Below, one piece after another: positions 1 to 64,000 of a stretch of 64,000 bases of DNA. The notes under the pieces are model-generated. The model ran no database searches. It was not told the DNA's origin and saw only the letters and a program-made list of their open reading frames with translations. How positions within the stretch are numbered: the first letter of the stretch is position 1; the number at the start of each line of letters is the position of its first letter. The stretch lies in sequence record PZ386978.1. One strand, written 5' to 3'. A program made the position numbers and the translations under genes. The stretch is from a phage.

Positions 1-1602
1 ATGGACTTAAATGCTGTTAAGCAGAAGCGAGTGGAAGATGTTAGGAAAGTCCTAGCTGGAGAGTTGGGGCTTTCTGATGAAGTAAAAGAAATTATCAAAT
101 CATTCGGTAAAGACCCCTCTAAATTCCTTCCAACTCAAATTCTGACTTTATTAAGATACACACCAGACCAAGTTCGCCTTATCTTTAAATTGATGACTGA
201 TAAGAACTATGTAGCTCCTCAGCCGGGTTCTCAAGAGGTCTTTTTAAACACTAATGCTGACTTGGTTCTCTATGGTGGTGCTGCTGGTGCTGGTAAGACT
301 GCTGCATTGTTAATGGACTCTTTAAGATTCATTGAAGACCCTAACTATAATGCTGTGTATTTCCGTCGAAACACAACACAGCTACAAGGTGGACTATGGC
401 CTGCTGCAAAGAAACTATTTGGTAAGTTTGGTGGGATTCCTCACGAGCAGAAAATGACTATCACATTCCCTTCTGGGGCGACTATCAAGTTTACCTATCT
501 AGAACTTGAAAAGCACGCTGAAGGTCATCAGGGTATTGAATACTCAGCTATTTACTTTGACGAAGGTACACACTTCTCTGCTTCACAGATTTCATACCTA
601 CAAACTCGTCTACGTTCTGGTGCTGAAGGCGATTCATACATGAAGATTTCCATGAACCCAGACAGAGACCATTTTATTTATGATTGGGTAGAACCATTCT
701 TAGATGAAGAAGGTTATCCAGACCCTGAAAAATGTGGTCGTATTCGTTGGTATGTAATGAATGATGGTGTGATGGTTTCTGATTGGGAGAGAGACAAGAT
801 TCTTGAAATGTTCCCTCTTGAGATTCCTCAAACATACACCTTCATCTCTGGTACAATTGATGATAACCCAATTCTTGACTTCTTAGAGCCTAAGTACCGT
901 GGTAAGCTGGAAAACAACACCCCTGTAAACGTTGCAAGACTTCGTTTCGGTAACTGGAAGGCTCGTGCAGAAGGTTCAAACTATTGGCAAAGACAGTGGT
1001 GTGAAATTGTTGATTCACTCCCAGAAGATGTATTCGATGTTAGAGCATGGGACTTAGCAGCAACTTTACCATCTGAGATTAACCCTAATCCAGACTGGAC
1101 AGTAGGTGTTAAGATGGGTAAATCTAAAAAAGACGGTTGCTATTATATCATTGATGTAGTAAGATTTAGAGATAGACCCTCTGGAGTTGAAACACAAATT
1201 AATTTGACTGCTGAAAGTGACGGTAAGCGAACTGGTATTTTTATCCCTCAAGACCCAGGCGCTGCTGGTAAATCCTACGCAACATCCCTCATCAGGAAAC
1301 TTGCCGAGAAAGGTTATCGAGCAAGAGCCAAACCAACAAATAAAGATAAAGTTACCCGATTTGCGGGGTTTTCTGCTGCTTCTGAAGCTGGACTTGTAAA
1401 AGTCTTGAGAGGTAGTTGGAATGAAGCTTACTTCCAAGAGCTTGAAGGCTTTTGTGGTGATGGTAAAACTAAAGATGACCAAGTGGATGCTACCAGTGAT
1501 GCTTTCAACAGTCTTAACGAAGTTAAATTATTCAAGCCACCATCAATGGGTGCTCACACAGACTTAGTGAGAGGAAACCCATATGAGGGGCTTAGACGTT
1601 GA
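1..1602 (+). CDS. terL: Terminase large subunit; true start may lie upstream of the window
   Basis: 533 aa ORF with Walker A-like LYGGAAGAGKT near the N-terminus; sits immediately upstream of the portal gene. Confidence 0.8.
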   Translation: MDLNAVKQKRVEDVRKVLAGELGLSDEVKEIIKSFGKDPSKFLPTQILTLLRYTPDQVRLIFKLMTDKNYVAPQPGSQEVFLNTNADLVLYGGAAGAGKTAALLMDSLRFIEDPNYNAVYFRRNTTQLQGGLWPAAKKLFGKFGGIPHEQKMTITFPSGATIKFTYLELEKHAEGHQGIEYSAIYFDEGTHFSASQISYLQTRLRSGAEGDSYMKISMNPDRDHFIYDWVEPFLDEEGYPDPEKCGRIRWYVMNDGVMVSDWERDKILEMFPLEIPQTYTFISGTIDDNPILDFLEPKYRGKLENNTPVNVARLRFGNWKARAEGSNYWQRQWCEIVDSLPEDVFDVRAWDLAATLPSEINPNPDWTVGVKMGKSKKDGCYYIIDVVRFRDRPSGVETQINLTAESDGKRTGIFIPQDPGAAGKSYATSLIRKLAEKGYRARAKPTNKDKVTRFAGFSAASEAGLVKVLRGSWNEAYFQELEGFCGDGKTKDDQVDATSDAFNSLNEVKLFKPPSMGAHTDLVRGNPYEGLRR

Positions 1603-1619
1603 TAGCTAGGTGAAGAAGA

Positions 1620-3086
1620 ATGGCAGATATTACAGAAACACAAGAAAGCTTACCACCATTTAGAATGGGTGAAGTAGGTTCTTTGGGTCTGAAGGTTAAG
1701 AATGGAAGAATCTATGAAGAACCTCGTCAGGCACTAAGGTTCCCTGAAAGTATTAAAACTTTCCAATTAATGATGCGTGACCCTGCTGTAGCAGCATCTG
1801 TAAATATTATTAAGATGTTTGTCAGAAAAGTCAACTGGAGATTCGTACCTCCAAAGGGAAAAGAGCAAGACCCTAAAATGCTTGAAAGAGCAGACTTCTT
1901 TAATTCTTTAATGGATGACATGGAGCATGATTGGGCAGATTTTATTAATTCTGTAATGTCATTCTGCACTTATGGGTTCTGTGTTAACGAGAAAGTTTAT
2001 AAGAAGCGACAGGGTAAAAAAGGAAAGTACCAGTCAAAATTTGATGATGGTCTAATCGGATGGGCTAAATTACCAATCAGAAACCAATCAACACTTGATA
2101 AGTGGTATTTTGACGAAGACTTTAGAAAAGTTACAGGTGTTAGGCAGAATCTGAGAAATGTTTCACATATTGCTGGAGCAATTAATCTTGGAGAAAGACC
2201 ACTAACAAGAAAACTGCCACGAGCTAAATTCATGCTGTTTAAGTATGATGATGAATATGGAAACCCAGAAGGTCGTTCACCATTACTTAATGCCTATGTA
2301 CCGTGGAAGTATAAAGTCCAGATTGAAGAGTACGAAGCTGTTGGTGTTTCAAGAGACTTGGTAGGTATGCCAAAGATTGGTTTACCACCAGATTATCTGG
2401 ATGAAAATGCAGAACCTGAAAAGAAAGCTTTCGTACAATACTGCAAAACTGTTGTTAACGATATGATTGCTAATGACAGAGCAGGTTTAATCTGGCCTAG
2501 ATATATTGACCCAGACACTAAAGAGGATATTTTTGAGTTCTCATTAGTTTCTAGACAGGGTGCTAAAGCATACGATACAGGTTCTATTATTGACAGATAT
2601 TCCAAGCAGATTATGATGGCATTTATGTCAGATGTTCTTGCTATGGGTCAGTCAAAATATGGTTCATTCTCTCTTGCAGATTCTAAGACCAGCTTACTAG
2701 CAATGTCGGTAGATATTCTGCTGAAGCAAATTAAGAACGTAATTAACCGTGATTTAGTTGCACAGACTTATGCTCTTAATATGTGGGATGACGAAGAACA
2801 TGTACAAATCACATATGATGATATCGAAACTCCAGACCTTGAAGCAATTGGTTCTTATATTCAGAAGACTGTTGCAGTAGGTGCTTTGGAAGTTGACAAA
2901 GAGCTATCTAACAAGCTTAGAGAGCATATTGGTCTTCCTCCTGCTGATGAGTCTCAGCCAGTATCTGAAAAGCTTTCTCCAAATAGCCAAAGCCGTTCAG
3001 GAGATGGTTATAAGACTGCTGGAGAAGGTACTGCAAAGACACCTTCAGCGAAAGACCCAAGCACAGCAAATAAGGCAAATAAATAA
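1620..3086 (+). CDS. Portal protein
   Basis: 488 aa ORF directly after the terminase and before the prohead protease; size and position typical of portal; no motif confirmed. Confidence 0.65.
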   Translation: MADITETQESLPPFRMGEVGSLGLKVKNGRIYEEPRQALRFPESIKTFQLMMRDPAVAASVNIIKMFVRKVNWRFVPPKGKEQDPKMLERADFFNSLMDDMEHDWADFINSVMSFCTYGFCVNEKVYKKRQGKKGKYQSKFDDGLIGWAKLPIRNQSTLDKWYFDEDFRKVTGVRQNLRNVSHIAGAINLGERPLTRKLPRAKFMLFKYDDEYGNPEGRSPLLNAYVPWKYKVQIEEYEAVGVSRDLVGMPKIGLPPDYLDENAEPEKKAFVQYCKTVVNDMIANDRAGLIWPRYIDPDTKEDIFEFSLVSRQGAKAYDTGSIIDRYSKQIMMAFMSDVLAMGQSKYGSFSLADSKTSLLAMSVDILLKQIKNVINRDLVAQTYALNMWDDEEHVQITYDDIETPDLEAIGSYIQKTVAVGALEVDKELSNKLREHIGLPPADESQPVSEKLSPNSQSRSGDGYKTAGEGTAKTPSAKDPSTANKANK

Positions 3087-3586
3087 TGGCTGAAGTTATC
3101 TCTATTTCAAATGCTACACGAGTGCATTCGTATAGAGGTGTTCTTATTATCACTGACAAATTATCTGTAGAGGCTGGCTCAAGGGTCAGCCTTTCAGGTT
3201 ACGTAAGTGACGGTGGAACCTCTGACGTTTTCACTATTTGTAGGTTACTTGATGCTCCAATGAGTGGAAAACCGTTTATTTCAGGAAATTGTAGTGAAAT
3301 TGTTAAAATTCCATTTGACAGTTCATGCCTTTTGGGTGTAAAGTTATATAACTGCGAGAATAAACGTATCAATGTTAATAGCATTGAAGCCGCTTTCATT
3401 ACCCTTGACACTGCATTTCAATCTCCAATGACAGTTAATAAAGAAACAAACAGACTTGAATACATTTTTTCACAAAATGATTACAAAGTACTTGTCAAAG
3501 GCAAAGTATATGATATGATTGTAAATGTGGTAGATGAATCTGGTAACCATTCAACAGTCCTTAAACAAAAAGTAAGGTTTAATTAA
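3086..3586 (+). CDS. Hypothetical head-module protein
   Basis: 166 aa ORF, start overlaps portal stop; no recognisable motif. Confidence 0.5.
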   Translation: MAEVISISNATRVHSYRGVLIITDKLSVEAGSRVSLSGYVSDGGTSDVFTICRLLDAPMSGKPFISGNCSEIVKIPFDSSCLLGVKLYNCENKRINVNSIEAAFITLDTAFQSPMTVNKETNRLEYIFSQNDYKVLVKGKVYDMIVNVVDESGNHSTVLKQKVRFN

Positions 3587-3918
3587 TGGGAACATTAACT
3601 ATTGATGGTAAGAACAAAATCCTCGCCACGCTAACCCCAACGACTATTATTTTACACAATGTAGACCCAACGGCAGACCCTACAGCAAATAAGGTTACTC
3701 AGCCAGTGGCTATTTATTTTTCTGAACCGGATAATGGCTTAATTGCCTCAGAAGACACAGTTAACATTACTGTTCCAGCTTCTGCAACGGTATCACACTA
3801 TAGCTTGTGGGATGCTAACGATAAATGCGTGGCAACTGGTGCTCTTAGCAAACCTCAATTCTTTGCTGAAGAAGGTATCTATGTTATCTCTTCAGTCTCT
3901 GTAGATTTAAACAAATAG
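3586..3918 (+). CDS. Hypothetical head-module protein
   Basis: 110 aa ORF, start overlaps the stop of the previous ORF; no motif. Confidence 0.5.
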   Translation: MGTLTIDGKNKILATLTPTTIILHNVDPTADPTANKVTQPVAIYFSEPDNGLIASEDTVNITVPASATVSHYSLWDANDKCVATGALSKPQFFAEEGIYVISSVSVDLNK

Positions 3919-3929
3919 GGTGAGTAAAA

Positions 3930-5276
3930 ATGAGTTCGAATATCTTCAGACTTGCTGATAGATTATTCAACCAACCTTTACTAGCCACTGAATCATTAGC
4001 TCACTCAGCAGCAACTTATGTGAATAACAGATTGCTGGGTGATGTCCAAGCAGCAGTAAACTTTGATAAACCCAAAGGTGAAGCAAGAAGTCTTTTAAAA
4101 GTAAAAGATGACATTGCTATTATCCCTATTATGGGTGGTTTAACCCATCGTATGACATTCATTGATGCAATGTGTACAGGTGGATTAAGCTCTTATGAAG
4201 GTTTGCGTAGAGGCTTTGACGAAGCTTTAGCAGATGAGTCAATCAAGACTATTGTTCTGCACATCGATTCTGGTGGTGGTGAAGCTTCAGGTTGCTTTGA
4301 ATTAGCACGTCACATTATGGCTTCAAGAGGCCAAAAGAAAATTATTGCTTATGTAGATGAGTTCGCTTGTTCCGCTGCATACGCTCTTGCATCTTCTGCT
4401 GAAGAAATTATTGCATCACCAGATGCAGATGTTGGTTCTATTGGTGTAATTATGGTTCATCAGGAATTAACTAAAGCATTTGAAAAGAATGGCGTAACAA
4501 TTAACGTCATCAAAGCTGGTGAGTTTAAAGGTATGGGTTCACCATTCCAAGCACTCTCAGAAGAAAGCAAAGAAAGACTTCAAAAGAGAATTAATGATAC
4601 CTACGCAACCTTTACAGGTTTTGTAGCTGAATCTCGTAATCTCTCTGAAGAAGCTGTAAAGAATACTGAGGCGAATGTTTATTCTGCTCAGGAAGCTCTT
4701 GAACTTGGTTTAATTAACTCAATCATGTCTCAAGATGATTTCTTAAATTACTTACAAGGTTCTGAAGAGGCTCCTGTAAGTTTAAACGTTAACAATTCAG
4801 GTGAAGAAATGACTGAACAAGAAAAGCAAGAACTAGAAGCTTTGCGTCTTCAGGTTGCTCAAATGAAAGCTAAAGAACAGGAAGCTGCTTTGTCAGATTT
4901 GACTAATAAGATTTCTGCTTCTGCTGAAGCTTTTGGATTTGATGCAAAAGAAGCTGCAACGACTATTTTAGGTGCTGGTCTTGATAACCCTCTGAGTGTT
5001 CTGTTTATGAATGCTATGGAAGGTGCTAACCAGAAACTTAATGAAACTATCGCGTCCCATGCTTCTGCAATGGAAGAAAAAGAATCAGAAATTACCAAGC
5101 TGAAAGAAACTGCTGGTGCTGTTCTTGAACATTCCAACGCTATGGAAGAAGTGGGTAATGACGGCGAAGCTGATTTGGTTGAAGAAGAAAAAGAACCAGC
5201 TAAAAATGCTTCCGAAGACACCGCTGAACAACGCAAACTGGCTCTCCAGAATGCTCTAAAATCTCTTATCAAATAA
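3930..5276 (+). CDS. Prohead protease (S49/SppA-like) fused to a scaffold-like C-terminal domain
   Basis: S49-type HIDSGGGE motif in the N-terminal half; C-terminal ~150 aa are E/K/A-rich and coiled-coil-like; lies between portal and capsid genes. Confidence 0.75.
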   Translation: MSSNIFRLADRLFNQPLLATESLAHSAATYVNNRLLGDVQAAVNFDKPKGEARSLLKVKDDIAIIPIMGGLTHRMTFIDAMCTGGLSSYEGLRRGFDEALADESIKTIVLHIDSGGGEASGCFELARHIMASRGQKKIIAYVDEFACSAAYALASSAEEIIASPDADVGSIGVIMVHQELTKAFEKNGVTINVIKAGEFKGMGSPFQALSEESKERLQKRINDTYATFTGFVAESRNLSEEAVKNTEANVYSAQEALELGLINSIMSQDDFLNYLQGSEEAPVSLNVNNSGEEMTEQEKQELEALRLQVAQMKAKEQEAALSDLTNKISASAEAFGFDAKEAATTILGAGLDNPLSVLFMNAMEGANQKLNETIASHASAMEEKESEITKLKETAGAVLEHSNAMEEVGNDGEADLVEEEKEPAKNASEDTAEQRKLALQNALKSLIK

Positions 5277-5287
5277 GGAACACAATA

Positions 5288-5665
5288 ATGGCATATCAAG
5301 GTTTTACTAAGTTAGGTAACAGAGAACCTCTGAATGATATCATTCTTTGGGAACAGATTACCCCAACAGGCCACTCTCGTAAAGAGTACACTCCAGTTGC
5401 TTCAACAGAATACCGTGTAGGTGAAGTTCTGAAAGCAGATGGTACTAAGGTTACAGCAGGCCAAGAAGCTCAGGCTGATTCAGTATGTATCGTTAACTTT
5501 TATGCAGACCTGCAACTGTCTTATCATGGTCAGTTGAAAGTTGTTGGTATCCACCGTGATGCAGAACTGAAAGACATGCTGATTCTTGAATCAAGCGTTG
5601 ATGCTGATGCAGTCAAGGCAGCTCTAGCCGCTAAAGGTATTGATTTCGTACCAACTGGCCTGTAA
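5288..5665 (+). CDS. Hypothetical head protein (decoration or scaffold candidate)
   Basis: 125 aa ORF between protease and major capsid genes. Confidence 0.5.
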   Translation: MAYQGFTKLGNREPLNDIILWEQITPTGHSRKEYTPVASTEYRVGEVLKADGTKVTAGQEAQADSVCIVNFYADLQLSYHGQLKVVGIHRDAELKDMLILESSVDADAVKAALAAKGIDFVPTGL

Positions 5666-5698
5666 TAACAATAATAAGACATTCTGGAGAATTTTACA

Positions 5699-6805
5699 AT
5701 GTTGACTAATTCTGAAAAAAGCAGATTTTTCCTTGCTGACCTGACTGGTGAAGTCCAGTCTATCCCAAATACTTATGGGTATATTTCCAACTTAGGTCTG
5801 TTCCGTTCAGCACCAATCACCCAAACTACTTTCCTTATGGACTTGACTGATTGGGATGTTAGCTTGCTTGACGCGGTAGACCGTGATAGCCGTAAAGCAG
5901 AGACTAGCGCACCTGAGCGTGTTCGTCAAATCAGCTTCCCAATGATGTACTTCAAAGAAGTTGAAAGCATTACTCCTGATGAGATTCAGGGTGTACGTCA
6001 GCCGGGTACTGCAAACGAACTGACTACTGAAGCTGTAGTACGTGCTAAGAAGCTGATGAAGATTCGTACCAAGTTCGATATTACTCGTGAGTTCCTGTTT
6101 ATGCAAGCTCTGAAGGGTAAAGTTGTTGATGCTCGTGGTACTCTGTACGCTGACCTGTACAAGCAGTTCGACGTTGAGAAGAAGACTGTTTACTTCGACC
6201 TCGACAATCCTAATGCTGACATCGACGCTTCTATTGAAGAACTGCGTATGCACATGGAAGACGAAGCTAAGACTGGCACTGTAATCAACGGTGAAGAAAT
6301 TCACGTAGTTGTTGACCGTGTATTCTTCAGCAAACTGATTAAGCATCCTAAGATTCGTGACGCTTATCTTGCACAGCAGACTCCACTGGCTTGGCAACAG
6401 ATTACTGGTTCTCTGAGAACTGGTGGTACTGACGGCGTTCAGGCTCATATGAACACCTTCTACTACGGTGGTGTTAAGTTTGTCCAGTACAACGGTAAGT
6501 TCAAAGACAAGCGTGGTAAGGTTCACACTCTGGTGAGCATTGATAGTGTAGCAGCAACTGTTGGTGTTGGCCATGCCTTCCCTAACGTATCTATGCTGGG
6601 CGAAGCTAACAACATCTTCGAAGTGGCATATGGCCCATGTCCTAAGATGGGTTATGCAAATACACTTGGTCAGGAACTGTACGTATTCGAATACGAAAAA
6701 GACCGTGACGAAGGTATTGACTTCGAAGCTCACTCTTACATGCTGCCATACTGCACTCGTCCTCAGTTGCTGGTAGATGTTCGCGCTGACGCTAAAGGTG
6801 GCTAA
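5699..6805 (+). CDS. Major capsid protein
   Basis: 368 aa ORF following the protease/scaffold gene; highly expressed-looking codon usage; position typical of the major capsid. Confidence 0.7.
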   Translation: MLTNSEKSRFFLADLTGEVQSIPNTYGYISNLGLFRSAPITQTTFLMDLTDWDVSLLDAVDRDSRKAETSAPERVRQISFPMMYFKEVESITPDEIQGVRQPGTANELTTEAVVRAKKLMKIRTKFDITREFLFMQALKGKVVDARGTLYADLYKQFDVEKKTVYFDLDNPNADIDASIEELRMHMEDEAKTGTVINGEEIHVVVDRVFFSKLIKHPKIRDAYLAQQTPLAWQQITGSLRTGGTDGVQAHMNTFYYGGVKFVQYNGKFKDKRGKVHTLVSIDSVAATVGVGHAFPNVSMLGEANNIFEVAYGPCPKMGYANTLGQELYVFEYEKDRDEGIDFEAHSYMLPYCTRPQLLVDVRADAKGG

Positions 6806-6825
6806 TAAACTTAGGAGGGTTATGA

Positions 6826-7275
6826 ATGTGTTATACAGGCGACCCAGCCAATAACCCTCTTGATAGAGTAAGAATCCTCTGCACAGACACTAATAATGAT
6901 GAAATTCTTATTGAGCAGTCTGTGCTAGAGTGGTTCTATCTAGAATCTGGAAAGGATGAAAAGAAAGCAGCCATCAAAGCTCTTAAATATTTACTCTTTC
7001 AAGTAGCCAAGATGGGAGATGAGAAGGTTGGTGGTGTTTATTTACGTAACTCTTCCAGATTCAAGTCTCTGAAAGCTGTTTATGACGACCTTGTTAAAAG
7101 CTCTGTTTCAGGACTACCCTATGCAGGTGGTATTAATCAGTGTGATATTGACATGCGTCGTCAGAATCCTTGCTCTGTCAAGAAATACACAGAATATGGT
7201 GATGCTGCCAGATACGAAGGCAGAGATTACTGCAACCGTGTTAATGGCGTATTTATTATCGAGCGAGATGAATAA
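6826..7275 (+). CDS. Hypothetical head-tail joining protein
   Basis: 149 aa ORF in the capsid-to-sheath interval. Confidence 0.45.
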   Translation: MCYTGDPANNPLDRVRILCTDTNNDEILIEQSVLEWFYLESGKDEKKAAIKALKYLLFQVAKMGDEKVGGVYLRNSSRFKSLKAVYDDLVKSSVSGLPYAGGINQCDIDMRRQNPCSVKKYTEYGDAARYEGRDYCNRVNGVFIIERDE

Positions 7276-7757
7276 TGGTTAAAAGGGTTATTCACCCCGC
7301 TAGAGCAAAATTAGTCGGGGCTATGAAGAACTTGCAAACGGCTAATGCTCAAGTTGGGTATTTTCAAGAACAAGGTCAACATAGCTCTGGTTTTTCTTAT
7401 CCTGCTTTAATGTATTTGCAAGAAGTTATTGGGGTTCCTTCAGCTTCTGGTAAAGTATATCGTAGGTTGTTTGAAATCACTATGATGCTAAACAAACAGA
7501 CCTTGTTAGAGCAGACTAAGAAGAATCTATATAAGCAACTTAGCAGTCTCAACACAGACCCTTCAAATACCTTAGAGGCATTTGCAAAGAATGCTCAAAA
7601 GGTAATTAAAAGAGGCTTTGGTAATTCTGCTATCCTCCCTCCTAACGCACCTTCCACAGTCAAGAAAAAAGGCTTTAACGCACCTCTTGTTGAGACAGGT
7701 GACTTAAGAGATAACCTTGCTTATAAAATTTCTACTAAGAAGGGTATTAAGAAATGA
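7275..7757 (+). CDS. Hypothetical head-tail joining protein
   Basis: 160 aa ORF, start overlaps previous stop. Confidence 0.45.
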   Translation: MVKRVIHPARAKLVGAMKNLQTANAQVGYFQEQGQHSSGFSYPALMYLQEVIGVPSASGKVYRRLFEITMMLNKQTLLEQTKKNLYKQLSSLNTDPSNTLEAFAKNAQKVIKRGFGNSAILPPNAPSTVKKKGFNAPLVETGDLRDNLAYKISTKKGIKK

Positions 7758-8155
7758 GACTCTTAAACAGACACAGCTTTGTAGTAAAGCGTAAAGTCTC
7801 TGAAGACGGTTATTATAATGATGATGGTGATTGGGTAGCTTCACAAGATATTGTAGAGGTTAACTGCAAAGGTAATATCCAGCCATATATCAAAGGTTCT
7901 GTAAAGAATGGTACACAGATTGCTTTACCGGAAGGTATCAGGCTTACCGATACAAGAATCCTGTATACCACATATAAACTTAGAACTTCAGATGATGTAG
8001 AGTGGAATGAGTCTGATATTGTTATGATTGACGGTCATGAGTATGAAGTATTTATGACTATGGATTGGTCACAGCAATTAGCCCATACGTCCCATTATGA
8101 ATATATCATTATTAGAAGGGATAAAATGAATGCAGTTAGAAACAGCAGAACTTGA
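7754..8155 (+). CDS. Hypothetical head-tail joining protein
   Basis: 133 aa ORF, overlapping start and stop. Confidence 0.45.
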   Translation: MRLLNRHSFVVKRKVSEDGYYNDDGDWVASQDIVEVNCKGNIQPYIKGSVKNGTQIALPEGIRLTDTRILYTTYKLRTSDDVEWNESDIVMIDGHEYEVFMTMDWSQQLAHTSHYEYIIIRRDKMNAVRNSRT

Positions 8156-8729
8156 AAAAGGTCTAGTTAGAACCTTAGTGGATGTTATTGGTCACAGATT
8201 AGCTCGTGATAAAAATAATAGACCAAACGTAATTAGAGCTTACCCTTCTGATAACTCAAATGACAAAGGTTTAAAACCTGACCAGCCATTTATCACCGTA
8301 TATTGTCAAGATGCTGCAACACCTTATGGTTGGGTTCTTGATAAGTTTGTTGAGGATGATGTAGTTTGCTACAGAATTGCTTTTCAGATTCCTGTATTGA
8401 TTACGGTAAATGGTAAAGGTGCTCACAGTATTATGCTTGAGCTTAAACAACGATTAGAGATGAGTTCAGTCAGAGATTTAATCCTTGAAGAGACAGGAGC
8501 TACAGTACTAGACACTGGAGCTATCCCAAATGACTATACTTATCTCAATACAGATTTCGAAAATTCTGCGCCTCTTGTTGTAACTCTTGTAAAAAACTCA
8601 GTCCTGAAGGATGAACGTGGAAGTATTATTGAGCGTGTCATTGTTGATGGTGAGTTGGTTTATGAAGAAGGACAAGAGCCACCAGAATATACTATCCATC
8701 TAGATGTAGACTCCAAAGGGGTAAAATAA
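8130..8729 (+). CDS. Hypothetical tail completion/terminator-like protein
   Basis: 199 aa ORF immediately upstream of the putative sheath gene. Confidence 0.45.
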   Translation: MQLETAELEKGLVRTLVDVIGHRLARDKNNRPNVIRAYPSDNSNDKGLKPDQPFITVYCQDAATPYGWVLDKFVEDDVVCYRIAFQIPVLITVNGKGAHSIMLELKQRLEMSSVRDLILEETGATVLDTGAIPNDYTYLNTDFENSAPLVVTLVKNSVLKDERGSIIERVIVDGELVYEEGQEPPEYTIHLDVDSKGVK

Positions 8730-10082
8730 ATGTGGAATCCAATTGTTAATGTAGATATTACATTGAACACCGCAGGAACTACAAGAGAAGGTTTTGGTTT
8801 GCCACTATTCTTAGCTTCAACAGATAACTTTGAAGAAAGAGTACGTGGTTACACTTCCTTAACTGAAGTTGCTGAAGATTTCGATGAGAGGTCTGCTGCA
8901 TATAAGGCTGCTAAACAACTTTGGAGTCAGACTCCTAAAGTAACTCAGCTTTATATTGGTAGACGTGCTATGCAGTACACTGTATCAATTCCTGATGAAG
9001 TTTCTGAAACCACAGACTACTCAATTACTGTAGCTGTTGGTGGTGGAATCTCTCAACCATTCCAGTATACAGCACAAAGCTCAGATACTGCTGAGGTAGT
9101 TTTGCAACAGTTTAAAACACAGATTGAAGCTGACCCAACAATCAAAGATAAGGTTTCTGTGAACGTAACTGGTAGTGCTGGTTCTGCCACAATGATTATT
9201 ACTAAAGCTGGTGATAATGACTTTGTGAAAGTAACAACCACAGCACAGACTGTATATATTGCAAGTACAACTGCCGATACAGCATCAACTGCTCTGGCAG
9301 CCATTGAAGCTTACTCTACCGACTGGTATTTCATTGCAGCAGAAGACAGAACTCAACAGTTTGTCTTAGCAATGGCTTCTGAGATTCAGGCTCGCAAGAA
9401 AATCTTCTTTACAGCTAACTCTGATGTAACAGCTCTACAAGGTACGGAATTAGCCAGTGCAAATGATGTTCCAGCACAGCTTGCTAAGAATATGTACACT
9501 CGTACAGTTTGCTTGTGGCATCACGCAGCAGCAGCAGATTATCCAGAGATGGCATACATTGCTTATGGTGCTCCATATGATGCAGGTTCAATTGCTTGGG
9601 GTAATGCTCAACTAACTGGTGTAGCAGCTTCTCTACAACCATCCAATCAGAGACCTCTGACAAGTATTCAGAAGTCTGCTTTAGATGCACGTCACTGTAA
9701 CTTTATTGACCTTGATGGTGGTGTTCCAGTGGTTCGTAGAGGGATTACTTCTGGTGGGGAATGGATTGATATCGTCCGTGGTGTTGACTGGTTAGAATCA
9801 GACCTGAAAACTTCTCTGAGAGACTTGCTAATTAATCAGAAGGGTGGTAAGATTACTTATGATGATACTGGTATTACCCGTATTCGTCAAGTCATTGAAA
9901 CCTCTCTGCAAAGAGCAGTCAACAGAAACTTCCTGTCATCTTACACAGTTAATGTTCCTAAAGCCTCTCAAGTTGCTTTGGCAGACAAGAAAGCACGTAT
10001 CCTGAAAGACGTTACCTTCGCAGGTATCTTAGCAGGGGCTATCTTGGATGTTGACTTGAAAGGTACAGTGGCTTACGAATAA
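8730..10082 (+). CDS. Tail sheath protein
   Basis: 450 aa ORF directly upstream of a 148 aa tube-sized ORF, the chaperone pair and the tape measure; canonical myovirus order. Confidence 0.6.
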   Translation: MWNPIVNVDITLNTAGTTREGFGLPLFLASTDNFEERVRGYTSLTEVAEDFDERSAAYKAAKQLWSQTPKVTQLYIGRRAMQYTVSIPDEVSETTDYSITVAVGGGISQPFQYTAQSSDTAEVVLQQFKTQIEADPTIKDKVSVNVTGSAGSATMIITKAGDNDFVKVTTTAQTVYIASTTADTASTALAAIEAYSTDWYFIAAEDRTQQFVLAMASEIQARKKIFFTANSDVTALQGTELASANDVPAQLAKNMYTRTVCLWHHAAAADYPEMAYIAYGAPYDAGSIAWGNAQLTGVAASLQPSNQRPLTSIQKSALDARHCNFIDLDGGVPVVRRGITSGGEWIDIVRGVDWLESDLKTSLRDLLINQKGGKITYDDTGITRIRQVIETSLQRAVNRNFLSSYTVNVPKASQVALADKKARILKDVTFAGILAGAILDVDLKGTVAYE

Positions 10083-10097
10083 TAGAGGTAAATTGGA

Positions 10098-10544
10098 ATG
10101 GCTATGTATCAGCAATATTCCCCTAAAGACGTTGTATGTAGCTGGAACGGCATTGCTATTGAAGGCTTTGCTCCAGACTCATTCTTGCGTCTACAGAGAA
10201 CATCACCACTTGTAACACCAGTTGTTGGTGCAGGTGGTCAAGTTGCTCTGACAAGAAATGCAGACAAGACAGGTACTATTGAGATTGAGTTAATGCAGAC
10301 TTCTCTCTCTAACCAGATGCTTTCTGCAATTCAAGCTAAACAAGACAATATGGAACTTGAAGAAGATATCTCTTCTAACTTCGTAATCTACGACCCATCA
10401 GGCTCTGTTCTGGCAACTGGTATTAACGCTTGGTTGCAGGAGTTACCACAGATTGAACTTGGTCGTGACCAGAACTCTAAAACTTGGATTTTTGGTTGTG
10501 AGAAGTTAGACTACACTTCTACAATTCCAGCGTCAAGTGTTTAA
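10098..10544 (+). CDS. Tail tube protein
   Basis: 148 aa ORF between sheath and chaperone genes, followed by a strong intrinsic terminator. Confidence 0.6.
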   Translation: MAMYQQYSPKDVVCSWNGIAIEGFAPDSFLRLQRTSPLVTPVVGAGGQVALTRNADKTGTIEIELMQTSLSNQMLSAIQAKQDNMELEEDISSNFVIYDPSGSVLATGINAWLQELPQIELGRDQNSKTWIFGCEKLDYTSTIPASSV

Positions 10545-10556
10545 TAAATCCTATAA

Positions 10557-10588
10557 GGGGGAGACTTTAAAAGGTCTTCCCCTTTTTT
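10557..10588 (+). terminator. Intrinsic terminator after the tube gene
   Basis: Stem GGGGGAGAC/GTCTTCCCC (one G-U pair), loop TTTAAAAG, then TTTTTT. Confidence 0.65.
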
Positions 10589-10617
10589 GTTTCTTTTAAA
10601 AGTATTAAGGAATCACA

Positions 10618-11016
10618 ATGAAAACAGAATCTAGAGTAATTAATGGTAAGAAAGTAAATATCATTCTGCTTGGGGCAAGAGATGGTATTAAGATGTCTAT
10701 GAAGTTGGGTAAAATTGTTGTTCCAACCTTTGCACAGATGCTATCAAGTCTGACTGACAAGGGTAAGAAGGAAGCTCCAATGGTTCCATTTAAAGAGCTT
10801 GTTGAAGCTTGTTTTGACAGAATTGAAGAAATTAACCTTGAAGAGATGGCTACCTTATTATTTCAAGGGGCAACTGTTGACGACTTCCCACTTAATATTG
10901 ATACGTACTTCCAAGCAAACTACGGTGAGTTTATTGATTACTTAGCATTTGCGCTGGAGGCAAACTTCGGAAGTTTTTTCGAAGCAAGCATTTTCAAAAG
11001 CCTAACTTCTCAGTAA
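10618..11016 (+). CDS. Tail assembly chaperone (G-like)
   Basis: 132 aa ORF immediately upstream of the tape measure gene; contains a -1 slippery site near its 3' end. Confidence 0.6.
   Translation: MKTESRVINGKKVNIILLGARDGIKMSMKLGKIVVPTFAQMLSSLTDKGKKEAPMVPFKELVEACFDRIEEINLEEMATLLFQGATVDDFPLNIDTYFQANYGEFIDYLAFALEANFGSFFEASIFKSLTSQ
10974..10980 (+). promoter_or_regulatory. -1 programmed ribosomal frameshift slippery heptamer T_TTT_TTC
   Basis: Zero-frame codons AGT TTT TTC; a -1 slip re-pairs both tRNAs perfectly and enters the frame of ORF 11019..11258 with no intervening stop. Confidence 0.55.
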
Positions 11017-11018
11017 AC

Positions 11019-11257
11019 ATGGGTAACACTCTACAGACACCACTAACTGATGCTGCTGTAGAGGCAACCTATGAAGAAGCAGACGAGATGAAATTTGTGC
11101 TTGCTATTTATGGTATGGAAGGGTGTAAAGAAACACTTGACCAACTCTTTGCTATGACATTCTCTGATTTATTATCATTGAGACAATTTCTTGAGATTCA
11201 GAGGTCGTATAAAGAGGAAATTGCTTACAACGAACTTAGAAGAGCAGGAAAAATGTA

Positions 11258-11258
<1 letters not shown>
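11019..11258 (+). CDS. Tail assembly chaperone frameshift extension (T-like part of a G/GT fusion)
   Basis: 79 aa ORF in the -1 frame relative to the upstream chaperone; no convincing ribosome-binding site of its own; ends where the tape measure gene starts. Confidence 0.5.
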
Positions 11259-19274
<8,016 letters not shown>

Positions 19275-19276
19275 TA

Positions 19277-20443
19277 ATGGCAGTAGGTGAAATTCAAATT
19301 AGTGCCTTGCCTCAAGCAGCCTTACCAATTGACCTTAGTGATATCTTCCATCTTAAGCAGGGTATTGAGGATAAGAGATGTACTCTTGAGCAATTACTTG
19401 CTCCACACTCAAGCCTAAGAAATAACCCCCACGGTGTTACTAAAACACAAATTGGTTTAGATAACGTTATCAATGCTCTTCAGTTAGTTGCTGCAAATAA
19501 TTTATCAGACATTACTAATGTTGATGAGGCAAGAGCAAATCTACAGATTATGTCTTCAGAAGAGGTTAATAGCCTTGTCCAACAGCATATTAATGATAAG
19601 AGTAATCCACACAATACAACTAAAGCACAGGTTGGTTTAAGTAATGTTCAGAACTGGACAACATCTAATCTTTATAATGAAGATGCAGATAAGTACGCTA
19701 CAGCAAGAGCAGTAAATAACTTGTACAAGGCTGTTCAGGCTTCTTATCCAGTAGGTACTATCCATCTCTCTATGAATCCTGCAAACCCTTCTACATATTT
19801 AATTTGTGGGGGTACTTGGGAGTTAGTTTCAAGAGGAAGAGCACTTGTAGGTTATGATAGTGATTCTAGGCCAGTTGGTAGTAACTTTGGCTCAAGTAGT
19901 GTTAGCTTATCTAGTAACAACCTACCATCACATAGTCATTCAATCTACCTAACTGGTGGTGGACATACTCATGGGGCTACTATTACTATCGATGGCTTTG
20001 ATTACGGCAATAAGAGCACAAACAGTTTCGATTATGGAACAAAGACCACTAATAGCACTGGTGCTCACACCCACTCAGTGAGCGGTTCAACAAATACCAC
20101 AGGTAATCACACACATACTGTAGGTGGTCGTTACGGGGGTGACTCTATTGGTGGTAAACAACGTGTTCAGGTCTCAGGGACTGCTCAGGTTTCCAGTGTA
20201 GCTGGTGACCACTCACACACTATTAGCGGTTCAACAAATACCACAGGTAATCACCAACACACTGTTGCAATTGGTGCTCACACGCATACTGTTGCAATTG
20301 GTGCTCATACCCATAAAGGCACAGTAACCTTGCAGTCATCTGAGCATACTCACTCAGGTACTACAGGTACTACAGGTGCTGGTCAAGCATTCAGCGTTGA
20401 ACAACCATCCTTTGTGGTTTATGTATGGCAAAGAACCGCTTAA
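19277..20443 (+). CDS. Tail fibre protein (short) with tail-collar-like domain and HxH repeat tip
   Basis: Collar-like segment YLICGGTWE...NLPSHSHS, then repeated HTH/HSH/HQH motifs; C-terminus ...AFSVEQPSFVVYVWQRTA paralogous to the next gene. Confidence 0.75.
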   Translation: MAVGEIQISALPQAALPIDLSDIFHLKQGIEDKRCTLEQLLAPHSSLRNNPHGVTKTQIGLDNVINALQLVAANNLSDITNVDEARANLQIMSSEEVNSLVQQHINDKSNPHNTTKAQVGLSNVQNWTTSNLYNEDADKYATARAVNNLYKAVQASYPVGTIHLSMNPANPSTYLICGGTWELVSRGRALVGYDSDSRPVGSNFGSSSVSLSSNNLPSHSHSIYLTGGGHTHGATITIDGFDYGNKSTNSFDYGTKTTNSTGAHTHSVSGSTNTTGNHTHTVGGRYGGDSIGGKQRVQVSGTAQVSSVAGDHSHTISGSTNTTGNHQHTVAIGAHTHTVAIGAHTHKGTVTLQSSEHTHSGTTGTTGAGQAFSVEQPSFVVYVWQRTA

Positions 20444-20493
20444 AAATTCTTTTACAGGGGGCTGTACAGCCCTCTTTCTAGAGGACAAAAATA

Positions 20494-22839
20494 ATGGCAG
20501 ATTACAAGTTGAGTGAATTAAACTCAATCGATACAATCCGTTCAGATGACCTTCTTCATGTCAGAGTTAAAAAGAGACCTGAAATGCTTGGCGATGAAGA
20601 CCGTCGAATGACCTATCAAGACTTCTTAGCATCTTTTAAACTTGAAAGATTTGTTCAGATTGCTGGTAGCACTATGACAGGTGACTTAGGAATTGTTAAG
20701 TTACTTTATGGTGGTAAGGCAGTCTTTGACCCAACAGGTTCTTCTGAGATTACTATTGGGGATGTTTTAAAGACTTTTAAAATCAACGCAAACGGCCTTA
20801 AACTGACTATTGCAGACGCTTCAAGGTCGGCAACTGTTTATCATACTCTGAATAAGCCAAGTCCTAATGAACTTGGGATGAGAACTAATGAAGAGAATGA
20901 CGCAAGATATGCAAGACTTGCTGTCACAAACACATTCTCTGGGACTCAGCAAATTCAAGGTGATTCTAACTTACTTCGCCTTAGAAACCAAAATGCAAAT
21001 AATGCACAATATATTGAAGGTGTAGACCTAGATGGTTCGGCTAGATGGTGGGTCGGTATTGGTCGCAATGGCGGTGATACAGTAAACCTGTATAACAACA
21101 AATACGACTCAGCCTTGACTGTTGCAAGTAATATTTCTGTTAATAAGTCTTTAGTAATCACTGGTCAAGTTCAACCTTCAGATTTCTCTAACTTAGATGC
21201 TAGATACTTTACTCAGACAGTTGCTAATCAGAGATTTGCACAGTTAGCTGCGAATAACACTTTTACAGGTGCTAATACTTTCACTAACCTTGTTGTTAAA
21301 AAAAATGCTAATGCTATTACTTTGCAGAATACTGATGAAGGTACAGCACTTTATATTCTCGGTAAGAAGTCTGATGGAACAAATAAATGGTATGTTGGTA
21401 CAGACTCTGATGAGACACGTCTGAACATTTATAACTACCTTACAGGTTCACAGGTTTCACTAGGGACTACTATTGGTATTAATAAAACCGTGCAAATCAA
21501 TGGTCAAGTTCAGCCATCTGATTGGACTAACATCGACTCTAGATATATTCCGGCAGCAACATTAAGTACAATTGCAAGAACTAATGCACAAAATACTTTT
21601 AATGGTGCGCAAACAGTTGTTAGTGATGGCGAAGGTTTAGTTATTAAAAACTCCACTCAGAATAGGCCATTGTATATTCGTGGTAAGGACGCTGCCAATG
21701 TATCAAGATGGTGGTTAGGTGTTGGTGACCCAAATTCTACTGATGTAGCCTTAAACAACAGCTTCTCTGGCACTCAGTTAATTTTAGGTAACTCATCTGC
21801 AAGTATCAATAAGACATTAACCCTAGCAGGGCAGATTCAACCCTCAGATTTCTCTAACTTAGATGCTAGATATTACACGCAATCTACCGCAAACTCTAGG
21901 TATATGCTTGCTTATTCTTCTGGCACTGGTACAGAGGTAGGTGATAGTGATGGCGTTGCTTGGAATGCTAAAACTGGTCTGTATAATGTTACAAGGTTTA
22001 ATGGAGGCTCAACACTACTTGTTTTCCAAATGTATCAAGGTTCAAGCTCTACTCCTTCTGCTCAATTGAAATTCGACTACAGGAATGGAGGATTTTGGTA
22101 CAGGTCATCAAGGGATAATTTTGGTTTTGAAGAGGACTTCACACAGATTTATACAGAAAGGTATAAACCAACCCCTTCAGCTATCGGTGCATACACTAAA
22201 GCAGAAACTGACCAGAAGATTGCACAGGCAGTAAGTGATTCAACAGACCTTAACAAAATCTACCCTGTTGGTATTGTAACGTGGTTTAACAGTAATGTTA
22301 ACCCTAATACAGCACTCCCTGGGTTAACTTGGACGTATCTGAACAATGGTGTTGGTAGAACTATCCGAATTGCAGCAGCAAATGGTTCAGATGTTGCTAC
22401 AACTGGTGGTTCAGATTCTGTTACGTTAGCAGTTGGAAACTTACCTTCACACACTCATAGATTCTCTGCGACTACTTCATCATTTGACTATGGTACTAAA
22501 ACCACTAACACTACTGGTGCTCACACCCACTCAGTGAGTGGTTCTACTAACAACACTGGTGCTCATACACATACAGTTGGTGGTCGTTATGGTGGTGACT
22601 CTACCGGTGGTAAACAACGTGTTCAGGTATCTGGTACAGAACAGGTATCTAGCTCTGCTGGTGCTCACGCTCACACTGTGTCTGGTACTGCTGCCTCTAA
22701 CGGAAACCATGCTCACACTGTTGGTATTGGTGCTCACAGTCATACAGTTAGTGGTAACACTGGTGGTACAGGTTCTGGTTCAGCATTTAGTGTAACTAAC
22801 CAGTTCTATAAGCTGATGGCTTGGGTAAGAACTGCTTAA
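20494..22839 (+). CDS. Tail fibre protein (long) with internal repeats, collar-like domain and HxH repeat tip
   Basis: 781 aa; three copies of a GQ(V/I)QPSD(F/W)(S/T)N(L/I)D(A/S)RY repeat; C-terminal LPSHTHRF plus HTH/HAH/HSH repeats; ends ...MAWVRTA. Confidence 0.75.
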   Translation: MADYKLSELNSIDTIRSDDLLHVRVKKRPEMLGDEDRRMTYQDFLASFKLERFVQIAGSTMTGDLGIVKLLYGGKAVFDPTGSSEITIGDVLKTFKINANGLKLTIADASRSATVYHTLNKPSPNELGMRTNEENDARYARLAVTNTFSGTQQIQGDSNLLRLRNQNANNAQYIEGVDLDGSARWWVGIGRNGGDTVNLYNNKYDSALTVASNISVNKSLVITGQVQPSDFSNLDARYFTQTVANQRFAQLAANNTFTGANTFTNLVVKKNANAITLQNTDEGTALYILGKKSDGTNKWYVGTDSDETRLNIYNYLTGSQVSLGTTIGINKTVQINGQVQPSDWTNIDSRYIPAATLSTIARTNAQNTFNGAQTVVSDGEGLVIKNSTQNRPLYIRGKDAANVSRWWLGVGDPNSTDVALNNSFSGTQLILGNSSASINKTLTLAGQIQPSDFSNLDARYYTQSTANSRYMLAYSSGTGTEVGDSDGVAWNAKTGLYNVTRFNGGSTLLVFQMYQGSSSTPSAQLKFDYRNGGFWYRSSRDNFGFEEDFTQIYTERYKPTPSAIGAYTKAETDQKIAQAVSDSTDLNKIYPVGIVTWFNSNVNPNTALPGLTWTYLNNGVGRTIRIAAANGSDVATTGGSDSVTLAVGNLPSHTHRFSATTSSFDYGTKTTNTTGAHTHSVSGSTNNTGAHTHTVGGRYGGDSTGGKQRVQVSGTEQVSSSAGAHAHTVSGTAASNGNHAHTVGIGAHSHTVSGNTGGTGSGSAFSVTNQFYKLMAWVRTA

Positions 22840-22846
22840 TCCCTTG

Positions 22847-22875
22847 TTGACTGATTGTTAAGATGGTGTTAATAT
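22847..22875 (+). promoter_or_regulatory. Sigma70-like promoter candidate (TTGACT-17-TAATAT)
   Basis: Hexamers read directly; located 44 bp upstream of the 22919 start; a 9-bp inverted repeat AAGATGGTG/CACCATCTT overlaps the -10 and downstream region. Confidence 0.4.
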
Positions 22876-22918
22876 TCTTTATGGGTATTCTCACCATCTT
22901 GGCTGATGAGGTGATTAA

Positions 22919-23113
22919 ATGCCTACAATCCTAGCAATTCTTCTAAAAAATCTAGGTAGCTTCTTCTGGAAACTCATTTTATCCCTTCTGAGTGAATACA
23001 TGATTGAGAAAGTGTTCTTTAAGCTTGCAAGATACCTTGCGAGTAAAACAGACACACCTATTGATGATGAGTTCGTAGATAACTTAGAAAAAGCTTTTAA
23101 GGGGGAGAAATAA
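22919..23113 (+). CDS. Small hydrophobic protein (holin-like candidate)
   Basis: 64 aa with hydrophobic N-terminal half (ILAILLKNLGSFFWKLILSLL). Confidence 0.45.
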   Translation: MPTILAILLKNLGSFFWKLILSLLSEYMIEKVFFKLARYLASKTDTPIDDEFVDNLEKAFKGEK

Positions 23114-23485
23114 ATGAAGTGGCTAGAGGAAGCTTTTAAAAATAATATTGGTGCAATTGTAGTTGGTATTTTTAGTGTTATTGGGATGTATACCACGATG
23201 CAAGTTTCAAGTGGTAAGCAAGAAGTGTCTGTCACAACAAAATTACAGCAGCTAGATAATTACAGCAAATCTAATTACTCAGCTATTCGTGATTTGCAGT
23301 CTGACATGAGACTGCTTCAGTTAGGGATGGAGAACCAGAAAGTTCAGTTAGAGAACGTTAAGGGGGAAAACGCAAAACTTACCAAAACCCTTGATAAATT
23401 CTCTGACAGTGTGAATAATCTGGCTCAATCAGTATCAGCCTTGCAAGCTATTACTGAAAAGAACACAAAGAATACTGAAAAATAA
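23114..23485 (+). CDS. Membrane-anchored coiled-coil protein
   Basis: 123 aa; N-terminal hydrophobic segment IGAIVVGIFSVIGMY followed by heptad-like Q/L/K-rich sequence. Confidence 0.5.
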   Translation: MKWLEEAFKNNIGAIVVGIFSVIGMYTTMQVSSGKQEVSVTTKLQQLDNYSKSNYSAIRDLQSDMRLLQLGMENQKVQLENVKGENAKLTKTLDKFSDSVNNLAQSVSALQAITEKNTKNTEK

Positions 23486-23492
23486 ATTTTAA

Positions 23493-23518
23493 GGCTCCTT
23501 TTTACGGGAGCCTTTTTT
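23493..23518. terminator. Convergent-block terminator hairpin between the structural and early gene blocks
   Basis: Stem GGCTCC/GGAGCC, loop TTTTTACG, TTTTTT on the plus strand; lies between the 3' ends of 23114..23485 (+) and thyA (-). Confidence 0.6.
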
Positions 23519-23522
23519 GTTT

Positions 23523-24422
23523 TTACTTACCTACTGACAAAGGTGCTTCAATCTTTCCTGCATGTTTGTAGTTGTAGATGCCACCAATAAAGTCACTTGC
23601 AGTAAGATGTTTTAAGTCACTTAAAGTGTTAAGTGGTACACCAATCTCAAAAGTAGGTGCATGGAAATCTTCATTGTTCATCAGTTCATAAACCTGCTTC
23701 ATATGATTCTGATAAATTTGAGTATCCCCAAAGACACCTATCAAGTATCGTGGAGTGTATCCAGTCATCTTGCAAAGAACTTCCAGAATAAAACCATAGG
23801 ATGCAATGTTAAACGGAAGTCCTAAAAAGGTGTCTACAGAACGCTGATACCATTGTAAGTCAACTTCACCCTCGTTGGTGATATAAATCTGAAACAGAAC
23901 ATGACAAGGTGCTAAAGCCATTGAGTTTGCTGCAATATCTGCTGCATTCCAAGCATTAACAAGCATGTAACGGTCTGTGATATCACCTTTCATCTTCGTT
24001 ACTAAGGTCTCTAACTGGTCTACAACACAACCATTATGACCTTCAAAGTTTCTCCACTGAACCCCGTAGATTCTTCCACCTGCATCTTCTAACCAGTCTT
24101 GTTCAGAAGAATAATTAGAGCTTAACCAGCGTTTAAAATCATCTGACCAGATAGTCCAGCGTTCTCCATCATTTTCATCCCAAGTGCGGTAACGGAGTTC
24201 ACCCAGTTTATTCTCACCATTCAGGAACCATAAAGCTTCCCCAATAACTTGCCGTGTAAACACCTGTTTAGATGTTAAGAGCGGGAAACCAGTTCGCATA
24301 TCAAAACGAAACTGAGGTGGAGCAAAAGCAGAGATAACATCTCCAGTTCGTGTAGTACGCAGTTCACCAACGGATAAAACATGGTTCAAGATATTTTTGT
24401 AACTTGTATCTGCTTGTGACAT
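23523..24422 (-). CDS. thyA: Thymidylate synthase
   Basis: 299 aa; conserved active-site segment LAPCHVLFQIYI and overall ThyA-like sequence. Confidence 0.95.
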   Translation of the reverse strand: MSQADTSYKNILNHVLSVGELRTTRTGDVISAFAPPQFRFDMRTGFPLLTSKQVFTRQVIGEALWFLNGENKLGELRYRTWDENDGERWTIWSDDFKRWLSSNYSSEQDWLEDAGGRIYGVQWRNFEGHNGCVVDQLETLVTKMKGDITDRYMLVNAWNAADIAANSMALAPCHVLFQIYITNEGEVDLQWYQRSVDTFLGLPFNIASYGFILEVLCKMTGYTPRYLIGVFGDTQIYQNHMKQVYELMNNEDFHAPTFEIGVPLNTLSDLKHLTASDFIGGIYNYKHAGKIEAPLSVGK

Positions 24423-24423
24423 A

Positions 24424-24969
24424 TCAAAAGTGTCCTTTTACTTGTGGAACATAAATTTCAAAAGTTGCTTTACCATCCTCTGATGGTTTTGACTGAATCT
24501 TAGCGAAAATTTGACGGTCATGCAACTTATCAAAGAAATTCTCAAAAGGTAGATGCACAGTTGCCTCTTCAGTCACTTCATGAAAAACTGTATGAAAGAC
24601 TACATCAGCATACGGTAAAGCACTAACAAGGATACCTGCACCACCAATTACATAAACATCTTCTTCAATATTACTATCAAGATACTTTAAAAATGCTCCA
24701 AAAGAATCTTGATGAGCCTTAGCAAACATAACATCATCTTTGGTGAAGTCCATACCATAATAAGGCACAGAATTTGTTAAGATGAGGTTTGTACGTTCTG
24801 GTAGAGGTTTACTGCCCAGAGTCTTAAAAGTCTCGTTACCCATAACTACTAAGTTGTCTTTAGTAAGTCTCTTAAACTCTTGCATATCCTGTTTATGTCG
24901 AGGCCACGGCATACCAGTTGGAGTACCAAACTCCCCATTTTCACCACTTGCAAAGATTAATTTAATCAT
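24424..24969 (-). CDS. frd: Dihydrofolate reductase
   Basis: 181 aa; N-terminal MIKLIFASGENGEFG...MPWP DHFR signature; directly upstream of thyA in transcription order. Confidence 0.9.
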   Translation of the reverse strand: MIKLIFASGENGEFGTPTGMPWPRHKQDMQEFKRLTKDNLVVMGNETFKTLGSKPLPERTNLILTNSVPYYGMDFTKDDVMFAKAHQDSFGAFLKYLDSNIEEDVYVIGGAGILVSALPYADVVFHTVFHEVTEEATVHLPFENFFDKLHDRQIFAKIQSKPSEDGKATFEIYVPQVKGHF

Positions 24970-25226
24970 TTTGTAAATCCTTTCTTAATGAACCAGTTGA
25001 TAACATTCTTAACAGCTCTATTGCTATGGTAGATTAAGTGCGGCGTGGGTTGGTATGAACCATAAGCCCAGAATGATAACTGCTCACCACAACCAACACA
25101 TGTCGTACTCTCTTCAGCTATATGACCATTAACAATCACATGAACTTCACCTTGTAAATCTGTACACCCACAATGTGGACATCGGATAGGTGTTCCATCA
25201 GACTCATAGCAGTGTTCAATTTTCAT
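24966..25226 (-). CDS. Zinc-ribbon protein (hypothetical)
   Basis: 86 aa with CPHCGC ... CVGCG cysteine pairs. Confidence 0.5.
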   Translation of the reverse strand: MKIEHCYESDGTPIRCPHCGCTDLQGEVHVIVNGHIAEESTTCVGCGEQLSFWAYGSYQPTPHLIYHSNRAVKNVINWFIKKGFTK

Positions 25227-25742
25227 CTATTTAACCTCAAAAACTGGCTCAAGAACCAATATAAAGTCTACACAGTCATCTTCTTCATCCAGAATACCAT
25301 CAAAGTTCTTAGGAACGAAGTCGAAGAGGCTCATAACAAAACAGTCAGAAGTGACCTTGATAGTTCCTCCCATGTTCTCTACAGTTAACACTGTACGGCT
25401 TTCTTTTACCTCCCTCAGAAGATTACCCACAAAGTCATCTAAGAAGTACTTCATTAGTGACTTGAAACCTTTAGGGTAATCTGTACCAGAGTATGTTTCA
25501 ATCTGAGGCACAAGCTTAACATTTATACTAGTCTTTGTTAAGAACGTGTTAGAGAACATGCTATCAGGTAACTTACAAACAGTCTTTCCAGTACCTTCAT
25601 GTTCAATCTCAACAAAACCAGCTTCGTCGCCACATGTAACTATTTTAAAAGATGCTTCATTCTCATACTGTGAAGCCATAAACTTTTTAAGCATCTCTTT
25701 AAGGAAATCTGCATGAGCATCTTGTAAGTAGATATCAATCAT
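25227..25742 (-). CDS. Hypothetical protein
   Basis: 171 aa ORF in the minus-strand early block; no recognisable motif. Confidence 0.5.
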   Translation of the reverse strand: MIDIYLQDAHADFLKEMLKKFMASQYENEASFKIVTCGDEAGFVEIEHEGTGKTVCKLPDSMFSNTFLTKTSINVKLVPQIETYSGTDYPKGFKSLMKYFLDDFVGNLLREVKESRTVLTVENMGGTIKVTSDCFVMSLFDFVPKNFDGILDEEDDCVDFILVLEPVFEVK

Positions 25743-25755
25743 AGTTAATCACCTA

Positions 25756-26115
25756 TTATGGGAACAGACACTTAATGTCATCATTTTTGAAAACAAAACT
25801 TGTGTAGTTGTGACCATCAACATCCAACCAAACAGCCTGAACATCTACACCATCAAGGTTGTGGTAAAGCTCTTTGATGAAGTGGTCTTTCACAATCTGA
25901 CTACTAGTTGTTTCCAGTTTGATGTTCGAGATTGCTGAACCTACAGCCATGTAGCCCATGACACGTTTCTTCTCAGTATGCTTAATCTTACCATCTTTGT
26001 AAGCCATAATGAGATTGGAGAGAATCTTCACACCATAATACTTTTCAAGGTGAGTGGGTACGCCATAAAAGCCTAATGCGAAGTTTTCAGAGTGGATAAT
26101 GTTTTCACGTTTCAT
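25756..26115 (-). CDS. Hypothetical protein
   Basis: 119 aa ORF; no motif. Confidence 0.5.
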   Translation of the reverse strand: MKRENIIHSENFALGFYGVPTHLEKYYGVKILSNLIMAYKDGKIKHTEKKRVMGYMAVGSAISNIKLETTSSQIVKDHFIKELYHNLDGVDVQAVWLDVDGHNYTSFVFKNDDIKCLFP

Positions 26116-26116
26116 A

Positions 26117-26446
26117 TTAATCTGCCAACCTTAAATTGAAATTAACACCAAATTTTTCACATACTCCCAACATATACTCAAGGGAAACATTCCCAGTGAG
26201 GTGGATTATGTTGGATACACGAGCCTGAGAGATACCGCAAATTTTAGCAACTTGCTCTTGAGAAAGACCTCTGGATTTAATCTCTCTCTTAAAACGATGT
26301 GAAACGAAGTCTCTCATTTCGTCTACATCCATTGGACAAATATAACTCTCCATTTCAGCCTCTCTGTCAGCCTCCCAATCATCTTGTGGGGCATAAGGGT
26401 CAAAAGCTTCATTCATCTTTCTTCTTCCGTTTGCGTGAAGTATCAA
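26117..26446 (-). CDS. HTH (XRE/Cro-like) DNA-binding protein
   Basis: 109 aa; C-terminal LSQEQVAKICGISQARVSNII helix-turn-helix-like segment. Confidence 0.6.
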   Translation of the reverse strand: MILHANGRRKMNEAFDPYAPQDDWEADREAEMESYICPMDVDEMRDFVSHRFKREIKSRGLSQEQVAKICGISQARVSNIIHLTGNVSLEYMLGVCEKFGVNFNLRLAD

Positions 26447-26621
26447 TCAACGAATCTATGTTTGTAGCCCTAACCTTTTCACGTTCATCGTTAAGATAAT
26501 CATCGAGAGCCTTTTCAATCTGTGAATCATCTTGACAGATAACTGTAAAGACTGTAAAGCCGTCTGTATCATCAATTATCTTACCATAACCGCTTCTGGG
26601 ATGTAACTTTTTAAGAGCCAT
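26409..26621 (-). CDS. Small hypothetical protein (upstream partner of the HTH protein)
   Basis: 70 aa ORF whose 3' end overlaps the start of the HTH gene by 38 nt; lysine-rich C-terminus. Confidence 0.45.
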   Translation of the reverse strand: MALKKLHPRSGYGKIIDDTDGFTVFTVICQDDSQIEKALDDYLNDEREKVRATNIDSLIDTSRKRKKKDE

Positions 26622-26622
26622 A

Positions 26623-27006
26623 TCAAATACCTGTGCAGCTTCTGTTTTCTAAGAAATACTCAACACCATACATAGCTTTTTGCATCAAATCTTCTTTAAA
26701 CTGGATACGGTGGTTGAGCATAGCCTGTACATCAATATCATCATGGTGTTTCTCTTTAATATTTGCAGATTGCAGGAAATACTCTGCAAGAACACGATAC
26801 TGATAGTCAGTCACCTTATCAGTCATCTCTGTCAAAGACTCTTCAGAGATTGGTTTAAGTAACTCACCATTAGCCAAAGCAATCCCTTTTACAATCTGGC
26901 AAGTATCTTCTGGAACACCTGATAAGTCCACATTTGGAAGTTCTGTTGCATTGACTGGTAAATTCATTGCCATAACCATTGCAGCAGCTAATAAAATCTT
27001 TTTCAT
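26623..27006 (-). CDS. Secreted/periplasmic protein of unknown function
   Basis: 127 aa with signal-peptide-like N-terminus MKKILLAAAMVMAMNLPVNA. Confidence 0.55.
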   Translation of the reverse strand: MKKILLAAAMVMAMNLPVNATELPNVDLSGVPEDTCQIVKGIALANGELLKPISEESLTEMTDKVTDYQYRVLAEYFLQSANIKEKHHDDIDVQAMLNHRIQFKEDLMQKAMYGVEYFLENRSCTGI

Positions 27007-27073
27007 AATGACCTCAAAGTTATATTAAATTTTGTATTACATTGGGTATAAAAATAAGCTATAACACCTGACT

Positions 27074-27079
27074 TGTCAA
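27074..27079 (-). promoter_or_regulatory. Candidate -35 hexamer (TTGACA on the minus strand) for the 26623..27006 gene
   Basis: TTGACA read on the minus strand about 70 bp upstream of the start; the best -10 candidate (TATTTT) is weak. Confidence 0.3.
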
Positions 27080-27097
27080 CAGATTTTATAGCTTATT

Positions 27098-27125
27098 TGG
27101 CAGATTTTTTATAAGGCTACTGCCA
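27098..27125. other. Module A1 stem-loop: TGGCAG / CTGCCA around a 16-nt A/T-rich loop
   Basis: Inverted repeat read directly; the stem covaries with the region-B copy (TGGTAG/CTACCA) while the loop is conserved. Confidence 0.7.
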
Positions 27126-27130
27126 TCCTT

Positions 27131-27220
27131 CCATACCAAACCGTTCCCAACCCAACCCTACAGCACCGAGCCAAACCCTACCGAACCGTGCCTAACCTGA
27201 CCTAGCCGTACCTTACCAAA
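27131..27220. repeat. Pentamer-periodic array A1: 18 consecutive CCNNN units
   Basis: ccata ccaaa ccgtt cccaa cccaa cccta cagca ccgag ccaaa cccta ccgaa ccgtg cctaa cctga cctag ccgta cctta ccaaa; strict 5-bp register; C-rich plus strand, GG-rich minus strand. Confidence 0.9.
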
Positions 27221-27259
27221 CATCGCTTAAAAACCCTCTTAGAAGACGCTTAAGTGATG
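27221..27259. other. H1 hairpin with conserved loop box ACCCTCTTAGAAGAC
   Basis: 10-bp stem CATCGCTTAA / TTAAGTGATG with one G-T (G-U) position; 19-nt loop; same element recurs at 28759-28797. Confidence 0.7.
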
Positions 27260-27287
27260 TAATCGAATTTTAATGTAGCTTCGATTA
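27260..27287. other. Module A2 stem-loop: TAATCGAA / TTCGATTA around loop TTTTAATGTAGC
   Basis: 8-bp inverted repeat; loop sequence shared with the 27398-27423 stem-loop although the stems differ. Confidence 0.7.
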
Positions 27288-27290
27288 ACT

Positions 27291-27350
27291 ACCCATACCT
27301 CACCTTACTTAACCGTACCGCACAGAACCACACCAAACCTAACACCACTT
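27291..27350. repeat. Pentamer-periodic array A2: 12 NACCN units
   Basis: accca tacct cacct tactt aaccg taccg cacag aacca cacca aacct aacac cactt. Confidence 0.85.
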
Positions 27351-27397
27351 CTCATCACCTTATTAAAAACTCTGTTTAAAGACCTTTTAAAAAGATG

Positions 27398-27423
27398 AGT
27401 CTCATTTTAATGTAGATGAGACT
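27398..27423. other. Module A3 stem-loop: AGTCTCAT / ATGAGACT around loop TTTAATGTAG
   Basis: 8-bp inverted repeat with the same loop motif as 27260-27287. Confidence 0.7.
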
Positions 27424-27425
27424 AG

Positions 27426-27480
27426 CTACCCATACCTTACCTAGCCAAACCTCACCTAACCATACCAAACCCCACTCCAC
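27426..27480. repeat. Pentamer-periodic array A3: 11 CNNAC units
   Basis: ctacc catac cttac ctagc caaac ctcac ctaac catac caaac cccac tccac; followed by a CCCTCTTAAAGAC box. Confidence 0.85.
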
Positions 27481-27517
27481 CTCATTAAAAGACCCTCTTA
27501 AAGACCTTTTAAAAAGG

Positions 27518-27533
27518 AGCCTCCGAAGAGGCT
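27518..27533 (-). terminator. Minus-strand intrinsic terminator with UUCG tetraloop after the 27545..27985 gene
   Basis: Minus strand reads AGCCTC-TTCG-GAGGCT followed by CTTTTTAAAA. Confidence 0.6.
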
Positions 27534-27544
27534 GCCTAGTCAAA

Positions 27545-27985
27545 TTAGAAAGGTTTTCTGCGTTGTTTGTTAATGTTAGCTTTCATAGCAGCTAAATGGT
27601 TTTGCTGTTCAATCAGTCGTGAACGTTCTTGATGACTAAGTGCCATAGTGTTCACATTCTCAATTGCTTGAGTGGCTTGTTTTAAAGCACGACCAATCTT
27701 ACCAGACATTTTACGTTTTGCAATAGTTGCTTGATGCTTAGGTTCAACCACACGATAACCAACACCCATTGAAGCAACCAGATAAATCTTCTCTTCTTTA
27801 AGAAGCTTCTCAATAAACTTCTCAAGCCGGTTTAGACGTGTAAGTGCATAAGCCTTCATTTCATCTTCGTACTTAACAATGTCGCCTTGATAAGTTGGCT
27901 TAACAATACCTAAGAAGGTATCCATCTCAGAATGTGATACAGTGTCACCGTAACTAAACTTTGCTGCTAATGCTTTTGTATTCAT
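27545..27985 (-). CDS. Hypothetical protein (array-flanked cassette, gene 2)
   Basis: 146 aa ORF; basic C-terminus; no recognisable motif. Confidence 0.55.
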   Translation of the reverse strand: MNTKALAAKFSYGDTVSHSEMDTFLGIVKPTYQGDIVKYEDEMKAYALTRLNRLEKFIEKLLKEEKIYLVASMGVGYRVVEPKHQATIAKRKMSGKIGRALKQATQAIENVNTMALSHQERSRLIEQQNHLAAMKANINKQRRKPF

Positions 27986-27987
27986 AA

Positions 27988-28593
<606 letters not shown>

Positions 28594-28650
28594 TTAGTTG
28601 ATTGTTAAGTTGTTTGTAAAGAACCCTCAACAGAAGACTCTTTAGAAACT

Positions 28651-28678
28651 TGGTAGATTTTTAACGTGGCTACTACCA
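28651..28678. other. Module B stem-loop: TGGTAG / CTACCA around a 16-nt loop
   Basis: Compensatory variant of the 27098-27125 stem with a near-identical loop (ATTTTTAACGTGGCTA). Confidence 0.7.
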
Positions 28679-28680
28679 TC

Positions 28681-28760
28681 CACCCATACCGCGCCCGACC
28701 CTACATTACCAGACCATACAAAGCCATACCCAACCAAACACTACCGCACCATACCGAACA
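28681..28760. repeat. Pentamer-periodic array B: 16 NNNCC/NNACA units
   Basis: caccc atacc gcgcc cgacc ctaca ttacc agacc ataca aagcc atacc caacc aaaca ctacc gcacc atacc gaaca. Confidence 0.9.
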
Positions 28761-28797
28761 TCACTTAAAAACCCTCTTAGAAGACTCTTAAGTGATG
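28759..28797. other. HB hairpin, second copy of the CCCTCTTAGAAGAC-box hairpin
   Basis: Perfect 10-bp stem CATCACTTAA / TTAAGTGATG with the same loop box as H1. Confidence 0.7.
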
Positions 28798-28827
28798 CTG
28801 GTGAGTACCCGTTGGTTTATGCTGCTC

Positions 28828-28855
28828 AGTATACTCACCAAATTTTCTATGTCAA
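28828..28855 (-). promoter_or_regulatory. Sigma70-like promoter candidate on the minus strand (TTGACA-16-TATACT)
   Basis: Read on the minus strand just downstream of the ligase stop; would place array B and HB in a ~230-nt leader of the 200-aa gene. Confidence 0.4.
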
Positions 28856-28862
28856 CAACTTT

Positions 28863-29963
28863 TTATTCGTAGTCTCGAATAACTAACCCAACAGGGAACT
28901 GTAAAGAACCCTTACGAGTCATCTTCTGGAACTGAACCGTTAAAGGCTTCCCGATAAACTCATCAGGATGCTCAGCAAGATACTGCTTCTTCTCATGAGT
29001 AGTCTTCCATGAGACATCTACAAAGACGTTAGGAAGAGTCTCTACAACGAACTTACCATGACCACGTTTATCAGTCTTTACACCAGTCACTTTAAACTCT
29101 TCAGTGTGCATCTTCTTGTGCTTAATCAAGAAGTATGAACGGTGACAACACTCATAGAAGGAGTCTTCAGAGATTGAACGGTACATTGCACCTTCAAACT
29201 TAGCTTCAACCCACTTATCATGAGCTTCATCAAACTCTTCCCAAGAATTTACACGACGAGACTTAACAGGAACAACTCTACAGCCATCTCTAAAGTCATT
29301 CAATGGTGAAGTCTCAATAATATCTCTACGCTCAGGCCAAGTTTTTGAATTGTCACAGATATCATACCAGTAGAACTTAAGAAGGTGGCGGTCTGGATTG
29401 TCAGCATTCTTAATCATAGACACAATATCTTCTAAGTCCCAACCATGAGCATAAATCTCACCATCAAAGTCTTCGACTTGTGGATGCAATTTAAGCAACA
29501 AAAGCAAATCTGGGATTAGTTCTGCTGGGACGTTGTAAACAGTATTCTCACGAGAATAAGCCGTGAAACTAACTGAATCAGCATTTCTTGAAATCCTACA
29601 ACGTACACCATCCAGTTTCGGTTGAGCATCAGCAGGAAATTTCAAATACTTTGCATGACTTACCTTCGCAGCATCGTGAGCAAGCTGTACACCTACCTTT
29701 TCAGCATTCTGTGCAGACTCTTTTGTGTAAGCATAACCTTTACGGTCAACTTGCTTTTTATACTTAGCAGAAACTTCAAAGAGAGCTTGCTGTTCAGCGT
29801 TACGCTCATTCTTTTTACCGATGTTTTTAGGTTCTGCTGTATACTCTTCAAACATCATCTTGCCATTTTCTTTGCCATACGTGGTAACAACTTTGTCACC
29901 TACAGCAACGCATGACCAGACGTTAAAAGAGCCGTCTTTATTTTGTTTGTATAGAATTGTCAT
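28863..29963 (-). CDS. ATP-dependent DNA ligase
   Basis: 366 aa; adenylation motif I KLDGVR (PKLDGVRCRI). Confidence 0.85.
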   Translation of the reverse strand: MTILYKQNKDGSFNVWSCVAVGDKVVTTYGKENGKMMFEEYTAEPKNIGKKNERNAEQQALFEVSAKYKKQVDRKGYAYTKESAQNAEKVGVQLAHDAAKVSHAKYLKFPADAQPKLDGVRCRISRNADSVSFTAYSRENTVYNVPAELIPDLLLLLKLHPQVEDFDGEIYAHGWDLEDIVSMIKNADNPDRHLLKFYWYDICDNSKTWPERRDIIETSPLNDFRDGCRVVPVKSRRVNSWEEFDEAHDKWVEAKFEGAMYRSISEDSFYECCHRSYFLIKHKKMHTEEFKVTGVKTDKRGHGKFVVETLPNVFVDVSWKTTHEKKQYLAEHPDEFIGKPLTVQFQKMTRKGSLQFPVGLVIRDYE

Positions 29964-30166
29964 TTTCTCTTACCACCAATTTCCACGTCAATAACTTGAA
30001 CATCACCAGCAACATCAAACTTATGAATGATGCTTTCCACAGTGTAAGTCCAACCCTCGATGCGAACCAATTCACCTTCTCGTGGGACGATTGGATTACG
30101 TTGAGCTACGGTTGTAGTGGAGTGAACAACATCATAACAGTAGATATAGTTTACTAGAACTTGCAT
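29960..30166 (-). CDS. Hypothetical small protein
   Basis: 68 aa ORF; stop overlaps ligase start. Confidence 0.4.
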   Translation of the reverse strand: MQVLVNYIYCYDVVHSTTTVAQRNPIVPREGELVRIEGWTYTVESIIHKFDVAGDVQVIDVEIGGKRK

Positions 30167-30175
30167 ATCCCCACC

Positions 30176-30430
30176 TTAAAAGAATAAGTCAGATGCTTTT
30201 GGGTTGATTAAACTCATGCAGTTTTGAAGCATGGCTTCATTGTAACCCTCTTGGCAAACTGCGTAGAGTTTATCGAAAGTTTCTTTTGATACGGGGGAGA
30301 CTGATAACTCTTGGCATACACTAAGATACCATTCGTAATCTAAGCCTCTGCTCCAAGCGTCAGCGATTAAGGCTGTAGCTTTGTCTTTGCTTCTGATAAC
30401 TTCATCAGACTTTTCAATTTTACTGTTCAC
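30176..30430 (-). CDS. Hypothetical small protein
   Basis: 84 aa ORF. Confidence 0.45.
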   Translation of the reverse strand: MNSKIEKSDEVIRSKDKATALIADAWSRGLDYEWYLSVCQELSVSPVSKETFDKLYAVCQEGYNEAMLQNCMSLINPKASDLFF

Positions 30431-30662
30431 GATGCTCCACCTCTCTGTACGTTCGTCGATAATATATAATAAGCTGTGCTAACTCGTTGCTTTTAACATC
30501 TGAACGCAGCAGTTGCCAATCAAAACCTTTACCGACTCTTCCATACAGACTAAATAATTTTACTTTGCGTTTCATTTTGGTATACCAATACTCAGAAGTC
30601 AATATTAATACGTTCGCCCTTAAGGACTCCAGTACGGTCCCTTGCAATCTTGCCATCAACAA
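30420..30662 (-). CDS. Hypothetical small protein (overlaps next ORF; one of the pair may be spurious)
   Basis: 80 aa ORF overlapping 30592..30819 by 71 nt in another frame. Confidence 0.35.
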   Translation of the reverse strand: MLMARLQGTVLESLRANVLILTSEYWYTKMKRKVKLFSLYGRVGKGFDWQLLRSDVKSNELAQLIIYYRRTYREVEHREQ

Positions 30663-30819
30663 TAAGGATATGTGCAGCCCTTAAAGATTCACTATTAAAA
30701 CCTTTTACGAACTTGCTAGGCATCACTACAATAAGCATTTCCTGAATTAACTCTGGAGTGTAGCAATTGTCATGAAGTTGCTGAATAACGTCTGCAAGTG
30801 TCATTTTTGATGTCTCCAA
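30592..30819 (-). CDS. Hypothetical small protein
   Basis: 75 aa ORF. Confidence 0.4.
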   Translation of the reverse strand: METSKMTLADVIQQLHDNCYTPELIQEMLIVVMPSKFVKGFNSESLRAAHILIVDGKIARDRTGVLKGERINIDF

Positions 30820-31010
30820 TACTCAATGTCAATAAGTTCTTGTGCAATGCTTTTCAGATTACCTTTCAAGAAAACCTTCTCAGAACCAGAAAGAGATGAA
30901 TTGTCAATTAACCTGTTCATCCTCTCAAACAACTTCTGCTTACGGTTCTTGATAGTTTCCTTCGAAGCACCTTTCAACATCGCTGCATGGGTTCTTCCAC
31001 GGTGGCTCAT
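30801..31010 (-). CDS. Hypothetical small basic protein
   Basis: 69 aa ORF; a TTGACAAGGTG motif lies 40 bp upstream on the minus strand. Confidence 0.4.
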   Translation of the reverse strand: MSHRGRTHAAMLKGASKETIKNRKQKLFERMNRLIDNSSLSGSEKVFLKGNLKSIAQELIDIEYWRHQK

Positions 31011-31061
31011 AAGCCCTCCTATACAAGATATAGTATAAGGTACTCTTCCCTGAGCACCTTG

Positions 31062-31590
31062 TCAACTTAGTTTTGCAAACTCTCCGTGGAGTTTTACAGC
31101 AGCTTCACAGTAAGCTTTATGGGCTTCTTCAGGTGTGTCATAGTAGCCTAATGACATCTTTTTACCTTTATAGCTTATTTGTGCAACCCACCTGCCAGAC
31201 TTCTTCTTCAGGCTTACACCTTTATAGCCTGATTTATTGGTGGATAGTTTGCTTTTATTCCAAGCACTTTGGCAGTCATCTGCTTCTCTTAAGTTTACAA
31301 CCCTGTTATCAAGGGAGTCCCCATTAATATGGTCAATAACACCTTTCGGTAGCCTACCATACACGTACAGCCATGCGAGTCTGTGTGCTTTATGTGCTTT
31401 CTTGTCAAAATAGATAGTAATCTGCTTATGACCAGTTGAGTCAATCTGGATGCTCCCCGCTACCTGTCCTGCGTACTTACTATTAAAGACTTTAACAGCC
31501 CTTGAGTCACCCTCTCTACGAAGCCAAGTAAAGACCCCTGTTTCGGGGTCATAGTGTAGTAGTTCCTTTAAACGTTCTTGTGTAATCATT
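31062..31590 (-). CDS. HNH homing endonuclease with AP2-like DNA-binding domain
   Basis: HNH segment HRLAWLYVYGRLPKGVIDHINGDSLDNRVVNL; AP2-like SGYKGVS...GRWVAQISYKGKKMSLGYYDTPEEA; start trimmed to the internal ATG (MITQERLKELLHYDPETGVFTW) that has a GGTGA ribosome-binding site. Confidence 0.8.
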
Positions 31591-31599
31591 TTGTCACCA

Positions 31600-34329
31600 T
31601 TAATGCACTTCCAACCACGATTTACCAACCTTACCAGTACCAGTTACCAGTGTTTCACTCTTTAGTCCTAAGTTCTTAGAGGCTTGACCGTAATACCAAT
31701 CAGTGACAGCCTTCACCTCTGCCGTCATACTTTCTGGGCATTCCCAACTCGTCTCGTCGTGATAGGAGCACAATAAACGAGCACCTATAGCTGGTTTGCG
31801 ACCGTTCAACTTCATCAAACCTTCGTCAATCATACGACGGCAAGCAAGGTTAATTGCCTCGTTCTGAATCTGACTTTCCGAACCCATGAGCAAATAATTC
31901 AATAACTTATGTGGAGATTTACACCACAACCAAGCTCCAGCAACCTTTACAAAACCTCCTTTAGAGATTGCAGCAGTCTTACCAAACACCTCTTCAAGTG
32001 CCTTTTTAGTTGCTTTGTAGTCAGCTTCCAAGTCATCTAGCAGCTTCTTAATTTTAGGCAAACGAATAAAGTAAGTCTGTTTAGTCAGCGCACCTTCCTG
32101 AGTAGTTGCAGCTTTAATTGTCTTAGCAAACTTCTCATCACCTGCACCGAACAGTAGTGCATAGATACCATTCTTAGCTTTCTTACGACCTTTGCTAATC
32201 TCATGAAGAAGATTCTCATCCTGAGTAGCTCGACAAGTCAAGATGTCCTGCTCATCGTTCAAGCTAAAGTAAATACTGTTCAGTGTATGTGCATCAGTCC
32301 CTGAATAGACAACGTACAGGTCATTCTCAGAGTCATAGCGAAGGTACTTATCAATTTCTGGGTTGAGATACTCATCAAAATGTTTGCAGTAATAGCGTCC
32401 ATCTTCTTGACGAATGAACTCAATTTCTTCTTTACCTTGTGTTACCGCTTTGGTGAAGTCTTTATCACCCATAAAGTTACAAAGGAGAACTAGCTGGGCT
32501 GAGTTCATGTCTACAGAGACAACGTTAGTCCCTTCCTCACAAATCCACACTGCCCTCATTGGTTCCCCATAGACAGCAGCACCAGACGGTACGTTTACAA
32601 TACCATATTGTGTCATACGTCCAGTTGAAGTACCAAACACCATTGCACCAGCACTAAGGCGACCATCAGGACGAATCTGGTTCAACCAACCTTTTTCATC
32701 ATCTTTTGAGTTCTCAATAGTTCTGCGTCGGTGCATTAAAGTATAGTACTTAGCAATCTTCTGTCCAAGCTCACCTTCAATCGTATCATAAGATGATTCA
32801 GTAAGTTTTGGTGAAGTACGGATTAAGCAAGGCTCAAGCAAATCTGTATATTTCTTCACAGACCAGTTATGCTCAATGTACTGTACACCTTCATGTTCAA
32901 CATAACTCAAACCACATCGTTCCACCATTTCCTGCCACTTAGGATGTTTTGTAATCATCTTTTTATTGTCTTTGAAACGACAAACTTTGACAGGGCGACC
33001 GTCTGAGTCTTTCTTGTAGTTCCAGTCATCTGGAATCCAACCAACTGATTTCAAGTAGTCTTTAACAACTGCTACCTGAGTCATACGAGAAACTTCGAAC
33101 TCAATTGGTGTATATGGTGCATCAATCAAACCTGTGTAGCGACTTGACTCAAGTTCAAAGTGGTTAACAACGTGACTGTTATAGTACTTCACAGTTTTGA
33201 CTGTTTTTACTGGCTTCCAGTCTTTGCACTTCTTACCAATCTTTGCGTTCAACTCATTGCAAATTGCACGAGCATCCTTCATTGCTACAAAACCTTCCTT
33301 GTACTCTTCACCAGTTACAGTGTTGGTTGGTGTATAGCAATTCCTTTTCTCAATGTTAAAAATCTTTGTAGTTGGCTTACCAAATGGCTTGATTTCATAT
33401 GTTTGCATCTCGCCGTTACGTACCTGCTGACGATACTTCGTCTTAGGGTACTTGGTAATTCTTTTCAGACCATCTGCATGACCGAATGTTTCAACATACT
33501 CATTCCAAGCTTTTGCAAACTCTTCTCCAGTGACTTTACCTTTGGTCTTAATAGTTGGAGGAAGATGTGGTTCAACCTCTGAAGCAAGCTCATTAGTCAA
33601 TTTGTCAAGTTCCTTCACATGGAACTCCATAAGCTCTTTATCAGCTTTCCAGCCATTAATAGCTTGTTGACTCATCCAGAAAGATGTCTCTTTAGCTCGC
33701 ATGTAAGTCTCATAAGTGTCTATACCACACTTCTTAAGCTTGAGATACTCGTTATCAAGTGCCCGTTTAGTTTTGGCGTTAATACGGATATCTTCTACAA
33801 CACGAGTGAAGATTTCTGCATTCCACACACCCCAATGTTCAATCTCTGGTTTACGGACACCAACACGAGCACCCCATGCAGCCAAACCATGAGCACCTTT
33901 ATAACCCTTTGGAGTTGGTCTATCCATCCACTGAACACGAGACTGGATAAGAGAATCCTGAAAGAAATTACTCCACGGCTTACATTTTGGATTATCAAAG
34001 TTCCATAAATCAGGTGCAATGTGATTGAAAACCCACCAGTCATAGCCGAGACCATTATGGATGCAAAGACGTTTTGCCTTTAACGCAAATTCAACACCTT
34101 CACGTAAGCCGCCCTTGATGTACTTGGTATACTTGTGACCGAGGATAGGCTCATCTGTAAAGACCCATACAGGAGGCTCTTCATCGTCAGATTTATAGTC
34201 TGCAAAAGCCATTACGTGAACTTTAGTGAACTCAAGGAGTAAACCATCAGTCTCTGTATCACCAACTAAATGTAAGTTTTTAAAATCTACGTTTTCCATT
34301 TTTACTCCCTCTAAAATCATTAACCTCAT
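31600..34329 (-). CDS. DNA polymerase, family A (T7-like), with 3'-5' exonuclease domain
   Basis: 909 aa; exo motif VGDTETDGL; motif A-like VSVDMNSAQLVLL; motif B-like KKAKNGIYALLFGAG; motif C SYHDE. Confidence 0.9.
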   Translation of the reverse strand: MRLMILEGVKMENVDFKNLHLVGDTETDGLLLEFTKVHVMAFADYKSDDEEPPVWVFTDEPILGHKYTKYIKGGLREGVEFALKAKRLCIHNGLGYDWWVFNHIAPDLWNFDNPKCKPWSNFFQDSLIQSRVQWMDRPTPKGYKGAHGLAAWGARVGVRKPEIEHWGVWNAEIFTRVVEDIRINAKTKRALDNEYLKLKKCGIDTYETYMRAKETSFWMSQQAINGWKADKELMEFHVKELDKLTNELASEVEPHLPPTIKTKGKVTGEEFAKAWNEYVETFGHADGLKRITKYPKTKYRQQVRNGEMQTYEIKPFGKPTTKIFNIEKRNCYTPTNTVTGEEYKEGFVAMKDARAICNELNAKIGKKCKDWKPVKTVKTVKYYNSHVVNHFELESSRYTGLIDAPYTPIEFEVSRMTQVAVVKDYLKSVGWIPDDWNYKKDSDGRPVKVCRFKDNKKMITKHPKWQEMVERCGLSYVEHEGVQYIEHNWSVKKYTDLLEPCLIRTSPKLTESSYDTIEGELGQKIAKYYTLMHRRRTIENSKDDEKGWLNQIRPDGRLSAGAMVFGTSTGRMTQYGIVNVPSGAAVYGEPMRAVWICEEGTNVVSVDMNSAQLVLLCNFMGDKDFTKAVTQGKEEIEFIRQEDGRYYCKHFDEYLNPEIDKYLRYDSENDLYVVYSGTDAHTLNSIYFSLNDEQDILTCRATQDENLLHEISKGRKKAKNGIYALLFGAGDEKFAKTIKAATTQEGALTKQTYFIRLPKIKKLLDDLEADYKATKKALEEVFGKTAAISKGGFVKVAGAWLWCKSPHKLLNYLLMGSESQIQNEAINLACRRMIDEGLMKLNGRKPAIGARLLCSYHDETSWECPESMTAEVKAVTDWYYGQASKNLGLKSETLVTGTGKVGKSWLEVH

Positions 34330-34344
34330 ACATTACTGCAAAAA

Positions 34345-34378
34345 ATTATAAAAAGCAAGTTGACAATGCACTTGACAA
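34345..34378. promoter_or_regulatory. Divergent promoter region between the polymerase (-) and the 34557 gene (+)
   Basis: Two plus-strand TTGACA boxes (34360-34365, 34373-34378; second is the TTGACAAGGTG motif) and a minus-strand TATAAT (plus coordinates 34345-34350); exact start sites not determinable by eye. Confidence 0.35.
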
Positions 34379-34556
34379 GGTGTTAATCTTTGCGAAGTGG
34401 GTTTTTACTTAAAAGGTTACTTAACAGTTTAACTATACAGATACTTTAAAACTCTTAAAAGATTATTTAATAGCTTTTAAAAAGCTTTAAAGTATAACGT
34501 ATAGAATACGTTAAGATAAAAGATTAAAACTTAATAGTTACTTAAAAGAGGCTTAC

Positions 34557-34979
34557 ATGCAGAAAATGTTTGTTCACCCAGACATAGCTGACTTTGTTAG
34601 AGCTTTGCAGAAGTTGGAAGAACTTGACATTGCTGCTCAACGGGAATATGCTCACCATCACAGGAGAATGGTTGATATACAACATGAAATAGAGTTGTCT
34701 GAAAACTATGAAGATGACTTAAAATGCTCTGTATTTGAGCATATGAAAGATGTTGCTACAGCGAGACGTAAAGCTAAAGACACAGTTGCTTTACTAGATT
34801 CTCTTAAAAAGAGGTTGCAAAGTGGTACAGACCTGTGTAATCTGGCGTCACTGATTAACGATGTTGAAACTTCTTGGGATAGGCACTATTATCCACGCTC
34901 TGAAAAGACACTTGACTTTTCTTCATCAGAAAACTTAAAATGTTCTAGAAAGAAACTTAACCAACTGAGAGAGAAATAA
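34557..34979 (+). CDS. Hypothetical protein
   Basis: 140 aa ORF, first gene of the plus-strand replication block. Confidence 0.5.
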   Translation: MQKMFVHPDIADFVRALQKLEELDIAAQREYAHHHRRMVDIQHEIELSENYEDDLKCSVFEHMKDVATARRKAKDTVALLDSLKKRLQSGTDLCNLASLINDVETSWDRHYYPRSEKTLDFSSSENLKCSRKKLNQLREK

Positions 34980-34980
34980 T

Positions 34981-35781
34981 ATGAATATCGATGTAGAAAA
35001 GATGCTTGAAGAAAAAGGTATTGACGAAGCATTTTTAATCAATGCCGTAGAAAGTATGGCTATGATTCTTCGTGGGAACAACTACACAGAACAGTTTATG
35101 CCTTCAAGCTATAACTTGCCTGAAGACAAGTCTGATAACGGTGCTTTTGCAGAACAGGTTAACATGATGTTGACAGACACTACACTTGCTCTGGCATCTA
35201 TTGCGGTTGGTGTTGATGCACTTGCTGAGTTTATTTTTTATGAAATGCAAAAGAATGACTATATCAGGATGTCAGACGAAGATAAGGAACTGTTGCTGAC
35301 TAAGGATACTGATTTCCTTATTGACATGCTTATCTCATCAACTAGTGCTGTTATGGCTGCTCTTGAGAAGCGTATGGAAGAAAAGCTGTCACGATATGAA
35401 AAGCTTGATTGGGGCGTAGAAGAATTAAGCCCACGAATCAAGGAGATTATCCAGCAAACTAAAGAGTCTTTGGAAGAAGCTGTTGAAAATGACTCTGTAG
35501 CTGATATAGAACCACTTCAGGTGAAAGTTGCACTGATGATTCCAGCTATCTCTACGATGATGAATATCGTTGCACTAATCCAACTTTCACAGATGATGGG
35601 TATGAGTATTAAGTTTATTGAGGAGATGACTGGCGGTGTCAGTATGCAAGCAATCAATGATGTTTTGGTGAACATTGGTGCTTCAATCATTGAAGAGAAA
35701 CTACGCATTAACTTCGGTGATGATTTTGTGAAGCAACTCTCAGCTATGGCTGAAAAAGAGTCTGCTGAGCAACTGCACTAA
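34981..35781 (+). CDS. Hypothetical protein
   Basis: 266 aa acidic, helix-rich ORF. Confidence 0.5.
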   Translation: MNIDVEKMLEEKGIDEAFLINAVESMAMILRGNNYTEQFMPSSYNLPEDKSDNGAFAEQVNMMLTDTTLALASIAVGVDALAEFIFYEMQKNDYIRMSDEDKELLLTKDTDFLIDMLISSTSAVMAALEKRMEEKLSRYEKLDWGVEELSPRIKEIIQQTKESLEEAVENDSVADIEPLQVKVALMIPAISTMMNIVALIQLSQMMGMSIKFIEEMTGGVSMQAINDVLVNIGASIIEEKLRINFGDDFVKQLSAMAEKESAEQLH

Positions 35782-35798
35782 GTCTTTATAAATCTTAC

Positions 35799-35823
35799 AA
35801 GCCTCCTTAGTTGGGGGCTTTTT
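35799..35823 (+). terminator. Intrinsic terminator candidate
   Basis: Stem AAGCCTCC / GGGGGCTT (one G-U pair), loop TTAGTT, then TTTTT. Confidence 0.5.
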
Positions 35824-35842
35824 AGTAATTAATGGAGATAAA

Positions 35843-36586
35843 ATGAATAAAATCATCGCATTTACTGGAAAGGCACGTTCTGGAAAAGACACCTCATGTT
35901 CTATTGTGAAGAACATCTTAGAGGATGAGTATGGCTACAATGTTGAAGTAATGGCCTTTGCAGACAACCTTAAACTATCTGCATCAAAGATATTTGACTT
36001 GACTTGGAATGACCTGTACGGTGGAACTAAAGAGACTCTACAGGTTTTTGACTTATCATATCCTGAACTGATGTTTAAAGTTACGGAAGCTATGGAGTTC
36101 ACCTTCAGAGATGAACGTTACCATATGGACTTCAAGCTTATGTCAGAGTTAACCGGACGATTAATCATAGAGCTTAAGAAGGTTGCTAAACCGACTCTAT
36201 TGACACGTCTGGGGTTTAGCAAAAAGTATAAATTCTCATCAAGACAAATTCAACAGATTTGGGGCACTGAAGTTGTCCGTAAAGTAATGGGCGACAAGTT
36301 CTGGTCTAAAGACCTTGAAAAAAGAATGGCTAGATTCTATGAAATGTGCTCACTTAGAAATCAATATGGTTTTGTCTTAATCAGCGATTTAAGATTTGAC
36401 TCTGAAGCTGAATGGCTGAGTAGATTTGCACACCAAACTATTGAAGTAAAAAGAGACAATGTGGACAAAGTTTCATCACATGTTTCAGAAAATGGGATTT
36501 CTACAAAATATGAGCGTGACATTATTCATAATAATGGTACTCTTGCAGACCTTGAGAACAAGCTAAGAGCCATCATTAAAGTTTAA
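35843..36586 (+). CDS. Deoxynucleoside monophosphate kinase
   Basis: 247 aa; P-loop AFTGKARSGKDT at the N-terminus; overall architecture like T4-type dNMP kinases. Confidence 0.7.
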   Translation: MNKIIAFTGKARSGKDTSCSIVKNILEDEYGYNVEVMAFADNLKLSASKIFDLTWNDLYGGTKETLQVFDLSYPELMFKVTEAMEFTFRDERYHMDFKLMSELTGRLIIELKKVAKPTLLTRLGFSKKYKFSSRQIQQIWGTEVVRKVMGDKFWSKDLEKRMARFYEMCSLRNQYGFVLISDLRFDSEAEWLSRFAHQTIEVKRDNVDKVSSHVSENGISTKYERDIIHNNGTLADLENKLRAIIKV

Positions 36587-36594
36587 AAGAGAGA

Positions 36595-36795
36595 ATGAAG
36601 ATGAGAGTAAAAGACAATTTTAAAGTTATTGACCACCGTTTAGTGGAACTCTCATCTCTTTCCAATGAGGTAATGATTGAACGTCTTAAGAGAGTTGAAT
36701 CACGAAGGAAAGAGATTGCAGATGAAATTCATGAACTGGACAAGATTGAAAATGGATTAAAAGCAGAACTACAACGAAGAGGTGCTAATGTCTAA
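36595..36795 (+). CDS. Hypothetical small coiled-coil protein
   Basis: 66 aa ORF overlapping the primase-helicase start. Confidence 0.4.
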   Translation: MKMRVKDNFKVIDHRLVELSSLSNEVMIERLKRVESRRKEIADEIHELDKIENGLKAELQRRGANV

Positions 36796-38773
36796 AGGTC
36801 GTAAATTGAAAGAGGCTGGTCAGTTTGTTGGTCATTGTGCATGTCCACGTTGTGGTTCATCAGATGCTGGTTCAATCTATCATCATGACGATGATTCTTA
36901 TTCGATGACTTGCTTTAGTTGTAACAAAGGTTTCCCAGAGTGGGATTTTGATAAAGGACAAATCGTGAGCACTTATTCTACTGGTTCAGACAATAAAAAC
37001 CGTACTTTCCGTGGAATGGATTTAGACGATGTGAAAGAAAACCTTGAAGCGATGGACTTGAAAGATAGGAAGATTCCTGCAAAAGTCCTTGAACGCTTAG
37101 GTATCAAGGTAGACATTGACAGTGATGGTGAAATTGATGCGCATTTCTATCCAACTTACAAACGTAATGAAGATGGTAAGCTAGAGCACGTCGGTTACCG
37201 TGTACGTCATCGTTATCCAGAAGACCATCCAAAAGAACACCTACGAGGTAAGTTAAAAGACTTCTCAGGTGGCGTTGGAGACATTAAAGGTGAACTGGCA
37301 ATGTTCGGTTCATGGATTGCTCCAGAAGGTGGTAACCGTCTATTCATCTGGGAAGGTGAGATGGAATGTGCGACAGCAATCTATATGACTTCTCTTGCGA
37401 TTAAGGACAAGTCTCGTCGTAAGAATTACTGTCACGTATCTGTTCCATCAGGTGCAAACATTAAGTCTATCAAAGACAACTATCAGTACATCACATCATT
37501 TGATGAGATTTACTTGTGCTTTGATAACGATGAAGCAGGTGCTAAAGCTACCAAAGAGGCTGCTGGTATCCTACCTATTGAGAAGGTTCGTTTATTCCAG
37601 TATCCAGAGGGTGTAAAAGACCTTAATGAATGGTGGACAAAGTTCTATAAAGAGAAAGATACAGTTCTGGAAGGATTTAAGCAGCGTATCTACAATGCAC
37701 CTCGTTACTGTCCTGCTGGTATCAAGAACTTCGCAGATGGTTTTGAGGCAATGAAGAATCGTGGTCAGATTCCATTGATTCCTTTCCCAGAATCTTTCGG
37801 AGATTTGAACAGACTGACTTATGGTGGTTATGGTCTAGGTGAGATTACAACTCTGGCAGCACCATCTTCAGTGGGTAAATCAGCATACACTCGTGAAATG
37901 ATTTACACAGCTTGGAAAGATACCGATTACAATATTGGTGTAATTCCTGTAGAAGATACCTATGAAGAGTTGATGGAGATGCTCTGTGCAATCCACCTAA
38001 GCAAGCAGATTTCTGAGATTCCTTATGACGAACGTGATTGGGATGAATTGAAGGAAGCACACGCAGAACTATCTAAAGGTCGTCGTATCCACATCGTAGA
38101 CCATCAAGGGGCAATTGACCAAGATAACTTGCTGGAGTTTGTTGACTATCTTGTTAATAGTTTAGACTGTAAGATTATTATTCTTGACCCTATTACGTTG
38201 GCTCTGTCACGTTCAGATACGGATGAAGAGGAAGTTTTGTCTGAGCTATTGCGTCGTTGCAAACGCTACCAGTATGCACAGGTAAACGTCTGTCACGTTC
38301 GTAAAAGTGCAGGTGGTCAGAAGGCTAACTCCGAAGGTGGAGATATCTCTGAAGAGGATATTAAAGGTTCTGGTGCGTATTTCCAGATTTCTATGAACAA
38401 CATCCTGTTAATGCGTAACAAAGTTGACCCAGACCCTGTTAAGAAAAACTTGACAAAAATCAAGCTAACTAAATGTCGTCGTCACGGTAAGTCAACGGGT
38501 ATTGCTGGTCATACTTGGTACAATCCAGATACAGGACGCCTCATCAAAGCATCTGGTTGCGGAGTTGACATTGATGGTGCAGCAGAAAATATTCGCCAAC
38601 AGTTTGGTATTGGTGAAGCTGAAGACCATTACGATGACTCTTTGCCACATTATGAGGATGAAGTATTTGACCGTGAGACTGGTGAAGTCTATACTGAAGA
38701 GCAGCGTCAAAGCTCAACGATTCCACCTGTATTAAGTGAGGATGCAGATGACTGCCCATTCGAAACTGAGTGA
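36782..38773 (+). CDS. Bifunctional DNA primase-helicase (T7 gp4-like)
   Basis: N-terminal zinc ribbon CACPRCG...CFSCNKG; TOPRIM-like FIWEGEMEC and YLCFDNDEAG; helicase Walker A LAAPSSVGKSA. Confidence 0.9.
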   Translation: MLMSKGRKLKEAGQFVGHCACPRCGSSDAGSIYHHDDDSYSMTCFSCNKGFPEWDFDKGQIVSTYSTGSDNKNRTFRGMDLDDVKENLEAMDLKDRKIPAKVLERLGIKVDIDSDGEIDAHFYPTYKRNEDGKLEHVGYRVRHRYPEDHPKEHLRGKLKDFSGGVGDIKGELAMFGSWIAPEGGNRLFIWEGEMECATAIYMTSLAIKDKSRRKNYCHVSVPSGANIKSIKDNYQYITSFDEIYLCFDNDEAGAKATKEAAGILPIEKVRLFQYPEGVKDLNEWWTKFYKEKDTVLEGFKQRIYNAPRYCPAGIKNFADGFEAMKNRGQIPLIPFPESFGDLNRLTYGGYGLGEITTLAAPSSVGKSAYTREMIYTAWKDTDYNIGVIPVEDTYEELMEMLCAIHLSKQISEIPYDERDWDELKEAHAELSKGRRIHIVDHQGAIDQDNLLEFVDYLVNSLDCKIIILDPITLALSRSDTDEEEVLSELLRRCKRYQYAQVNVCHVRKSAGGQKANSEGGDISEEDIKGSGAYFQISMNNILLMRNKVDPDPVKKNLTKIKLTKCRRHGKSTGIAGHTWYNPDTGRLIKASGCGVDIDGAAENIRQQFGIGEAEDHYDDSLPHYEDEVFDRETGEVYTEEQRQSSTIPPVLSEDADDCPFETE

Positions 38774-38843
38774 TAGTTATAAAAGAGAGGGGTTCACACC
38801 CTTCTTTGAAGAAAAAAGTTTAAATAAATTTCAGGAAGAGTGT

Positions 38844-38872
38844 TTGACAAAGGTTGATAGGTTCTATAGAAT
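38844..38872 (+). promoter_or_regulatory. Sigma70-like promoter candidate (TTGACA-17-TAGAAT)
   Basis: Hexamers read directly, just downstream of the primase-helicase stop. Confidence 0.45.
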
Positions 38873-39025
38873 GCTCTACATGAAATGTGATGGGGGTGTT
38901 GAGGTAGAAGAAAAGTTCCATCACAGTATTATTACAGTCACTATTACTATACCTCAGCATAATATTGGTTGGCTGTTTATAATTAAAGAAAATGTGTTTG
39001 AATATCAAGTATATCGGAGAATATC

Positions 39026-39175
39026 ATGAAACACTCTAAAGCATTTGAAAAAGTTTTTGGGGATTCCTTAAAAGCCACTGCTGGAAAACCAGCAAAATAC
39101 TATGAAGAGAAACGTGTAAGAACTGGAAAAACTGCACGTAAAGCAGCTTCTAAAGATAAGCACAACTTCCAGTAA
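39026..39175 (+). CDS. Small basic protein (49 aa), below the ORF-track length cutoff
   Basis: ATG with GGAGA ribosome-binding site 5 nt upstream; product MKHSKAFEKVFGDSLKATAGKPAKYYEEKRVRTGKTARKAASKDKHNFQ. Confidence 0.4.
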   Translation: MKHSKAFEKVFGDSLKATAGKPAKYYEEKRVRTGKTARKAASKDKHNFQ

Positions 39176-39182
39176 TTAGTAT

Positions 39183-39211
39183 TTGACAATAGAGTATCAA
39201 CAAATTAGAAT
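39183..39211 (+). promoter_or_regulatory. Sigma70-like promoter candidate (TTGACA-17-TAGAAT)
   Basis: Hexamers read directly, 37 bp upstream of the SSB-like gene. Confidence 0.5.
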
Positions 39212-39247
39212 TGGTACTCTTCATAAATTGAGATAGAGGTTTAAATA

Positions 39248-40105
39248 ATGTCTAAAGTTGTTAAAATGAAAGCTCCGGTAGAGAAGTACAATGGTACTGA
39301 ACGTCAAACTCTGCGTTACCTGCTGAAAGATGTCTGGTTTTATTACCTGAACACTTCACCACGTCCGGGAAAAGGTAAGTCTATTGATAAGAAATTCCCA
39401 GGAAAAGATTGTAACTACAGCGTATCAATTCTGGCAGAGGACGGTAACAAACTGTTTAAAGAGTTTACTAAGTCTAAGAAAAATCCAGAAGGCTGGGATA
39501 AAGTTACTACTGAAGCAGTTGATGCAGATGACTTCGAAGAGAAGTTTGGTTGTAAACCACCTTTTGAAGCAGACACTTACTACATCTTGAAAGTAAGTCG
39601 TGCAGCAGCTTATAAAGATGGTGCTGTATGGACAGCTAAACAGTCATTCCCTGTTATGCTTATTGAAGAAGTAAATGGTAAGCGTGTAGCTGTTAAACAG
39701 CCGATGAAGAAAATCAAAGCTCAAGCATCTGATAAACATGAAGATGACAAGAACTATGATGTAATTCATCCAGATATTGCAGTTGGTAACGGTTCTTTTG
39801 GTAGTGTGATTCTTTCTACTCACTTCTACACTTTTGAGAACAATGTTCTGACAAAACCTATTCAGGAGCAGTTTATCATTGATACTCTTGTGCCTTACAC
39901 TGGTGGTAATGGTACTAACGGTGAACCTGAACTGGATGAAGACGAACTGGCTATGCTTGGTCTTGATGGTGTCGAAGATAACGGTGAAATCACTGAAGAA
40001 GACGCAACAGACCATAAATCTTCGAATGATTCTGATGATGGCGATGACGAAGACTTGCCAGACCCAGATGACGAAGAAGATGAAGACTTCGATACAGAAG
40101 ACTAA
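39248..40105 (+). CDS. Single-stranded DNA-binding protein (T7 gp2.5-like) with acidic C-terminal tail
   Basis: 285 aa; strongly acidic C-terminus ...DDGDDEDLPDPDDEEDEDFDTED; sits between primase-helicase and exonuclease genes. Confidence 0.6.
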   Translation: MSKVVKMKAPVEKYNGTERQTLRYLLKDVWFYYLNTSPRPGKGKSIDKKFPGKDCNYSVSILAEDGNKLFKEFTKSKKNPEGWDKVTTEAVDADDFEEKFGCKPPFEADTYYILKVSRAAAYKDGAVWTAKQSFPVMLIEEVNGKRVAVKQPMKKIKAQASDKHEDDKNYDVIHPDIAVGNGSFGSVILSTHFYTFENNVLTKPIQEQFIIDTLVPYTGGNGTNGEPELDEDELAMLGLDGVEDNGEITEEDATDHKSSNDSDDGDDEDLPDPDDEEDEDFDTED

Positions 40106-40122
40106 TCTCTAAAAGTTACTTT

Positions 40123-40151
40123 AAAGCCCTGTACTTAGTATGGGGCTTTTT
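40123..40151 (+). terminator. Intrinsic terminator after the SSB-like gene
   Basis: Stem AAAGCCCT / GGGGCTTT, loop GTACTTAGTAT, then a T-run. Confidence 0.5.
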
Positions 40152-40167
40152 CATATGGAGAGCCATA

Positions 40168-41214
40168 ATGGAGAAGTACACATTAACAAAGCTTCCCGAT
40201 TCAGTTACACATGTTTTTATTGACTCTGACAGCATTGCCTATAAAGGTGCTTGTGTAGTTGAGAAAGCAAAATATAAATATGTCAATAAACTCACAGCAG
40301 AAGAATCTGATTCGTTTGATAATGCAAAAGATGCTGCAAGATGGTTAGCAGACCAGAGAATCCTTGTGGAAGAGCTTGGTCTGACATTTGATGAAGATGA
40401 ATGGGAAAGACAGACTTGGAAAGAAGCTAAGAGTGAAAAAGAAGCTATCATGGCTACTCAACAGGTGCTTCAGGAATGGCTTAAGGTTGTTGGTAAAGAA
40501 AGAACTTGGGTAGGTTATTTAACAGAGAAAGGTGTGCATAAACATAAAGACGTTAAAGGTCTTGAGCACCAATATCAAGGCAACCGTAAAGATGCTGTCA
40601 CACCAACACACCTAGTTGCTTGTCGTGAGTATCTTCTGTCAAGACCAGAGTTCAAACTAATTCTTGATGGGTTTGAAGCCGACTCTATCGTTATTGCTAA
40701 AGCTGAAAAGATGGGTAAAAAGGCTGCCTTAATGAGTATTGATAAAGACCTTCGCCAAGCTGAAGGAACTTACTGCATTGATATGACCTATGAAAAGTCA
40801 CCTTTGATTTTCATTGCTGATAACAACGTTGGTGAAATTTGGGATTGCCCAATAAAATCAACACCAAAAGCTAAGAAGACAGTTGGTGTAGGTTTTAAAT
40901 TCCTTTGTTATCAAGCTGTGGCTGGTGATAACGCGGATAATTATTTTGGTTTAAAGGGCGTTGGTAAGGCTACTGTAATGAAAGCCCTTGAAGGTAAAAC
41001 CACCTACAAAGAGTGTCTTGATGCAATTTATGAGCTTTATGCTAAGAAAGAGTCGTACACTTATGTCTCGTGGGATGGTCAAACAATTACCAGAACACCC
41101 TTAGAGTTAATGCAGCAACACTTTTTCTTAGCTTATCAGGAAAGAAACAAGAAAGACGATTTCACTTTTGATAAGTATGGGTGGACACCAAATGTTAACT
41201 CAACAAACTCTTAA
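40168..41214 (+). CDS. 5'-3' exonuclease / RNase H (FEN family)
   Basis: 348 aa; N-terminal VFIDSDSIAYK; helix-hairpin-helix-like GDNADNYFGLKGVGKATV. Confidence 0.75.
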   Translation: MEKYTLTKLPDSVTHVFIDSDSIAYKGACVVEKAKYKYVNKLTAEESDSFDNAKDAARWLADQRILVEELGLTFDEDEWERQTWKEAKSEKEAIMATQQVLQEWLKVVGKERTWVGYLTEKGVHKHKDVKGLEHQYQGNRKDAVTPTHLVACREYLLSRPEFKLILDGFEADSIVIAKAEKMGKKAALMSIDKDLRQAEGTYCIDMTYEKSPLIFIADNNVGEIWDCPIKSTPKAKKTVGVGFKFLCYQAVAGDNADNYFGLKGVGKATVMKALEGKTTYKECLDAIYELYAKKESYTYVSWDGQTITRTPLELMQQHFFLAYQERNKKDDFTFDKYGWTPNVNSTNS

Positions 41215-41692
41215 AGAGCACCTGCACTATGACCCCGAAACAGGGGTCTTTACTTGGTTAGTTGATAGAACAGGTAAGGCCAAAGCTGGCTCAGTAGCAG
41301 GTTTTAAACACCATAGCGGTTATATCTATATAAAACTCTTCGGAAAAAGATATGCAGCACACAGACTGGCATTCTTGTATATGAAAGGATACCTCCCAAA
41401 ATTTGTTGACCACAAGAATTGTATCAGACACGACAACTGGTTCGACAATTTGAGAGAGTGTAGCAGGTCAGACAACAACTGTAATGCAGTCAAAAGAAGA
41501 GATAATAAGTCTGGTGTGAAGGGTGTATATTACCACAAGCAAAGAGGTAGATGGGCTGCACAAGTTAAGCATAATAAAGTTTGCTACCATCTAGGCCTAT
41601 TTGACTCTGTTGCTGAGGCTGAAAAAGTTGTCAAAAAGAAAAGAGAAGAACTCCATAGAGAGTTTACAAATCACGGAGAAACTCATGAATGA
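41192..41692 (+). CDS. HNH homing endonuclease with AP2-like domain (paralogue of 31062..31590)
   Basis: MLTQQTLKEHLHYDPETGVFTW N-terminus; HNH segment HRLAFLYMKGYLPKFVDHKNCIRHDNWFDNL; AP2-like SGVKGVYYHKQRGRWAAQV; start trimmed to the ATG with a GGGTGGA ribosome-binding site. Confidence 0.8.
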   Translation: MLTQQTLKEHLHYDPETGVFTWLVDRTGKAKAGSVAGFKHHSGYIYIKLFGKRYAAHRLAFLYMKGYLPKFVDHKNCIRHDNWFDNLRECSRSDNNCNAVKRRDNKSGVKGVYYHKQRGRWAAQVKHNKVCYHLGLFDSVAEAEKVVKKKREELHREFTNHGETHE

Positions 41693-42189
41693 TTAAAGTT
41701 AAAGGTTTTGGGAGTTGCCCCACTTATGGTCACTGGATTTCACTATGTGGTGAAGTTGACCCAGCAAAGCACTTTGGTTTTGTCTACCTAGTGTACTGCA
41801 AAAAGACTGGACAGTACTATTTGGGTAAGAAGCAGCTTAACAGTGTGACCAAAAGAAAAGTTGCTGGGAAGACTCGGAAGAAGGTAGTCACTAAGGAGAG
41901 TGATTGGATGACTTACGAGACTTCTTCTGAGTATATTAAAAAAGATATTGATAGCTTTGGAAAAGAATTTTTTGACTTTTACATTATTCAAACCTACTAC
42001 ACAAAAGGTGGCCTAGTCTATGGTGAAGCAAACCTTCAACATAAATTCGATGTAATGACAAAAAGGATTGACTCGAAGCTCAGACTCTTCTACAATGCCA
42101 ATATTGCAGCAATTAAGTTTATTACTAAAGAAACTTATGAAGATGCTGAAAAAAGAATCCATAAGGTAATGAAAGCAAATTGTGCTTGA
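41689..42189 (+). CDS. GIY-YIG family endonuclease (candidate)
   Basis: 166 aa; N-terminal FGFVYLVYCKKTGQYYLGKK resembles the GIY-(10-11 aa)-YIG motif. Confidence 0.55.
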   Translation: MIKVKGFGSCPTYGHWISLCGEVDPAKHFGFVYLVYCKKTGQYYLGKKQLNSVTKRKVAGKTRKKVVTKESDWMTYETSSEYIKKDIDSFGKEFFDFYIIQTYYTKGGLVYGEANLQHKFDVMTKRIDSKLRLFYNANIAAIKFITKETYEDAEKRIHKVMKANCA

Positions 42190-42195
42190 TAACTA

Positions 42196-42459
42196 TTGAG
42201 AGAGAATAAAATGTTTAACAAAAGTAAAGCTGTGAGTCATGTAGCAAAAGTTGACAGCAAGATTGAAGAACTTGAGCGCATCCTTGCAAATGCTAGAGAG
42301 TCAATAATTAAAGAAGTTGAAGCTGTTGAGTCTCAAATGCAGCACCTAATGCTTAAACGTCAAGAGCTACGTGAGCATCTAGAATATATTGAAACACGAG
42401 AGCTAAAGGTTAACAAATATTTTAAGGAGTCCGAATGTTTAACTCAAGAGAATCAGTAA
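42196..42459 (+). CDS. Hypothetical coiled-coil protein
   Basis: 87 aa ORF. Confidence 0.4.
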   Translation: MRENKMFNKSKAVSHVAKVDSKIEELERILANARESIIKEVEAVESQMQHLMLKRQELREHLEYIETRELKVNKYFKESECLTQENQ

Positions 42460-43190
42460 AAAACTGGAACCTTCGTTGTGGAAACACTCAAAAGCAACCT
42501 TACAGTGATGAGTATTGGGAATCTTTAAAATCTCAATCTCTGTGTATGCTTGAAGAAGCAAAAGAGCTTGTAAAAGCAATTGAAGAGAAAGACCCCATTG
42601 AGACACTGGATGCTCAGGCAGATTTGCAATATGTTCTTGACGGCTTGATTTATCTGTCACAACATGACCATAACGGTGCTATGAAAGCTGTTTGCCATAA
42701 TAATGACCTGAAGTACACAGATGACTATGAAGAAGCTTTAAAACGTCTTGCAGACATTGAAAAGCGTACTGGTCAAGAGTGTATTATCAGAATGTCAGTA
42801 GTTGATGGTAAAGAGTGGTATGCTATTGTTCGTGCAGCCGATGGGAAGATTATGAAGCAATCAAATCTCCCTAAAGTACAGCTTGGTGAATACATTGTAG
42901 AACTTGAAAGCCAAGAACTTTTTGTGGTAGTATCTGAGACATGCGTTATCTGCAAAGGTATTGTAGGTAGCTTAAAGGATTTGGGTGTAGATGGTTTTGT
43001 AGAAGTTAATCCAATTACCTCTAAAGCAGATAAAGACTTCTGTAAAGAGAACGGACTATGGATTGCAGATATTGTCTACTATGATGGTGAGCAGTTCCAT
43101 GTAACCTCATACCCGAAACTGAATTATGATGCTAATAACCTGAAGTGCTGGTTAAAAGGGGTTGGTTATAATGGATTCACAGAACATTAA
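42435..43190 (+). CDS. MazG-like nucleotide pyrophosphohydrolase domain protein with unknown C-terminal domain
   Basis: 251 aa; N-terminal acidic helix pattern LEEAKELVKAIEEKDPIETLDAQADLQYVLDGL. Confidence 0.55.
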   Translation: MFNSRESVKNWNLRCGNTQKQPYSDEYWESLKSQSLCMLEEAKELVKAIEEKDPIETLDAQADLQYVLDGLIYLSQHDHNGAMKAVCHNNDLKYTDDYEEALKRLADIEKRTGQECIIRMSVVDGKEWYAIVRAADGKIMKQSNLPKVQLGEYIVELESQELFVVVSETCVICKGIVGSLKDLGVDGFVEVNPITSKADKDFCKENGLWIADIVYYDGEQFHVTSYPKLNYDANNLKCWLKGVGYNGFTEH

Positions 43191-43494
43191 TAAAGAGGGT
43201 GTGGCTCAGAAGAGCCACTTCTCAAACTACAATATTTCTATGACGGTGTTTATGAATGACCCGTTACTAGAAAAATATGGTGAGACTCCAGATACACTTC
43301 TGGACAATGAACAAGTTTTAAAAGCAGTCCTGTACAAATACGGGATTGATATTGAGAAAGAGTATTCTTTTGAAATCTGCCAACACAGAAACACTTTTGG
43401 TAAAGTTGTGATGGCTCCACTCTTTATGGGCGTAGAAAGGACTGACTATGGCTGGTTGTATCTGAAAAGAAACTTGGAGAAATACCGTGTCTAA
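43162..43494 (+). CDS. Hypothetical protein
   Basis: 110 aa ORF. Confidence 0.45.
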   Translation: MVIMDSQNINKEGVAQKSHFSNYNISMTVFMNDPLLEKYGETPDTLLDNEQVLKAVLYKYGIDIEKEYSFEICQHRNTFGKVVMAPLFMGVERTDYGWLYLKRNLEKYRV

Positions 43495-43822
43495 AGCAAA
43501 AAAGCTATCTTATGATGACATTATCTCAGGTGCTAAGTTAGGTGTTGATAGTATCGGACAAGATGTTAAGCACGGAGACACAGTCATGTACTGTGATGAC
43601 CGAAGAGGTAGAAGTGCAATCTTGTTTGGAAGAATTGTTTGCAAGATGAGAGGTAATTACGTTGTTGCAGACATGGATGTGAACGTTACACAAAAACTTG
43701 AAACAATTATGGATGCTAGCGCACCATCATGGTTCCTAAATTGTATGCACACCTCGTCAGTCACAAAAGTAAGTGATAAGTTTTACGATATGTGGCAGAA
43801 TGAGCAAATTTTCAAGATTTAA
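43487..43822 (+). CDS. Hypothetical protein
   Basis: 111 aa ORF followed by a UUCG terminator. Confidence 0.45.
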   Translation: MSKAKKLSYDDIISGAKLGVDSIGQDVKHGDTVMYCDDRRGRSAILFGRIVCKMRGNYVVADMDVNVTQKLETIMDASAPSWFLNCMHTSSVTKVSDKFYDMWQNEQIFKI

Positions 43823-43828
43823 ACTATG

Positions 43829-43850
43829 GAGCCTCTTCGGAGGCTCTTTT
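43829..43850 (+). terminator. Intrinsic terminator with UUCG tetraloop
   Basis: GAGCCTC-TTCG-GAGGCTC followed by TTTT. Confidence 0.7.
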
Positions 43851-43868
43851 CATCTGTAGGATTCAAAA

Positions 43869-46103
43869 ATGATTAAGACAATTAAAAAATCAAACGGTAC
43901 AGTAGTAAGCTTTGACCCAGAAAGACTGAACAAGTGGGCATCATGGGCAGATAAGCGTGGAATTATCTGGTCAGAAGTCACTATGGAAGCCATGAAACGT
44001 GTCTATGAAGGATGCACTACAAAAGAGATGCACCAAGCCATGATTGATGTTTGTGTTGATAAACAAACTCAAGAGTACTCAGACATGGCTGGACGGCTAC
44101 TTTTGGGTATTATCTACAAAGAAGCCTTTGGAGGCTTTACTAAGGTTCCTACACTGATTACCTTCGTTAAAAATATGGAGAGAGCAGGACTTTGGGAGAA
44201 GATGGACTATTCACAGGAAGAGCTTGAATACCTGCAAGGTTACATCGTACACTCAAAAGATATCTCTTACGGTTATGCAGTCTTGAAACAGTTCAGAGAC
44301 AAGTATGGTATCCGTGATATTAAAACGGGAAGACTTTTTGAGTCACCACAATTTATGTTTATGGGTATGGCTATGAAAGCTTTTGAGAAGCAACCAAAGC
44401 ACCGTAGACTGCAAGATGTTATCAAGCTGTACACTTACCTATCTGACCTGAAGATTAACGCTCCTACGCCTTATTTAAATGGTTTAAGAGCAACTAAATC
44501 AGGTTATGCGTCATGCTGTTTGATTAAGGCAAATGATACTGCTGAGTCTCTCGGTATTGCTGCAAAGGTTGCTTATGATATGACCACAAAGCAAGCTGGT
44601 ATCGGTATGCTGATGGAGACACGCACTATTGGTGATGGTATCCGTCAAAATACGATTGAGCACATGGGTAAACTGCCTTATTACAAGCTTGTACGTTCAT
44701 CTGTAGAGGCAAACAAACAGAAGAGCCGTGGTGGTTCAGCTAATAACTTCTACACTGCTCTAGACCCGCAGATTGAAGATTTACTGCGTTTGAAGCACCC
44801 TACAACGGTTCCTTCTAAACGTATTAATGAGATGGACTACTCATTCGGCACAAACGATTATTTCTGGCAGTGTGTTCAGTATGATACAGATTGGTTGCTA
44901 TTCTCTTACAAAGATGCACCAAAACTCTATGACATGTTCTACACAGCATCTGCTGATGAGTTTGCTATGGCAGTTGGTCACGCAGTACATTCAGGAGTTA
45001 AGCACAGACGAGTAAAGGCTCGTGAAATTGCTAAGCTGTTTATTCAACAGCGTTATGCTACAGGTCGTGTGTATCCATTCTTCACAAATAATGCGAACAC
45101 ACATACACCATTTAAAGAGCCTTTGAAGATGTCAAATCTTTGTATGGAAATTGTGTTGCCAGTGTATGGTTTTGAGAAAGAGACAGACCTTTACAGAGAC
45201 GATGCTGTGAAAGAGGATGGTGAGGTGGCTCTTTGCTTCCTAGCTAGTTTGGTTGCAGGGAGAATTTCAGAAGATGAATACGCTGACGTTGCTTATTATG
45301 CTCTTGCAATGGTTGACTCCGTTATTGACCTTATGGATTATCCGTATCCGTCGATGCGTAACCACGTTCAGAAGCGTCGTTCTGTTGGGATTGGCCTTAC
45401 AAATGTGGCTCATTACCTTGCGAAGAACTACGTGAACTACTCTTCACGAGCAGGTAAAACGAAACTTCATGAACTTGCAGAGATGCACTCTTACTACCTG
45501 CATGAAGCCTCTCTGAGACTTGCTAAAGAGCGTGGAGTTCCAGAGTACATGAAGTTCACTAAGTATCCTGAAGGGTGGGTTCCTCCAAAGACAGCTAACA
45601 AGAAGATTGATGAAAAGCATGATGCGAAACTACGATATGATTGGGATGACTTAGCACAACGTATCAAAGAGAATGGTGGAATCCGAAACTCTGTATTAGA
45701 AGCTTACATGCCTAATGAGAGTTCTTCACTAGCAACTAATACGACAAATGGCTTGTACCCAATTCGTGACTTTATTTTAACTAAAAAGTCTGCAACTGGT
45801 AACGTGCTGTTTATTGTTCCAGACTACGAAGAGTTGAAGTATGTCTATGAAATTGCTTGGGATATTGACACCTTTGATATGATTGACTGTTATGCAATTG
45901 TTCAAAAGTTCACTGGTCAAGCTATCTCTTCAGACTTCTATGTTGACTATTCAAAGTCTAAGAAGGTATCATTGGCTCAAGCTCTGAAGTACATGATTTA
46001 TGCCAACTCGGTAGGTATGAAAACCATGTACTACCTTAACAGTCGCATTGGTGTAGGTAAATCTGCACTGCAAGATGCTTATTGCGAGGGTTGTGGTGTT
46101 TAG
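43869..46103 (+). CDS. nrdA: Ribonucleotide reductase class I large subunit
   Basis: 744 aa; ATP-cone-like N-terminus; followed by the small subunit and a glutaredoxin. Confidence 0.9.
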   Translation: MIKTIKKSNGTVVSFDPERLNKWASWADKRGIIWSEVTMEAMKRVYEGCTTKEMHQAMIDVCVDKQTQEYSDMAGRLLLGIIYKEAFGGFTKVPTLITFVKNMERAGLWEKMDYSQEELEYLQGYIVHSKDISYGYAVLKQFRDKYGIRDIKTGRLFESPQFMFMGMAMKAFEKQPKHRRLQDVIKLYTYLSDLKINAPTPYLNGLRATKSGYASCCLIKANDTAESLGIAAKVAYDMTTKQAGIGMLMETRTIGDGIRQNTIEHMGKLPYYKLVRSSVEANKQKSRGGSANNFYTALDPQIEDLLRLKHPTTVPSKRINEMDYSFGTNDYFWQCVQYDTDWLLFSYKDAPKLYDMFYTASADEFAMAVGHAVHSGVKHRRVKAREIAKLFIQQRYATGRVYPFFTNNANTHTPFKEPLKMSNLCMEIVLPVYGFEKETDLYRDDAVKEDGEVALCFLASLVAGRISEDEYADVAYYALAMVDSVIDLMDYPYPSMRNHVQKRRSVGIGLTNVAHYLAKNYVNYSSRAGKTKLHELAEMHSYYLHEASLRLAKERGVPEYMKFTKYPEGWVPPKTANKKIDEKHDAKLRYDWDDLAQRIKENGGIRNSVLEAYMPNESSSLATNTTNGLYPIRDFILTKKSATGNVLFIVPDYEELKYVYEIAWDIDTFDMIDCYAIVQKFTGQAISSDFYVDYSKSKKVSLAQALKYMIYANSVGMKTMYYLNSRIGVGKSALQDAYCEGCGV

Positions 46104-46158
46104 TTTTAACAACTATGAGGGTCGTAAAAGACCCTCTAAAAATAACTTTGGAGAGACC

Positions 46159-46416
46159 ATGAAAGATTTAATAGAAAAACATGAGCGGCCTATATACTTG
46201 CTCTACAAGCCTAGGAAAACGATGTACTATGTGAGTAGCACAGACATAATGATAAAACAAAATGATGACTCATGGGTTGCTGGTATCTCTTACATCTCTA
46301 CAGCAGATGGTAAAATCTACGCAAGACCTTATGAGATGTTTAACAAAGAAAATTGGGAAGTTTTAGACAGAAAACAAGCCTTAAAAATGATAAAGAAAGG
46401 AGAAATCACGCTATGA
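46159..46416 (+). CDS. Hypothetical small protein between nrdA and nrdB
   Basis: 85 aa from the internal ATG with a GGAGA ribosome-binding site; the ORF-track start at 46075 overlaps the nrdA 3' end. Confidence 0.4.
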   Translation: MKDLIEKHERPIYLLYKPRKTMYYVSSTDIMIKQNDDSWVAGISYISTADGKIYARPYEMFNKENWEVLDRKQALKMIKKGEITL

Positions 46417-47486
46417 TTAACCAGCACCCAATCTTTTTAGGTGGTGAGAGAAAAACTTTTGACTCACTTAATAAGTACTACCCAAAAATCTTTGAACTTT
46501 ATAAACAACAAAAAGCACAAGACTGGTCAGAAGATGAGTTCCCTTTTGAACAATCACGTCTTGATTTTGAGAGTGTCCCAGCATCAATGTCAGGTGTAAT
46601 GCTTGAGATTCTTAAGTGGCAATGGGAAGCAGATACTCAAGTTGCTAAGAGCTTGGCATTTGCCTTTGCACCATTTATCTCTGATGACATTTATGCAACT
46701 GCAATTATGAAGCAGTCTGAGATTGAAAACCTACATGCTCTCACTTACTCAGAGATTGTAAGACAATGTATTAAAAACCCTGAAACAATCTTAGATGAGA
46801 TTAACCAGAATGTTGCTGTGCAAGACCGATTAAAAACTGTGAATCGTGTTCTTGAAGAATTACTGGATGAAGGTATAAACTATCGTCTTAGTTATGTGCG
46901 TGATTCACTTCTGGACAAAGACCCTTTACACTTCCATAAAGTGATTCTGAAAGGGCTGTTTGCAGTGACTGCACTTGAAGGTATATCTTTTATGGCATCA
47001 TTTGCATGTACTTTTGCACTTGATGCTCAAGATAAATTTCAGGGTATTGCTCAAGCGGTACAGAAAATCATGCTTGACGAAATCCTTCACACTAAAATTG
47101 ATATTGAAGTTTTAAAAGAAACTTTAAGAGATGATGAGTGGCAGAAAGCTTTTCAACAAATTCTTCCAGAGATTAAAGTAATCTTAGATGAAGTAGTTGA
47201 AAGTGAAGAGAAATGGTCGTATTATATCTTCTCCGAAGGACGTGCTGTAGTTGGCCTAAATACAAAGCTTCTTCATGAGTGGGTTTACTATAATGCTGCC
47301 CCACTGTATGATATGTTTGGCATTCCCAGAGATTTTGTAGCTCCTAAAGAACCACCTTTGAAGTACATGATTAAGAAGATGGAAATTGATAAAGAGCAGA
47401 ATGCTAATCAGGAGCAACAGAACGGTGCGTACCTATTGAATACTGTTGTAGATGATTTGAATAGTGGATTTTTAGAGGTTCCTTAA
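46413..47486 (+). CDS. nrdB: Ribonucleotide reductase class I small subunit
   Basis: Start chosen at ATG (MINQHPIFLGG...) with AAAGGAG ribosome-binding site; helical R2-like sequence. Confidence 0.85.
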   Translation: MINQHPIFLGGERKTFDSLNKYYPKIFELYKQQKAQDWSEDEFPFEQSRLDFESVPASMSGVMLEILKWQWEADTQVAKSLAFAFAPFISDDIYATAIMKQSEIENLHALTYSEIVRQCIKNPETILDEINQNVAVQDRLKTVNRVLEELLDEGINYRLSYVRDSLLDKDPLHFHKVILKGLFAVTALEGISFMASFACTFALDAQDKFQGIAQAVQKIMLDEILHTKIDIEVLKETLRDDEWQKAFQQILPEIKVILDEVVESEEKWSYYIFSEGRAVVGLNTKLLHEWVYYNAAPLYDMFGIPRDFVAPKEPPLKYMIKKMEIDKEQNANQEQQNGAYLLNTVVDDLNSGFLEVP

Positions 47487-47728
47487 TGACTTATGTAATT
47501 TACTCCAAAACTGGATGCCCTCAATGTGAGACTGCAAAGAATTTTGCAAAAGCTCGTGGTATTGAACATGTTGTGAGAATGTTAGGGCAGGACTATGAGC
47601 TATCAGACCTGATGGATATTGCACAGATGCCAGTTCGTCAGATGCCATTCATCATGAAAACTGATGGGCAAAACCTAAAACCTGTTGGAACGCTACAGAA
47701 TTTTATGGCAGAGGTGAATAATGCTTAA
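47486..47728 (+). CDS. Glutaredoxin/thioredoxin-like protein (NrdH/NrdC-like)
   Basis: 80 aa; CPQC redox motif (YSKTGCPQCETAK). Confidence 0.75.
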   Translation: MTYVIYSKTGCPQCETAKNFAKARGIEHVVRMLGQDYELSDLMDIAQMPVRQMPFIMKTDGQNLKPVGTLQNFMAEVNNA

Positions 47729-47927
47729 ACGCCTTTGGGAAGGTTTGGTTGTTGATGCACCAGCTATTGTGATTGGTATGCTTATTGTTAACCTATTTAC
47801 TGACTTTGAACAAGGTTCATTGTTTGGAGCCATGTTACTATGGGTTATCTTTGAAATATTAGAGATACAGTTAGGTATCACTGAAAAATTAAGAGAACTC
47901 TTTTCGAAGTTTTCTAAAAAGATTTAA
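47721..47927 (+). CDS. Small membrane protein
   Basis: 68 aa with two hydrophobic segments. Confidence 0.4.
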   Translation: MLKRLWEGLVVDAPAIVIGMLIVNLFTDFEQGSLFGAMLLWVIFEILEIQLGITEKLRELFSKFSKKI

Positions 47928-47934
47928 AATGAAA

Positions 47935-47956
47935 GGGTCTCTTCGGAGACCTTTTT
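47935..47956 (+). terminator. Intrinsic terminator with UUCG tetraloop
   Basis: GGTCTC-TTCG-GAGACC followed by TTTTT. Confidence 0.65.
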
Positions 47957-47975
47957 AGCATGTAAAGGGGCAATA

Positions 47976-49172
47976 ATGAACAAAGTACAGATTATTAAAA
48001 AGAACGGCTCACTCGAAGAACCTGATATCAAAAAAGTTTTAGCAGCAGTCACAAAGTCAGCTAATAGGGTTGGGTATAAAGAACTCCCACCAGATGTTAC
48101 CCAAGCTCTTGAGTCAGCATTTATGAGGATTCTGGTAAAATCCACTAAGCAGAATAATTTACTCATTTCAGTAAATGATATTCACAGTATTGTTGAGGGT
48201 GCTTTGGCAGAAGTCAATCACGAGATTTATGAGTCTTACTCAACATATAGAAATTACCGTAAAGAAGTTGCTCAGAATTGGGATGAGCTTTATCAGAAGA
48301 CCAAAGATACACTCTTCTTAGGTGACCGAGAAAATGCTAATTTTGACAGCAGTTTAATTTCTACAAAAGGTTCAATTATTCGTGGTTATCTGACTAAAGA
48401 AATCTTTAAACAGTACCATTTAACACCAGAGGAACTTGAAGCCATTGAAAAAGGGTTTATCTATATCCATGATTTAAGAGACCTAATTTTTGGTGGTATC
48501 AACTGTTGCCTGTTTGACATTGGTAAAGTCCTGAAAGGTGGCTTTGAAATGTCTGGCATTGAATATTGTGAACCAAAGTCTGTGCTGTCGGCCTTACAGG
48601 TTATTGGTGACGTAGTTCTTTCAGCAACTGCACAGCAATTTGGTGGCTTTACTTTAGCAGAGATTGATAAGGTACTCGTACCGTATGCTAAGAAGTCTCT
48701 ACGCTATCATGCTGAGAAAGCAGCATCTTATGGTATTCCTAAAGAACATTACCACAATTATGTCATGGAGCAGTTACAGATTGAGCTAACTCAAGGTTTC
48801 CAGTCACTTGAAATGAAACTCAATACTGTGCCTTGTAGCCGTGGGGATTTTGCATTCACAACTTTGACATTCGGGTTACTTGACTCAGATATGTCCAATG
48901 AAGATAACCGACTGCAATATATGATTGCAAGTACTCTCCTAGATGTTCGTATGAATGGACAAGGTAAGAGCAAGAAGCCTGTTGTATTTCCTAAACTGGT
49001 TTATATTTATGACCAGAAGAGACACGATGAGAATATCTGTCAAGGACACCTGTACAGTAAAGCTATTGAGTGTTGCTCTAAAGCAATGTATCCAGATTTC
49101 TTAAGTGTATCTGGTCATGGTGCTGTAGCAGAGGCTTTTGAGCGTTCTGGCAAGGTTATTTCACCGATGGGT
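47976..49172 (+). CDS. nrdD: Anaerobic ribonucleotide reductase, exon 1
   Basis: 399 codons ending ...ISPMG; the in-frame stop at 49173 is the first intron triplet; last exon base is U. Confidence 0.85.
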
Positions 49173-49914
49173 TAACAAGCTCTATAGCTCATCTAAAACG
49201 TGCCTAAACAGGGAAACTCTACAGGTGTAGACAATCCTGTGCTAAATGATGTACGATGTAAGAAACTATATGACATAGGAGTATTACATGCCAAATTATC
49301 ATGTTACTGAAGACGGAAGAGTCTTTAGGAAAAATGGTGTAGAACTTAAGCAGTGGAAATCCAACACTGGGTATATGAAAGTGAGGTTTTACGGTAAGAA
49401 GAATCGTGACATGTATGTTCATAGGTTAGTTGCTGAGAAATATGTACCTAACCCGAACAATCTTCCAATTGTAAAACACAAAGATGATAACAAACTGAAT
49501 AACCATGCTTCTAACTTAGAATGGGGAACTCATTCTGAGAATGTTAAAGAAGGTTATGAAAATGGTTGCTACAAGTTTTGTAAGCGTTCATATGCTGTGA
49601 AGGCTACACACAAAGTAACAAAAGAAGTTATTGTTGCGAACTCGATACGAGAGTTGTCCAAGATGCTTGGGTATAATCGCAAGACTATCTCTTCAATACT
49701 GAAGGGTGTAAAAGAATATAATAACTTTGAACATGAATTTGAATACATCTAAATGCCGAACGACTAACCGTGATGAATGTAGCGGTGTAGGGTCAAGCGA
49801 CTCGAAATGGTACGCTACTTAGAAATAAGTAGAAGATATAGTCTGGACTTACTGGCGACAGTAAGCAGCTTGAATAAAGCGGGGTAAGCTTAGCGAACTT
49901 ACCTGAACAACAAG
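49173..49914 (+). mobile_element. Group I intron in nrdD carrying an HNH homing endonuclease gene
   Basis: Exon 1 ends in U and the intron ends in G (...AACAAG); intron 3' region contains AGATATAGTCTGGAC; joining the exons gives ...SPMG|CRAFLSPY.... Confidence 0.7.
49288..49752 (+). CDS. Intron-encoded HNH homing endonuclease
   Basis: 154 aa; HNH segment HRLVAEKYVPNPNNLPIVKHKDDNKLNNHASNLEWGTHSEN. Confidence 0.8.
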   Translation: MPNYHVTEDGRVFRKNGVELKQWKSNTGYMKVRFYGKKNRDMYVHRLVAEKYVPNPNNLPIVKHKDDNKLNNHASNLEWGTHSENVKEGYENGCYKFCKRSYAVKATHKVTKEVIVANSIRELSKMLGYNRKTISSILKGVKEYNNFEHEFEYI

Positions 49915-50862
49915 TGTAGAGCATTTTTATCACCATACCATAACGAACATGGTGAAGAGTTTTATGTAGGTCGTGCTAATATTGGTGCTGTATCTTTGAA
50001 CTTACCAATGATTTACCAGTATTCTAAAGAGAATGGCTTAGATTTCTGGAAAGAGCTTGATAAGTACCTAGAAATGATTCGTAGTTTCCACAAGAAACGC
50101 TATGAAATGATTGCCAATATGCCAGCAAGTTCTAATCCTCTTGCATTTACACAAGGTGGTCTGTACAAAGGAACTAAGAAGCCTACTGACAGGGTTGGTT
50201 GGGATATTGTGAAGTCCTTCACAGCTTCTTTTGGGGTTACTGCGCTTGATGAGCTATCTGTTCTTGCTGAAGGTAAACGACTTCATGAAGTTGGAAGCTA
50301 TAGTTTTGCATATGATGTTCTGGCATACATCAACATGAAAACTGAAGAGTTTAAGAACGAAGATGGCTTCTTGTATGCGGTATATGGCACTCCAGCAGAA
50401 TCACTTTGTGGAACTCAGTTAAAACAGTTCAGAGATATGTTTGGCGTTATTAAAGGTGTCTCTGACAAGGAATACTTTACAAACAGTTTCCATATGAATG
50501 TTGCAGCAGACATCTCACCATTTGAGAAGCAGGACTTAGAAGAACCATTCTTCCATATCTGTAGAGGTGGCAGAATCCAGTATGTCAGGGTAGCTAACCC
50601 AGAAAACTTAACAGCACTTAAGAGTTGTATTACGAGAGGTATGTTGAAAGGTTTCTATCAGGGACTTAACTTTGACTTAGCAATCTGTGAACATTGTGGT
50701 AACAGACCAAAGGCTGATGTTGAAGAATGTGAGGTTTGTCATTCACATGACATCTCTGTGATTAACAGGGTGTGCGGGTACTTGTCATTCACAAAAATTA
50801 AAGGTCAGTCTCGAATGAATGATGCAAAAATCGCTGAGATTCGTGACAGGATTTCTATGTAA
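49915..50862 (+). CDS. nrdD: Anaerobic ribonucleotide reductase, exon 2 (glycyl-radical domain)
   Basis: Open frame from CRAFLSPY...; C-terminal glycyl-radical motif RVCGY; the ORF-track start at 49996 is a TTG inside the exon. Confidence 0.85.
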   Translation, partial: CRAFLSPYHNEHGEEFYVGRANIGAVSLNLPMIYQYSKENGLDFWKELDKYLEMIRSFHKKRYEMIANMPASSNPLAFTQGGLYKGTKKPTDRVGWDIVKSFTASFGVTALDELSVLAEGKRLHEVGSYSFAYDVLAYINMKTEEFKNEDGFLYAVYGTPAESLCGTQLKQFRDMFGVIKGVSDKEYFTNSFHMNVAADISPFEKQDLEEPFFHICRGGRIQYVRVANPENLTALKSCITRGMLKGFYQGLNFDLAICEHCGNRPKADVEECEVCHSHDISVINRVCGYLSFTKIKGQSRMNDAKIAEIRDRISM

Positions 50863-50872
50863 AACTTGACAA

Positions 50873-50909
50873 GGTGATGTGGGTCTTGATAGGCTTACAT
50901 CACCTTTTT
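50873..50909 (+). terminator. Terminator-like hairpin after nrdD
   Basis: Stem GGTGATGT / ACATCACC, 16-nt loop, then TTTTT; overlaps a TTGACAAGGTG motif. Confidence 0.45.
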
Positions 50910-50925
50910 ATTTGGAGTTACACTA

Positions 50926-51260
50926 TGGACTTGTGGCTTTATGTAGCAGTTTGTGGGATTGTATGTCTGATAATCTTATTTATTCTTGGAGTAATGCGAT
51001 TTAGAGACATCATACAGTCAGATTTTTTGCCTGAGTTTGCCATGATAGTTGGGGTTATTACCCTTTGTGTCTTGGCAGTGTTCTATTCATACAAAACTGT
51101 GATATGGATGGAGGAAAACAATTGTGTAAAAACTCATCAGCATCGTGAGGTTACTCATTTTGTGAGTGTACTTAGTGGTAGCACCACTATACTTGTCCCA
51201 CAAACTTCTGTAGAGTATCTTTACACATGTGATAATGGTAAAACTATATGGTGGAATTAA
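50926..51260 (+). CDS. Membrane protein (hypothetical)
   Basis: Start chosen at ATG with GGAG ribosome-binding site; two hydrophobic segments. Confidence 0.45.
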
Positions 51261-51463
51261 CAATGACAACACTCTTAAAAGTATTGATACCCATACTACA
51301 TATAGCAGTCTTCTTCTTTGGTGTTAGTGTTATGGTATGGGGATTTTCAGACCCACAATGGAGTTTCTCATATCATGGTCAGATGGACTTATGGTCATGC
51401 TTCAAACCATTTTTAGGGTTAGCTATAGCATTCAGTGCATTACCAACTAAGGTGAAATTATGA
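51248..51463 (+). CDS. Small membrane protein
   Basis: 71 aa with hydrophobic segments. Confidence 0.4.
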   Translation: MVELTMTTLLKVLIPILHIAVFFFGVSVMVWGFSDPQWSFSYHGQMDLWSCFKPFLGLAIAFSALPTKVKL

Positions 51464-51855
51464 TTAAGTTGAGCCAAAAACAGTTAGAGTGGATTAAAGA
51501 TTATGCCTCAGAGTGTGGCTCTTGCGAAAAGAATCACGTAAGATACTCAACATTCCATACGACCTTCACATTGTATATTGGCGACAATGTTCTAAGTGAT
51601 TCTGTAGAAGATGGTGTAGCATTGCCTAATGAATTACTTGATAAACTGGCTGTAGTCTCTGGAACTTGGTCTGAAGAAGATGGTCACGAACTATCTGACG
51701 ATGTTGTCTTCTACACCCTTGAAAACATCATGAATCCAGAGTACATTATGCTAATGACTTGCGCACAAGATTGTGTACCATTACAAAACTTTATTAAAGA
51801 GCACTGTGAAGAGTTTATTACTAAACAGGTTCCTTGTCAGGTGGTGTTTGAATGA
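51460..51855 (+). CDS. Hypothetical cysteine-rich protein
   Basis: 131 aa ORF. Confidence 0.45.
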   Translation: MIKLSQKQLEWIKDYASECGSCEKNHVRYSTFHTTFTLYIGDNVLSDSVEDGVALPNELLDKLAVVSGTWSEEDGHELSDDVVFYTLENIMNPEYIMLMTCAQDCVPLQNFIKEHCEEFITKQVPCQVVFE

Positions 51856-52151
51856 GTAAAACAATTCGAAGAAAAGGTTTAAAGAACGTTCATGGGCTTT
51901 ATGAGTGGAGAAATGAGGTACGTAACAGAGAAAACGCTTCAGATGTCTACTTCCATTCTGATATGATGTCCAGAAAAGGTGGCTCTTATGACTTTACAAG
52001 CCAACCTTGTAGAGAGATTAAGAAGGCTACTAAACGTCTTACAAGAACACAAATAAGGCAGCTTTCTAAGACATCTTTCTTAGATGAAGACTTTGACATT
52101 GATAGTAAGTCCCCAAAGAAAGCTGCTAAGAATACTTATATGTATTGGTGA
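51852..52151 (+). CDS. Hypothetical basic protein
   Basis: 99 aa ORF. Confidence 0.45.
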   Translation: MSKTIRRKGLKNVHGLYEWRNEVRNRENASDVYFHSDMMSRKGGSYDFTSQPCREIKKATKRLTRTQIRQLSKTSFLDEDFDIDSKSPKKAAKNTYMYW

Positions 52152-52160
52152 GGTAACTAG

Positions 52161-52646
52161 ATGAATTACATGGAGATTAGACCATTTGACACAGCTAATG
52201 GTGAAGGGGTTCGTGTAAGCCTCTTCGTAGCTGGTTGTAAGCATCACTGTGAAGGCTGCTTTAACAGGGAGTCTTGGAAGTTTAATGCTGGTAAAGTGTT
52301 CACTTATGCAAACCTATATGGAATCATCCAGTTAATGGGTGATGATGCTGTCAGTGGGTTGTCAATACTTGGTGGAGAACCTCTGGATGATAGAAACATT
52401 CAAGAGGTTACCAACATATGCAAACGTATTAAAACCGTTTACCCAGAAAAATCTATCTGGCTCTGGACAGGTTTTCAGTTACATGAAAAAATTCACCTTG
52501 ATGTGATGAAATATGTTGACGTGGTGATTGATGGCAAGTATGATTCATCTAAACCAACAGTTAAACCATATCGTGGTTCTGATAACCAAAACCTCTGGAG
52601 AAAAGAGTATGGGTGGCAAGGTGATTGTCAGTGGAGAGCAGAGTGA
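52161..52646 (+). CDS. nrdG: Anaerobic ribonucleotide reductase activating protein (radical SAM)
   Basis: 161 aa; CxxxCxxC motif CKHHCEGC. Confidence 0.85.
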   Translation: MNYMEIRPFDTANGEGVRVSLFVAGCKHHCEGCFNRESWKFNAGKVFTYANLYGIIQLMGDDAVSGLSILGGEPLDDRNIQEVTNICKRIKTVYPEKSIWLWTGFQLHEKIHLDVMKYVDVVIDGKYDSSKPTVKPYRGSDNQNLWRKEYGWQGDCQWRAE

Positions 52647-52745
52647 TTATTCTGGCAAATGGACTAAGGTATAACTCCAATTGGTATCACTGAAGAAGAA
52701 CTTCATAAGTTCTGTATTAAACTTTAATGAGAGAGAGACTAAAAA

Positions 52746-53012
52746 ATGGGAATTTTAGGTAATATGAAAGCTGGATTCTTGAAGGCATTGGCAAAAGCAG
52801 CAGCAATTGTTTCTATGACTGGAAAGCAGGTCGGTGTAGATGCTTCAGCGGTTGCACAGGTTCTTACAAGCCAAATTGAAAAGCAGCCTTACATCTATGT
52901 AGGCCGTGGCAAAGGTGGTAAGAAACAAGCCCACCGTCCGTCTGGTGCAGCAGCTATTAAACGAGCAGCTAAGAAAGCTCGTAACCGTAAACGTAATAAG
53001 AAGGCTAAATAA
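52746..53012 (+). CDS. Small protein with strongly basic C-terminus
   Basis: 88 aa; ...KRAAKKARNRKRNKKAK. Confidence 0.45.
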   Translation: MGILGNMKAGFLKALAKAAAIVSMTGKQVGVDASAVAQVLTSQIEKQPYIYVGRGKGGKKQAHRPSGAAAIKRAAKKARNRKRNKKAK

Positions 53013-53014
53013 TC

Positions 53015-53335
53015 ATGAGCAAAGTTTATAACACTCGCAAATTACAGATTTTCGTACTGTGCCAGTTTATGGCTAAAGAATATAACTTCTACTATTGTGG
53101 TACAGGTTTTATTAGCGATGATGATGGCTCATACCTCCCATTCAAAGAAGCTGTAAAACTCTTTAATGAAGAGAAAAGCTCTAAGAAAGATATTGAAAAG
53201 GTTAAACTAACCTACAGCAAGAAAGATAAGAAGATTATCTGCCTAGATAACTTTGTAAAAGTTACTGGAGAAGCAAAAGAGTTTATGGATGAGAGTGAAA
53301 TTTCATTCACAAGTATCTTGAAAGTAGCTCAGTAA
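53015..53335 (+). CDS. Hypothetical protein
   Basis: 106 aa ORF followed by a terminator. Confidence 0.45.
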   Translation: MSKVYNTRKLQIFVLCQFMAKEYNFYYCGTGFISDDDGSYLPFKEAVKLFNEEKSSKKDIEKVKLTYSKKDKKIICLDNFVKVTGEAKEFMDESEISFTSILKVAQ

Positions 53336-53348
53336 ACAGATACTATAA

Positions 53349-53373
53349 GGGAACTGTAAAGGTTCCCTTTTTT
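53349..53373 (+). terminator. Intrinsic terminator
   Basis: Stem GGGAAC / GTTCCC, loop TGTAAAG, then TTTTTT. Confidence 0.6.
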
Positions 53374-53387
53374 ATTTTGGAGATAAA

Positions 53388-53903
53388 ATGTATCTGTCAA
53401 ACCTGAAACGTTCGGCTGCAATGTCAGTTCTAAGACTCAGCTTTGAGGAACGTCAAGAGTTCATTGACTCCCACCAATATGACCCTTCTAACTCGAATCA
53501 CATGGTTCTTTGGAATCGTGATAGTACTCGTGAAAGAGCACTATTCCGCTACTACCCACATTACACCGTAGACAACCTGTATGAATGTTTTGTTGTGAAG
53601 AACACCATTACAGTACTCAATAAACTTTGCAGATACACAGGTAGTCAATCCTTCACATTAGGACATCACAAACCTGTTACAAAGGGTGGTGAGCATCACT
53701 GTGCAAACTGGTTTATCCAGACTAGACTTGATAACCAGAGGCAAGGTGATAGTCTTTTAAGTACCCCTAAGATGTCCTATGAAGAGCAAGAGAAATATAT
53801 CAAAAATAATATGCCAGATGTGCTTGACAACAACTATACAGATTTGGCAATATCTCTCCTGTTGAAGTTCGAGACAGTTTATAGGGCAACTTATAATGGC
53901 TAA
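53388..53903 (+). CDS. HNH endonuclease (free-standing)
   Basis: 171 aa; HNH-like GHHKPVTKGGEHHCANWFIQTRLDNQRQGD. Confidence 0.6.
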   Translation: MYLSNLKRSAAMSVLRLSFEERQEFIDSHQYDPSNSNHMVLWNRDSTRERALFRYYPHYTVDNLYECFVVKNTITVLNKLCRYTGSQSFTLGHHKPVTKGGEHHCANWFIQTRLDNQRQGDSLLSTPKMSYEEQEKYIKNNMPDVLDNNYTDLAISLLLKFETVYRATYNG

Positions 53904-54174
53904 AGAGAAGTGGGAGATTTTACCATTAGTCAGTGAAGGCGGTAATGGTTGTGAAATGTACATGATACGTGGTCATGTTCCAGAACCAATTGCACTTGAG
54001 ATGGTAAACAACTTTACAGATGGCTCTTACAAAGACTTAGGGGAGCCAACTATAAAGCAGCAATGGGTAAAGCCTGTACCAGACAGCACAGGTAACTGTA
54101 GTGTACTTTATCACGTTGTAGACCCTGCAAGATGCAAATCTGCAATGGCAGTAACAAACGTAACTTTTGATTGA
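53896..54174 (+). CDS. Hypothetical protein
   Basis: 92 aa ORF immediately upstream of the Prs-like gene. Confidence 0.4.
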   Translation: MAKEKWEILPLVSEGGNGCEMYMIRGHVPEPIALEMVNNFTDGSYKDLGEPTIKQQWVKPVPDSTGNCSVLYHVVDPARCKSAMAVTNVTFD

Positions 54175-55067
54175 GAGAGAAAACTATGAAAACATCTATC
54201 CGTGTTACAGTTCATTCACCAACTAAAGGGACTCATGAAGAAGAGTTTAACATCATCCAATTCCCTTCTGGTGAGATTGGTGGACACTTTTCACCAGAGT
54301 TTGTTGATTTCACTGCTTATGCAGCATCATCCATCAACAATGTGGTTATGATTGTAAAAGGTTATGATAAGGACACATTGTTTGCTGTGGCACTTGCTAA
54401 AGAGGCGGTGGATGACTTAGTACCTCATAAGTTTGCTATGAAGACTGTTATCTTTTACTATTTGCCAAATGCACGTTACGACCGTCACATGTTTAAAGGT
54501 GATGCAGCAGCTTTGAAAGTGTTTGCACAACAGGTTAATGCAATGGGTTTTGATGCAGTCTGTGCAGTTGACCCTCACAGTTACGTTCCAGACAACCTGT
54601 TTAACTGCTTCCAGAGTATTCCTCAAAAGGAGATTGCAGTTCACTATGCAAATGACCCTCTGATTGATTACTTAGTAGCCCCAGATGCAGGTGCTTCTAA
54701 GAAGATTGCAGAGACTGCTAAAGAGGTGGATAAACCATATATCACAATGTCTAAAGTGCGTAACCTTAAGACTGGTGAAATTACTGGTATGCGAATCCTT
54801 GATGATGTTGATTTGACAGATAAAACCGTCATGATTCTGGATGATATCTGTGATGGTGGTCGAACCTTCGTAGAAGCAGCAAAACATCTTCGTGAAGCAG
54901 GTGCAAAACGTGTGGAACTTTATGTAACACATGGTATCTTCTCTAAAGATGTTGAAAACCTTCTTGACAACGGTATCGACCATATTTACACTACGAACTC
55001 TTTAGGCGAAGCTAAAGACCGTGGTTTAACACATTATAGTCAAGTTACTGTAGCAAACCTTGATTGA
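54171..55067 (+). CDS. Ribose-phosphate pyrophosphokinase-like protein (candidate ADP-ribose pyrophosphokinase of a NARP1-type pathway)
   Basis: 298 aa; phosphoribosyltransferase-type binding loop VMILDDICDGGRTF; immediately upstream of a NadV-like gene. Confidence 0.75.
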   Translation: MREKTMKTSIRVTVHSPTKGTHEEEFNIIQFPSGEIGGHFSPEFVDFTAYAASSINNVVMIVKGYDKDTLFAVALAKEAVDDLVPHKFAMKTVIFYYLPNARYDRHMFKGDAAALKVFAQQVNAMGFDAVCAVDPHSYVPDNLFNCFQSIPQKEIAVHYANDPLIDYLVAPDAGASKKIAETAKEVDKPYITMSKVRNLKTGEITGMRILDDVDLTDKTVMILDDICDGGRTFVEAAKHLREAGAKRVELYVTHGIFSKDVENLLDNGIDHIYTTNSLGEAKDRGLTHYSQVTVANLD

Positions 55068-55076
55068 AAGTTTATA

Positions 55077-55096
55077 GGGGCTTAAAAGCCCCATTT
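55077..55096 (+). terminator. Weak terminator-like hairpin
   Basis: GGGGCT-TAAA-AGCCCC followed by ATTTT. Confidence 0.35.
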
Positions 55097-55112
55097 TGAG
55101 AGAGATTAAAAG

Positions 55113-56894
55113 ATGACTAAATCACTTTATGCAGTACCAGCAGGTTTAAATGCAGATGCTTACAAGGCATCACATATATATCAGTATCCAGATGCTACGC
55201 AATATCTTATGTTGAACCTAACACCACGTAGCGACAAATGGTTTAACAGCCCCTTAGCAATTGATGGTGTAGTGGCTTTTGGTATTCAACGTTTCGTTAA
55301 AGATTACTTGATAGACCATTGGAATGCCACCTTCTTTGAACGTGACAAAAAAGAAGCAATTGACGAAATCTTAGAAGTCATGAATGGTGTTCTGGGTAAA
55401 GATGCTATCGGTCGAGAGCATTGGGAAGCACTTCACGACTTAGGTTATCTACCAGTTGAAGTATACGCTGTAGAAGAAGGTACAGTTGTCCCTATGCGTG
55501 TCCCAATGATTGTCTTCCAGAACACTGTTTCAGGTTTCCATTGGGTAGCAGGTTATCTGGAAGATGCTTTCTCTGCTGAGATTTGGAAGGCTTGTACCAT
55601 TGCAACTATTGCATTGCATTATAAACGCATCTGTAAGAAGTGGGCTGACCTTACTTGTGACAATGACTTACATTTACCTTATCAGTGCCATGACTTTGCT
55701 ATGCGTGGTATGTCCGGCTTTACTGATGACGCATTTAACGCTGTAGGTCACTTAACCAGCTTTAAAGGAACTGATAGCTTCCCTGCTGTATACACGGCTA
55801 AACGCATCTATGGACAGTCTTACCCAATTTCTGATATTGGTAGTTCTGTACCAGCCACTGAACACTCTGTAATGTGTGCAAACATTGCTTGGGAAGGTGG
55901 TAATGAATTGATTGAAGAGGAAAGACGCTTTAAAGGTGAATTACAAACCTTCCGTCGCTTCTTAACAGAAACTTACCCAACTGGTATTGCAAGTATTGTT
56001 TCAGACACTTATAACTTCTGGAGAACTGTGTCAGAAATCTTACCAGCACTTCGCAAAGAGATTATGGAACGTGACGGTAAACTGGTAATTCGTCCTGACT
56101 CTGGAGACCCTGTACACATTGTCACAGGTTATAAAGCAATCCACTTAGAGTGTGCTAAAAAGGCTTATTATGAGCACCTAAGCAAGCTGGAAGCCAGTGA
56201 CACAATGCTGAATGCTGTTCTGAACATGAAGCTTGAAAACATCAGCTATGGTATTGCTGGATGGCTACTGTCAGAAGGCTACGAAATGGTTGTTGACCGA
56301 GAAGACTTTGAAGTTGCTGATACAGTGATGTTGAAAAATGCTTATATGGTTGGCTCTGCAAACGTTGTAACACGTCCTGTAGCAGAGATTGATGGAGCTA
56401 TTAAGACACTGTACAACATCTTTGGAGGAACTATTAACTCGAAAGGGTTTAAGGTACTGGATGAGCACATCGGCCTTATCTATGGTGACTCTATCACACT
56501 GGAACGTGCAAACGAAATCCTGAAGCGTCTGTATGAAATGGGTTTTGCAAGCTCTAACGTAGTGTTTGGCGTAGGCTCTTACACTTACCAGTACATGACT
56601 CGTGACACCTTTGCATTTGCTGTTAAAGCAACTCTTGCAAGCATTGGTGGTAAAGAGATTATGCTTGCAAAAGACCCTAAAACAGATAGTGGTGTTAAGA
56701 AGTCTGCTTTTGGTGGTGTAGCACCTATGTGGGATGGTGATAAGTTGAAAGCTGTAGATGGCTACGGATTCCAGAGCTTTGCAGATGCACTTGAACATCC
56801 AGCTTGTGCTTTACGTTTAGTCTTTAGTGACTCTGAGCAGTACGGTTACACATCTCTTGGTGATATTCGAAATAATATTGACAAGCAGCTTTAA
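55113..56894 (+). CDS. nadV: Nicotinamide phosphoribosyltransferase-like protein (NadV / candidate nicotinamide ADP-ribose transferase)
   Basis: 593 aa with NAMPT-family length and overall sequence character. Confidence 0.8.
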   Translation: MTKSLYAVPAGLNADAYKASHIYQYPDATQYLMLNLTPRSDKWFNSPLAIDGVVAFGIQRFVKDYLIDHWNATFFERDKKEAIDEILEVMNGVLGKDAIGREHWEALHDLGYLPVEVYAVEEGTVVPMRVPMIVFQNTVSGFHWVAGYLEDAFSAEIWKACTIATIALHYKRICKKWADLTCDNDLHLPYQCHDFAMRGMSGFTDDAFNAVGHLTSFKGTDSFPAVYTAKRIYGQSYPISDIGSSVPATEHSVMCANIAWEGGNELIEEERRFKGELQTFRRFLTETYPTGIASIVSDTYNFWRTVSEILPALRKEIMERDGKLVIRPDSGDPVHIVTGYKAIHLECAKKAYYEHLSKLEASDTMLNAVLNMKLENISYGIAGWLLSEGYEMVVDREDFEVADTVMLKNAYMVGSANVVTRPVAEIDGAIKTLYNIFGGTINSKGFKVLDEHIGLIYGDSITLERANEILKRLYEMGFASSNVVFGVGSYTYQYMTRDTFAFAVKATLASIGGKEIMLAKDPKTDSGVKKSAFGGVAPMWDGDKLKAVDGYGFQSFADALEHPACALRLVFSDSEQYGYTSLGDIRNNIDKQL

Positions 56895-56909
56895 AAGTAT
56901 ATGATAAGA

Positions 56910-56930
56910 GGCTCCTACGGGAGCCTTTTT
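56910..56930 (+). terminator. Intrinsic terminator
   Basis: GGCTCC-TACG-GGAGCC followed by TTTTT. Confidence 0.65.
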
Positions 56931-56947
56931 AATTTCTGGAGAAAGAT

Positions 56948-57283
56948 ATGAAAATCAAAGAGATGAACATTAACGTTGTCCTAGAAGAACGTTGGGAAAA
57001 CATTAAGAAACCTGAAGATGGTAAAAAGTTCCTTAACAAAATTTTAGTAGCAGCTAAAGAAGAACTGACTGGCAAGATTGCAGCAGCAATCACAATAAAA
57101 GTCTGTGTAAAAGGTCTTCCACAACATCACCAATTTGCACTTGACGAGTTTAAAGAAAGCTTCTACAATCCAAACAAACAGATACTTGAAAGTAACTTTG
57201 CAGTGTCTACAAGTATCGTCCATGACAGAAGCTTTATCCTTTACAAAAACATGAGGGGTGAGTCATGCAAGCATATTGGATAG
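56948..57283 (+). CDS. Hypothetical protein
   Basis: 111 aa ORF. Confidence 0.45.
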   Translation: MKIKEMNINVVLEERWENIKKPEDGKKFLNKILVAAKEELTGKIAAAITIKVCVKGLPQHHQFALDEFKESFYNPNKQILESNFAVSTSIVHDRSFILYKNMRGESCKHIG

Positions 57284-57441
57284 AAATTTTACTGTCACTT
57301 GGTAGTGTAGCAGTATTTGTTTACCTTCTTTGCAAGTACTATGCAGAGCACAAGAAGTGTGATTACTGCAACGGGGAAGGGTATACGAGAGCAGGCTGTT
57401 GCCCTATTTGTGGTGGTTCTGGTAAAATGTTTAATAAGTAA
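57265..57441 (+). CDS. Membrane-anchored DnaJ-type zinc-finger micro-protein (58 aa), below the ORF-track cutoff
   Basis: ATG with GAGGGGTGA ribosome-binding site; hydrophobic N-terminus then CDYCNGEG and CPICGGSG (two CxxCxGxG repeats). Confidence 0.35.
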   Translation: MQAYWIEILLSLGSVAVFVYLLCKYYAEHKKCDYCNGEGYTRAGCCPICGGSGKMFNK

Positions 57442-57469
57442 TTTAACAGTAAACTAAGAGGAAAGTATT

Positions 57470-59836
57470 ATGCGCATGGTAAACGACCACGCAGAAGTGA
57501 TTAAGAGTTCAACTTCTTTGGAGACATCTCAAGCACAGATTACAATGACACCTGAAATGTTCAGCCTTTTGAGTTCAGGTGTATACACATTCAAAGAAAG
57601 GGCAGTAATTCGTGAACTGTCATGTAACGCAGTAGATGCTCAAAAAGAAGCTGGAAAAGAGAACATCCCATTCCATGTGCATTTACCTACTCGATTTGAG
57701 CCTTACTTTGAAGTCCGTGACTTTGGAACTGGTTTAACCCATGACAAAGTAATGAGTTTGTATCTGAACTATGGGGCTTCTACGAAGAATGACTCCAATG
57801 ATTACATTGGTGCAATGGGTATCGGCTCAAAATCCCCATTTGCAATTGCTCAGTCATTCACAGTATCTAGCTATGTTGATGGTGTTGTTAATAAGTACTC
57901 TGTTTACCTTGAGAATGGTATCCCTCAAGTAACTAAGCTTACTACCAACCCAACAAATGAACCCAATGGTTTAGCTGTACGTGTAGCAGTTGCTGACCAT
58001 CGTATCTCAAAGTTCTTTGAAGAGGCTGGTCACGTATACTCATACTTTGCTGTAAAACCAGAAAGTAATATTGTGTACGACGATGTATTAGCAGATATGA
58101 ACGTCATTGCCCGTGAAGAGGGTGTTTATGATGCCATGATTCATAAGCAAAGTTGGCGCTCTAGCGGTAACAGGACAGAGTTTAATGTGGTGATGGGTAA
58201 TATCACCTATCCAGTTAACATGGAAGCGTTACTTGGTGATGATTTCTTCAAAGTCTTGCCAGAATTTTTCCGTAGGAGCGTAGACCTTGTAAACATCTAC
58301 ATGCCTATCGGTTCAGTTGCTATTGCAGCTTCTCGTGAAGCATTGCAGATGAATGATACGACAAAAAATGTTATCATTGAAGCTACTAAAAAGATAACTG
58401 AAGCAATTACAAAGGATGTTATCAAGAAAGTTAACAGCCAACCTACACTCATGGATGCTGCACAGGCTTATGCTGAGTTACGTTTGAACTCACGAGAGAT
58501 GTTTAATGCTGTGTGTCCAAAGCTAGAGTGGGGAGGCGTTAAGCTTGATTCTCTGGAAGAAGAATTACTAAACATTCGTCGTGGGATTATCTACGCAGAA
58601 GACGGCTCAGTCATTTATGAACGTGACGGTAAAGGTAATATCAAGGTTGATAGGAACGGGAACAATATCCCTAAAGTGGATTATCTTTATAACCCAGTTG
58701 CTTATGTCAAGTTCAACTCTTTAGAGAGTAAGATTCGTGCAACAGCACTTTCCTACACTCAAGAGGCAAGTATGTTCAATATCTTTGGTGCAATGCGTAA
58801 AAGCCAAATTGAACAGTTTTTGTTCGTGATTAATGACCGTCGTAATAAAAATGGCACTGAGAAGACTGTAGGCCGCAATCAGATTCTGCGTGGTGCATGT
58901 CGAGACTACGCTAACGAGTCAAGCCTGTTCCACAGATACAATGGTATTGTGTTTGTATTCTCGACTGAAAAAGAGTTAGATGATTTAATCAATCTGCATA
59001 AACTTGATAAAAGTTTGTTAAAGATTGTGAAGATGTCTGATAAGGAACACCATTATCAGCGTAAAGAAGCTGTGAGGGGTGTTGTAAAACTCTGGAAAGC
59101 TGTTCCATCAGAAACTAAAGCTTCATACACAGAGGTGTCAGAAGACCTAGATACAATTGAAGAACCCCAGCTTTATATCAAGGCAGTAGGCGACACAGTT
59201 GATGGTGAATGTTTTTGCTCATCCCCAGAAGATGTAGCTAAAACAATTGCTAATTTTATAGGAAAAACAGTCTATGTTTTCCGAAAAGCAAATTGGAAAA
59301 AGATACCAGAAGACTGGATTGAAGTAGATGAGAAGCTATTGAATGACAGCTTAACTGATGTTCACTGGATTAATCATAACAGGTATATGACACGTATCTA
59401 TATGAATGGTGTCCTTGACCTTACAAGTAGTTGGATTATTGCCAGAAACTTTACGTTTAATAACAAGAAGATTTCTCGCGGGTATTGCTATTCACGAGAT
59501 ACAAACAAAACCATCTTCTTAGAAGGTAATGAGAATGCTGTTGAGGCAATGTTTGGTAAGATTCAGTATGTGGCTGCACCGTTTGCATACACTTACACTA
59601 TCAGTGTTCTTCAGGATTTGAAGTCATGCCTTGACAATGATACAAAACTGTACAAAAAGATTAAGAAAGCGGGTGACCGCATGGTTATCAAACTGACAAA
59701 CTACCTTTCAAAAAGAAAACAAGAAAACTTCTTGCTTTCCCATTTAGATTGGAATAAAGTGTCACCCATCGAAGTGAGTAAGTTCTTAGGCTTTGATGTG
59801 AAGTGTGTTCCAGAAGGGACTACAATTTACGATTAA
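57470..59836 (+). CDS. rIIA: rIIA-like protein with GHKL-type ATPase N-terminal domain
   Basis: 788 aa; GHKL N-box ELSCNAVDA and G1 box DFGTGL; directly upstream of an rIIB-sized gene. Confidence 0.7.
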   Translation: MRMVNDHAEVIKSSTSLETSQAQITMTPEMFSLLSSGVYTFKERAVIRELSCNAVDAQKEAGKENIPFHVHLPTRFEPYFEVRDFGTGLTHDKVMSLYLNYGASTKNDSNDYIGAMGIGSKSPFAIAQSFTVSSYVDGVVNKYSVYLENGIPQVTKLTTNPTNEPNGLAVRVAVADHRISKFFEEAGHVYSYFAVKPESNIVYDDVLADMNVIAREEGVYDAMIHKQSWRSSGNRTEFNVVMGNITYPVNMEALLGDDFFKVLPEFFRRSVDLVNIYMPIGSVAIAASREALQMNDTTKNVIIEATKKITEAITKDVIKKVNSQPTLMDAAQAYAELRLNSREMFNAVCPKLEWGGVKLDSLEEELLNIRRGIIYAEDGSVIYERDGKGNIKVDRNGNNIPKVDYLYNPVAYVKFNSLESKIRATALSYTQEASMFNIFGAMRKSQIEQFLFVINDRRNKNGTEKTVGRNQILRGACRDYANESSLFHRYNGIVFVFSTEKELDDLINLHKLDKSLLKIVKMSDKEHHYQRKEAVRGVVKLWKAVPSETKASYTEVSEDLDTIEEPQLYIKAVGDTVDGECFCSSPEDVAKTIANFIGKTVYVFRKANWKKIPEDWIEVDEKLLNDSLTDVHWINHNRYMTRIYMNGVLDLTSSWIIARNFTFNNKKISRGYCYSRDTNKTIFLEGNENAVEAMFGKIQYVAAPFAYTYTISVLQDLKSCLDNDTKLYKKIKKAGDRMVIKLTNYLSKRKQENFLLSHLDWNKVSPIEVSKFLGFDVKCVPEGTTIYD

Positions 59837-59841
59837 AGTGT

Positions 59842-59871
59842 TTGACAAGGGGCTTCAAAGCCCCTTAGAAT
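59842..59871 (+). promoter_or_regulatory. Promoter candidate (TTGACA-18-TAGAAT) with a hairpin in the spacer
   Basis: TTGACAAGGGG motif; GGGGCT-TCAA-AGCCCC hairpin; 45 bp upstream of rIIB. Confidence 0.35.
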
Positions 59872-59915
59872 AGCCTTACAAAATGATTTATTAACTAACA
59901 AGAGAGAGTAATAAG

Positions 59916-61025
59916 ATGACTATTAAAACTAAAGCACAGATTGACGCAGAAATTTACAAACTGGTTAAAGAGGGTAAGCTGACTAAAACAGCTATTGCAC
60001 AGAAATTTAACACCTCAACCCGTTCAGTCGGTCGTGCTGTAGAGCGTCATGAAGCAACCTTAAAAGGTAAGAAAAAGGTAGCTTCTAAACCAGCTACGAA
60101 GACTTTGAAGCAAGTTGCTAAATCAGTTAAAAAGAAAGCTGGAAAACCAGTTGAAAATGTTGTTAAAGAGACTGTACAAAAGGCTCCGGTAAATAAACTA
60201 CACGAAGCTATGCAGAATGGTAACCAGATTGAGTATATGATTACTGGCGATTCTGTTATCATGACTTTCGGTGCAGATTCTGAAATCGTTGAATCTACCC
60301 ATCCGAACTACAAAGAAATCGTAATGGCTGTTGTATCCGGTGAGTATAAGAAAGCTTTCGAACTGATGAACATTCGTAAGTCTATCGAAAACTTCACTCA
60401 GGGTGCTATCACAATCAAAGGTGACAAGCTATTCTACGGTGCTGTTGAGATGCGTTCTACTCTGGTTGACCGTATTCTTCACATGATGAAGACTGGAGAT
60501 AAAGGTTTTGAACGCCTTGTGATGTTCTTCGAAAAACTGATGGAAAACCCATCTAAAGACTCTGTAGAACAACTTTGGGGCTTCGTATCTCACCTTGATG
60601 TTGAAATTGATGAAGAAGGTTACATCATTGGTTGGAAGAAAGTATCTACTCGTGAAGGCAAGCTGGTTGACTCCCACACCTACAGAGTACCTAATGATTT
60701 GGGTAACATTGTAGAAATGCCACGTTGGATGGTTGATAATAACCGTAACGTGACTTGCTCTCAAGGTCTTCATGTTGGTGCTTGGGATTATGTTCGTTGC
60801 TTCTCAGGTGATACAATTCTGAAGGTTCGTGTCCATCCACGAGACGTTGTATCCGTACCAACTGATTACAATGATATGAAGATGCGCTCGTCTCGTTATG
60901 AAGTTGCAGCAATCGTTGATAATCAACGTAAAGTGCTGAAAGCATGGGATGGCAAGACTGAAGCTTTGCATGTCATCGTTGGCACTGCTGGAGAACTTAT
61001 CTCCCAACGTAAACGTGAAATCTAA
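59916..61025 (+). CDS. rIIB: rIIB-like protein
   Basis: 369 aa ORF immediately downstream of the rIIA-like gene; assignment by position and size. Confidence 0.5.
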   Translation: MTIKTKAQIDAEIYKLVKEGKLTKTAIAQKFNTSTRSVGRAVERHEATLKGKKKVASKPATKTLKQVAKSVKKKAGKPVENVVKETVQKAPVNKLHEAMQNGNQIEYMITGDSVIMTFGADSEIVESTHPNYKEIVMAVVSGEYKKAFELMNIRKSIENFTQGAITIKGDKLFYGAVEMRSTLVDRILHMMKTGDKGFERLVMFFEKLMENPSKDSVEQLWGFVSHLDVEIDEEGYIIGWKKVSTREGKLVDSHTYRVPNDLGNIVEMPRWMVDNNRNVTCSQGLHVGAWDYVRCFSGDTILKVRVHPRDVVSVPTDYNDMKMRSSRYEVAAIVDNQRKVLKAWDGKTEALHVIVGTAGELISQRKREI

Positions 61026-61042
61026 TAAGTAATTTCTTAAAA

Positions 61043-61064
61043 GGCTGCTTCGGCGGCCTTTTTT
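61043..61064 (+). terminator. Intrinsic terminator with UUCG tetraloop
   Basis: GGCTGC-TTCG-GCGGCC (one G-U pair) followed by TTTTTT. Confidence 0.65.
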
Positions 61065-61125
61065 ATTTGTATTTTGTGCAGAGTGCTGTATAATTGTTGT
61101 CACGATAAACTAAACAGGAGAACCA

Positions 61126-61674
61126 ATGAAGAAATTGATTCTAGGTTTGTGCTTAATGTTTACAGCACACTTATCTTATGCAGTTGACTGCCCAGAGCTA
61201 TCAATTAGCCAAAAAGTAAACATGTTAAAAGCTTACCAGTATGGTGAGAATAACATGGGTAAAGGTTGGGGTATCACTCTAGCTGCTATAGCCTTACAAG
61301 AGTCAGAGTTAGGTCTGAATGTAGAGAATAAAAAGACACATGATTATGGTATCTTCCAGAATCACTTGAAGACTGTTGTAAAGCGTAACAAAATCAGTCC
61401 TAATGTGGCTAAAAAGAAACTCTTAAAAGATTTTGACTATGCTGCAAAGGAAACACACAAAGAGCTTGAATTTTGGACTAAGGTACACGGTCAACCAAAG
61501 TCAAAGAAGACTTTACAAAAAGTTTTAGCATCATATAATGCTGGGTATTCGTACAGAATCCCTAAAGCTAAGAAATATTCTCAAAATGTCTATAACAATA
61601 TGAAAGTCATCGCTCAATGTGAATTTGCAACAAACATTTCTAAGGTAAATCATGAAAAAATTAAGAAAGTCTGA
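61126..61674 (+). CDS. Secreted lytic transglycosylase-like protein (endolysin candidate)
   Basis: Signal-peptide-like MKKLILGLCLMFTAHLSYA; SLT-like ALQESELG ... DYGIFQ. Confidence 0.5.
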   Translation: MKKLILGLCLMFTAHLSYAVDCPELSISQKVNMLKAYQYGENNMGKGWGITLAAIALQESELGLNVENKKTHDYGIFQNHLKTVVKRNKISPNVAKKKLLKDFDYAAKETHKELEFWTKVHGQPKSKKTLQKVLASYNAGYSYRIPKAKKYSQNVYNNMKVIAQCEFATNISKVNHEKIKKV

Positions 61675-62347
61675 TGAAGTACTGTGTCATGCTTATGACT
61701 TGCATCCTCATGAGTTAGGGCTTGATTCCTGTATATGGACTCCAGAACAGTGCAGGGATTTTGAAGACACTGCAAGAGAGGTTGCATGTTCACTCGAAGA
61801 GTTCCACACATCAGAACCAATTGTGAACGTTGTGGACAAAGAGACTGGACAATCTATAGGTGTAAGACGTGACAGTTTAGTCATAGTCAATAAAGACCTT
61901 GTAGAAAAAGGTAACCTCATCTTAGCAGATATTGATGGTGTTCTTACAAATTTTAATCACGAAGATTGTTCAACGGAATTGACTGATGGTTCATTTTCAC
62001 AGTACACTAATCTTCTTGACTCTGTAAGAGCAAAACCAACGTATGTTTTCAATATCATTGATGCAATTGCTAATCATGCTGCCGTTGGACTCTTGACAGC
62101 GAGAGGCGAATCTCAGAGAATACCCACTGAGATGTTTTTAAGGCATAACACAGAGCATGATTATATGCTTTTTATGCGTGGTTTTGGAACTAACTCTATA
62201 AGTGCAGAAAGTTTGAAAGTGAGGATGATTCAGTCTTGCATTCTGCCTTACTTTAATATAGTATGTTTTATAGAAGATACAGAGAAGAATGTGCAGAAGG
62301 TGAACAGAATCCTTCCACACATCAAAACCATGTTAGTTAAACATTGA
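61652..62347 (+). CDS. HAD-superfamily phosphatase/nucleotidase-like protein
   Basis: 231 aa; HAD motif I LILADIDGVL (DxDGxL). Confidence 0.45.
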   Translation: MKKLRKSDEVLCHAYDLHPHELGLDSCIWTPEQCRDFEDTAREVACSLEEFHTSEPIVNVVDKETGQSIGVRRDSLVIVNKDLVEKGNLILADIDGVLTNFNHEDCSTELTDGSFSQYTNLLDSVRAKPTYVFNIIDAIANHAAVGLLTARGESQRIPTEMFLRHNTEHDYMLFMRGFGTNSISAESLKVRMIQSCILPYFNIVCFIEDTEKNVQKVNRILPHIKTMLVKH

Positions 62348-62357
62348 GAGAAAACTT

Positions 62358-62822
62358 ATGAACAATATCATTACGGTAGCACTGGACGTTACGGCAAACA
62401 AATCTGAAGTAGTTCGTAACATTATCAAGAGCAACTTTGAGGGTAAAATCTTCCGTGCTGTCAATGTAAAAGCAGACGGCAACATCCGAGAGTATCGTGC
62501 TCTTTTGAATGTTAAGAAACACGTCAAAGGTTCTGGTTCAACGACTGCACACAAAGAAAACCTGATGACTATCTATGATATGGGGATGGCCTCAGAATTA
62601 GGTGCTGAAGGTATCGTTAAAGAAGGTGCTCCGTACCGCTCTTTCAATCTGGAAACTGCTCTTATGCTTTCCTTTACAAGTGGTTCTAAAACAACCACTT
62701 ATCTCTTTACTGATGCTGCAACGGTATCTGCTATCAAGGATAACGCTATCAAAGCTGGGGTAGCTGCTGCTGCAAAAGCTTCTTCGATGGCTGCAAATGT
62801 CCTTGCTAAAGTCCTCGGTTAA
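62358..62822 (+). CDS. Hypothetical protein
   Basis: 154 aa ORF followed by a terminator. Confidence 0.45.
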   Translation: MNNIITVALDVTANKSEVVRNIIKSNFEGKIFRAVNVKADGNIREYRALLNVKKHVKGSGSTTAHKENLMTIYDMGMASELGAEGIVKEGAPYRSFNLETALMLSFTSGSKTTTYLFTDAATVSAIKDNAIKAGVAAAAKASSMAANVLAKVLG

Positions 62823-62834
62823 GGTTAAGATACA

Positions 62835-62855
62835 GGCTCCTTCGGGAGCCTTTTT
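62835..62855 (+). terminator. Intrinsic terminator with UUCG tetraloop
   Basis: GGCTCC-TTCG-GGAGCC followed by TTTTT. Confidence 0.65.
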
Positions 62856-62874
62856 CATTTCAGGAGATTGTTAA

Positions 62875-63222
62875 ATGACATTTAAAGAGTTCTGTCAAGC
62901 TACTTTCATAATTGTTTTCTTAGTTGGGGCAGGTGTCTGGGGAGGATACTCTTACAGAGACTACCAAGTTGCTGAAACTGAGCTAAACAATCAAAAGCTC
63001 ATAAGTGTTGCTAAAGATGCTTATCAGGAAGGATTAGTTACACTGAGCACCAATTACAAAAATGATTTGAAAGATGTGCTTGCTAAGAATAAGCACACAA
63101 AAGAGGTACTAACATATGAAAAAACTAAGCCAGAGTTTTATAATGTTTGTGTTACTGATAATTATGTCAGGGTGTTCAACGAACAAAGTGAACAGTACAT
63201 TCAAAAACTCCCAAGTAAGTGA
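62875..63222 (+). CDS. i-spanin candidate (Rz-like)
   Basis: 115 aa; N-terminal transmembrane segment ATFIIVFLVGAGVWGG, then charged helical periplasmic domain. Confidence 0.5.
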   Translation: MTFKEFCQATFIIVFLVGAGVWGGYSYRDYQVAETELNNQKLISVAKDAYQEGLVTLSTNYKNDLKDVLAKNKHTKEVLTYEKTKPEFYNVCVTDNYVRVFNEQSEQYIQKLPSK

Positions 63223-63385
63223 GAGTGATAAGTACACTCAAGAAGAATCACGGTATATCGTCAAAGGCAACACAGGCAGTGATGTAGCAGCAGCACTTGA
63301 GTTCTACCGTGACGGCTTTTACCAGTGTACAATTAAAGCTAATAACCTTATTGACATGATTTTATTAGGGAATAAGCAGCAATGA
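63116..63385 (+). CDS. o-spanin candidate (Rz1-like lipoprotein)
   Basis: 89 aa; lipoprotein signal with lipobox-like IIMSGC; starts out of frame inside the 3' part of the i-spanin candidate. Confidence 0.5.
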   Translation: MKKLSQSFIMFVLLIIMSGCSTNKVNSTFKNSQVSESDKYTQEESRYIVKGNTGSDVAAALEFYRDGFYQCTIKANNLIDMILLGNKQQ

Positions 63386-63651
63386 CAGAGAATCAAGACA
63401 CTTTCTATGTAGAAGGTTACTTACTGTTGCCACGACCAAAAGAAACTTATATGCGAATTGATTTCTTACCAACCATTATGGATAATGTGATGTGCCATAT
63501 CTTTATGCAAGGTGTCACAGCACAACTTAAACATGTTGGTAAAGAGTGCAAAATAAAGATTGACACTCATCCAGAAATCAAAGAGAATCACTACACATGG
63601 TTCTTACCAGACTCTAAAGAAATCTTAGCAGTTCTTAAAACGAGGAAGTAA
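63382..63651 (+). CDS. Hypothetical protein
   Basis: 89 aa ORF. Confidence 0.45.
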   Translation: MTENQDTFYVEGYLLLPRPKETYMRIDFLPTIMDNVMCHIFMQGVTAQLKHVGKECKIKIDTHPEIKENHYTWFLPDSKEILAVLKTRK

Positions 63652-63653
63652 CT

Positions 63654-63980
63654 ATGCAGATTAATGGAAGAGACTTTGTAGCCGTTTACTACGAGAAAGG
63701 TAAAGAAGTTGGCGTAGCACAAGTATCTTATGGCAATGGTAAGTGGCTATATGGAACAATCGCAGTAGTAGGAACAAGAAGTGATACAAAAACTTTTAAA
63801 GATTGTGTTGAACTTCTTGAAGAATCCATCCATAATCATTGGTGTCTGATATGGATGACTGATAACGAAGTGATGGAGCGTTTCAAAAAGATTGATATCC
63901 ACATTGACAGTATTGAGCATGTTGATTTATATGAGCTAACTGAGAAGGTAAACTATGAAAGTAATACTAGCCAGAGATAA
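63654..63980 (+). CDS. Hypothetical protein
   Basis: 108 aa ORF. Confidence 0.45.
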   Translation: MQINGRDFVAVYYEKGKEVGVAQVSYGNGKWLYGTIAVVGTRSDTKTFKDCVELLEESIHNHWCLIWMTDNEVMERFKKIDIHIDSIEHVDLYELTEKVNYESNTSQR

Positions 63981-64000
63981 AAAGACACGAAAACTTATCA

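Follow-up and report, generated by a model that had tools for sequence, protein, structure and literature searches.

One nuclease pair in phage replication modules is that of T7, in which endonuclease I (gp3) supplies entry points for the exonuclease (gp6). Homing endonuclease genes also tend to adjoin conserved replication genes, and therefore adjacency alone is weak evidence of function. Among the GIY-YIG enzymes of T4, SegE is active, and endonuclease II (DenA) is also a single-domain GIY-YIG enzyme, the specificity of which relies on the modified DNA of T4. The phage resolvases described so far belong, to our knowledge, to the endonuclease VII, endonuclease I, RusA and RuvC types. A precedent for the resolution of Holliday junctions and flaps by a structure-selective GIY-YIG domain is described for the eukaryotic enzymes Slx1 and At-HIGLE, in the passages that treat them in PMC9071465 and PMC3045582, and it bears on the role proposed below.

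In the present study, we analysed a stretch of 64,000 nucleotides (record PZ386978.1, hereafter the window), which belongs to a Felix O1-like phage (Felixounavirus) and carries two nuclease reading frames, ORF A and ORF B, behind a 5'-3' exonuclease gene. We consider it reasonably probable that ORF A is a mobile homing endonuclease gene and that ORF B is a fixed nuclease, the probable endonuclease partner of the exonuclease. The observations under this reading are domain identity, fold, conserved residues, distribution, selection, gene neighbourhood and the exclusion of endonuclease I.

The exonuclease locus and its HNH-AP2 cassette

The exonuclease gene (40168-41214, + strand) is conserved, lies 5' of the cassette and encodes a FEN-type enzyme distantly homologous to T7 gp6 (BLASTP E 3e-6). 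It corresponds to phrog_107 'exonuclease' (E 4e-66), and its matches to Pfam 5_3_exonuc are weak. Its 3'-terminal 23 nt are shared with the start of ORF A (41192-41692, + strand), which has 166 aa counted from the ATG. An alternative TTG start of ORF A is open at 41168. ORF B (41689-42189, + strand) also has 166 aa, and its start overlaps the stop of ORF A in the sequence ATGA (41689-41692, + strand), which has the geometry of translational coupling. The original prediction of two tandem nuclease ORFs was accurate in coordinates, strand and overlap, and its placement of the pair between the 5'-3' exonuclease and a MazG-like gene holds with one addition, a small ORF (42196-42459) that separates ORF B from the MazG-like gene further downstream. 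The order exonuclease-ORF B-small ORF-MazG is common to Felixounavirus, Mooglevirus, Hafnia phage Zyzzx and Erwinia phage Prophecy, and junction alignments of HNH-less genomes show that there the start of ORF B is overlapped by the stop of the exonuclease gene instead. Between 39000 and 44000, 14 promoter-like sites were counted against 12.8 by chance; with no enrichment in this interval, a separate promoter for the HNH gene is not claimed.

ORF A was identified by Pfam and PHROG matches as an HNH_3 plus AP2-like protein. The HNH_3 match (residues 54-96) scores 46 bits against a cut-off of 24.8, and the HNH motif (His...Asn...Asn) lies in VDHKNCIRHDNWFDNLRECSRSDNNCN, with the DH, DN and N positions as in the alleles b and c described below and in a paralogue elsewhere in the window. 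The AP2 match, at 31.4 bits, is slightly under its cut-off of 33.3; the same region also matches phrog_33760 (E 3e-41) and aligns with the paralogue. This paralogue (31062-31628, - strand) lies downstream of the DNA polymerase gene, is 43% identical to ORF A and scores 54 bits for HNH_3 and 50.3 bits for AP2, in agreement with the HNH gene that had been predicted after the polymerase. The HNH catalytic motif of ORF A is common with I-HmuI (PDB 1U3E), to which the sequence match is weak. As in HNH homing endonucleases of the I-HmuI and T4 MobE type, the gene is free-standing, adjoins a conserved nucleotide-metabolism or replication gene and is polymorphic for presence and absence, whereas its putative DNA-binding module is AP2-like and does not consist of NUMOD repeats.

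Synteny comparison with relatives lacking the insertion placed its insertion point at the junction of the exonuclease gene and ORF B, where ORF A forms a cassette of about 500 bp that sits exactly between the two. The cassette is absent from the empty sites of AYO145A, Bas63, Zyzzx and Prophecy, and with a 72-nt probe across the junction the empty form was found uninterrupted in 163 related phage records. Of the 199 records that match the allele of the window (allele a), only 43 have it at full length, and at least three alleles, 52-56% identical, occupy the identical junction (identity to a is 56% for b and 52% for c). The cassette brings with it a substitute for the final codons of the exonuclease gene and preserves the start/stop overlaps on either side. 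In addition, the window differs in its HNH complement from the Felix O1 type strain, to which it is about 97% identical.

Identity was compared in sliding segments of 100 nt with AYO145A and Bas63 (both HNH-less), VpaE1 and bumzen. We found a trough of divergence centred on the cassette and reaching about 600 bp upstream and about 200 bp downstream, against 96-100% identity elsewhere. In its upstream arm (40600-41190, + strand) identity to the HNH-less relatives falls from 96-99% to about 70% nearing the cassette; in its downstream arm (41700-41900, + strand), which lies within the 5' third of ORF B, it amounts to 80-90% and climbs back to 97-100% from position 41900 onwards. For bumzen, identity to the window is only 73-85% in the 3' half of the exonuclease gene and 99-100% from 42000, with 100% over 42500-43299 and 43400-43799. 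A pattern of carried flanks (co-conversion) is seen around ORF A by these comparisons; ordinary mosaic recombination could produce the same trough. In a mixed infection, the product of ORF A would cut HNH-less relatives near the junction of the exonuclease gene and ORF B, with the 3' half of the exonuclease gene, the most diverged part, as its likeliest target. Recombinational repair would then copy the cassette together with about 600 bp of upstream and about 200 bp of downstream flank. On the sequence evidence, the behaviour of ORF A is that of a free-standing, mobile gene for an HNH-AP2 homing endonuclease, and we infer a homing event; the polymorphic and multi-allelic cassette, the fixed junction by a replication gene and the diverged flanks support what the original prediction had said of this gene. 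ORF A would be a textbook mobile cassette and is the lesser part of the finding, and its three alleles, one junction and many empty sites may serve as a natural system for measuring homing and co-conversion outside T4.

A scan for terminator-like elements also marked a block of 30 nt, TATGACCCCGAAACAGGGGTCTTTACTTGG (41228-41257, + strand; codons 13-22 of ORF A), which contains the hairpin GACCCC-GAAACA-GGGGTC at 41231-41248. Among alleles a, b and c, Moogle and the paralogue, a single base of the block varies (T to G in bumzen), the hairpin is unchanged in all five aligned sequences and the flanks of the block are diverged. An exact 26-nt copy is located in the paralogue (31528-31553, - strand). 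A 40-mer probe matches at 229 places in 177 phage records, and among the matches listed the annotated genes are all HNH, AP2, homing endonuclease or hypothetical. Unusually stable folding was looked for in the surrounding 101 nt and was not found (z = -1.1).

ORF B and the remaining endonuclease genes of the window

ORF B is a single SegE-type GIY-YIG nuclease domain (PF19835, 94 bits, above the curated threshold), which confirms by profile search the GIY-YIG call of the original prediction. A sequence search of the PDB with ORF B gave no meaningful match and fold comparison alone succeeded, bearing out the GIY-YIG fold with the catalytic domain of I-TevI (PDB 1LN0) as the nearest structural match. 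Sequence similarity between I-TevI and ORF B is marginal (hhalign probability 7.6%), and I-TevI, an intron-encoded enzyme, has its catalytic domain joined to zinc-finger and helix-turn-helix domains. Exhaustive search returned 1269 clusters of ORF B homologues, and word-indexed search 9 proteins. The two tyrosines of the GIY and YIG elements (Y33 and Y44), E113 and N136 are present in ORF B and invariant in 115 homologues, and ORF B keeps 10 of the 10 family-invariant residues. With regard to the catalytic Arg and Glu, on which the GIY-YIG call had been said to depend, the alignment gives the Glu (E113) and no clear counterpart of the canonical Arg. The helix that bears this residue in I-TevI (R27) is replaced in ORF B by a basic beta-hairpin, and no invariant Arg is aligned after the YIG strand in the ORF B family, nor does T4 SegE have an Arg there. 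K48 is family-invariant and common to T4 SegE, and R132 does not vary in the closest relatives. ORF B has the appearance of an active nuclease, and we infer catalytic activity.

The family profile of PF19835 aligns with T4 SegE at a probability of 96%, and ORF B shares with this enzyme the family and the Tyr, Tyr, Gly-Lys, Tyr-x-x-Ser, Glu and Asn positions. It differs from SegE (205 aa) in its length of 166 aa, in being without the C-terminal DNA-binding domain and in having a 19-residue basic beta-hairpin (residues 51-70) that is absent from SegE. No second domain (NUMOD, HTH or zinc finger) was found in ORF B by Pfam, and N136 is followed by a one-helix tail of about 30 residues. NUMOD3 is present in 32 of the 115 close homologues, and a few others have NUMOD1, I-HmuI NUMOD-like or HTH modules. 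The basic beta-hairpin was considered as a mark of the short exonuclease-linked forms and was rejected, as the length and charge of this spacer are the same in short and long homologues.

ORF B was found by blastn in 298 records, at one place in each, and its organism tallies by tblastn equal those of the exonuclease, which occurs in 302 phage records. It is single-copy and directly follows the exonuclease in all of the approximately 302 records with a Felix O1-type exonuclease, and the genera that carry it have diverged to saturation at the nucleotide level. The dN/dS of ORF B is 0.04-0.13, as for the neighbouring replication gene, which indicates strong purifying selection. At the amino acid level ORF B is 61% identical to its counterpart in Zyzzx and 59% in Prophecy, with corresponding values of 60% and 55% for the exonuclease and 42% and 39% for MazG. 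ORF B is split in three or four records (EC6, KMM4, EcF-vB), which could reflect dispensability or sequence errors. Seg-type genes are sporadic, whereas ORF B is fixed throughout its phage subfamily. The original prediction counted ORF B among the mobile genes and named universal conservation at the locus as the observation against this, and such conservation was found for ORF B in every Ounavirinae-type record. Since it is universal at the locus, under purifying selection and without a DNA-binding module, ORF B is operationally not a free-standing homing endonuclease. Judged by its distribution, it is a fixed, vertically inherited core gene of Felix O1-like phages and not a mobile one.

Five homing endonucleases had been predicted in the window, and this proved to be an over-count. 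An HNH ORF (49288-49752, + strand) does lie within a split nrdD gene (halves 47976-49175 and 49996-50862), as predicted, and the predicted intron stands less firmly, the group I intron match (49685-49865) being weak and sub-threshold (33.1 bits, E 2e-6). The annotation of Bas63 gives a joined nrdD with an internal homing endonuclease, and the nrdD of the Felix O1 type strain is intact. The ORF at 53388-53903, which had also been called HNH, is not recognisable as such; it has no Pfam HNH match and is a member of phrog_3500, of unknown function. Because this ORF is not a recognisable HNH gene and ORF B is not a homing endonuclease, the window holds three clear HNH genes and one GIY-YIG gene.

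Linkage to exonucleases and alternation with T7 endonuclease I

The nearest relatives of ORF B are carried by environmental phage contigs, where they sit in T7-like replication modules with an exonuclease gene immediately upstream in 62 of 65 contigs. Half of these exonucleases are of the FEN type (31) and half of a non-homologous Cas4 type (31); the upstream gene was unnamed by Pfam in half of the environmental loci, and PHROGs identified it as a Cas4-domain exonuclease. Since two non-homologous exonuclease families are linked to relatives of ORF B, sequence-specific homing cannot explain the linkage. In the FEN lineage, the GIY-YIG gene was present in all 49 contigs with enough downstream DNA. 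The cultured roseophage DSS3_VP1 likewise has the exonuclease-GIY-YIG arrangement, and in T4-like cyanophages a relative is found in a different gene context.

In T7-like modules of environmental phages, the slot that follows the exonuclease is filled by a gp3 homologue or by a GIY-YIG gene of the ORF B type, and never by both. Among 160 loci selected by their exonuclease, 72 had the GIY-YIG gene, 62 a homologue of T7 endonuclease I, none both and 26 neither, counted over a flank of only 2.5-6 kb per locus and with a statistic that ignores phylogeny. Exonuclease clusters mixed for the two genes numbered none at 70% identity and two at 60%. The environmental homologue of endonuclease I shares 40% identity with T7 gp3 (E 1e-29). 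In 60 of 62 loci it follows the exonuclease on the same strand, and in 30 it does so immediately. Neither the window nor the complete Felix O1 genome has an endonuclease I-like ORF, and neither has an annotated resolvase. ORF B has its proposed job and its gene slot in common with T7 endonuclease I, the partner of gp6. The fold of gp3 is PD-(D/E)XK-like as opposed to GIY-YIG, with no sequence similarity to ORF B, and for want of homology and of a common fold ORF B is only said to work like gp3 and is not placed in its class.

ORF B is probably a domesticated descendant of homing-endonuclease stock that now acts as the general endonuclease of the phage. Its translation is probably coupled to that of the 5'-3' exonuclease, whose entry points it would create by nicking or cleaving branched intermediates of replication and recombination, and possibly also host DNA. 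It is quite possible, if somewhat short of probable, that ORF B and its exonuclease-linked relatives form an unrecognised GIY-YIG class of phage junction-resolving or debranching endonucleases. These would have arisen from Seg-type enzymes by loss of the DNA-binding domain and would have exchanged places repeatedly with T7 endonuclease I, in the T7-like modules of phages that range from enterobacterial myoviruses to marine ones.

Alternative roles of ORF B and significance

Both genes might be free-standing homing endonucleases that invaded independently, ORF B being the older and still capable of homing. The family of ORF B takes its name from SegE, a homing endonuclease of T4, the fold of ORF B comes closest to the catalytic domain of I-TevI, many of its close homologues have two domains (NUMOD3 or HTH), one of these adjoins a terminase gene, which is a typical context for homing endonucleases, and GenBank submitters often name it 'GIY-YIG homing endonuclease'. 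We nevertheless regard this as highly improbable, given a single-copy gene at the same position in all of the approximately 302 exonuclease records and across saturated genera, its low dN/dS, its lack of a DNA-binding domain and the mutual exclusion of its relatives with endonuclease I homologues. The absence of an alignable catalytic Arg could also mean that ORF B is catalytically dead and assists or regulates the exonuclease without enzymatic activity of its own. This is the least probable of the alternatives, since both Tyr, the Glu and the Asn are invariant in the 115 diverse homologues, ORF B included, T4 SegE likewise is without Arg at that position and shares the invariant Lys, and selection maintains exactly the active-site residues.

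An alternative that deserves more weight, although we consider it unlikely, is that ORF B is a DenA-like endonuclease for host DNA, the nicks of which let the exonuclease feed the adjacent nucleotide-metabolism genes, with no role on branched phage DNA. DenA belongs to a GIY-YIG subfamily other than that of ORF B. Against a host-DNA role, there is no apparent mechanism that would spare phage DNA, the alternating gene, T7 endonuclease I, encodes primarily a junction-resolving enzyme, and no other resolvase is annotated in Felix O1. The two explanations overlap, because T7 gp3 performs both functions. As a rule, genes for counter-defence are accessory and variable. A role of ORF B in counter-defence or inter-phage competition, directed at retron msDNA or at satellite or competitor DNA, is very unlikely in our judgement, as the gene is universal, forms part of the replication module and stays coupled to the exonuclease in very distant phages from different hosts and environments. 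Domesticated nucleases of the homing-endonuclease type with such roles are nevertheless described for phage ICP1 in the relevant passages of PMC8263062, and a different gene of Bas63, gp77, is called GIY-YIG-containing and reported to counter retron Ec67 in the text on this phage in PMC11482910. We considered gp77 as the orthologue of ORF B and rejected it, as the locus tags lead to bas63_0057 instead, the Felix O1 counterpart being ORF107; gp77 corresponds to the window ORF at 53388-53903 and has no similarity to ORF B or its family. The PhageMaP passages on Bas63 credit other genes as counters, and gene 57 goes unmentioned in them.

We thus retain, as the reasonably probable reading, a mobile ORF A beside a fixed ORF B that probably assists the exonuclease. 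In many records, among the matches listed, ORF B is labelled 'NAD synthetase' (via phrog_447) or 'homing endonuclease', and if our reading is true it corrects this propagated misannotation in a group of phages widely used for Salmonella typing and biocontrol, whose genomes carry no annotated junction-resolving enzyme. If ORF B resolves junctions, it would bring a new fold among phage resolvases, and it would clearly exemplify how a nuclease of selfish elements can be domesticated for core DNA metabolism.

The tandem genes and the HNH cassette

In the present study, positions 39200-44000 of the window were 97.5% identical to Salmonella phage Felix O1 and to numerous genomes of other Felixounavirus members. 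Two ORFs of 166 aa each, ORF A (41192-41692, +) and ORF B (41689-42189, +), share an ATGA overlap at 41689-41692, and the tandem pair described in the original prediction was reproduced from the sequence with its coordinates. Upstream lies a FEN-type 5'-3' exonuclease gene (40168-41214, +; phrog_107, E 4e-66), a distant homologue of T7 gp6, and downstream a small coiled-coil ORF is followed by a MazG-like gene. ORF A matched Pfam HNH_3 (46 bits, cut-off 24.8) and phrog_99 'HNH endonuclease' (E 3e-73), its AP2 score of 31.4 bits being slightly below the Pfam cut-off of 33.3. ORF B, a member of phrog_447, matched PF19835 'SegE_GIY-YIG' with 94 bits (cut-off 25), which confirmed its assignment to the GIY-YIG nucleases. 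Evidently, phrog_447 is misnamed 'NAD synthetase', and public records call ORF B 'homing endonuclease', 'NAD synthetase' or 'hypothetical'. Many phage records in RefSeq and GenBank, among them those of marine cyanophages and of roseophage DSS3_VP1, attach the 'NAD synthetase' label to ORF B-type nucleases, which is a propagated misannotation. In addition, Felix O1-like sequence (96-99% identical) occurs in the records 'Campylobacter phage A132/A126' and in a protein attributed to Methanobrevibacter gottschalkii, which probably reflects contaminated or mislabelled public data.

The HNH gene is missing at this place from AYO145A, Bas63, Hafnia phage Zyzzx and Erwinia phage Prophecy, where the exonuclease stop overlaps the start of ORF B. 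A 72-nt probe spanning the empty junction was uninterrupted in 163 phage records. The HNH allele of the window was full-length in only 43 records. A second allele in VpaE1 and EC6 (protein 56% identical to that of the window) and a third in Bumzen and Moogle (52%) occupy exactly the same junction. In junction alignments, cassette sequence takes the place of the final few exonuclease codons; the start of ORF A overlaps the altered end of the exonuclease gene by 23 nt, and the stop of ORF A overlaps the start of ORF B. In a sliding-window comparison, the identity to HNH-less genomes was 96-100% over most of 38800-44100, with a few short dips elsewhere (e.g. 82-85% at 38900-38999); it dropped progressively to ~70% over 40600-41190 and was 80-90% over 41700-41900. 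VpaE1 was 90-99% identical to the window in the flanks and only 58-61% inside the HNH gene. Bumzen was 100% identical over 42500-43299 and 43400-43799, 99-100% from 42000, and 73-85% in the 3' half of the exonuclease. Such a pattern would be expected if a homing endonuclease gene carried flanking DNA along and marked a boundary of genetic exchange. From these comparisons, we infer that ORF A may cleave DNA and home. Both genes had been proposed as homing endonucleases; the empty sites, three alleles and diverged flanks favour this for ORF A, and the proposal fails for ORF B, which is fixed. The HNH cassette itself is ordinary and already annotated. At the junction, VpaE1 (NC_027337.1) has HNH allele b, and the record named VpaE1_ev78 (LR597663.1) is empty there, matching AYO145A with 100% identity along 71 bases of the 72-nt probe; if these are a laboratory-derived pair, the cassette was lost or exchanged on an experimental time scale.

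A 30-nt block of ORF A, TATGACCCCGAAACAGGGGTCTTTAC(T/G)TGG (41228-41257, +), encodes YDPETGVFTW and holds the hairpin GACCCC/GGGGTC. Except for one T/G position, it was invariant at every base, including synonymous sites, among the three HNH alleles (52-56% identical), Moogle and the window's own HNH_3+AP2 paralogue, where the copy lies at 31528-31553 (-). A 40-mer was found at 229 places in 177 phage records; among the matches listed, those with an annotation lay in genes labelled HNH, AP2, homing endonuclease or hypothetical, almost all in Felix O1-like phages. The block might act in regulation as an RNA hairpin, or it might give recombination a handle by which cassettes are swapped.

The proposed total of five homing endonucleases in the window was an over-count. 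The HNH gene placed at 31062 is indeed present as the paralogue of ORF A (31062-31628, -; 43% identical), and a further HNH ORF (49288-49752, +) lies between the two halves of nrdD (47976-50862) in an insertion of ~820 bp, where a group I intron match at 49685-49865 was weak, with 33.1 bits against an Rfam threshold of 50. Bas63 has the same split arrangement, annotated as joined nrdD. In the Felix O1 type strain nrdD is intact, and the 2010 genome paper reported the absence of introns and already described six HNH homing-endonuclease-like sequences (PMC3185647). Since the ORF at 53388-53903 (+), predicted as a further HNH gene, had no Pfam HNH match and belongs to phrog_3500 of unknown function, the clear HNH genes of the window are three, not four. 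By position and length this ORF corresponds to Bas63 gp77 (bas63_0077), which is reported to counter retron Ec67 and described as containing a GIY-YIG domain (PMC11482910); no similarity of the ORF to ORF B or the SegE-type profile was found. Felix O1 has an extra HNH endonuclease gene (83214-83705) between the genes for ribose-phosphate pyrophosphokinase (PRPP synthetase) and nadV, which are adjacent without it in the window (55067-55113). Homing-endonuclease content varies between phages ~97% identical over the compared region.

ORF B and its family

ORF B was found in 298 records by blastn, at one place each, and in 373 by tblastn; the exonuclease was found in 302, and the organism tallies of the Ounavirinae-type subset of ORF B records were exactly those of the exonuclease. 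Felixounavirus, Mooglevirus, Zyzzx and Prophecy all have the exonuclease gene followed by ORF B, the small ORF and MazG. The conservation of the ORF B protein (61% identity in Zyzzx, 59% in Prophecy) equals that of the exonuclease (60 and 55%) and exceeds that of MazG (42 and 39%), and its dN/dS was 0.04-0.13, with synonymous sites saturated in the deepest comparisons. ORF B is thus universally conserved at this locus, an outcome that the original prediction had itself held to speak against homing, and judging by these genomes it is not mobile. In three or four records, including phage EC6 (fetched locus 2989-3490), Citrobacter phage BSwM KMM4 and Escherichia phage EcF-vB, the orthologue is frameshifted or matches in two pieces. 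Either these sequences contain errors or loss of the gene is tolerated at times, a point that bears on essentiality.

An exhaustive search gave 1269 clusters of ORF B homologues at E <= 1e-3. ORF B holds all ten residues invariant in an alignment of 115 homologues (G30, Y33, Y44, G46, K48, W73, Y76, S79, E113 and N136). Y33 and Y44 correspond to the tyrosines of the GIY and YIG motifs, and E113 and N136 to the I-TevI residues E75 and N90. The canonical helix 1 Arg has no clear equivalent in ORF B, and a 19-residue basic beta-hairpin occupies that region. T4 SegE lacks this hairpin; like ORF B it has no Arg aligned at the canonical position, and the invariant Lys is common to both. No DNA-binding module was found in ORF B; NUMOD3 was present in 32 of the 115 homologues, and NUMOD1, I-HmuI NUMOD-like or HTH modules in a few others. 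One long homologue (P0009, 270 aa) adjoins a terminase gene, a typical setting of homing endonucleases.

The nearest relatives outside the Ounavirinae (38-51% identity, mostly 130-230 aa) were sampled in 66 environmental viral contigs, where they lie in T7-like replication modules with primase-helicase, family A polymerase and ribonucleotide reductase. Of the 65 contigs that extended far enough upstream, 62 had an exonuclease gene directly upstream on the same strand, usually overlapping. It encodes a FEN-type exonuclease, of phrog_107 like that of Felix O1, in 31 and an unrelated Cas4-domain PD-(D/E)XK exonuclease (phrog_1990) in the other 31, and the same overlapping arrangement was seen in the cultured roseophage DSS3_VP1. 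Because the linkage is to two non-homologous exonuclease genes, sequence-specific homing cannot account for this context. Short relatives of ORF B, which among the matches listed cover 67-76% of its length with 33-37% identity, also occur in ~64 records of Synechococcus phages (T4-like cyanophages); that of S-CAM7 (142 aa, fetched locus 3935-4363) lies near ribonucleotide reductase genes with no adjoining exonuclease.

Alternation with endonuclease I and the proposed role

T7 endonuclease I is the gene 3 Holliday junction resolvase. In a control set picked by exonuclease alone (80 loci per type, flanks 2.5-6 kb), the FEN-selected loci held a GIY-YIG gene only in 55, an endonuclease I homologue only in 14 and neither in 11, and the Cas4-selected loci 17, 48 and 15, respectively. 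Over the 160 loci there were 72 with GIY-YIG, 62 with endonuclease I, 26 with neither and none with both (p = 1e-23 by Fisher's exact test, contigs being treated as independent despite kinship). In the FEN lineage nearest the query, the GIY-YIG gene was present in every contig that extended far enough downstream (49 of 49). The commonest occupant of the same slot in the Cas4 set was phrog_945 'endonuclease', whose representative shares 40% identity with T7 endonuclease I (E 1e-29); the endonuclease I gene directly follows the exonuclease in 30 loci and lies farther downstream in 30. Furthermore, endonuclease I was absent from all 66 GIY-YIG-selected loci, no endonuclease I-like ORF was found in the window or the whole Felix O1 genome, and no resolvase is annotated in the Felix O1 RefSeq record. 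When exonucleases were clustered at 70% identity, 26 clusters had GIY-YIG loci, 31 had endonuclease I loci and none was mixed; at 60% two were mixed, which implies recent swaps. The loci with neither gene make up a sixth of the exonuclease-selected environmental loci within these flanks; their slot may be taken by further kinds of endonuclease that went unrecognised, or the endonuclease may be encoded at another place in the genome.

The best-supported reading of these comparisons is that ORF B-type proteins would serve as the endonuclease partner of the replication/recombination exonuclease, as functional analogues, not homologues, of T7 gp3. According to the T7 record notes and established T7 biology, gp3 works with the exonuclease gp6 when T7 recombines, debranches its concatemers and degrades host DNA. 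Caveats for the partner role are the short flanks, the shared ancestry of the contigs, the 26 loci with neither gene, the split ORF B records and the T4-like cyanophage context. A purely host-DNA-degrading ORF B, like T4 EndoII, is a less likely alternative that overlaps partly with the partner role. Precedent for junction resolution by the GIY-YIG fold comes from the eukaryotic nucleases Slx1 and At-HIGLE, which two publications describe as capable of it (PMC9071465, PMC3045582). Our literature search found no publication proposing such a role for a phage GIY-YIG protein. As judged from comparative genomics only, ORF B appears to be a core, non-mobile, exonuclease-coupled nuclease alternating with endonuclease I. 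It is tentatively suggested that ORF B-type proteins could represent a new class of phage junction-resolving enzyme.

Follow-up and report, generated by a model that had tools for sequence, protein, structure and literature searches.

Two homing-endonuclease genes of a Felix O1-like myophage (Ounavirinae) were found to carry an identical 18-nt hairpin, GACCCC-GAAACA-GGGGTC, at the same codons near their 5′ ends, and comparison of related alleles supports its maintenance by purifying selection at the nucleic-acid level. Judging from the patterns of sequence conservation, the constrained unit is this hairpin, probably together with a partly conserved U-rich tail, and not the whole 33-nt segment in which it lies. 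Homing endonucleases are selfish and potentially toxic, and their control outside the T4 group is largely unstudied. Here a control element is apparently hidden in the synonymous sites of a conserved peptide motif, and it persists in numerous alleles, at both insertion slots and in more than one genus of phage. As such it is a natural example of overlapping protein and nucleic-acid codes.

The DNA analysed (the window) is a stretch of 64,000 nucleotides from sequence record PZ386978.1, whose region 40900-42000 matches Felix O1 and related phages at 97% identity. Both genes encode homing endonucleases of the HNH_3 plus AP2 type. HEG A (allele type A1, 166 aa) lies at 41192..41692 on the plus strand, as given in the initial annotation, and HEG B (allele type B1, 175 aa) lies at 31062..31589 on the minus strand, its boundary having earlier been placed one base too far, at 31590. 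The Pfam HNH_3 domain (cut-off 24.8) was recognized with 46 bits in HEG A and 54.2 bits in HEG B. For AP2 (cut-off 33.3), HEG B scored 50.5 bits; HEG A, with 31.4 bits, fell just under the cut-off, yet it aligned with HEG B across the domain. The two proteins are 43% identical, and no more paralogues of this type were found in the window.

Each gene follows an essential gene. The 5′ end of HEG A overlaps by 23 nt the 3′ end of a 5′-3′ exonuclease gene (40168..41214, plus strand), and any transcript entering HEG A passes through the exonuclease gene. The DNA polymerase gene (31600..34329, minus strand) immediately precedes HEG B, which starts 10 nt past the polymerase stop codon. Comparison with the empty site of phage JLBYU32 defined the slot-B insert as 533 nt (31066..31598, minus strand), bounded by the polymerase stop codon and by a TTGACA (31060..31065, minus strand) that is common to filled and empty forms. 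This hexamer overlaps the HEG B stop codon and, from its letters, is a possible −35 box. In relatives, slot B holds HEG B, holds another HNH-AP2 allele or is empty, and slot A was found to contain at least three very different allele types in different phages. Both slots are therefore fixed sites between conserved genes with presence/absence or allele replacement. HEG A and HEG B are free-standing homing-endonuclease genes, for which homing and cleavage are predicted from sequence.

Further insertion-related features were noted around these slots. Directly after HEG A, at 41689-42189 (plus strand), lies a SegE-like GIY-YIG homing endonuclease gene (Pfam PF19835, E = 1e-26), which is labelled 'NAD synthetase' in several public records. 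Its ATG overlaps the HEG A stop codon (ATGAATGA), and since it adjoins HEG A, two different selfish nuclease genes stand in tandem after the exonuclease gene. A third homing-endonuclease-like ORF at 49288-49752 (plus strand) matches HNH_3 (E = 2.7e-10) and, weakly, NUMOD1; neither an AP2 domain nor a hairpin copy was found in it. The DNA polymerase is here a single 909-aa ORF (31600-34329, minus strand). In VpaE1, BPS15Q2, REP10, BPS17S6, and Mushroom it is annotated as two parts, which in the records of VpaE1 and BPS15Q2 are separated by an annotated endonuclease gene. The split looks like another variable insertion site. In a Salmonella phage Si3-like contig (L217, IMG/VR contig 2974574300), the beginning of the A-type gene has lost its reading frame or is broken immediately ahead of the motif (…stop-RIPTL-stop-PETGVFTW…), which suggests a decayed copy or a sequencing frameshift.

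The 33-mer shared by the two genes, CACTATGACCCCGAAACAGGGGTCTTTACTTGG, occurs exactly and only twice in the whole window, at 41225-41257 (plus strand) and at 31524-31556 (minus strand). As the initial annotation had reported, both copies are exact and in frame, and they form codons 12-22 (HYDPETGVFTW) of HEG A and HEG B. No further match with up to three mismatches was found in the window or in 100 shuffles. The block consists of a CACTAT flank, the hairpin and the U-rich tail. In HEG A the hairpin occupies codons 14-19 (DPETGV) at 41231..41248 (plus strand), and the identical 18-mer occupies codons 14-19 of HEG B at 31533..31550 (minus strand). The stem-loop that had been described within the 33-mer is present in both copies, with six base pairs (five of them GC), a 6-nt loop and a predicted fold of −12.6 kcal/mol; both copies thus have the GC-rich stem and short loop of intrinsic terminators. 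Directly after the hairpin comes the tail TTTACTTGG (codons F-T-W), at 41249..41257 (plus strand) in HEG A and at 31524..31532 (minus strand) in HEG B. Both places are terminator-like sites, and the tail is partly conserved among alleles. No other copy of the palindrome with up to two mismatches was found in the window, and Rfam 15 gave no match at the gathering score across its whole length.

The identity of the two copies exceeds chance. The paralogues had been described as diverged over most of their length, and outside the block they use the same codon at 29 of 61 identical degenerate residues, so their synonymous sites are saturated. Just upstream of the block the codon differs at five of six identical degenerate residues, and it differs again at the leucine just downstream. 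For two independent draws from the codon usage of the window, agreement at all 11 codons has P = 3.8e-4. Moreover, the stem is built from codons that are rare in the window, namely CCC (4%), GGG (7%), and GTC (10%). The flank codons CAC and TAT, however, have an agreement probability of ~0.26 from codon usage, which is roughly chance level. The earlier proposal of selection on the entire 33-nt segment is accordingly narrowed: it holds for the hairpin and the partly conserved tail, but not for this flank. Stem, loop and most of the tail in the A/B pair represent the constrained consensus, and the exact identity of the two copies may be explained by shared constraint plus chance agreement of the two flanking codons.

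Alleles from other phages were gathered by protein homology, by stem-free degenerate DNA patterns and from annotated genomes. They fall into nine types whose proteins are 33-75% identical (A1-A3, B1, B1b, B2-B4 and, from a Klebsiella Jedunavirus, KpV52), and GACCCC...GGGGTC is present in nine out of nine. In their codon alignment a single codon each was found at D14 (GAC), P15 (CCC), T17 (ACA), G18 (GGG), and V19 (GTC), wherever the residue is present, whereas other conserved residues are encoded by 2-5 codons, with a pairwise codon identity of ~0.45. The remaining four-fold G, P, V, and T columns conserved in all nine alleles use 3-4 codons each. The initial annotation had called for exactly this comparison of synonymous sites across related phages, and its outcome, one codon per stem residue as opposed to two to five elsewhere, favours selection at the nucleic-acid level, the first of the two readings it had offered. 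The loop does vary, with consequences for the protein: T becomes I in GAAATA (two allele types), E becomes D in GATACA, ET becomes DK in GACAAA, and E becomes V in GTCACA. Flank codons also vary (CAC/CAT/GAC/GAT/GAG/ATT, TAT/TAC, ACT/ACG/ACA, and TTT/TTA/TTG/TTC). The stem arms are invariant across 33 distinct low-GC contexts. Low-GC loci are bimodal, with either the full stem or ordinary codons, and none of the one-step G-U wobble variants (GAT, CCT, GTT) was found at these loci, though they are the preferred codons.

Sequences that encode YDPETGVFTW and have this loop and tail were collected in two complete scans, in which the third positions of the stem were left free; 51 were obtained. A perfect stem was found in 28 of these, all Ounavirinae-type alleles, and no stem in the other 23, all of unrelated lineages. 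The alleles are short and mosaic, and by protein identity to B1 the non-hairpin relatives (46-49%) are no more distant than the hairpin-bearing alleles (42-49%). B4 and KpV52 retain nothing of the block but the two 6-nt arms; their loop and both flanks are different. The arms are common to at least nine allele types and two unrelated phage groups, Ounavirinae and Jedunavirus. The tail is weaker in the stem-keeping alleles B3 (TTAACAT) and B4 (TTCTACA); since their T-tract is poorer with the stem intact, the stem is better conserved than the tail.

Recent gene conversion had been offered as one explanation for the identical segment. Recombination is clearly active in the endonuclease family, as read from the alignments, and gene conversion may contribute because alleles of one slot have their 5′ and 3′ ends in common, with bodies only 30-60% identical. 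In the alignment of A1 with A2, the end of the 33-mer is followed at once by a fall from 97-100% to ~50% identity. A single recent event, however, does not fit these sequences as an account of the identity. In the comparison of B1 with B3, the hairpin is an island of 90% identity between 53-70% upstream and 30-50% downstream. In A1 versus A3 it forms a local peak of 87-90%, with ~75% in the flank and 27-57% in the gene body. An identical tract with ends unrelated to the functional unit and absent elsewhere, as gene conversion would leave, was not found among these alleles.

A broader version of this idea holds that the block has no function of its own, and that repeated recombination or gene conversion keeps it identical as a shared crossover point (concerted evolution). 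The common ends of one-slot alleles and the drop after the 33-mer in A1 and A2 are what it would predict, and the slots do show presence/absence and allele replacement. Exchange of homing-endonuclease genes at one locus is moreover documented in other phages (PMC10448857). Yet the hairpin is an island with diverged sides both in B1 versus B3 and in the A and B copies of the window, and the flanks of the 18-mer are suggested to be as deeply diverged as the gene bodies. The process would also need tracts that match the arms exactly, because only the arms survive in B4 and KpV52, and it is not credible that such tracts arose in lineage after lineage. It would moreover leave the rare codons and the independent hairpins of T5-like phages (described below) without account. 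Concerted evolution is thus considered an unlikely explanation. Selection at the nucleic-acid level, the other explanation originally put forward, is supported by the stem codons that are invariant in nine alleles, the variable loop and flanks, the islands of identity and the different hairpins of T5-like phages.

The slot-B alleles also share sequence at their other end. In four of them (L126, L132, L133, L145) the last ~70 nt (…EEAHKAYCEAAVKLHGEFAKLS) have 93-100% nucleotide identity with window positions 31062-31135 (minus strand), with bodies at 30-50%. The HEG B stop codon lies inside the TTGACA (31065..31060) that is kept at the empty site. This shared 3′ end looks like a right-hand recombination arm, a downstream promoter, or both.

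Folding was examined in 42-nt motif windows from 240 distinct homologues, each compared with 200 synonymous recodings drawn from the codon usage of its own locus. All 22 of the 22 Ounavirinae windows fold better than their recodings (p <= 0.05, median z −3.5). The other 217 family windows showed no folding excess (median z −0.02). The hairpin as a general trait of the family was ruled out, as codons vary freely across ~120 unrelated YDPETGxFxW contigs and the 217 non-Ounavirinae windows have z ~0. In T5-like coliphages and Salmonella phages (H8, VSe12, VEc33, slur09, and others), different perfect hairpins were found at the same codons. One of these, CTCCCCA-GAAAC-TGGGGAG, encodes Y-S-P-E-T-G-E, and another, CGCCCG-GAAA-CGGGCG, encodes R-P-E-T-G; both are then followed by TTTA[CT]TA, and the amino-acid changes preserve pairing. 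In a high-GC contig (L078), GACCCG-GAAA-CGGGTC is followed by TTTTTTATT, which begins TTTTTT. The hairpin has apparently been reinvented with other sequences in the T5-like phages. An RNAalifold consensus across lineages recovered 3 pairs only, the loops being 6, 5 or 4 nt long and the register shifted by up to one base, and within Ounavirinae the arms are invariant and not covarying. Folds of 139 nt gave ordinary z values for the alleles (−1.0 to +1.0), and the shared element is the local hairpin only.

That self-complementarity recurs although the sequences and amino acids differ speaks for a folded single strand rather than for a fixed recognition sequence in double-stranded DNA. On the latter reading, which we regard as improbable, the DNA palindrome GACCCC-N6-GGGGTC would be a protein-binding site, for example for the AP2 domain of the endonuclease itself, and would serve in autorepression, as a roadblock (compare the I-TevI operator) or as a recombination mark. 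Arms that are strictly invariant in Ounavirinae and Jedunavirus, lack wobble variants and enclose a free spacer are typical of sequence-specific half-sites, and this pattern, which also fits sequence-specific recognition, counts against a terminator. An AP2 domain is said to have been found by Magnani and co-workers in 2004 to bind G/C tracts, reportedly poly(dG). A preference of AP2 domains for GC-rich targets has been reported (PMC10448857), and the arms here are C4/G4 in a genome of 39% GC. A precedent exists in the known autorepression by homing endonucleases (PMC2988022). The T5-like arms, however, differ in sequence and register, so that it is self-complementarity and not sequence that recurs. 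Moreover, one and the same site would have to be recognized by all the AP2 domains, which differ greatly between alleles, and the palindrome occurs nowhere else in the window.

Like the I-TevI operator, the palindrome is conserved DNA near the 5′ end of an endonuclease gene and could be bound by the gene product's own DNA-binding domain. The I-TevI operator is similar to the homing site and overlaps a promoter, whereas the palindrome here lies within the ORF and its sequence differs between related alleles. In a more specific form of the DNA-site idea, the palindrome would be a docking element whose C4/G4 arms are bound by AP2, which would repress its own transcription, and it would also mark the left joint of cassette swaps at one slot. 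This is judged highly unlikely; if true, a coding palindrome would be operator and recombination joint at once.

The function preferred here is that hairpin and tail form, within the gene, a weak terminator or a barrier in the RNA that limits endonuclease expression, a tentative proposal that rests on analogy and falls a little short of probable. A read-through transcript from the upstream essential gene (exonuclease or DNA polymerase) would carry the hairpin followed by UUUACUU. When the poorly translated endonuclease ORF is free of ribosomes, the hairpin and UUUACUU could form a weak intrinsic terminator, or a barrier at the 3′ end of the RNA. The expected outcome would be low endonuclease expression together with a stable end for the upstream mRNA. 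After HEG B, the TTGACA could restart downstream transcription. A strong terminator at slot A would be harmful, because the downstream genes are on the same strand.

Among known systems, the nearest analogue is the terminator inside the 5′ part of mobE and segF in T4. In these genes a weak terminator lies in the 5′ coding region, with ~30% termination in mobE, and a promoter after mobE restores downstream transcription (PMC2988022). Several endonuclease genes of T4 overlap the upstream ORF by 11-24 bp, and such overlap has been linked to coupled, low-level translation (PMC2988022). The arrangement in the window is alike in several respects. A GC-rich hairpin with a short or weak U-tract is found early in a free-standing endonuclease ORF, at codons 14-19, in the 5′ part of a gene that follows an essential one. 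The ORF abuts or overlaps the essential gene, without an obvious promoter of its own, and the role proposed is likewise to limit endonuclease transcripts. At slot B the TTGACA, a possible promoter element, comes after the endonuclease gene, in the place that the nrdB promoter has relative to T4 mobE. The likeness is one of arrangement; the endonuclease family differs, the genes here being of the HNH_3 plus AP2 type. Unlike in T4, the hairpin is encoded within a peptide motif (DPETGV) that is itself conserved, and it does not vary among alleles of 33-75% protein identity or between phage genera; its U-tract is interrupted, and termination is predicted from sequence. If the attenuator reading is true, the widespread HNH-AP2 family would come under the mobE/segF principle as well.

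Both hairpin copies pass the terminator rule that was applied, with the tail TTTACTTG, which has 5 T in 8 and an interrupted tract (TTTACTT); the tails of B3 and B4 would fail it. The interruption, and the still poorer tracts of B3 and B4 next to an intact stem, count against a terminator. In non-coding DNA of other phages the same stem was found with a long T-run, where it looks like an ordinary terminator. The window contains 24 perfect GC-rich 6-bp hairpins, compared with 7.1 expected, and 8 perfect hairpins with at least five GC pairs, compared with 0.5 expected. Apart from the two endonuclease copies, the latter strong hairpins are intergenic and mostly followed by T-runs. The other intragenic perfect hairpins (~6) have four GC pairs and match the shuffle expectation. 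The number of terminator-like sites in an 11.6-kb region equals the shuffle expectation, which is a further point against a terminator. Sigma-70-like promoter matches show no excess over shuffles and were therefore given no weight. One promoter-like site that matches at 10 of 12 positions lies after slot A, at 42068-42096; such matches are at shuffle level.

Intergenic GC-rich perfect hairpins with T-runs have stem starts at 23493, 43829, 47936, 53349, 56909, and 62834. Several of the intergenic hairpins share the core GGCTCC-N4-GGAGCC, and they look like ordinary terminators. The endonuclease hairpins resemble the intergenic Rho-independent terminators of Felix O1-like phages (for example GGCTCC-TTCG-GGAGCC followed by TTTTT) in stem length, GC content and loop size. 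They differ in lying within coding sequence and in their tail, TTTACTT, whereas the intergenic terminators mostly have runs of 4-6 T. In the Felix O1 genome paper terminators were searched for in intergenic regions only, and that search is therefore silent on the intragenic site.

Part of the pairing is dictated by the peptide itself. GAC and GTC are reverse complements, as are CCC and GGG, and by the genetic code D-P-x-x-G-V forces three of the six stem pairs (A-T, C-G, and Y-G). A full Watson-Crick stem is nevertheless expected in only about 1 in 10,000 random encodings. The three forced pairs lend some plausibility to a neutral process in which template-switch 'correction' would keep the quasi-palindrome D-P-x-x-G-V perfect without functional selection. 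As correction toward the other arm changes the protein, restoration alone would be allowed, and a self-reinforcing process of this kind would give the bimodal distribution of perfect stem or none. The process would, however, have to act in Ounavirinae, T5-like phages and Jedunavirus but not in other groups, and most low-GC family members with the same peptide show no pairing trend. Intragenic perfect hairpins are also not in excess in the window, the excess being intergenic and mostly accompanied by T-runs. This neutral account is thus very improbable, and its pervasive form is disfavoured by the ~6 other intragenic hairpins at shuffle expectation.

The hairpin could also act as RNA in a different way, on translation or processing, by slowing early elongation, modulating re-initiation or positioning an RNase E cut in the AU-rich tail. 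No other structure recurs in every allele's predicted fold, and alleles with a poor T-tract still keep the stem. The 23-nt overlap of HEG A recalls the coupled translation of T4 genes, and RNase E is known to process the transcripts of segB and segG (PMC2988022). Yet the hairpin is located at +40 to +57, outside the initiation footprint, and no pairing with the ribosome binding site (RBS) or AUG was seen in any allele. Its distance from the upstream stop codon differs as well, being 17 nt in slot A and ~50 nt in slot B. An action on translation or processing is therefore taken to be decidedly unlikely. An RBS-sequestering or long-range structure was ruled out in folds of six alleles, in which no consistent RBS or AUG pairing was found. 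In I-TevI, I-TevII, I-TevIII, segB, and Aeh1 mobE, an RNA hairpin likewise lies at the 5′ end of the homing-endonuclease message and lowers expression; those hairpins include the RBS or start codon, unlike the element described here.

The hairpin is easily testable, since four synonymous changes destroy the stem. It also calls for caution in applied work, as codon-optimizing or synonymously recoding phage genes may hit such elements.

Some other features of the window were noted in passing. No tRNA genes were found across the whole window. ACC-rich intergenic repeats with a period of ~10 nt occur at 27154-27475 and 28658-28797, with three copies of a 68-89-nt unit (families D5 and D6). His-rich repeated coding units (…GGTGCTCACACNCAT…) were found at 20027-20320 and 22483-22750 (plus strand), and they are common to the adjacent ORFs 19277..20443 and 20494..22839, which are probably tail-fibre genes.

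Follow-up and report, generated by a model that had tools for sequence, protein, structure and literature searches.

A probable mobile group I intron carrying an I-HmuI-like HNH endonuclease gene separates the Gly399 and Cys400 codons of nrdD in a Felixounavirus

The T4 nrdD (sunY) intron lies inside codon Tyr180 (AYE/YEVNT, the slash marking the insertion point), 110 codons upstream of T4 Cys290, and its endonuclease, the GIY-YIG enzyme I-TevII, is encoded 3' of P9. The T4 td intron interrupts the thymidylate synthase gene, has a P2 hairpin and a short P7.1, and carries the ORF of another GIY-YIG enzyme, I-TevI, in its P6a loop. I-HmuI (PDB 1U3E) is the HNH endonuclease of the DNA polymerase intron of Bacillus phage SPO1, another enzyme whose gene lies within a group I intron of a phage. 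In Bas63 (Escherichia phage JohannRWettstein, MZ501086) the nrdD annotation is a CDS joined from two pieces, with a putative homing endonuclease embedded in it, and the S5 table of the BASEL paper gives one intron for this phage (PMC8594841). Both the MZ501086 record and the BASEL paper (PMC8594841) are silent on the class of the intron, its guide sequence, how its site relates to that of T4 and any splicing test. The Felix O1 genome paper states that introns are absent, which is true of Felix O1, whose own nrdD is of the intron-less type, and a literature search pairing Felixounavirus with group I intron found nothing.

We analysed a 64,000-nucleotide stretch of phage DNA (PZ386978.1, the window), which is a Felixounavirus sequence. 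Its nrdD contains the same element as that of Bas63 (95.4% identity over 2887 nt), and as the intron is already annotated as a spliced join in MZ501086 the novelty of the element is low. The features of the locus were as follows.

47976..49172, + strand: nrdD exon 1, 399 codons, with the ATP-cone and the N-terminal half of NrdD; the 3' codon is GGU (Gly399)
49173..49914, + strand: predicted group I intron, 742 nt, IA2 (T4 sunY/td type), no P2, from RF00028 matches, homology to the T4 nrdD and td introns and a helix model
49288..49752, + strand: putative gene for a 154-aa HNH homing endonuclease, inside the P6a loop of the intron, from Pfam, PHROG and PDB matches
49915..50862, + strand: nrdD exon 2, 315 codons plus stop, with UGU (Cys400) first and Gly687 (RVCGY) inside
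50871..50906, + strand: terminator-like hairpin and T-run directly 3' of nrdD
52161..52646, + strand: nrdG, activase of NrdD (Fer4_12 E = 1.6e-42, Radical_SAM), genomic context

The reading frame of exon 1 was closed after GGT (Gly399) by an in-frame TAA at 49173-49175 and the NrdD frame reopened at 49915 with TGT AGA GCA TTT (CRAF). The original prediction, made from the letters of the window, had placed the end of exon 1 at 49172, a 742-nt insert at 49173-49914 and the resumption of nrdD at 49915, and this was exact to the base, as was its expectation of a U at the end of exon 1 (49172 is T) and a G at the end of the insert (49914 is G). The 3' end of exon 1 (...CCGAUGGGU) and the 5' end of exon 2 (UGUAGAGC...) form the two sides of the predicted ligated junction. 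Exons joined in silico encoded 714 aa with a single terminal stop, in agreement with the predicted length of about 714 aa; the statement that the protein ends in RVCGY was loose, as this motif, which holds the glycyl-radical Gly687, lies 27 residues before the NrdD C-terminus. Cys400 lies within PMGC. The Pfam NRDD profile was divided between the exons, with positions 1-250 matched by exon 1 and 264-560 by exon 2, and the joined protein aligned with solved NrdD structures free of gaps through PMGCR. This alignment, together with the same junction in intron-less alleles, bore out the proposed continuity of ISPMG/CRAF across the active site. Intron-less Felixounavirus and Mooglevirus alleles contained an uninterrupted 2145-nt nrdD with GGT/TGY exactly at the position of the insert (...CCGATGGGT/TGY AGR GC...), which fixes the intron boundaries at this point, and the identity of the intron-less junction is that expected of precise excision of a group I intron. 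Boundary ambiguity was restricted to one shared T and was settled because a group I intron needs a terminal G.

The insert adjoins the catalytic cysteine, a typical intein site, and phage ribonucleotide reductases are known to carry inteins, so removal at the protein level was considered. However, the insert opens with an in-frame UAA and its 742 nt are not divisible by three (742 mod 3 = 1), which places it out of frame, the endonuclease ORF is in a separate frame with its own start, and a Pfam search found no intein domains. The sequence refutes an intein.

The evidence supports the assignment of the insert to the sunY/td-type (IA2) group I introns without P2. The RF00028 match, P1, P10, the U•G pair and the terminal G all agreed with the group I intron that had been predicted. 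At the Rfam gathering threshold no match was obtained across the whole window. In an E-value search the window intron matched RF00028 with 33.1 bits, below the gathering score of 50 (E = 1.7e-6 for a 901-nt region and E = 1.2e-4 when the whole window was searched), and a second fragment matched model positions 60-139. ORF-less alleles of the intron in REP5 (316 nt) and RPN213 (292 nt), which are ~97% identical to the window intron, scored 53.6 and 60.4 bits, above the gathering score. As a control, the T4 td intron, which is proven and also has its ORF in the P6a loop, reached 40.3 bits in a permissive E-value search, confirming that the window intron falls under the gathering score only because its ORF splits the core. 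In the 3' part of the insert AGATATAGTCTGGAC at 49835-49849, which the original prediction had singled out as resembling a T4-type core, matched the Rfam group I consensus gAAGAUAUAGUCu (J8/7-P7'). Core identity was 74-75% to T4-type nrdD introns and 67% to td, the 5' core was 87.5% identical to a Mosigvirus sunY-type intron and the 3' half was ~71% identical to the T4 td intron by BLAST. Assignment to IA2 followed from the P7.1 and P7.2 hairpins between P7 and P3' plus the homology to T4 introns, and compensatory changes across eight introns were found at all P7.1 positions and three of the five P7.2 positions.

The core was closest to the type of the T4 nrdD (sunY) intron, which shares with the window intron the host gene, the absence of P2, the presence of P7.1 and P7.2 and the P7.1 loop UGAUGAAUGUA, and has the guide GCUCAUG where the window has GCUCAUC. 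The T4-type character of the core was therefore upheld, but the intron sits at another nrdD site than the T4 intron, as the Gly399/Cys400 boundary corresponds to that of T4 codons 289 and 290, Cys400 being the counterpart of T4 Cys290. Orthology with the T4 nrdD intron/I-TevII insertion was rejected because the site differs and the window intron encodes an HNH protein in the P6a loop instead of a GIY-YIG enzyme. The td intron resembles the window intron in the P6a location of the ORF, in the last ORF codons being part of P6a, in having UAA as its first three bases and in scoring below the Rfam threshold because of its ORF, whereas its P2, short P7.1, host gene, enzyme family and core identity of only 67% set it apart.

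P1 and P3-P9 were placed in a helix model, and most of these helices were recovered by energy fold. The RNA elements are listed below.

49179..49193, + strand: internal guide sequence (P10 plus P1), 15 nt contiguous, 8/8 and 7/7 pairs with the exons
49179-49186, + strand: P10 strand GCUCUAUA, 8/8 pairs with exon 2 UGUAGAGC (49915-49922)
49187-49193, + strand: P1 strand GCUCAUC, 7/7 pairs with exon 1 GAUGGGU (49166-49172), splice-site wobble U49172•G49187
49199..49253, + strand: 5' half of the catalytic core, from the partial Rfam match (model positions 60-139), helix comparison and energy fold
Within it, + strand: P3 49199-49204; P4 49208-49212; P5 49218-49222/49227-49231; P4' 49236-49240; P6 49241-49242; P6a 49248-49253
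49744..49914, + strand: 3' half of the core and peripheral domain, from Rfam, helix comparison, energy fold and T4 td similarity
Within it, + strand: P6a' 49744-49749; P6' 49755-49756; P7 49762-49766/49839-49843; P7.1 49767-49770/49783-49786; P7.2 49790-49794/49799-49803; P3' 49809-49814
Further within it, + strand: P8 49815-49821/49826-49832 (GAAA loop); J8/7 49833-49838; P9 49848-49854/49859-49865 (GCGA loop); P9.1 49868-49871/49877-49880; P9.2 49883-49888/49898-49903

The guide lies within the first 40 nt of the insert and its 15/15 pairing with the exon junction was reached in 2 of 200,000 shuffles, indicating more than chance. In a ten-helix model of eight related introns 415 of 416 pairs were canonical and compensatory double changes occurred at 26 of 48 shared positions, in a comparison that was hand-curated with explicit helices for each sequence and that leans toward the model because it was curated by hand from the same sequences. 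A MAFFT alignment of eight ORF-trimmed introns for column-based pair counts was dropped, with P5 and P8 out of register. Energy folds of separate pieces recovered P1, P4/P5, P7, P7.1, P7.2, P8, P9, P9.1 and P9.2, with modest z-scores of -1.2 to -1.8 that were taken as consistency evidence only.

The 154-aa HNH ORF that had been predicted at 49288-49752 was matched by Pfam HNH_3 (PF13392, E = 2.7e-10) and PHROG 59 (E = 1e-45) and was related over its whole length to I-HmuI, with E = 1.1e-10 for residues 3-142 against residues 12-160 of I-HmuI. The HNH motif and the C-terminal helix-turn-helix-like region were kept at ~30% identity, while the host gene and target differ. These matches support a putative I-HmuI-like HNH homing endonuclease. 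The ORF is preceded by a Shine-Dalgarno sequence (AGGAG at 49277-49281) and flanked within the insert by 115 and 162 nt that form the group I core, and its end codons, UAC AUC UAA, are the 3' strand of P6a. No hairpin sequestering the ribosome binding site as in T4 introns was seen, the fold of 49241-49310 being no better than shuffles (z = -0.04). A sigma-70 promoter scan of 47700-51100 gave 7 sites against 9.9 expected, and we claim no promoter for the endonuclease gene.

In most GenBank records nrdD is annotated as two CDSs, one on each side of a homing endonuclease gene, and Bardina et al. (PMC4837284) describe only that the gene is split by an endonuclease, as would be the case if a free-standing homing endonuclease gene had split nrdD and the halves assembled as separate polypeptides with no RNA splicing. 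There is a precedent for such an arrangement in nrdA of Aeromonas phage Aeh1, which is split by mobE (PMC3653736), but we consider it highly improbable here. In the annotations the second CDS begins at ATG 50008, which leaves out 31 codons, Cys400 among them. No Shine-Dalgarno sequence or start codon was found upstream for exon 2, as the in-frame TAG at 49891-49893 closes the frame and no ATG, GTG or TTG occurs between it and 49996, so that exon 2 alone cannot yield a product with Cys400. Two separate functional polypeptides, the outcome that the original prediction had set against its own reading, are excluded on these grounds. In addition, the group I core surrounds the ORF, the guide is complementary to both exons, and ORF-less inserts persist, which would be senseless as endonuclease insertions.

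Three nrdD allelic states were found in related phages, uninterrupted (~129 records), with an ORF-less insert of 292-316 nt (~32 records) and with the 742-nt ORF-containing insert (~61 records). The ORF-less introns are internal deletions, and the REP5 insert keeps the ORF start codon and the last 9 ORF codons. Comparison of the first 60 nt of exon 2 in five alleles with the window gave 11-12 differences in intron-less alleles and 1-3 in intron-bearing alleles, a co-conversion signal and the one piece of indirect support for the predicted cleavage of intron-less alleles by the HNH protein. The coexistence of the three allelic states is what a homing cycle would predict.

Loss of the endonuclease ORF in about a third of intron-bearing genomes, together with the dispensability of nrdD in aerobic laboratory growth, would also fit a relic that no longer splices and leaves nrdD a pseudogene in the carrier phages, and splicing of the window intron is itself deduced from sequence. 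Such decay is nonetheless very improbable given the state of the exons and the core. Read in the joined frame, both exons showed purifying selection, with 89 codon differences between Bas63 and the window that were synonymous and 7 that were not, and in five intron-bearing alleles both exons were open with a strong synonymous excess, the same pattern as in intron-less alleles. The core helices and guide pairings were intact, with 93-98% identity across ~90 genomes. The retention of nrdG also argues against decay, and its presence leads us to expect that the split nrdD functions.

Introns at the identical insertion point GGU/UGY (...MG/CR...) were found in nrdD of Phapecoctavirus nieznany and Vibrio phage 355E48.1, phage lineages unrelated to Felixounavirus whose records annotate nrdD as fragments only. 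Their cores were 72-75% identical to the window intron and their P6a loops contained homologous HNH ORFs (48% and 39% identity, respectively). The guides of these same-site introns differ and are adapted to their own exon codons, pairing 9/9 and 8/8 in Vibrio phage 355E48.1 and 8/8 and 5/5 in Phapecoctavirus nieznany, and P10 guides cross-combined among same-site introns formed only 5-6 of 8 pairs.

Taken together, the locus is very probably a mobile self-splicing IA2 (T4 sunY/td) group I intron between the Gly399 and Cys400 codons with an I-HmuI-like HNH gene in its P6a loop. We infer splicing activity, the activity and target of the endonuclease, and homing from the sequence; the splicing steps are proposed from the known chemistry of the group I intron family. 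Transcription of nrdD would give a single pre-mRNA in which the guide at 49179-49193 would form P1 with the 3' end of exon 1, including the U49172 wobble, and P10 with the 5' end of exon 2. An external guanosine docked in P7 would attack after U49172, the 3'-OH of exon 1 would then attack after G49914, and ligation would produce the mRNA for the 714-aa NrdD. On unspliced RNA ribosomes would halt at the UAA of the first three intron bases, and the HNH protein would be translated by way of the Shine-Dalgarno sequence that precedes its ORF. On the model of I-HmuI, the HNH protein may nick or cut nrdD close to the insertion point in a co-infecting phage that lacks the intron, and repair from the intron-bearing allele would copy the intron and a short tract of exon 2.

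The 5' exon at the window site (AUGGGU) resembles the T4-type site (AUGAGU) and the guide contains GCUCAU in both. We propose tentatively that the PMG/C intron could be a distinct horizontally mobile lineage, although we think this possible rather than likely. A sunY-type nrdD intron would have inserted ectopically by reverse splicing at a second nrdD site, later gained an I-HmuI-type HNH gene in P6a, and would now spread by nick-initiated homing among Felixounavirus, Phapecoctavirus and Vibrio myoviruses, leaving co-conversion on the exon 2 side only, over ~55 nt.

The nrdD intron involves no new principle and its main value is practical, for nrdD annotation. Most of the ~90 public Felixounavirus genomes with the element annotate nrdD as two fragments, the second without the catalytic cysteine, and recognition of the intron restores one predicted functional nrdD gene of 714 aa. 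The locus also adds a documented case to the familiar pattern of group I introns and their endonucleases targeting the best conserved, catalytic codons in genes of nucleotide metabolism, and the three allelic states within one genus make it a convenient natural system for the homing cycle and for co-conversion driven by HNH (nicking) endonucleases.

The open reading frame that starts at 47976 covers an ATP-cone plus NRDD profile positions 1-250 (Pfam), the N-terminal half of that family; its last codon is GGT (49170-49172), after which an in-frame TAA occupies 49173-49175. The NRDD match picks up from 49915 (profile positions 264-560 followed by Gly_radical, Pfam) and ends at the stop at 50860-50862, bearing out exactly the predicted frame break at 49173 and restart at 49915. 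Joining 47976-49172 to 49915-50862 gave a single protein of 714 aa with one terminal stop, the ~714 aa expected. The joined NrdD aligned with solved NrdD structures, matching PDB 9D3X with E = 1e-76 and T4 NrdD with E = 2.5e-74; in the residue alignment with 9D3X there was no gap across ...SPMG/CRAFLS... (slash, junction). Cys400 and Gly687 are equivalent to T4 Cys290 and Gly580, established in T4 NrdD as the residues that carry the thiyl radical and the glycyl radical, respectively. The 154-aa ORF described at 49288-49752 within the 742-nt insert contained an HNH_3 domain (Pfam). The original finding is real, and its interpretation as a group I intron with an HNH endonuclease is supported.

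Rfam at the gathering score returned no match in the whole window. Using E-value mode on a 901-nt region, RF00028 matched 49685-49865 with 33.1 bits (E = 1.7e-6, or E = 1.2e-4 when the whole window was searched), and a second fragment at 49208-49305 corresponded to model positions 60-139. The window intron falls below the gathering score because the ORF interrupts the RF00028 model. The two ORF-less alleles (REP5 and RPN213), ~97% identical to the window in shared parts, scored 53.6 and 60.4 bits, above the gathering score of 50. The T4 thymidylate synthase (td) intron, experimentally established and with its ORF in the same loop, served as a control and reached only 40.3 bits in a permissive E-value search with RF00028; the T4 nrdD intron (sunY), which has a contiguous core, reached 105.3 bits. 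By BLAST, the 3' 160 nt were ~71% identical to the td intron and the 5' core 87.5% identical to the T4-type nrdD intron of a Mosigvirus. The ORF-trimmed core showed 74-75% identity to sunY-type introns and 67% to td. With the ORF-less alleles passing the RF00028 threshold and the guide pairing with both exons, the assignment of the 742-nt insert to group I held.

The window intron lacks P2, as does sunY, and was assigned these elements:

P1: exon GAUGGGU (49166-49172) with GCUCAUC (49187-49193), including the wobble U49172•G49187
P10: GCUCUAUA (49179-49186) with exon 2 UGUAGAGC (49915-49922)
P3, P4, P5, P6 and P6a: further helices
P6a loop: 49254-49743, housing the HNH ORF
P7: GACUA/UAGUC
P7.1 and P7.2: IA2-specific hairpins
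P8: GAAA loop
J8/7: AAGAUA
P9: GCGA loop
P9.1 and P9.2: further helices
Intron tail: UGAACAACAAG, ending at G49914, the terminal G foreseen

The P1 and P10 guide segments abut and so form one continuous 15-nt guide for aligning the two exons; when the first 40 bases of the intron were shuffled 200,000 times, only 2 shuffles equalled its score. The final codons of the HNH ORF, UAC AUC UAA, double as the 3' strand of P6a, where the last ORF codons of T4 td likewise lie. The suggested folding check was run, and piecewise energy folds gave P1, P4/P5, P7, P7.1, P7.2, P8, P9, P9.1 and P9.2 with modest z-scores. Helices were also compared by hand in eight introns (window, RPN213, Vibrio phage 355E48.1, Phapecoctavirus nieznany, T4 nrdD, SHSML-52-1 nrdD, T4 td and Aeromonas phage phiA047). 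Canonical pairs made up 415 of the 416 proposed, and of the 48 helix positions shared, 26 showed compensatory double changes; the comparison was curated from the same sequences and so tilts toward the model, offering corroboration rather than independent proof.

Many Felixounavirus (Felix O1-like) genomes matched the nrdD region at 95-96% identity, Escherichia phage Andreotti best of all (BLAST), and three allelic states were observed. In the first, nrdD is uninterrupted (2145 nt; e.g. OPT-SAL01, Ro111lw and Mooglevirus ESh22) and reads ...CCGATGGGT/TGY AGR GC... at the window's interruption point. Because these intron-less alleles run uninterrupted across the junction, the insert limits are 49173-49914 barring one shared T, an ambiguity settled by group I chemistry, which only the terminal-G reading fits. 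In the second state the insert is short and ORF-less (316 nt in REP5, 292 nt in RPN213), and in the third it has the full 742 nt, HNH ORF included. Rough BLAST tallies placed the ORF-containing insert in ~61 records, the short form in ~32 further records (derived from 93 records covering at least 80% of the query) and the intron-less state in ~129 of 222 records holding the junction region. The short inserts derive from the long form by deletion within its HNH gene. The REP5 insert (2001-2316 of its locus) keeps the Shine-Dalgarno, ATG CCA AAT and the last nine ORF codons. These leftovers make up a 12-codon mini-ORF, MPNNFEYEFEYI; in RPN213 (2001-2292 of its locus) the HNH start region is lost as well.

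Most public Felixounavirus records show nrdD as two CDSs, and expression of the halves as two polypeptides was considered. Where checked (Andreotti), the second CDS starts at an ATG matching 50008 and loses 31 codons including the catalytic Cys400; the second fragment of UAB_Phi87 is listed as 284 aa (PMC4837284). The frame entering exon 2 has a TAG stop at 49891-49893, and no ATG, GTG or TTG follows in the exon 2 frame before 49996. In the joined-frame exons of five intron-bearing alleles, synonymous changes were in strong excess over non-synonymous ones (89:7 in Bas63 and 80:11 in Andreotti), the pattern seen in intron-less alleles, and nrdG is kept (52161-52646). Two polypeptides were rejected on these grounds: the missing start, the annotated CDS without Cys400, the synonymous excess and the retained nrdG. 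The UAA at the very start of the insert and its length (742 mod 3 = 1) rule out an intein. These sequence features support predicted splicing rather than two polypeptides.

The T4 nrdD intron lies within codon Tyr180 (AYE/YEVNT), 110 codons upstream of Cys290, whereas the window intron lies directly 5' of the Cys400 codon and is therefore a separate insertion. The GGU/UGY point is also occupied by a homologous intron with a homologous HNH ORF in Phapecoctavirus nieznany and Vibrio phage 355E48.1 (48% and 39% HNH identity to the window ORF), in whose records nrdD is annotated as fragments only. Their guides differ from the window's and match their own exons. The Vibrio phage guide GAUUGGCA pairs 8/8 with UGCCGAUC, and P10 guides cross-combined between same-site introns made only 5-6 of 8 pairs. 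Intron and host gene covary here. Elsewhere in the Vibrio phage locus (~3331-3333), nrdD 'part 2' and 'part 3' share one frame, parted by a lone in-frame TAA (...QKIDI, stop, SELQPLALGGHISYIEE...) that could be a nonsense mutation, sequencing error or read-through; it does not represent a second intron. In Aeromonas phage phiA047 (~2425-2682 of its locus), a stretch annotated as two adjacent 'hypothetical protein' CDSs is interrupted by a group I intron that lacks an ORF and is related to the window's (73% identity in the core). Its guide, GGUCAUC, is near-identical to those of the window (GCUCAUC; 49166-49193 compared) and T4 nrdD (GCUCAUG), and all three 5' exons end AUG-N-N-U (AUGGCU, AUGGGU and AUGAGU, respectively). 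This likeness could stem from a single intron lineage having spread ectopically to similar-looking sites.

The HNH ORF belongs to PHROG 59 (E = 1e-45), a family very large in phages (1049 phage records, tblastn). Residues 3-142 align with I-HmuI (PDB 1U3E, E = 1.1e-10), an HNH nicking endonuclease encoded in an intron of phage SPO1, with the HNH motif kept. AGGAG precedes the ATG by 6 nt; energy folding gave no significant RNA structure sequestering it, and a scan of the nrdD region gave no promoter for the ORF above chance. In a small sample, intron-less alleles differed from the window at 11-12 of the first 60 nt of exon 2, with an overall divergence of 6-7%, and intron-bearing alleles at only 1-3; the last 60 nt of exon 1 were almost invariant across all compared alleles. 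This exon 2 pattern would be expected from a short co-conversion tract on one side, or from divergence of the target site, and together with the intron presence/absence polymorphism is a putative sign of homing. Two adjacent, apparently free-standing homing endonuclease genes were also observed at 41168-42189, upstream of the nrdA-nrdB-grx-nrdD-nrdG cluster:

41168-41692: HNH_3 and AP2 domains
41689-42189: SegE-like GIY-YIG, overlapping the preceding gene by 4 nt

ARAGORN detected no tRNA genes in the 64-kb window; the Felix O1 genome paper lists 22 (PMC3185647), and the cluster presumably lies outside the window. Among records labelled 'Campylobacter phage' (MG065664, A132; MG065672, A141; MG065662, A142; MG065639, A150), some match E. 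coli/Salmonella Felixounavirus nrdD at 98% and others a Phapecoctavirus-type intron and HNH gene; they are probably mislabelled or from mixed samples.

A join annotation of nrdD was found only in the BASEL record (Bas63, Escherichia phage JohannRWettstein, MZ501086), which is 95.4% identical to the window across the entire 2887 nt and gives a two-piece joined CDS of exactly the same span with a putative homing endonuclease embedded. The entry for Bas63 in the BASEL S5 table reads 'introns: 1' (PMC8594841). For UAB_Phi87 and its relatives, Bardina et al. 2016 described a homing endonuclease as interrupting a 'split gene (nrdD)' and did not use the term intron (PMC4837284). In the SPJ41 paper, 'two introns' appear among the non-coding RNAs predicted, with no further description (PMC9951933). 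No introns are given in the Felix O1 genome paper (PMC3185647), which fits an allele of the intron-less type. The searchable literature yielded no paper on the class, guide sequence, site or splicing of the nrdD intron; annotation already recognises it. It is a typical representative of the T4-type group I introns and HNH homing endonucleases, and the main use of the finding is to fix the widespread two-fragment annotation of nrdD.

Follow-up and report, generated by a model that had tools for sequence, protein, structure and literature searches.

A Prs-like and NAMPT-like gene pair in a Felixounavirus genome is very probably the NARP1 operon for NAD+ reconstitution already described in phage Bas63

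What does a phage gain from a gene resembling a ribose-phosphate pyrophosphokinase (Prs) placed directly upstream of one resembling a nicotinamide phosphoribosyltransferase (NAMPT)? We addressed this question for such a pair in a 64,000-nucleotide stretch of phage DNA (PZ386978.1; hereafter, the window), for which a first-pass annotation had proposed NAD+ reconstitution of the NARP1 type. Our analysis upheld this proposal. The pair is very probably the NARP1 (NAD+ reconstitution pathway 1) operon, with a probability of roughly 0.93, and the case is carried by orthology to genes 79-80 of phage Bas63 together with the signature motifs of both proteins. The public records and curated HMM libraries that we searched name these genes "ribose-phosphate pyrophosphokinase" and "nicotinamide/nicotinate phosphoribosyltransferase," which are the wrong reactions for the Adps/Namat clade, and the practical value of the assignment lies in correcting these names. 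The pair and its neighboring elements are as follows.

53388-53903, + strand: upstream ORF of 171 aa, orthologue of Bas63 gp77 (ORF list, PHROG).
53896-54174, + strand: upstream ORF of 92 aa, unknown function (ORF list, PHROG).
54186..55067, + strand: adps, ADP-ribose diphosphokinase (Prs-like), 293 aa (ORF list, orthology, residues, HMMs).
55077..55092, + strand: GC-rich hairpin GGGGCU-UAAA-AGCCCC followed by AUUUU (sequence, RNA fold).
55113..56894, + strand: namat, nicotinamide ADP-ribose transferase (NAMPT-like), 593 aa (orthology, motifs, HMMs).
56906..56929, + strand: terminator-like stem-loop with a 10-bp stem and a T-run, directly 3′ of namat (consensus scan).

The Prs-like gene indeed lies directly upstream of the NAMPT-like gene, in the same orientation and separated from it by a 45-nt spacer. 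The span given earlier for the pair, 54171-56894, was right at its 3′ end but needs revision at its start. The mechanical ORF of the first gene runs from TTG 54171 to 55067; this TTG shares bases with the stop codon of the preceding ORF, no ribosome-binding site lies in front of it, and we rejected it in favor of ATG 54186. This ATG is most likely the true start, since it is preceded by GAGAGAG with a 6-nt spacer and since the resulting 293 aa equal the length annotated in Bas63 and match end to end in other phages. The motif TTGAGAGAGA is found 5′ of both genes, in the case of adps relative to ATG 54186. Antisense ORFs within adps and namat had no PHROG family matches, and one of them, of 175 aa, is not open in Bas63, where codon 26 is a stop. 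The two genes are real, and chance ORFs can be excluded.

The window derives from a Felixounavirus genome collinear with that of phage Bas63 (JohannRWettstein, MZ501086), and its pair is orthologous to bas63_0079 and bas63_0080, with the same gene order, 45-nt spacers, and hairpin in both phages. They differ directly 3′ of namat, where Bas63 has a small gene, bas63_0081, that is absent in the window. The window Adps is 80% identical to bas63_0079 over 293/293 residues and 98.6% identical to Adps of Salmonella phage Si3, and more than 150 publicly available genomes of Felixounavirus encode an Adps of the window type (identity up to 98.6%). The window Namat is 98% identical to bas63_0080, its clamp residues and a long insertion included. 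The adjacency of adps and namat is also kept in the unrelated phages Listeria LMTA-94, ICP1, and phiEa104.

NARP1 was discovered in this very operon of Bas63, the deletion of which resulted in ~20-fold fewer plaques on SIR2-HerA and a deeper NAD+ depletion, and ADPR-PP was detected in Bas63 infections only when the wild-type phage met the defense (Osterman et al., bioRxiv 10.1101/2024.02.11.579819). In an independent screen, single deletions of g79 or g80 reduced plating on Sir2-HerA by 1e4- to 1e6-fold, and complementation restored it. The enzymatic activities have been demonstrated for homologues from SPbetaL1, ICP1, DyoEdafos, and P. foliorum. SPbetaL1 Adps converts ADPR and ATP to ADPR-PP, with no measurable product in the control with ribose-5-phosphate, the Prs substrate, and SPbetaL1 Namat prefers ADPR-PP over PRPP. 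The Bas63 proteins purified poorly, so that neither was characterized in vitro, and the biochemistry therefore rests on distant homologues, with 32% identity between the window and ICP1 Adps.

By analogy with these systems, the pathway would operate as follows. A NAD+-depleting host defense (SIR2-HerA/Nezha, DSR, type I Thoeris, or similar) would cleave NAD+ to ADP-ribose and nicotinamide. Adps would transfer the beta-gamma pyrophosphate of ATP to the distal ribose of ADP-ribose, yielding ADPR-PP and AMP, and Namat would let nicotinamide displace the pyrophosphate of ADPR-PP to form NAD+ directly, making an NMN intermediate and an adenylyltransferase unnecessary. The phage would thus retain sufficient NAD+ for its replication. 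We infer that the window's own proteins, including the diverged N-terminal half of Adps, perform these same reactions, and the pair would counter NAD+-depleting systems as its Bas63 orthologues did in the two independent studies.

The features of the first protein agree with this assignment. Although it matches Pribosyltran (4.8e-11) and Pribosyl_synth (2.6e-10) in Pfam and PHROG 619, "ribose-phosphate pyrophosphokinase" (3.6e-98), it falls below the cut-off of all NCBIfam Prs equivalog models, with scores of 44-107 bits against cut-offs of 296-536. It narrowly passes the broad TIGR01251 model (126 versus 113 bits); scores on this model are 98 bits for the validated ICP1 Adps, which it thus resembles, and 423-533 bits for E. 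coli Prs. The catalytic residues R97, H131, D167, K190, D219, D220, and D223 and the PP loop DDICDG are present and align with the residues named for ICP1 Adps (PMC13586617), K190 being the beta-hairpin lysine that corresponds to K185 in ICP1 and K162 in SPbetaL1. The C-terminal alpha11-alpha12 module is absent. Judged from these sequence features, the protein appears to belong to the phage Adps clade and not to bacterial Prs. We mapped its residues with the ICP1 gene from GenBank because a PDB sequence search returned only canonical Prs chains (top hit 4TWB, 5.4e-19) and no Adps entry. For Adps, PADLOC gave only weak generic matches to the phosphoribosyltransferase fold (ShosT, PsyrT), and the neighboring genes had no match.

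Namat matches NAPRTase (6.5e-35) and NAMPT_N (9.1e-06) in Pfam, PHROG 448 (2.6e-202), and the PDB entries 9W5W/9W5X (E = 1.4e-128). We take these entries to be the SPbetaL1 Namat crystal structures described in PMC12774641, because their chain numbering fits the residues named there. The Nampt-like catalytic core is kept, with D15, Y17, F195, R198, D221, H251, R327, and D329 aligning with SPbetaL1. The selectivity-clamp helix (SCH) reads GSYTYQYMTRD (residues 488-498), in agreement with the consensus that sets Namat apart from Nampt, GS-X-phi-X-phi-X-phi-TRD with X aromatic (PMC12774641). The selectivity-clamp loop (SCL) is PRSDKW (residues 38-43), within a PRSDKWFNSPL stretch identical in Bas63. 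The stacking residue of this loop can be Arg, or Lys or Tyr followed by a stacking residue, and Bas63 Namat is named as an example of Lys plus the next residue (PMC12774641). In the same alignment, two Nampts of KVP40- and T4-type phages (Vibrio phage D491s and Citrobacter phage Maroon), which served us as NARP2-type comparators, have GGGLLQ at the site of GSYTYQY and a short loop in place of the SCL. With its SCH and SCL, the window Namat carries the adenine clamp.

The protein is also ~100 residues longer than SPbetaL1 Namat. Most of this is an insertion of ~77-80 residues (344-426) between RPDSGDP and the next helix, with ~15 further residues after the catalytic His (258-275) and 4 in the SCL. 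A Pfam scan of the isolated insertion returned nothing meaningful (DUF4528, E = 0.056), and a single-sequence AlphaFold2 model of Namat (pLDDT 32, pTM 0.20) was unusable. The main text describing the crystal structures (PMC12774641) makes no reference to this insertion.

The first-pass annotation had also remarked that no NMN adenylyltransferase is visible in the window and had taken this to favor NARP1. The remark was accurate. We searched six-frame ORFs by phmmer --max, using phage nt-1 Nmnat and the NadD and NadR proteins of E. coli as queries. The positive controls were recovered, and at E <= 1 the window had no ORF resembling NadD, NadR, or NatV. The search was also carried farther, as the annotation had suggested, and gave no such ORF in the complete genome of Bas63, in LNA6 60000-88347, or in pinkbiff 1-50000, the latter two being close relatives that represent the last ~23 kb of the genome beyond the window. 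The argument drawn from this absence is correct, but weak on its own, because host enzymes could adenylate NMN.

This consideration bears on the literal reading of the database annotation, in which a true PRPP synthetase and a true Nampt/NadV would make NMN for conversion to NAD+ by host NadR, NadD, or PncC. The names given by Pfam, PHROG, and NCBIfam (Prs, NAMPT/NAPRT) and the score just above the TIGR01251 cut-off speak for it, as does the ability of Namat homologues to form NMN from PRPP in vitro in the absence of ADPR-PP, an ability that is likewise a caveat to NARP1. Nevertheless, we consider plain NMN salvage very improbable, given that SPbetaL1 Adps yields no measurable product on ribose-5-phosphate, that the adenine clamp of the window Namat is lacking in the Nampt comparators, and that no Prs equivalog model accepts the window Adps, which also misses the alpha11-alpha12 module. 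It is hardly credible that the Prs-like enzyme instead feeds PRPP to phage nucleotide synthesis (the nrdA/B/D/G, thymidylate synthase, and DHFR cluster), next to an unrelated NAMPT-like gene. The location fits, as the pair sits just downstream of nrdD and nrdG in a block of nucleotide-metabolism genes, but the discovery paper places a Namat homologue no more than ten genes away from 97% of the genes of the Adps clade, the two are fused in the proteins of PHROG 12872, a family spanning both Adps and Namat, and the pair stays adjacent in the three unrelated phages named above. Moreover, either single deletion in Bas63 had the same Sir2-HerA phenotype and was rescued in trans.

A subtler possibility is NARP1 with an altered input, in which the N-terminal Adps allele of the window would differ from that of Bas63 in acceptor range or regulation, e.g., by tolerating other ADPR derivatives or escaping a host factor, while the downstream chemistry stays the same. 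The two proteins are ~99% identical over residues 181-270, the C-terminal catalytic half, but only ~65% over residues 1-180, which is a caveat to NARP1 in that, within Felixounavirus, in vivo tests concern the Bas63 allele only. Codons 1-180 have a nucleotide identity of 0.71 and a saturated synonymous divergence (dS ~1.9), whereas their flanks have a dS of 0.04-0.44. This domain holds the RF loop and the residues that touch the ADPR adenine in ICP1 Adps, and two allele classes coexist in Felixounavirus, with that of the window being the commoner in the genus. On the other hand, dN/dS is 0.11, which points to purifying selection on both alleles, every catalytic and acceptor position that ICP1 Adps has in common with Prs is unchanged between the two alleles, and ordinary recombinational mosaicism fits the pattern, Felix O1 Adps combining a Bas63-like N terminus with a window-like C terminus. 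An altered input therefore has only a slim chance of being correct. More broadly, we think it unlikely that the window NARP1 departs in function from the characterized examples, either in the Adps N-terminal domain, as an old, separately evolving allele that could alter acceptor range, oligomerization, or sensitivity to a host countermeasure, or in the ~80-residue Namat insertion, as an extra module, e.g., for docking Adps or gating an enlarged donor pocket.

As for the transcriptional context of the NARP1 pair, the hairpin at 55077..55092 sits between the adps stop codon (55065-55067) and the namat ribosome-binding site. RNA folding of 55060-55115 gave -12.8 kcal/mol (z = -2.8), and the hairpin is kept in Bas63 with one loop substitution. 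It was not called by our terminator scan, which requires 5 T, and had no Rfam match, nor did Rfam return anything credible over 53000-57600. It is possibly a weak terminator, an attenuator, or an RNA-stabilizing element; no strong terminator was found between the two genes. The transcription unit likely ends at 56906..56929, a site singled out by its position, as terminator-like sites in the scanned region were as frequent as expected from shuffled sequence. The two upstream ORFs (53388..54174) are probably cotranscribed with adps, because both lie between it and a preceding terminator-like site at 53347-53369, although this context does not imply membership in NARP1. They belong to PHROG 3500 (171 aa) and PHROG 4726 (92 aa), both of unknown function; Bas63 gp77 has been reported to counter the Ec67 retron, and a homologue of the 171-aa ORF stays upstream of adps in Erwinia phage phiEa104.

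The pair is accordingly a copy of an already known system, in the form found in Felix-O1-type phages. Its discovery value is nil, the founding NARP1 example coming from this operon in a phage of the same genus. The study of Osterman et al. reportedly appeared in Nature in 2024. The window Adps allele is present in the Adps table of the discovery paper, and its tables mark the Namats of Si3, heid, wV8, HY02, and Felix O1 as Adps associated. Recognizing NARP1 correctly is still useful: it is among the main phage routes past NAD+-depleting immunity (SIR2-HerA, DSR, type I Thoeris, Kongming, and others), and it predicts which defenses a phage can overcome, which is relevant to the choice of therapy phages.

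Among the systems that serve the same purpose, restoring NAD+ during NAD+-depleting defense, NARP2 (Nampt plus Nmnat, Vibrio phage KVP40 type) likewise uses an enzyme of the NAMPT fold but has its Nmnat in the same phage, and NARP3 (PnuC plus a NadR-like protein, Bas30 type) relies on a bifunctional NadR-like enzyme; neither an Nmnat nor a NadR-like ORF was found in the window and the relatives searched. The core Adps-Namat pair is shared with NARP1-AP, which adds the Macro-domain phosphatase Adpp, and with RyDEP-extended NARP1, which adds an RyR-domain cADPR glycosidase, whereas a Pfam scan of the six ORFs around the pair from nrdG to rIIA (three on each side) detected no Macro or RyR (PF02026) domain. 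We rejected all four readings for lack of these defining extra genes. By the published logic, NAD+ lost through aRES-type cleavage to ADPR-1″-phosphate should be beyond the reach of the window operon. With canonical class I PRPP synthetase (E. coli Prs) and bacterial NadV, the pair shares the folds and the catalytic Lys/Asp/His framework, but the window Adps is 23% identical to E. coli Prs, has DDICDG in place of DDMIDTG, and lacks the C-terminal ~19 residues.

The closest parallels are the characterized NARP1 enzymes. ICP1 Adps, for which apo, substrate, and product structures are available (PMC13586617), shows low overall identity to the window protein, yet R87, H121, D161, K185, D212, D213, I214, C215, D216, G217, and F221 are identical, the PP loop DDICDG is common to both, and both lack the Prs alpha11-alpha12. 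They differ at PP-loop residues A218, A219, and S220 (G, R, and T in the window), and ICP1 genomes carry a NadR-like gene, unlike the Felixounavirus genomes checked. Opposite the adenine-contacting aromatic residues F18 and F92 of ICP1, the alignment places H17 and M102 of the window, a further caveat to NARP1, in a poorly aligned region where F103 is adjacent. In Namat, the SPbetaL1 SCL has Arg40 where the window has Lys-Trp, and F392, S190, and A362 are replaced by Tyr, Ala, and Ser, whereas the equivalents of catalytic D13/Y15, F189, R192, D215, H, R306, and D308 are identical and the GS-aromatic-T-Y-Q-Y-x-TRD helix is common to both proteins.

The adjacent Prs-like and NadV-like genes of the first-pass annotation lie where it had placed them (54171-56894), and the ORF listing, Pfam, and PHROG agree that both are real. 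The product of the first, adps (ADP-ribose diphosphokinase), matched Pfam Pribosyltran and Pribosyl_synth and PHROG 619 (3.6e-98), and that of the second, namat (nicotinamide ADP-ribose transferase), matched Pfam NAPRTase and NAMPT_N and PHROG 448 (2.6e-202). The end of the span at 56894 held, but its start was moved. A mechanical ORF listing opens adps at TTG 54171, a codon sharing bases with the stop of the preceding ORF, whereas ATG 54186 follows a GAGAGAG by 6 nt, and a TTGAGAGAGA motif is common to the upstream regions of adps and namat. We placed adps at 54186-55067 because this ATG yields a 293-aa product, the annotated length in related phages, with end-to-end matches there. The features of the region are as follows.

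53347-53369, terminator-like site preceding four plus-strand genes (orf171, orf92, adps, and namat)
53388-53903, plus strand, orf171, ortholog of Bas63 gp77
53896-54174, plus strand, orf92
54186-55067, plus strand, adps, Prs-like, 293 aa, ATG start
55077-55092, GC-rich hairpin followed by AUUUU, in the 45-nt adps-namat spacer
55113-56894, plus strand, namat, NAMPT-like, 593 aa
56906-56929, terminator-like site after namat, 10-bp stem and T-run
57470-59836, rIIA
59916-61025, rIIB

Antisense ORFs within adps and namat had no family matches. One of them is a minus-strand ORF of 175 aa within namat (56271-56798). Among 500 synonymous-codon shuffles, a single one gave an antisense stop-free stretch of that length; the ORF's Cys-rich, implausible sequence had no PHROG match, Bas63 has a stop at codon 26, and the ORF is probably there by chance.

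Megablast of the pair region and the surrounding 25 kb pointed to Felixounavirus (Ounavirinae), the Felix O1-like myophages of Escherichia and Salmonella, with 258 records matching the pair region, the best about 96% identical and none identical. Escherichia phage JohannRWettstein (Bas63; MZ501086) is collinear with the window from the terminase gene on with few indels, its positions 223-62902 being the counterpart of 1-64000. Three stretches of the window (27517-28758, 41178-41689, and 50928-51285) are candidate mobile or accessory insertions, since they lack a counterpart at the collinear Bas63 position; homing endonucleases are frequent in Felixounavirus.

The genes g79 and g80 of Bas63 share their position, sizes (293 and 593 aa), and 45-nt spacer with the window pair, and the proteins align without gaps at 80% (Adps) and 98% (Namat) identity. 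It was in this g79-g80 operon that NAD+ reconstitution pathway 1 (NARP1) was discovered (bioRxiv 10.1101/2024.02.11.579819). Bas63 lacking g79-g80 formed about 20-fold fewer plaques on SIR2-HerA, with a deeper NAD+ depletion, and ADPR-pyrophosphate (ADPR-PP) was found only in defense-carrying cells infected with wild-type phage. Independently, a knockout screen across the whole Bas63 genome found that the loss of g79 or g80 alone lowered plating on Sir2-HerA by 1e4- to 1e6-fold, a defect that complementation rescued. Both reactions were reconstituted in vitro with the SPbetaL1 homologs: Adps converted ADPR and ATP to ADPR-PP, the ribose-5-phosphate (Prs) control giving no measurable product, and Namat made NAD+ from ADPR-PP and nicotinamide, preferring ADPR-PP over PRPP.

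The motifs of both proteins are consistent with these activities. The key residues of ICP1 Adps are R87, H121, D161, K185, D212, D213, and D216, plus the PP loop (PMC13586617), and the window Adps has R97, H131, D167, K190, D219, D220, and D223 at the aligned positions. It shares the PP loop DDICDG with ICP1 Adps, whereas E. coli Prs has DDMIDTG, and it lacks the C-terminal alpha11-alpha12 segment of Prs. Among the NCBIfam models, it cleared only the broad TIGR01251 (126 bits; cut-off, 113) and missed the cut-off of all Prs equivalogs. By comparison, ICP1 Adps, a validated enzyme, scored 98 bits and E. coli Prs 423 to 533 bits on the two broad Prs models.

The selectivity clamp of Namat consists of a helix, GS-X-phi-X-phi-X-phi-TRD, whose aromatic X stacks on the adenine, and a variable loop adding a further stacking residue, either Arg40 as in SPbetaL1 or Lys/Tyr followed by a stacking residue as in Bas63 (PMC12774641). 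In the window Namat, GSYTYQYMTRD fits the helix and PRSDKW the loop, both being the same as in Bas63, and the equivalents of SPbetaL1 D13, Y15, F189, R192, D215, the catalytic His, R306, and D308 are kept. The alignment also included Nampts from Vibrio phage D491s and Citrobacter phage Maroon, which we take to be NARP2-type from the type of phage. These have GGGLLQ and a short loop instead; on that footing, the clamp motif would discriminate Namat from Nampt.

Other routes to NAD+ would need an Nmnat (NARP2) or a NadR-like protein (NARP3). The queries E. coli NadD, E. coli NadR, and phage nt-1 Nmnat were run against six-frame translations (phmmer --max, E <= 1). No such ORF was found in the window, as the first-pass annotation had stated for an NMNAT, nor in the complete Bas63 genome, nor in those segments of the two nearest relatives (LNA6 60000-88347 and pinkbiff 1-50000) that stand in for the part of the genome outside the window; the positive controls were recovered. 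Across these sequences, the result also excludes NARP2 and NARP3. NadR-like genes are present in about 800 phage records; the 40 matches listed included T5-like phages, ICP1, jumbo phages, and others, but no Felixounavirus. A single phage can have both NARP1 and a NadR-type route, as ICP1 genomes carry a NadR-like gene alongside the Adps-Namat pair; the ICP1 record MW794152 starts the Namat CDS at an internal Met and names it "hypothetical protein." By itself, the absence of an NMNAT would be a weak argument for NARP1, since adenylation of NMN could fall to host enzymes. The case rests on the orthology to g79/g80 and on the Namat and Adps motifs, which support the initial interpretation of the pair as NARP1; this exact allele pair very likely behaves as its orthologs do.

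The six ORFs between nrdG and rIIA, three to either side of adps-namat, had no Macro or RyR domain; NARP1 is here in its two-gene core form and not in one extended by the phosphatase Adpp (NARP1-AP) or RyDEP. The spacer hairpin (55060-55115 folding at -12.8 kcal/mol; z = -2.8) is kept in Bas63 with a single loop change and may be a partial terminator or RNA-stability element tuning the ratio of the two enzymes. Upstream, orf171 is apparently in one transcription unit with adps-namat, and its homolog is kept there across Ounavirinae genera with one unrelated small gene between. The operon has a series of reported counter-defense genes around it: Bas63 gp77 is reported to counter the Ec67 retron, and rIIA and rIIB (g84 and g85) to counter qatABCD. 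The paper on gene 77 gives it a GIY-YIG domain, whereas orf171 had only a weak HNH PHROG match. In Erwinia phage phiEa104, the orf171 homolog is split over two reading frames (annotated as gp111 and gp112; 2682-3168 in sequence extract L014); a sequencing error, a frameshift, or a pseudogene could explain this. The position following NARP1 seems to be variable: just after the namat terminator, Bas63 has an extra 114-aa gene, bas63_0081 (6509-6853 in extract L003; no match in Pfam, NCBIfam, or PADLOC), which the window lacks (junction at about 56943).

Adps codons 1-180 (54186-54725) differ markedly from Bas63 (nucleotide identity, 0.71; dS, about 1.9; dN/dS, 0.11), whereas their flanks are 90 to 99% identical and the flanking genes, the adps 3' part, and namat have a dS of 0.04 to 0.44. 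Such values mark an old allele that recombination has moved and purifying selection has kept, not recent diversifying selection. The arrangement looks like recombinational mosaicism within a counter-defense gene. Felixounavirus has two Adps allele classes, about 156 records sharing 90% or more identity with the window and about 97 lying between 60 and 90%, and Felix O1 Adps is chimeric, with a Bas63-like N-terminus and a window-like C-terminus. The window-type allele (MKTSIRVTVHSPTKG...) is already in the supplementary tables of the discovery paper, where Namats from Si3, heid, wV8, HY02, and Felix O1 are marked as Adps-associated (bioRxiv 10.1101/2024.02.11.579819); the Si3 and window Adps are 98.6% identical.

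Felixounavirus Namat carries about 77 extra residues (344-426; window 56142-56390) between the RPDSGDP strand and the helix that follows it and about 15 (258-275; window 55884-55937) after the catalytic His. They had no Pfam match, a single-sequence AF2 model reached a pLDDT of only 32, and the main text of the structure paper mentions no insertion or extra domain (PMC12774641). Both are absent from the crystallized SPbetaL1 Namat, from that of ICP1, and from the Nampt comparators; at the 344-426 site, the Namat of a Listeria phage carries another, different insertion. The insertion is compatible with in vivo function, because Bas63 Namat carries the same one. The 547-aa profile PHROG 12872 covers both proteins (Adps, positions 36-224; Namat, 236-534), so an Adps-Namat fusion exists in some phages, an independent line of support for functional coupling of the two. 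NARP1 in the window is an already known system, indeed its archetype.
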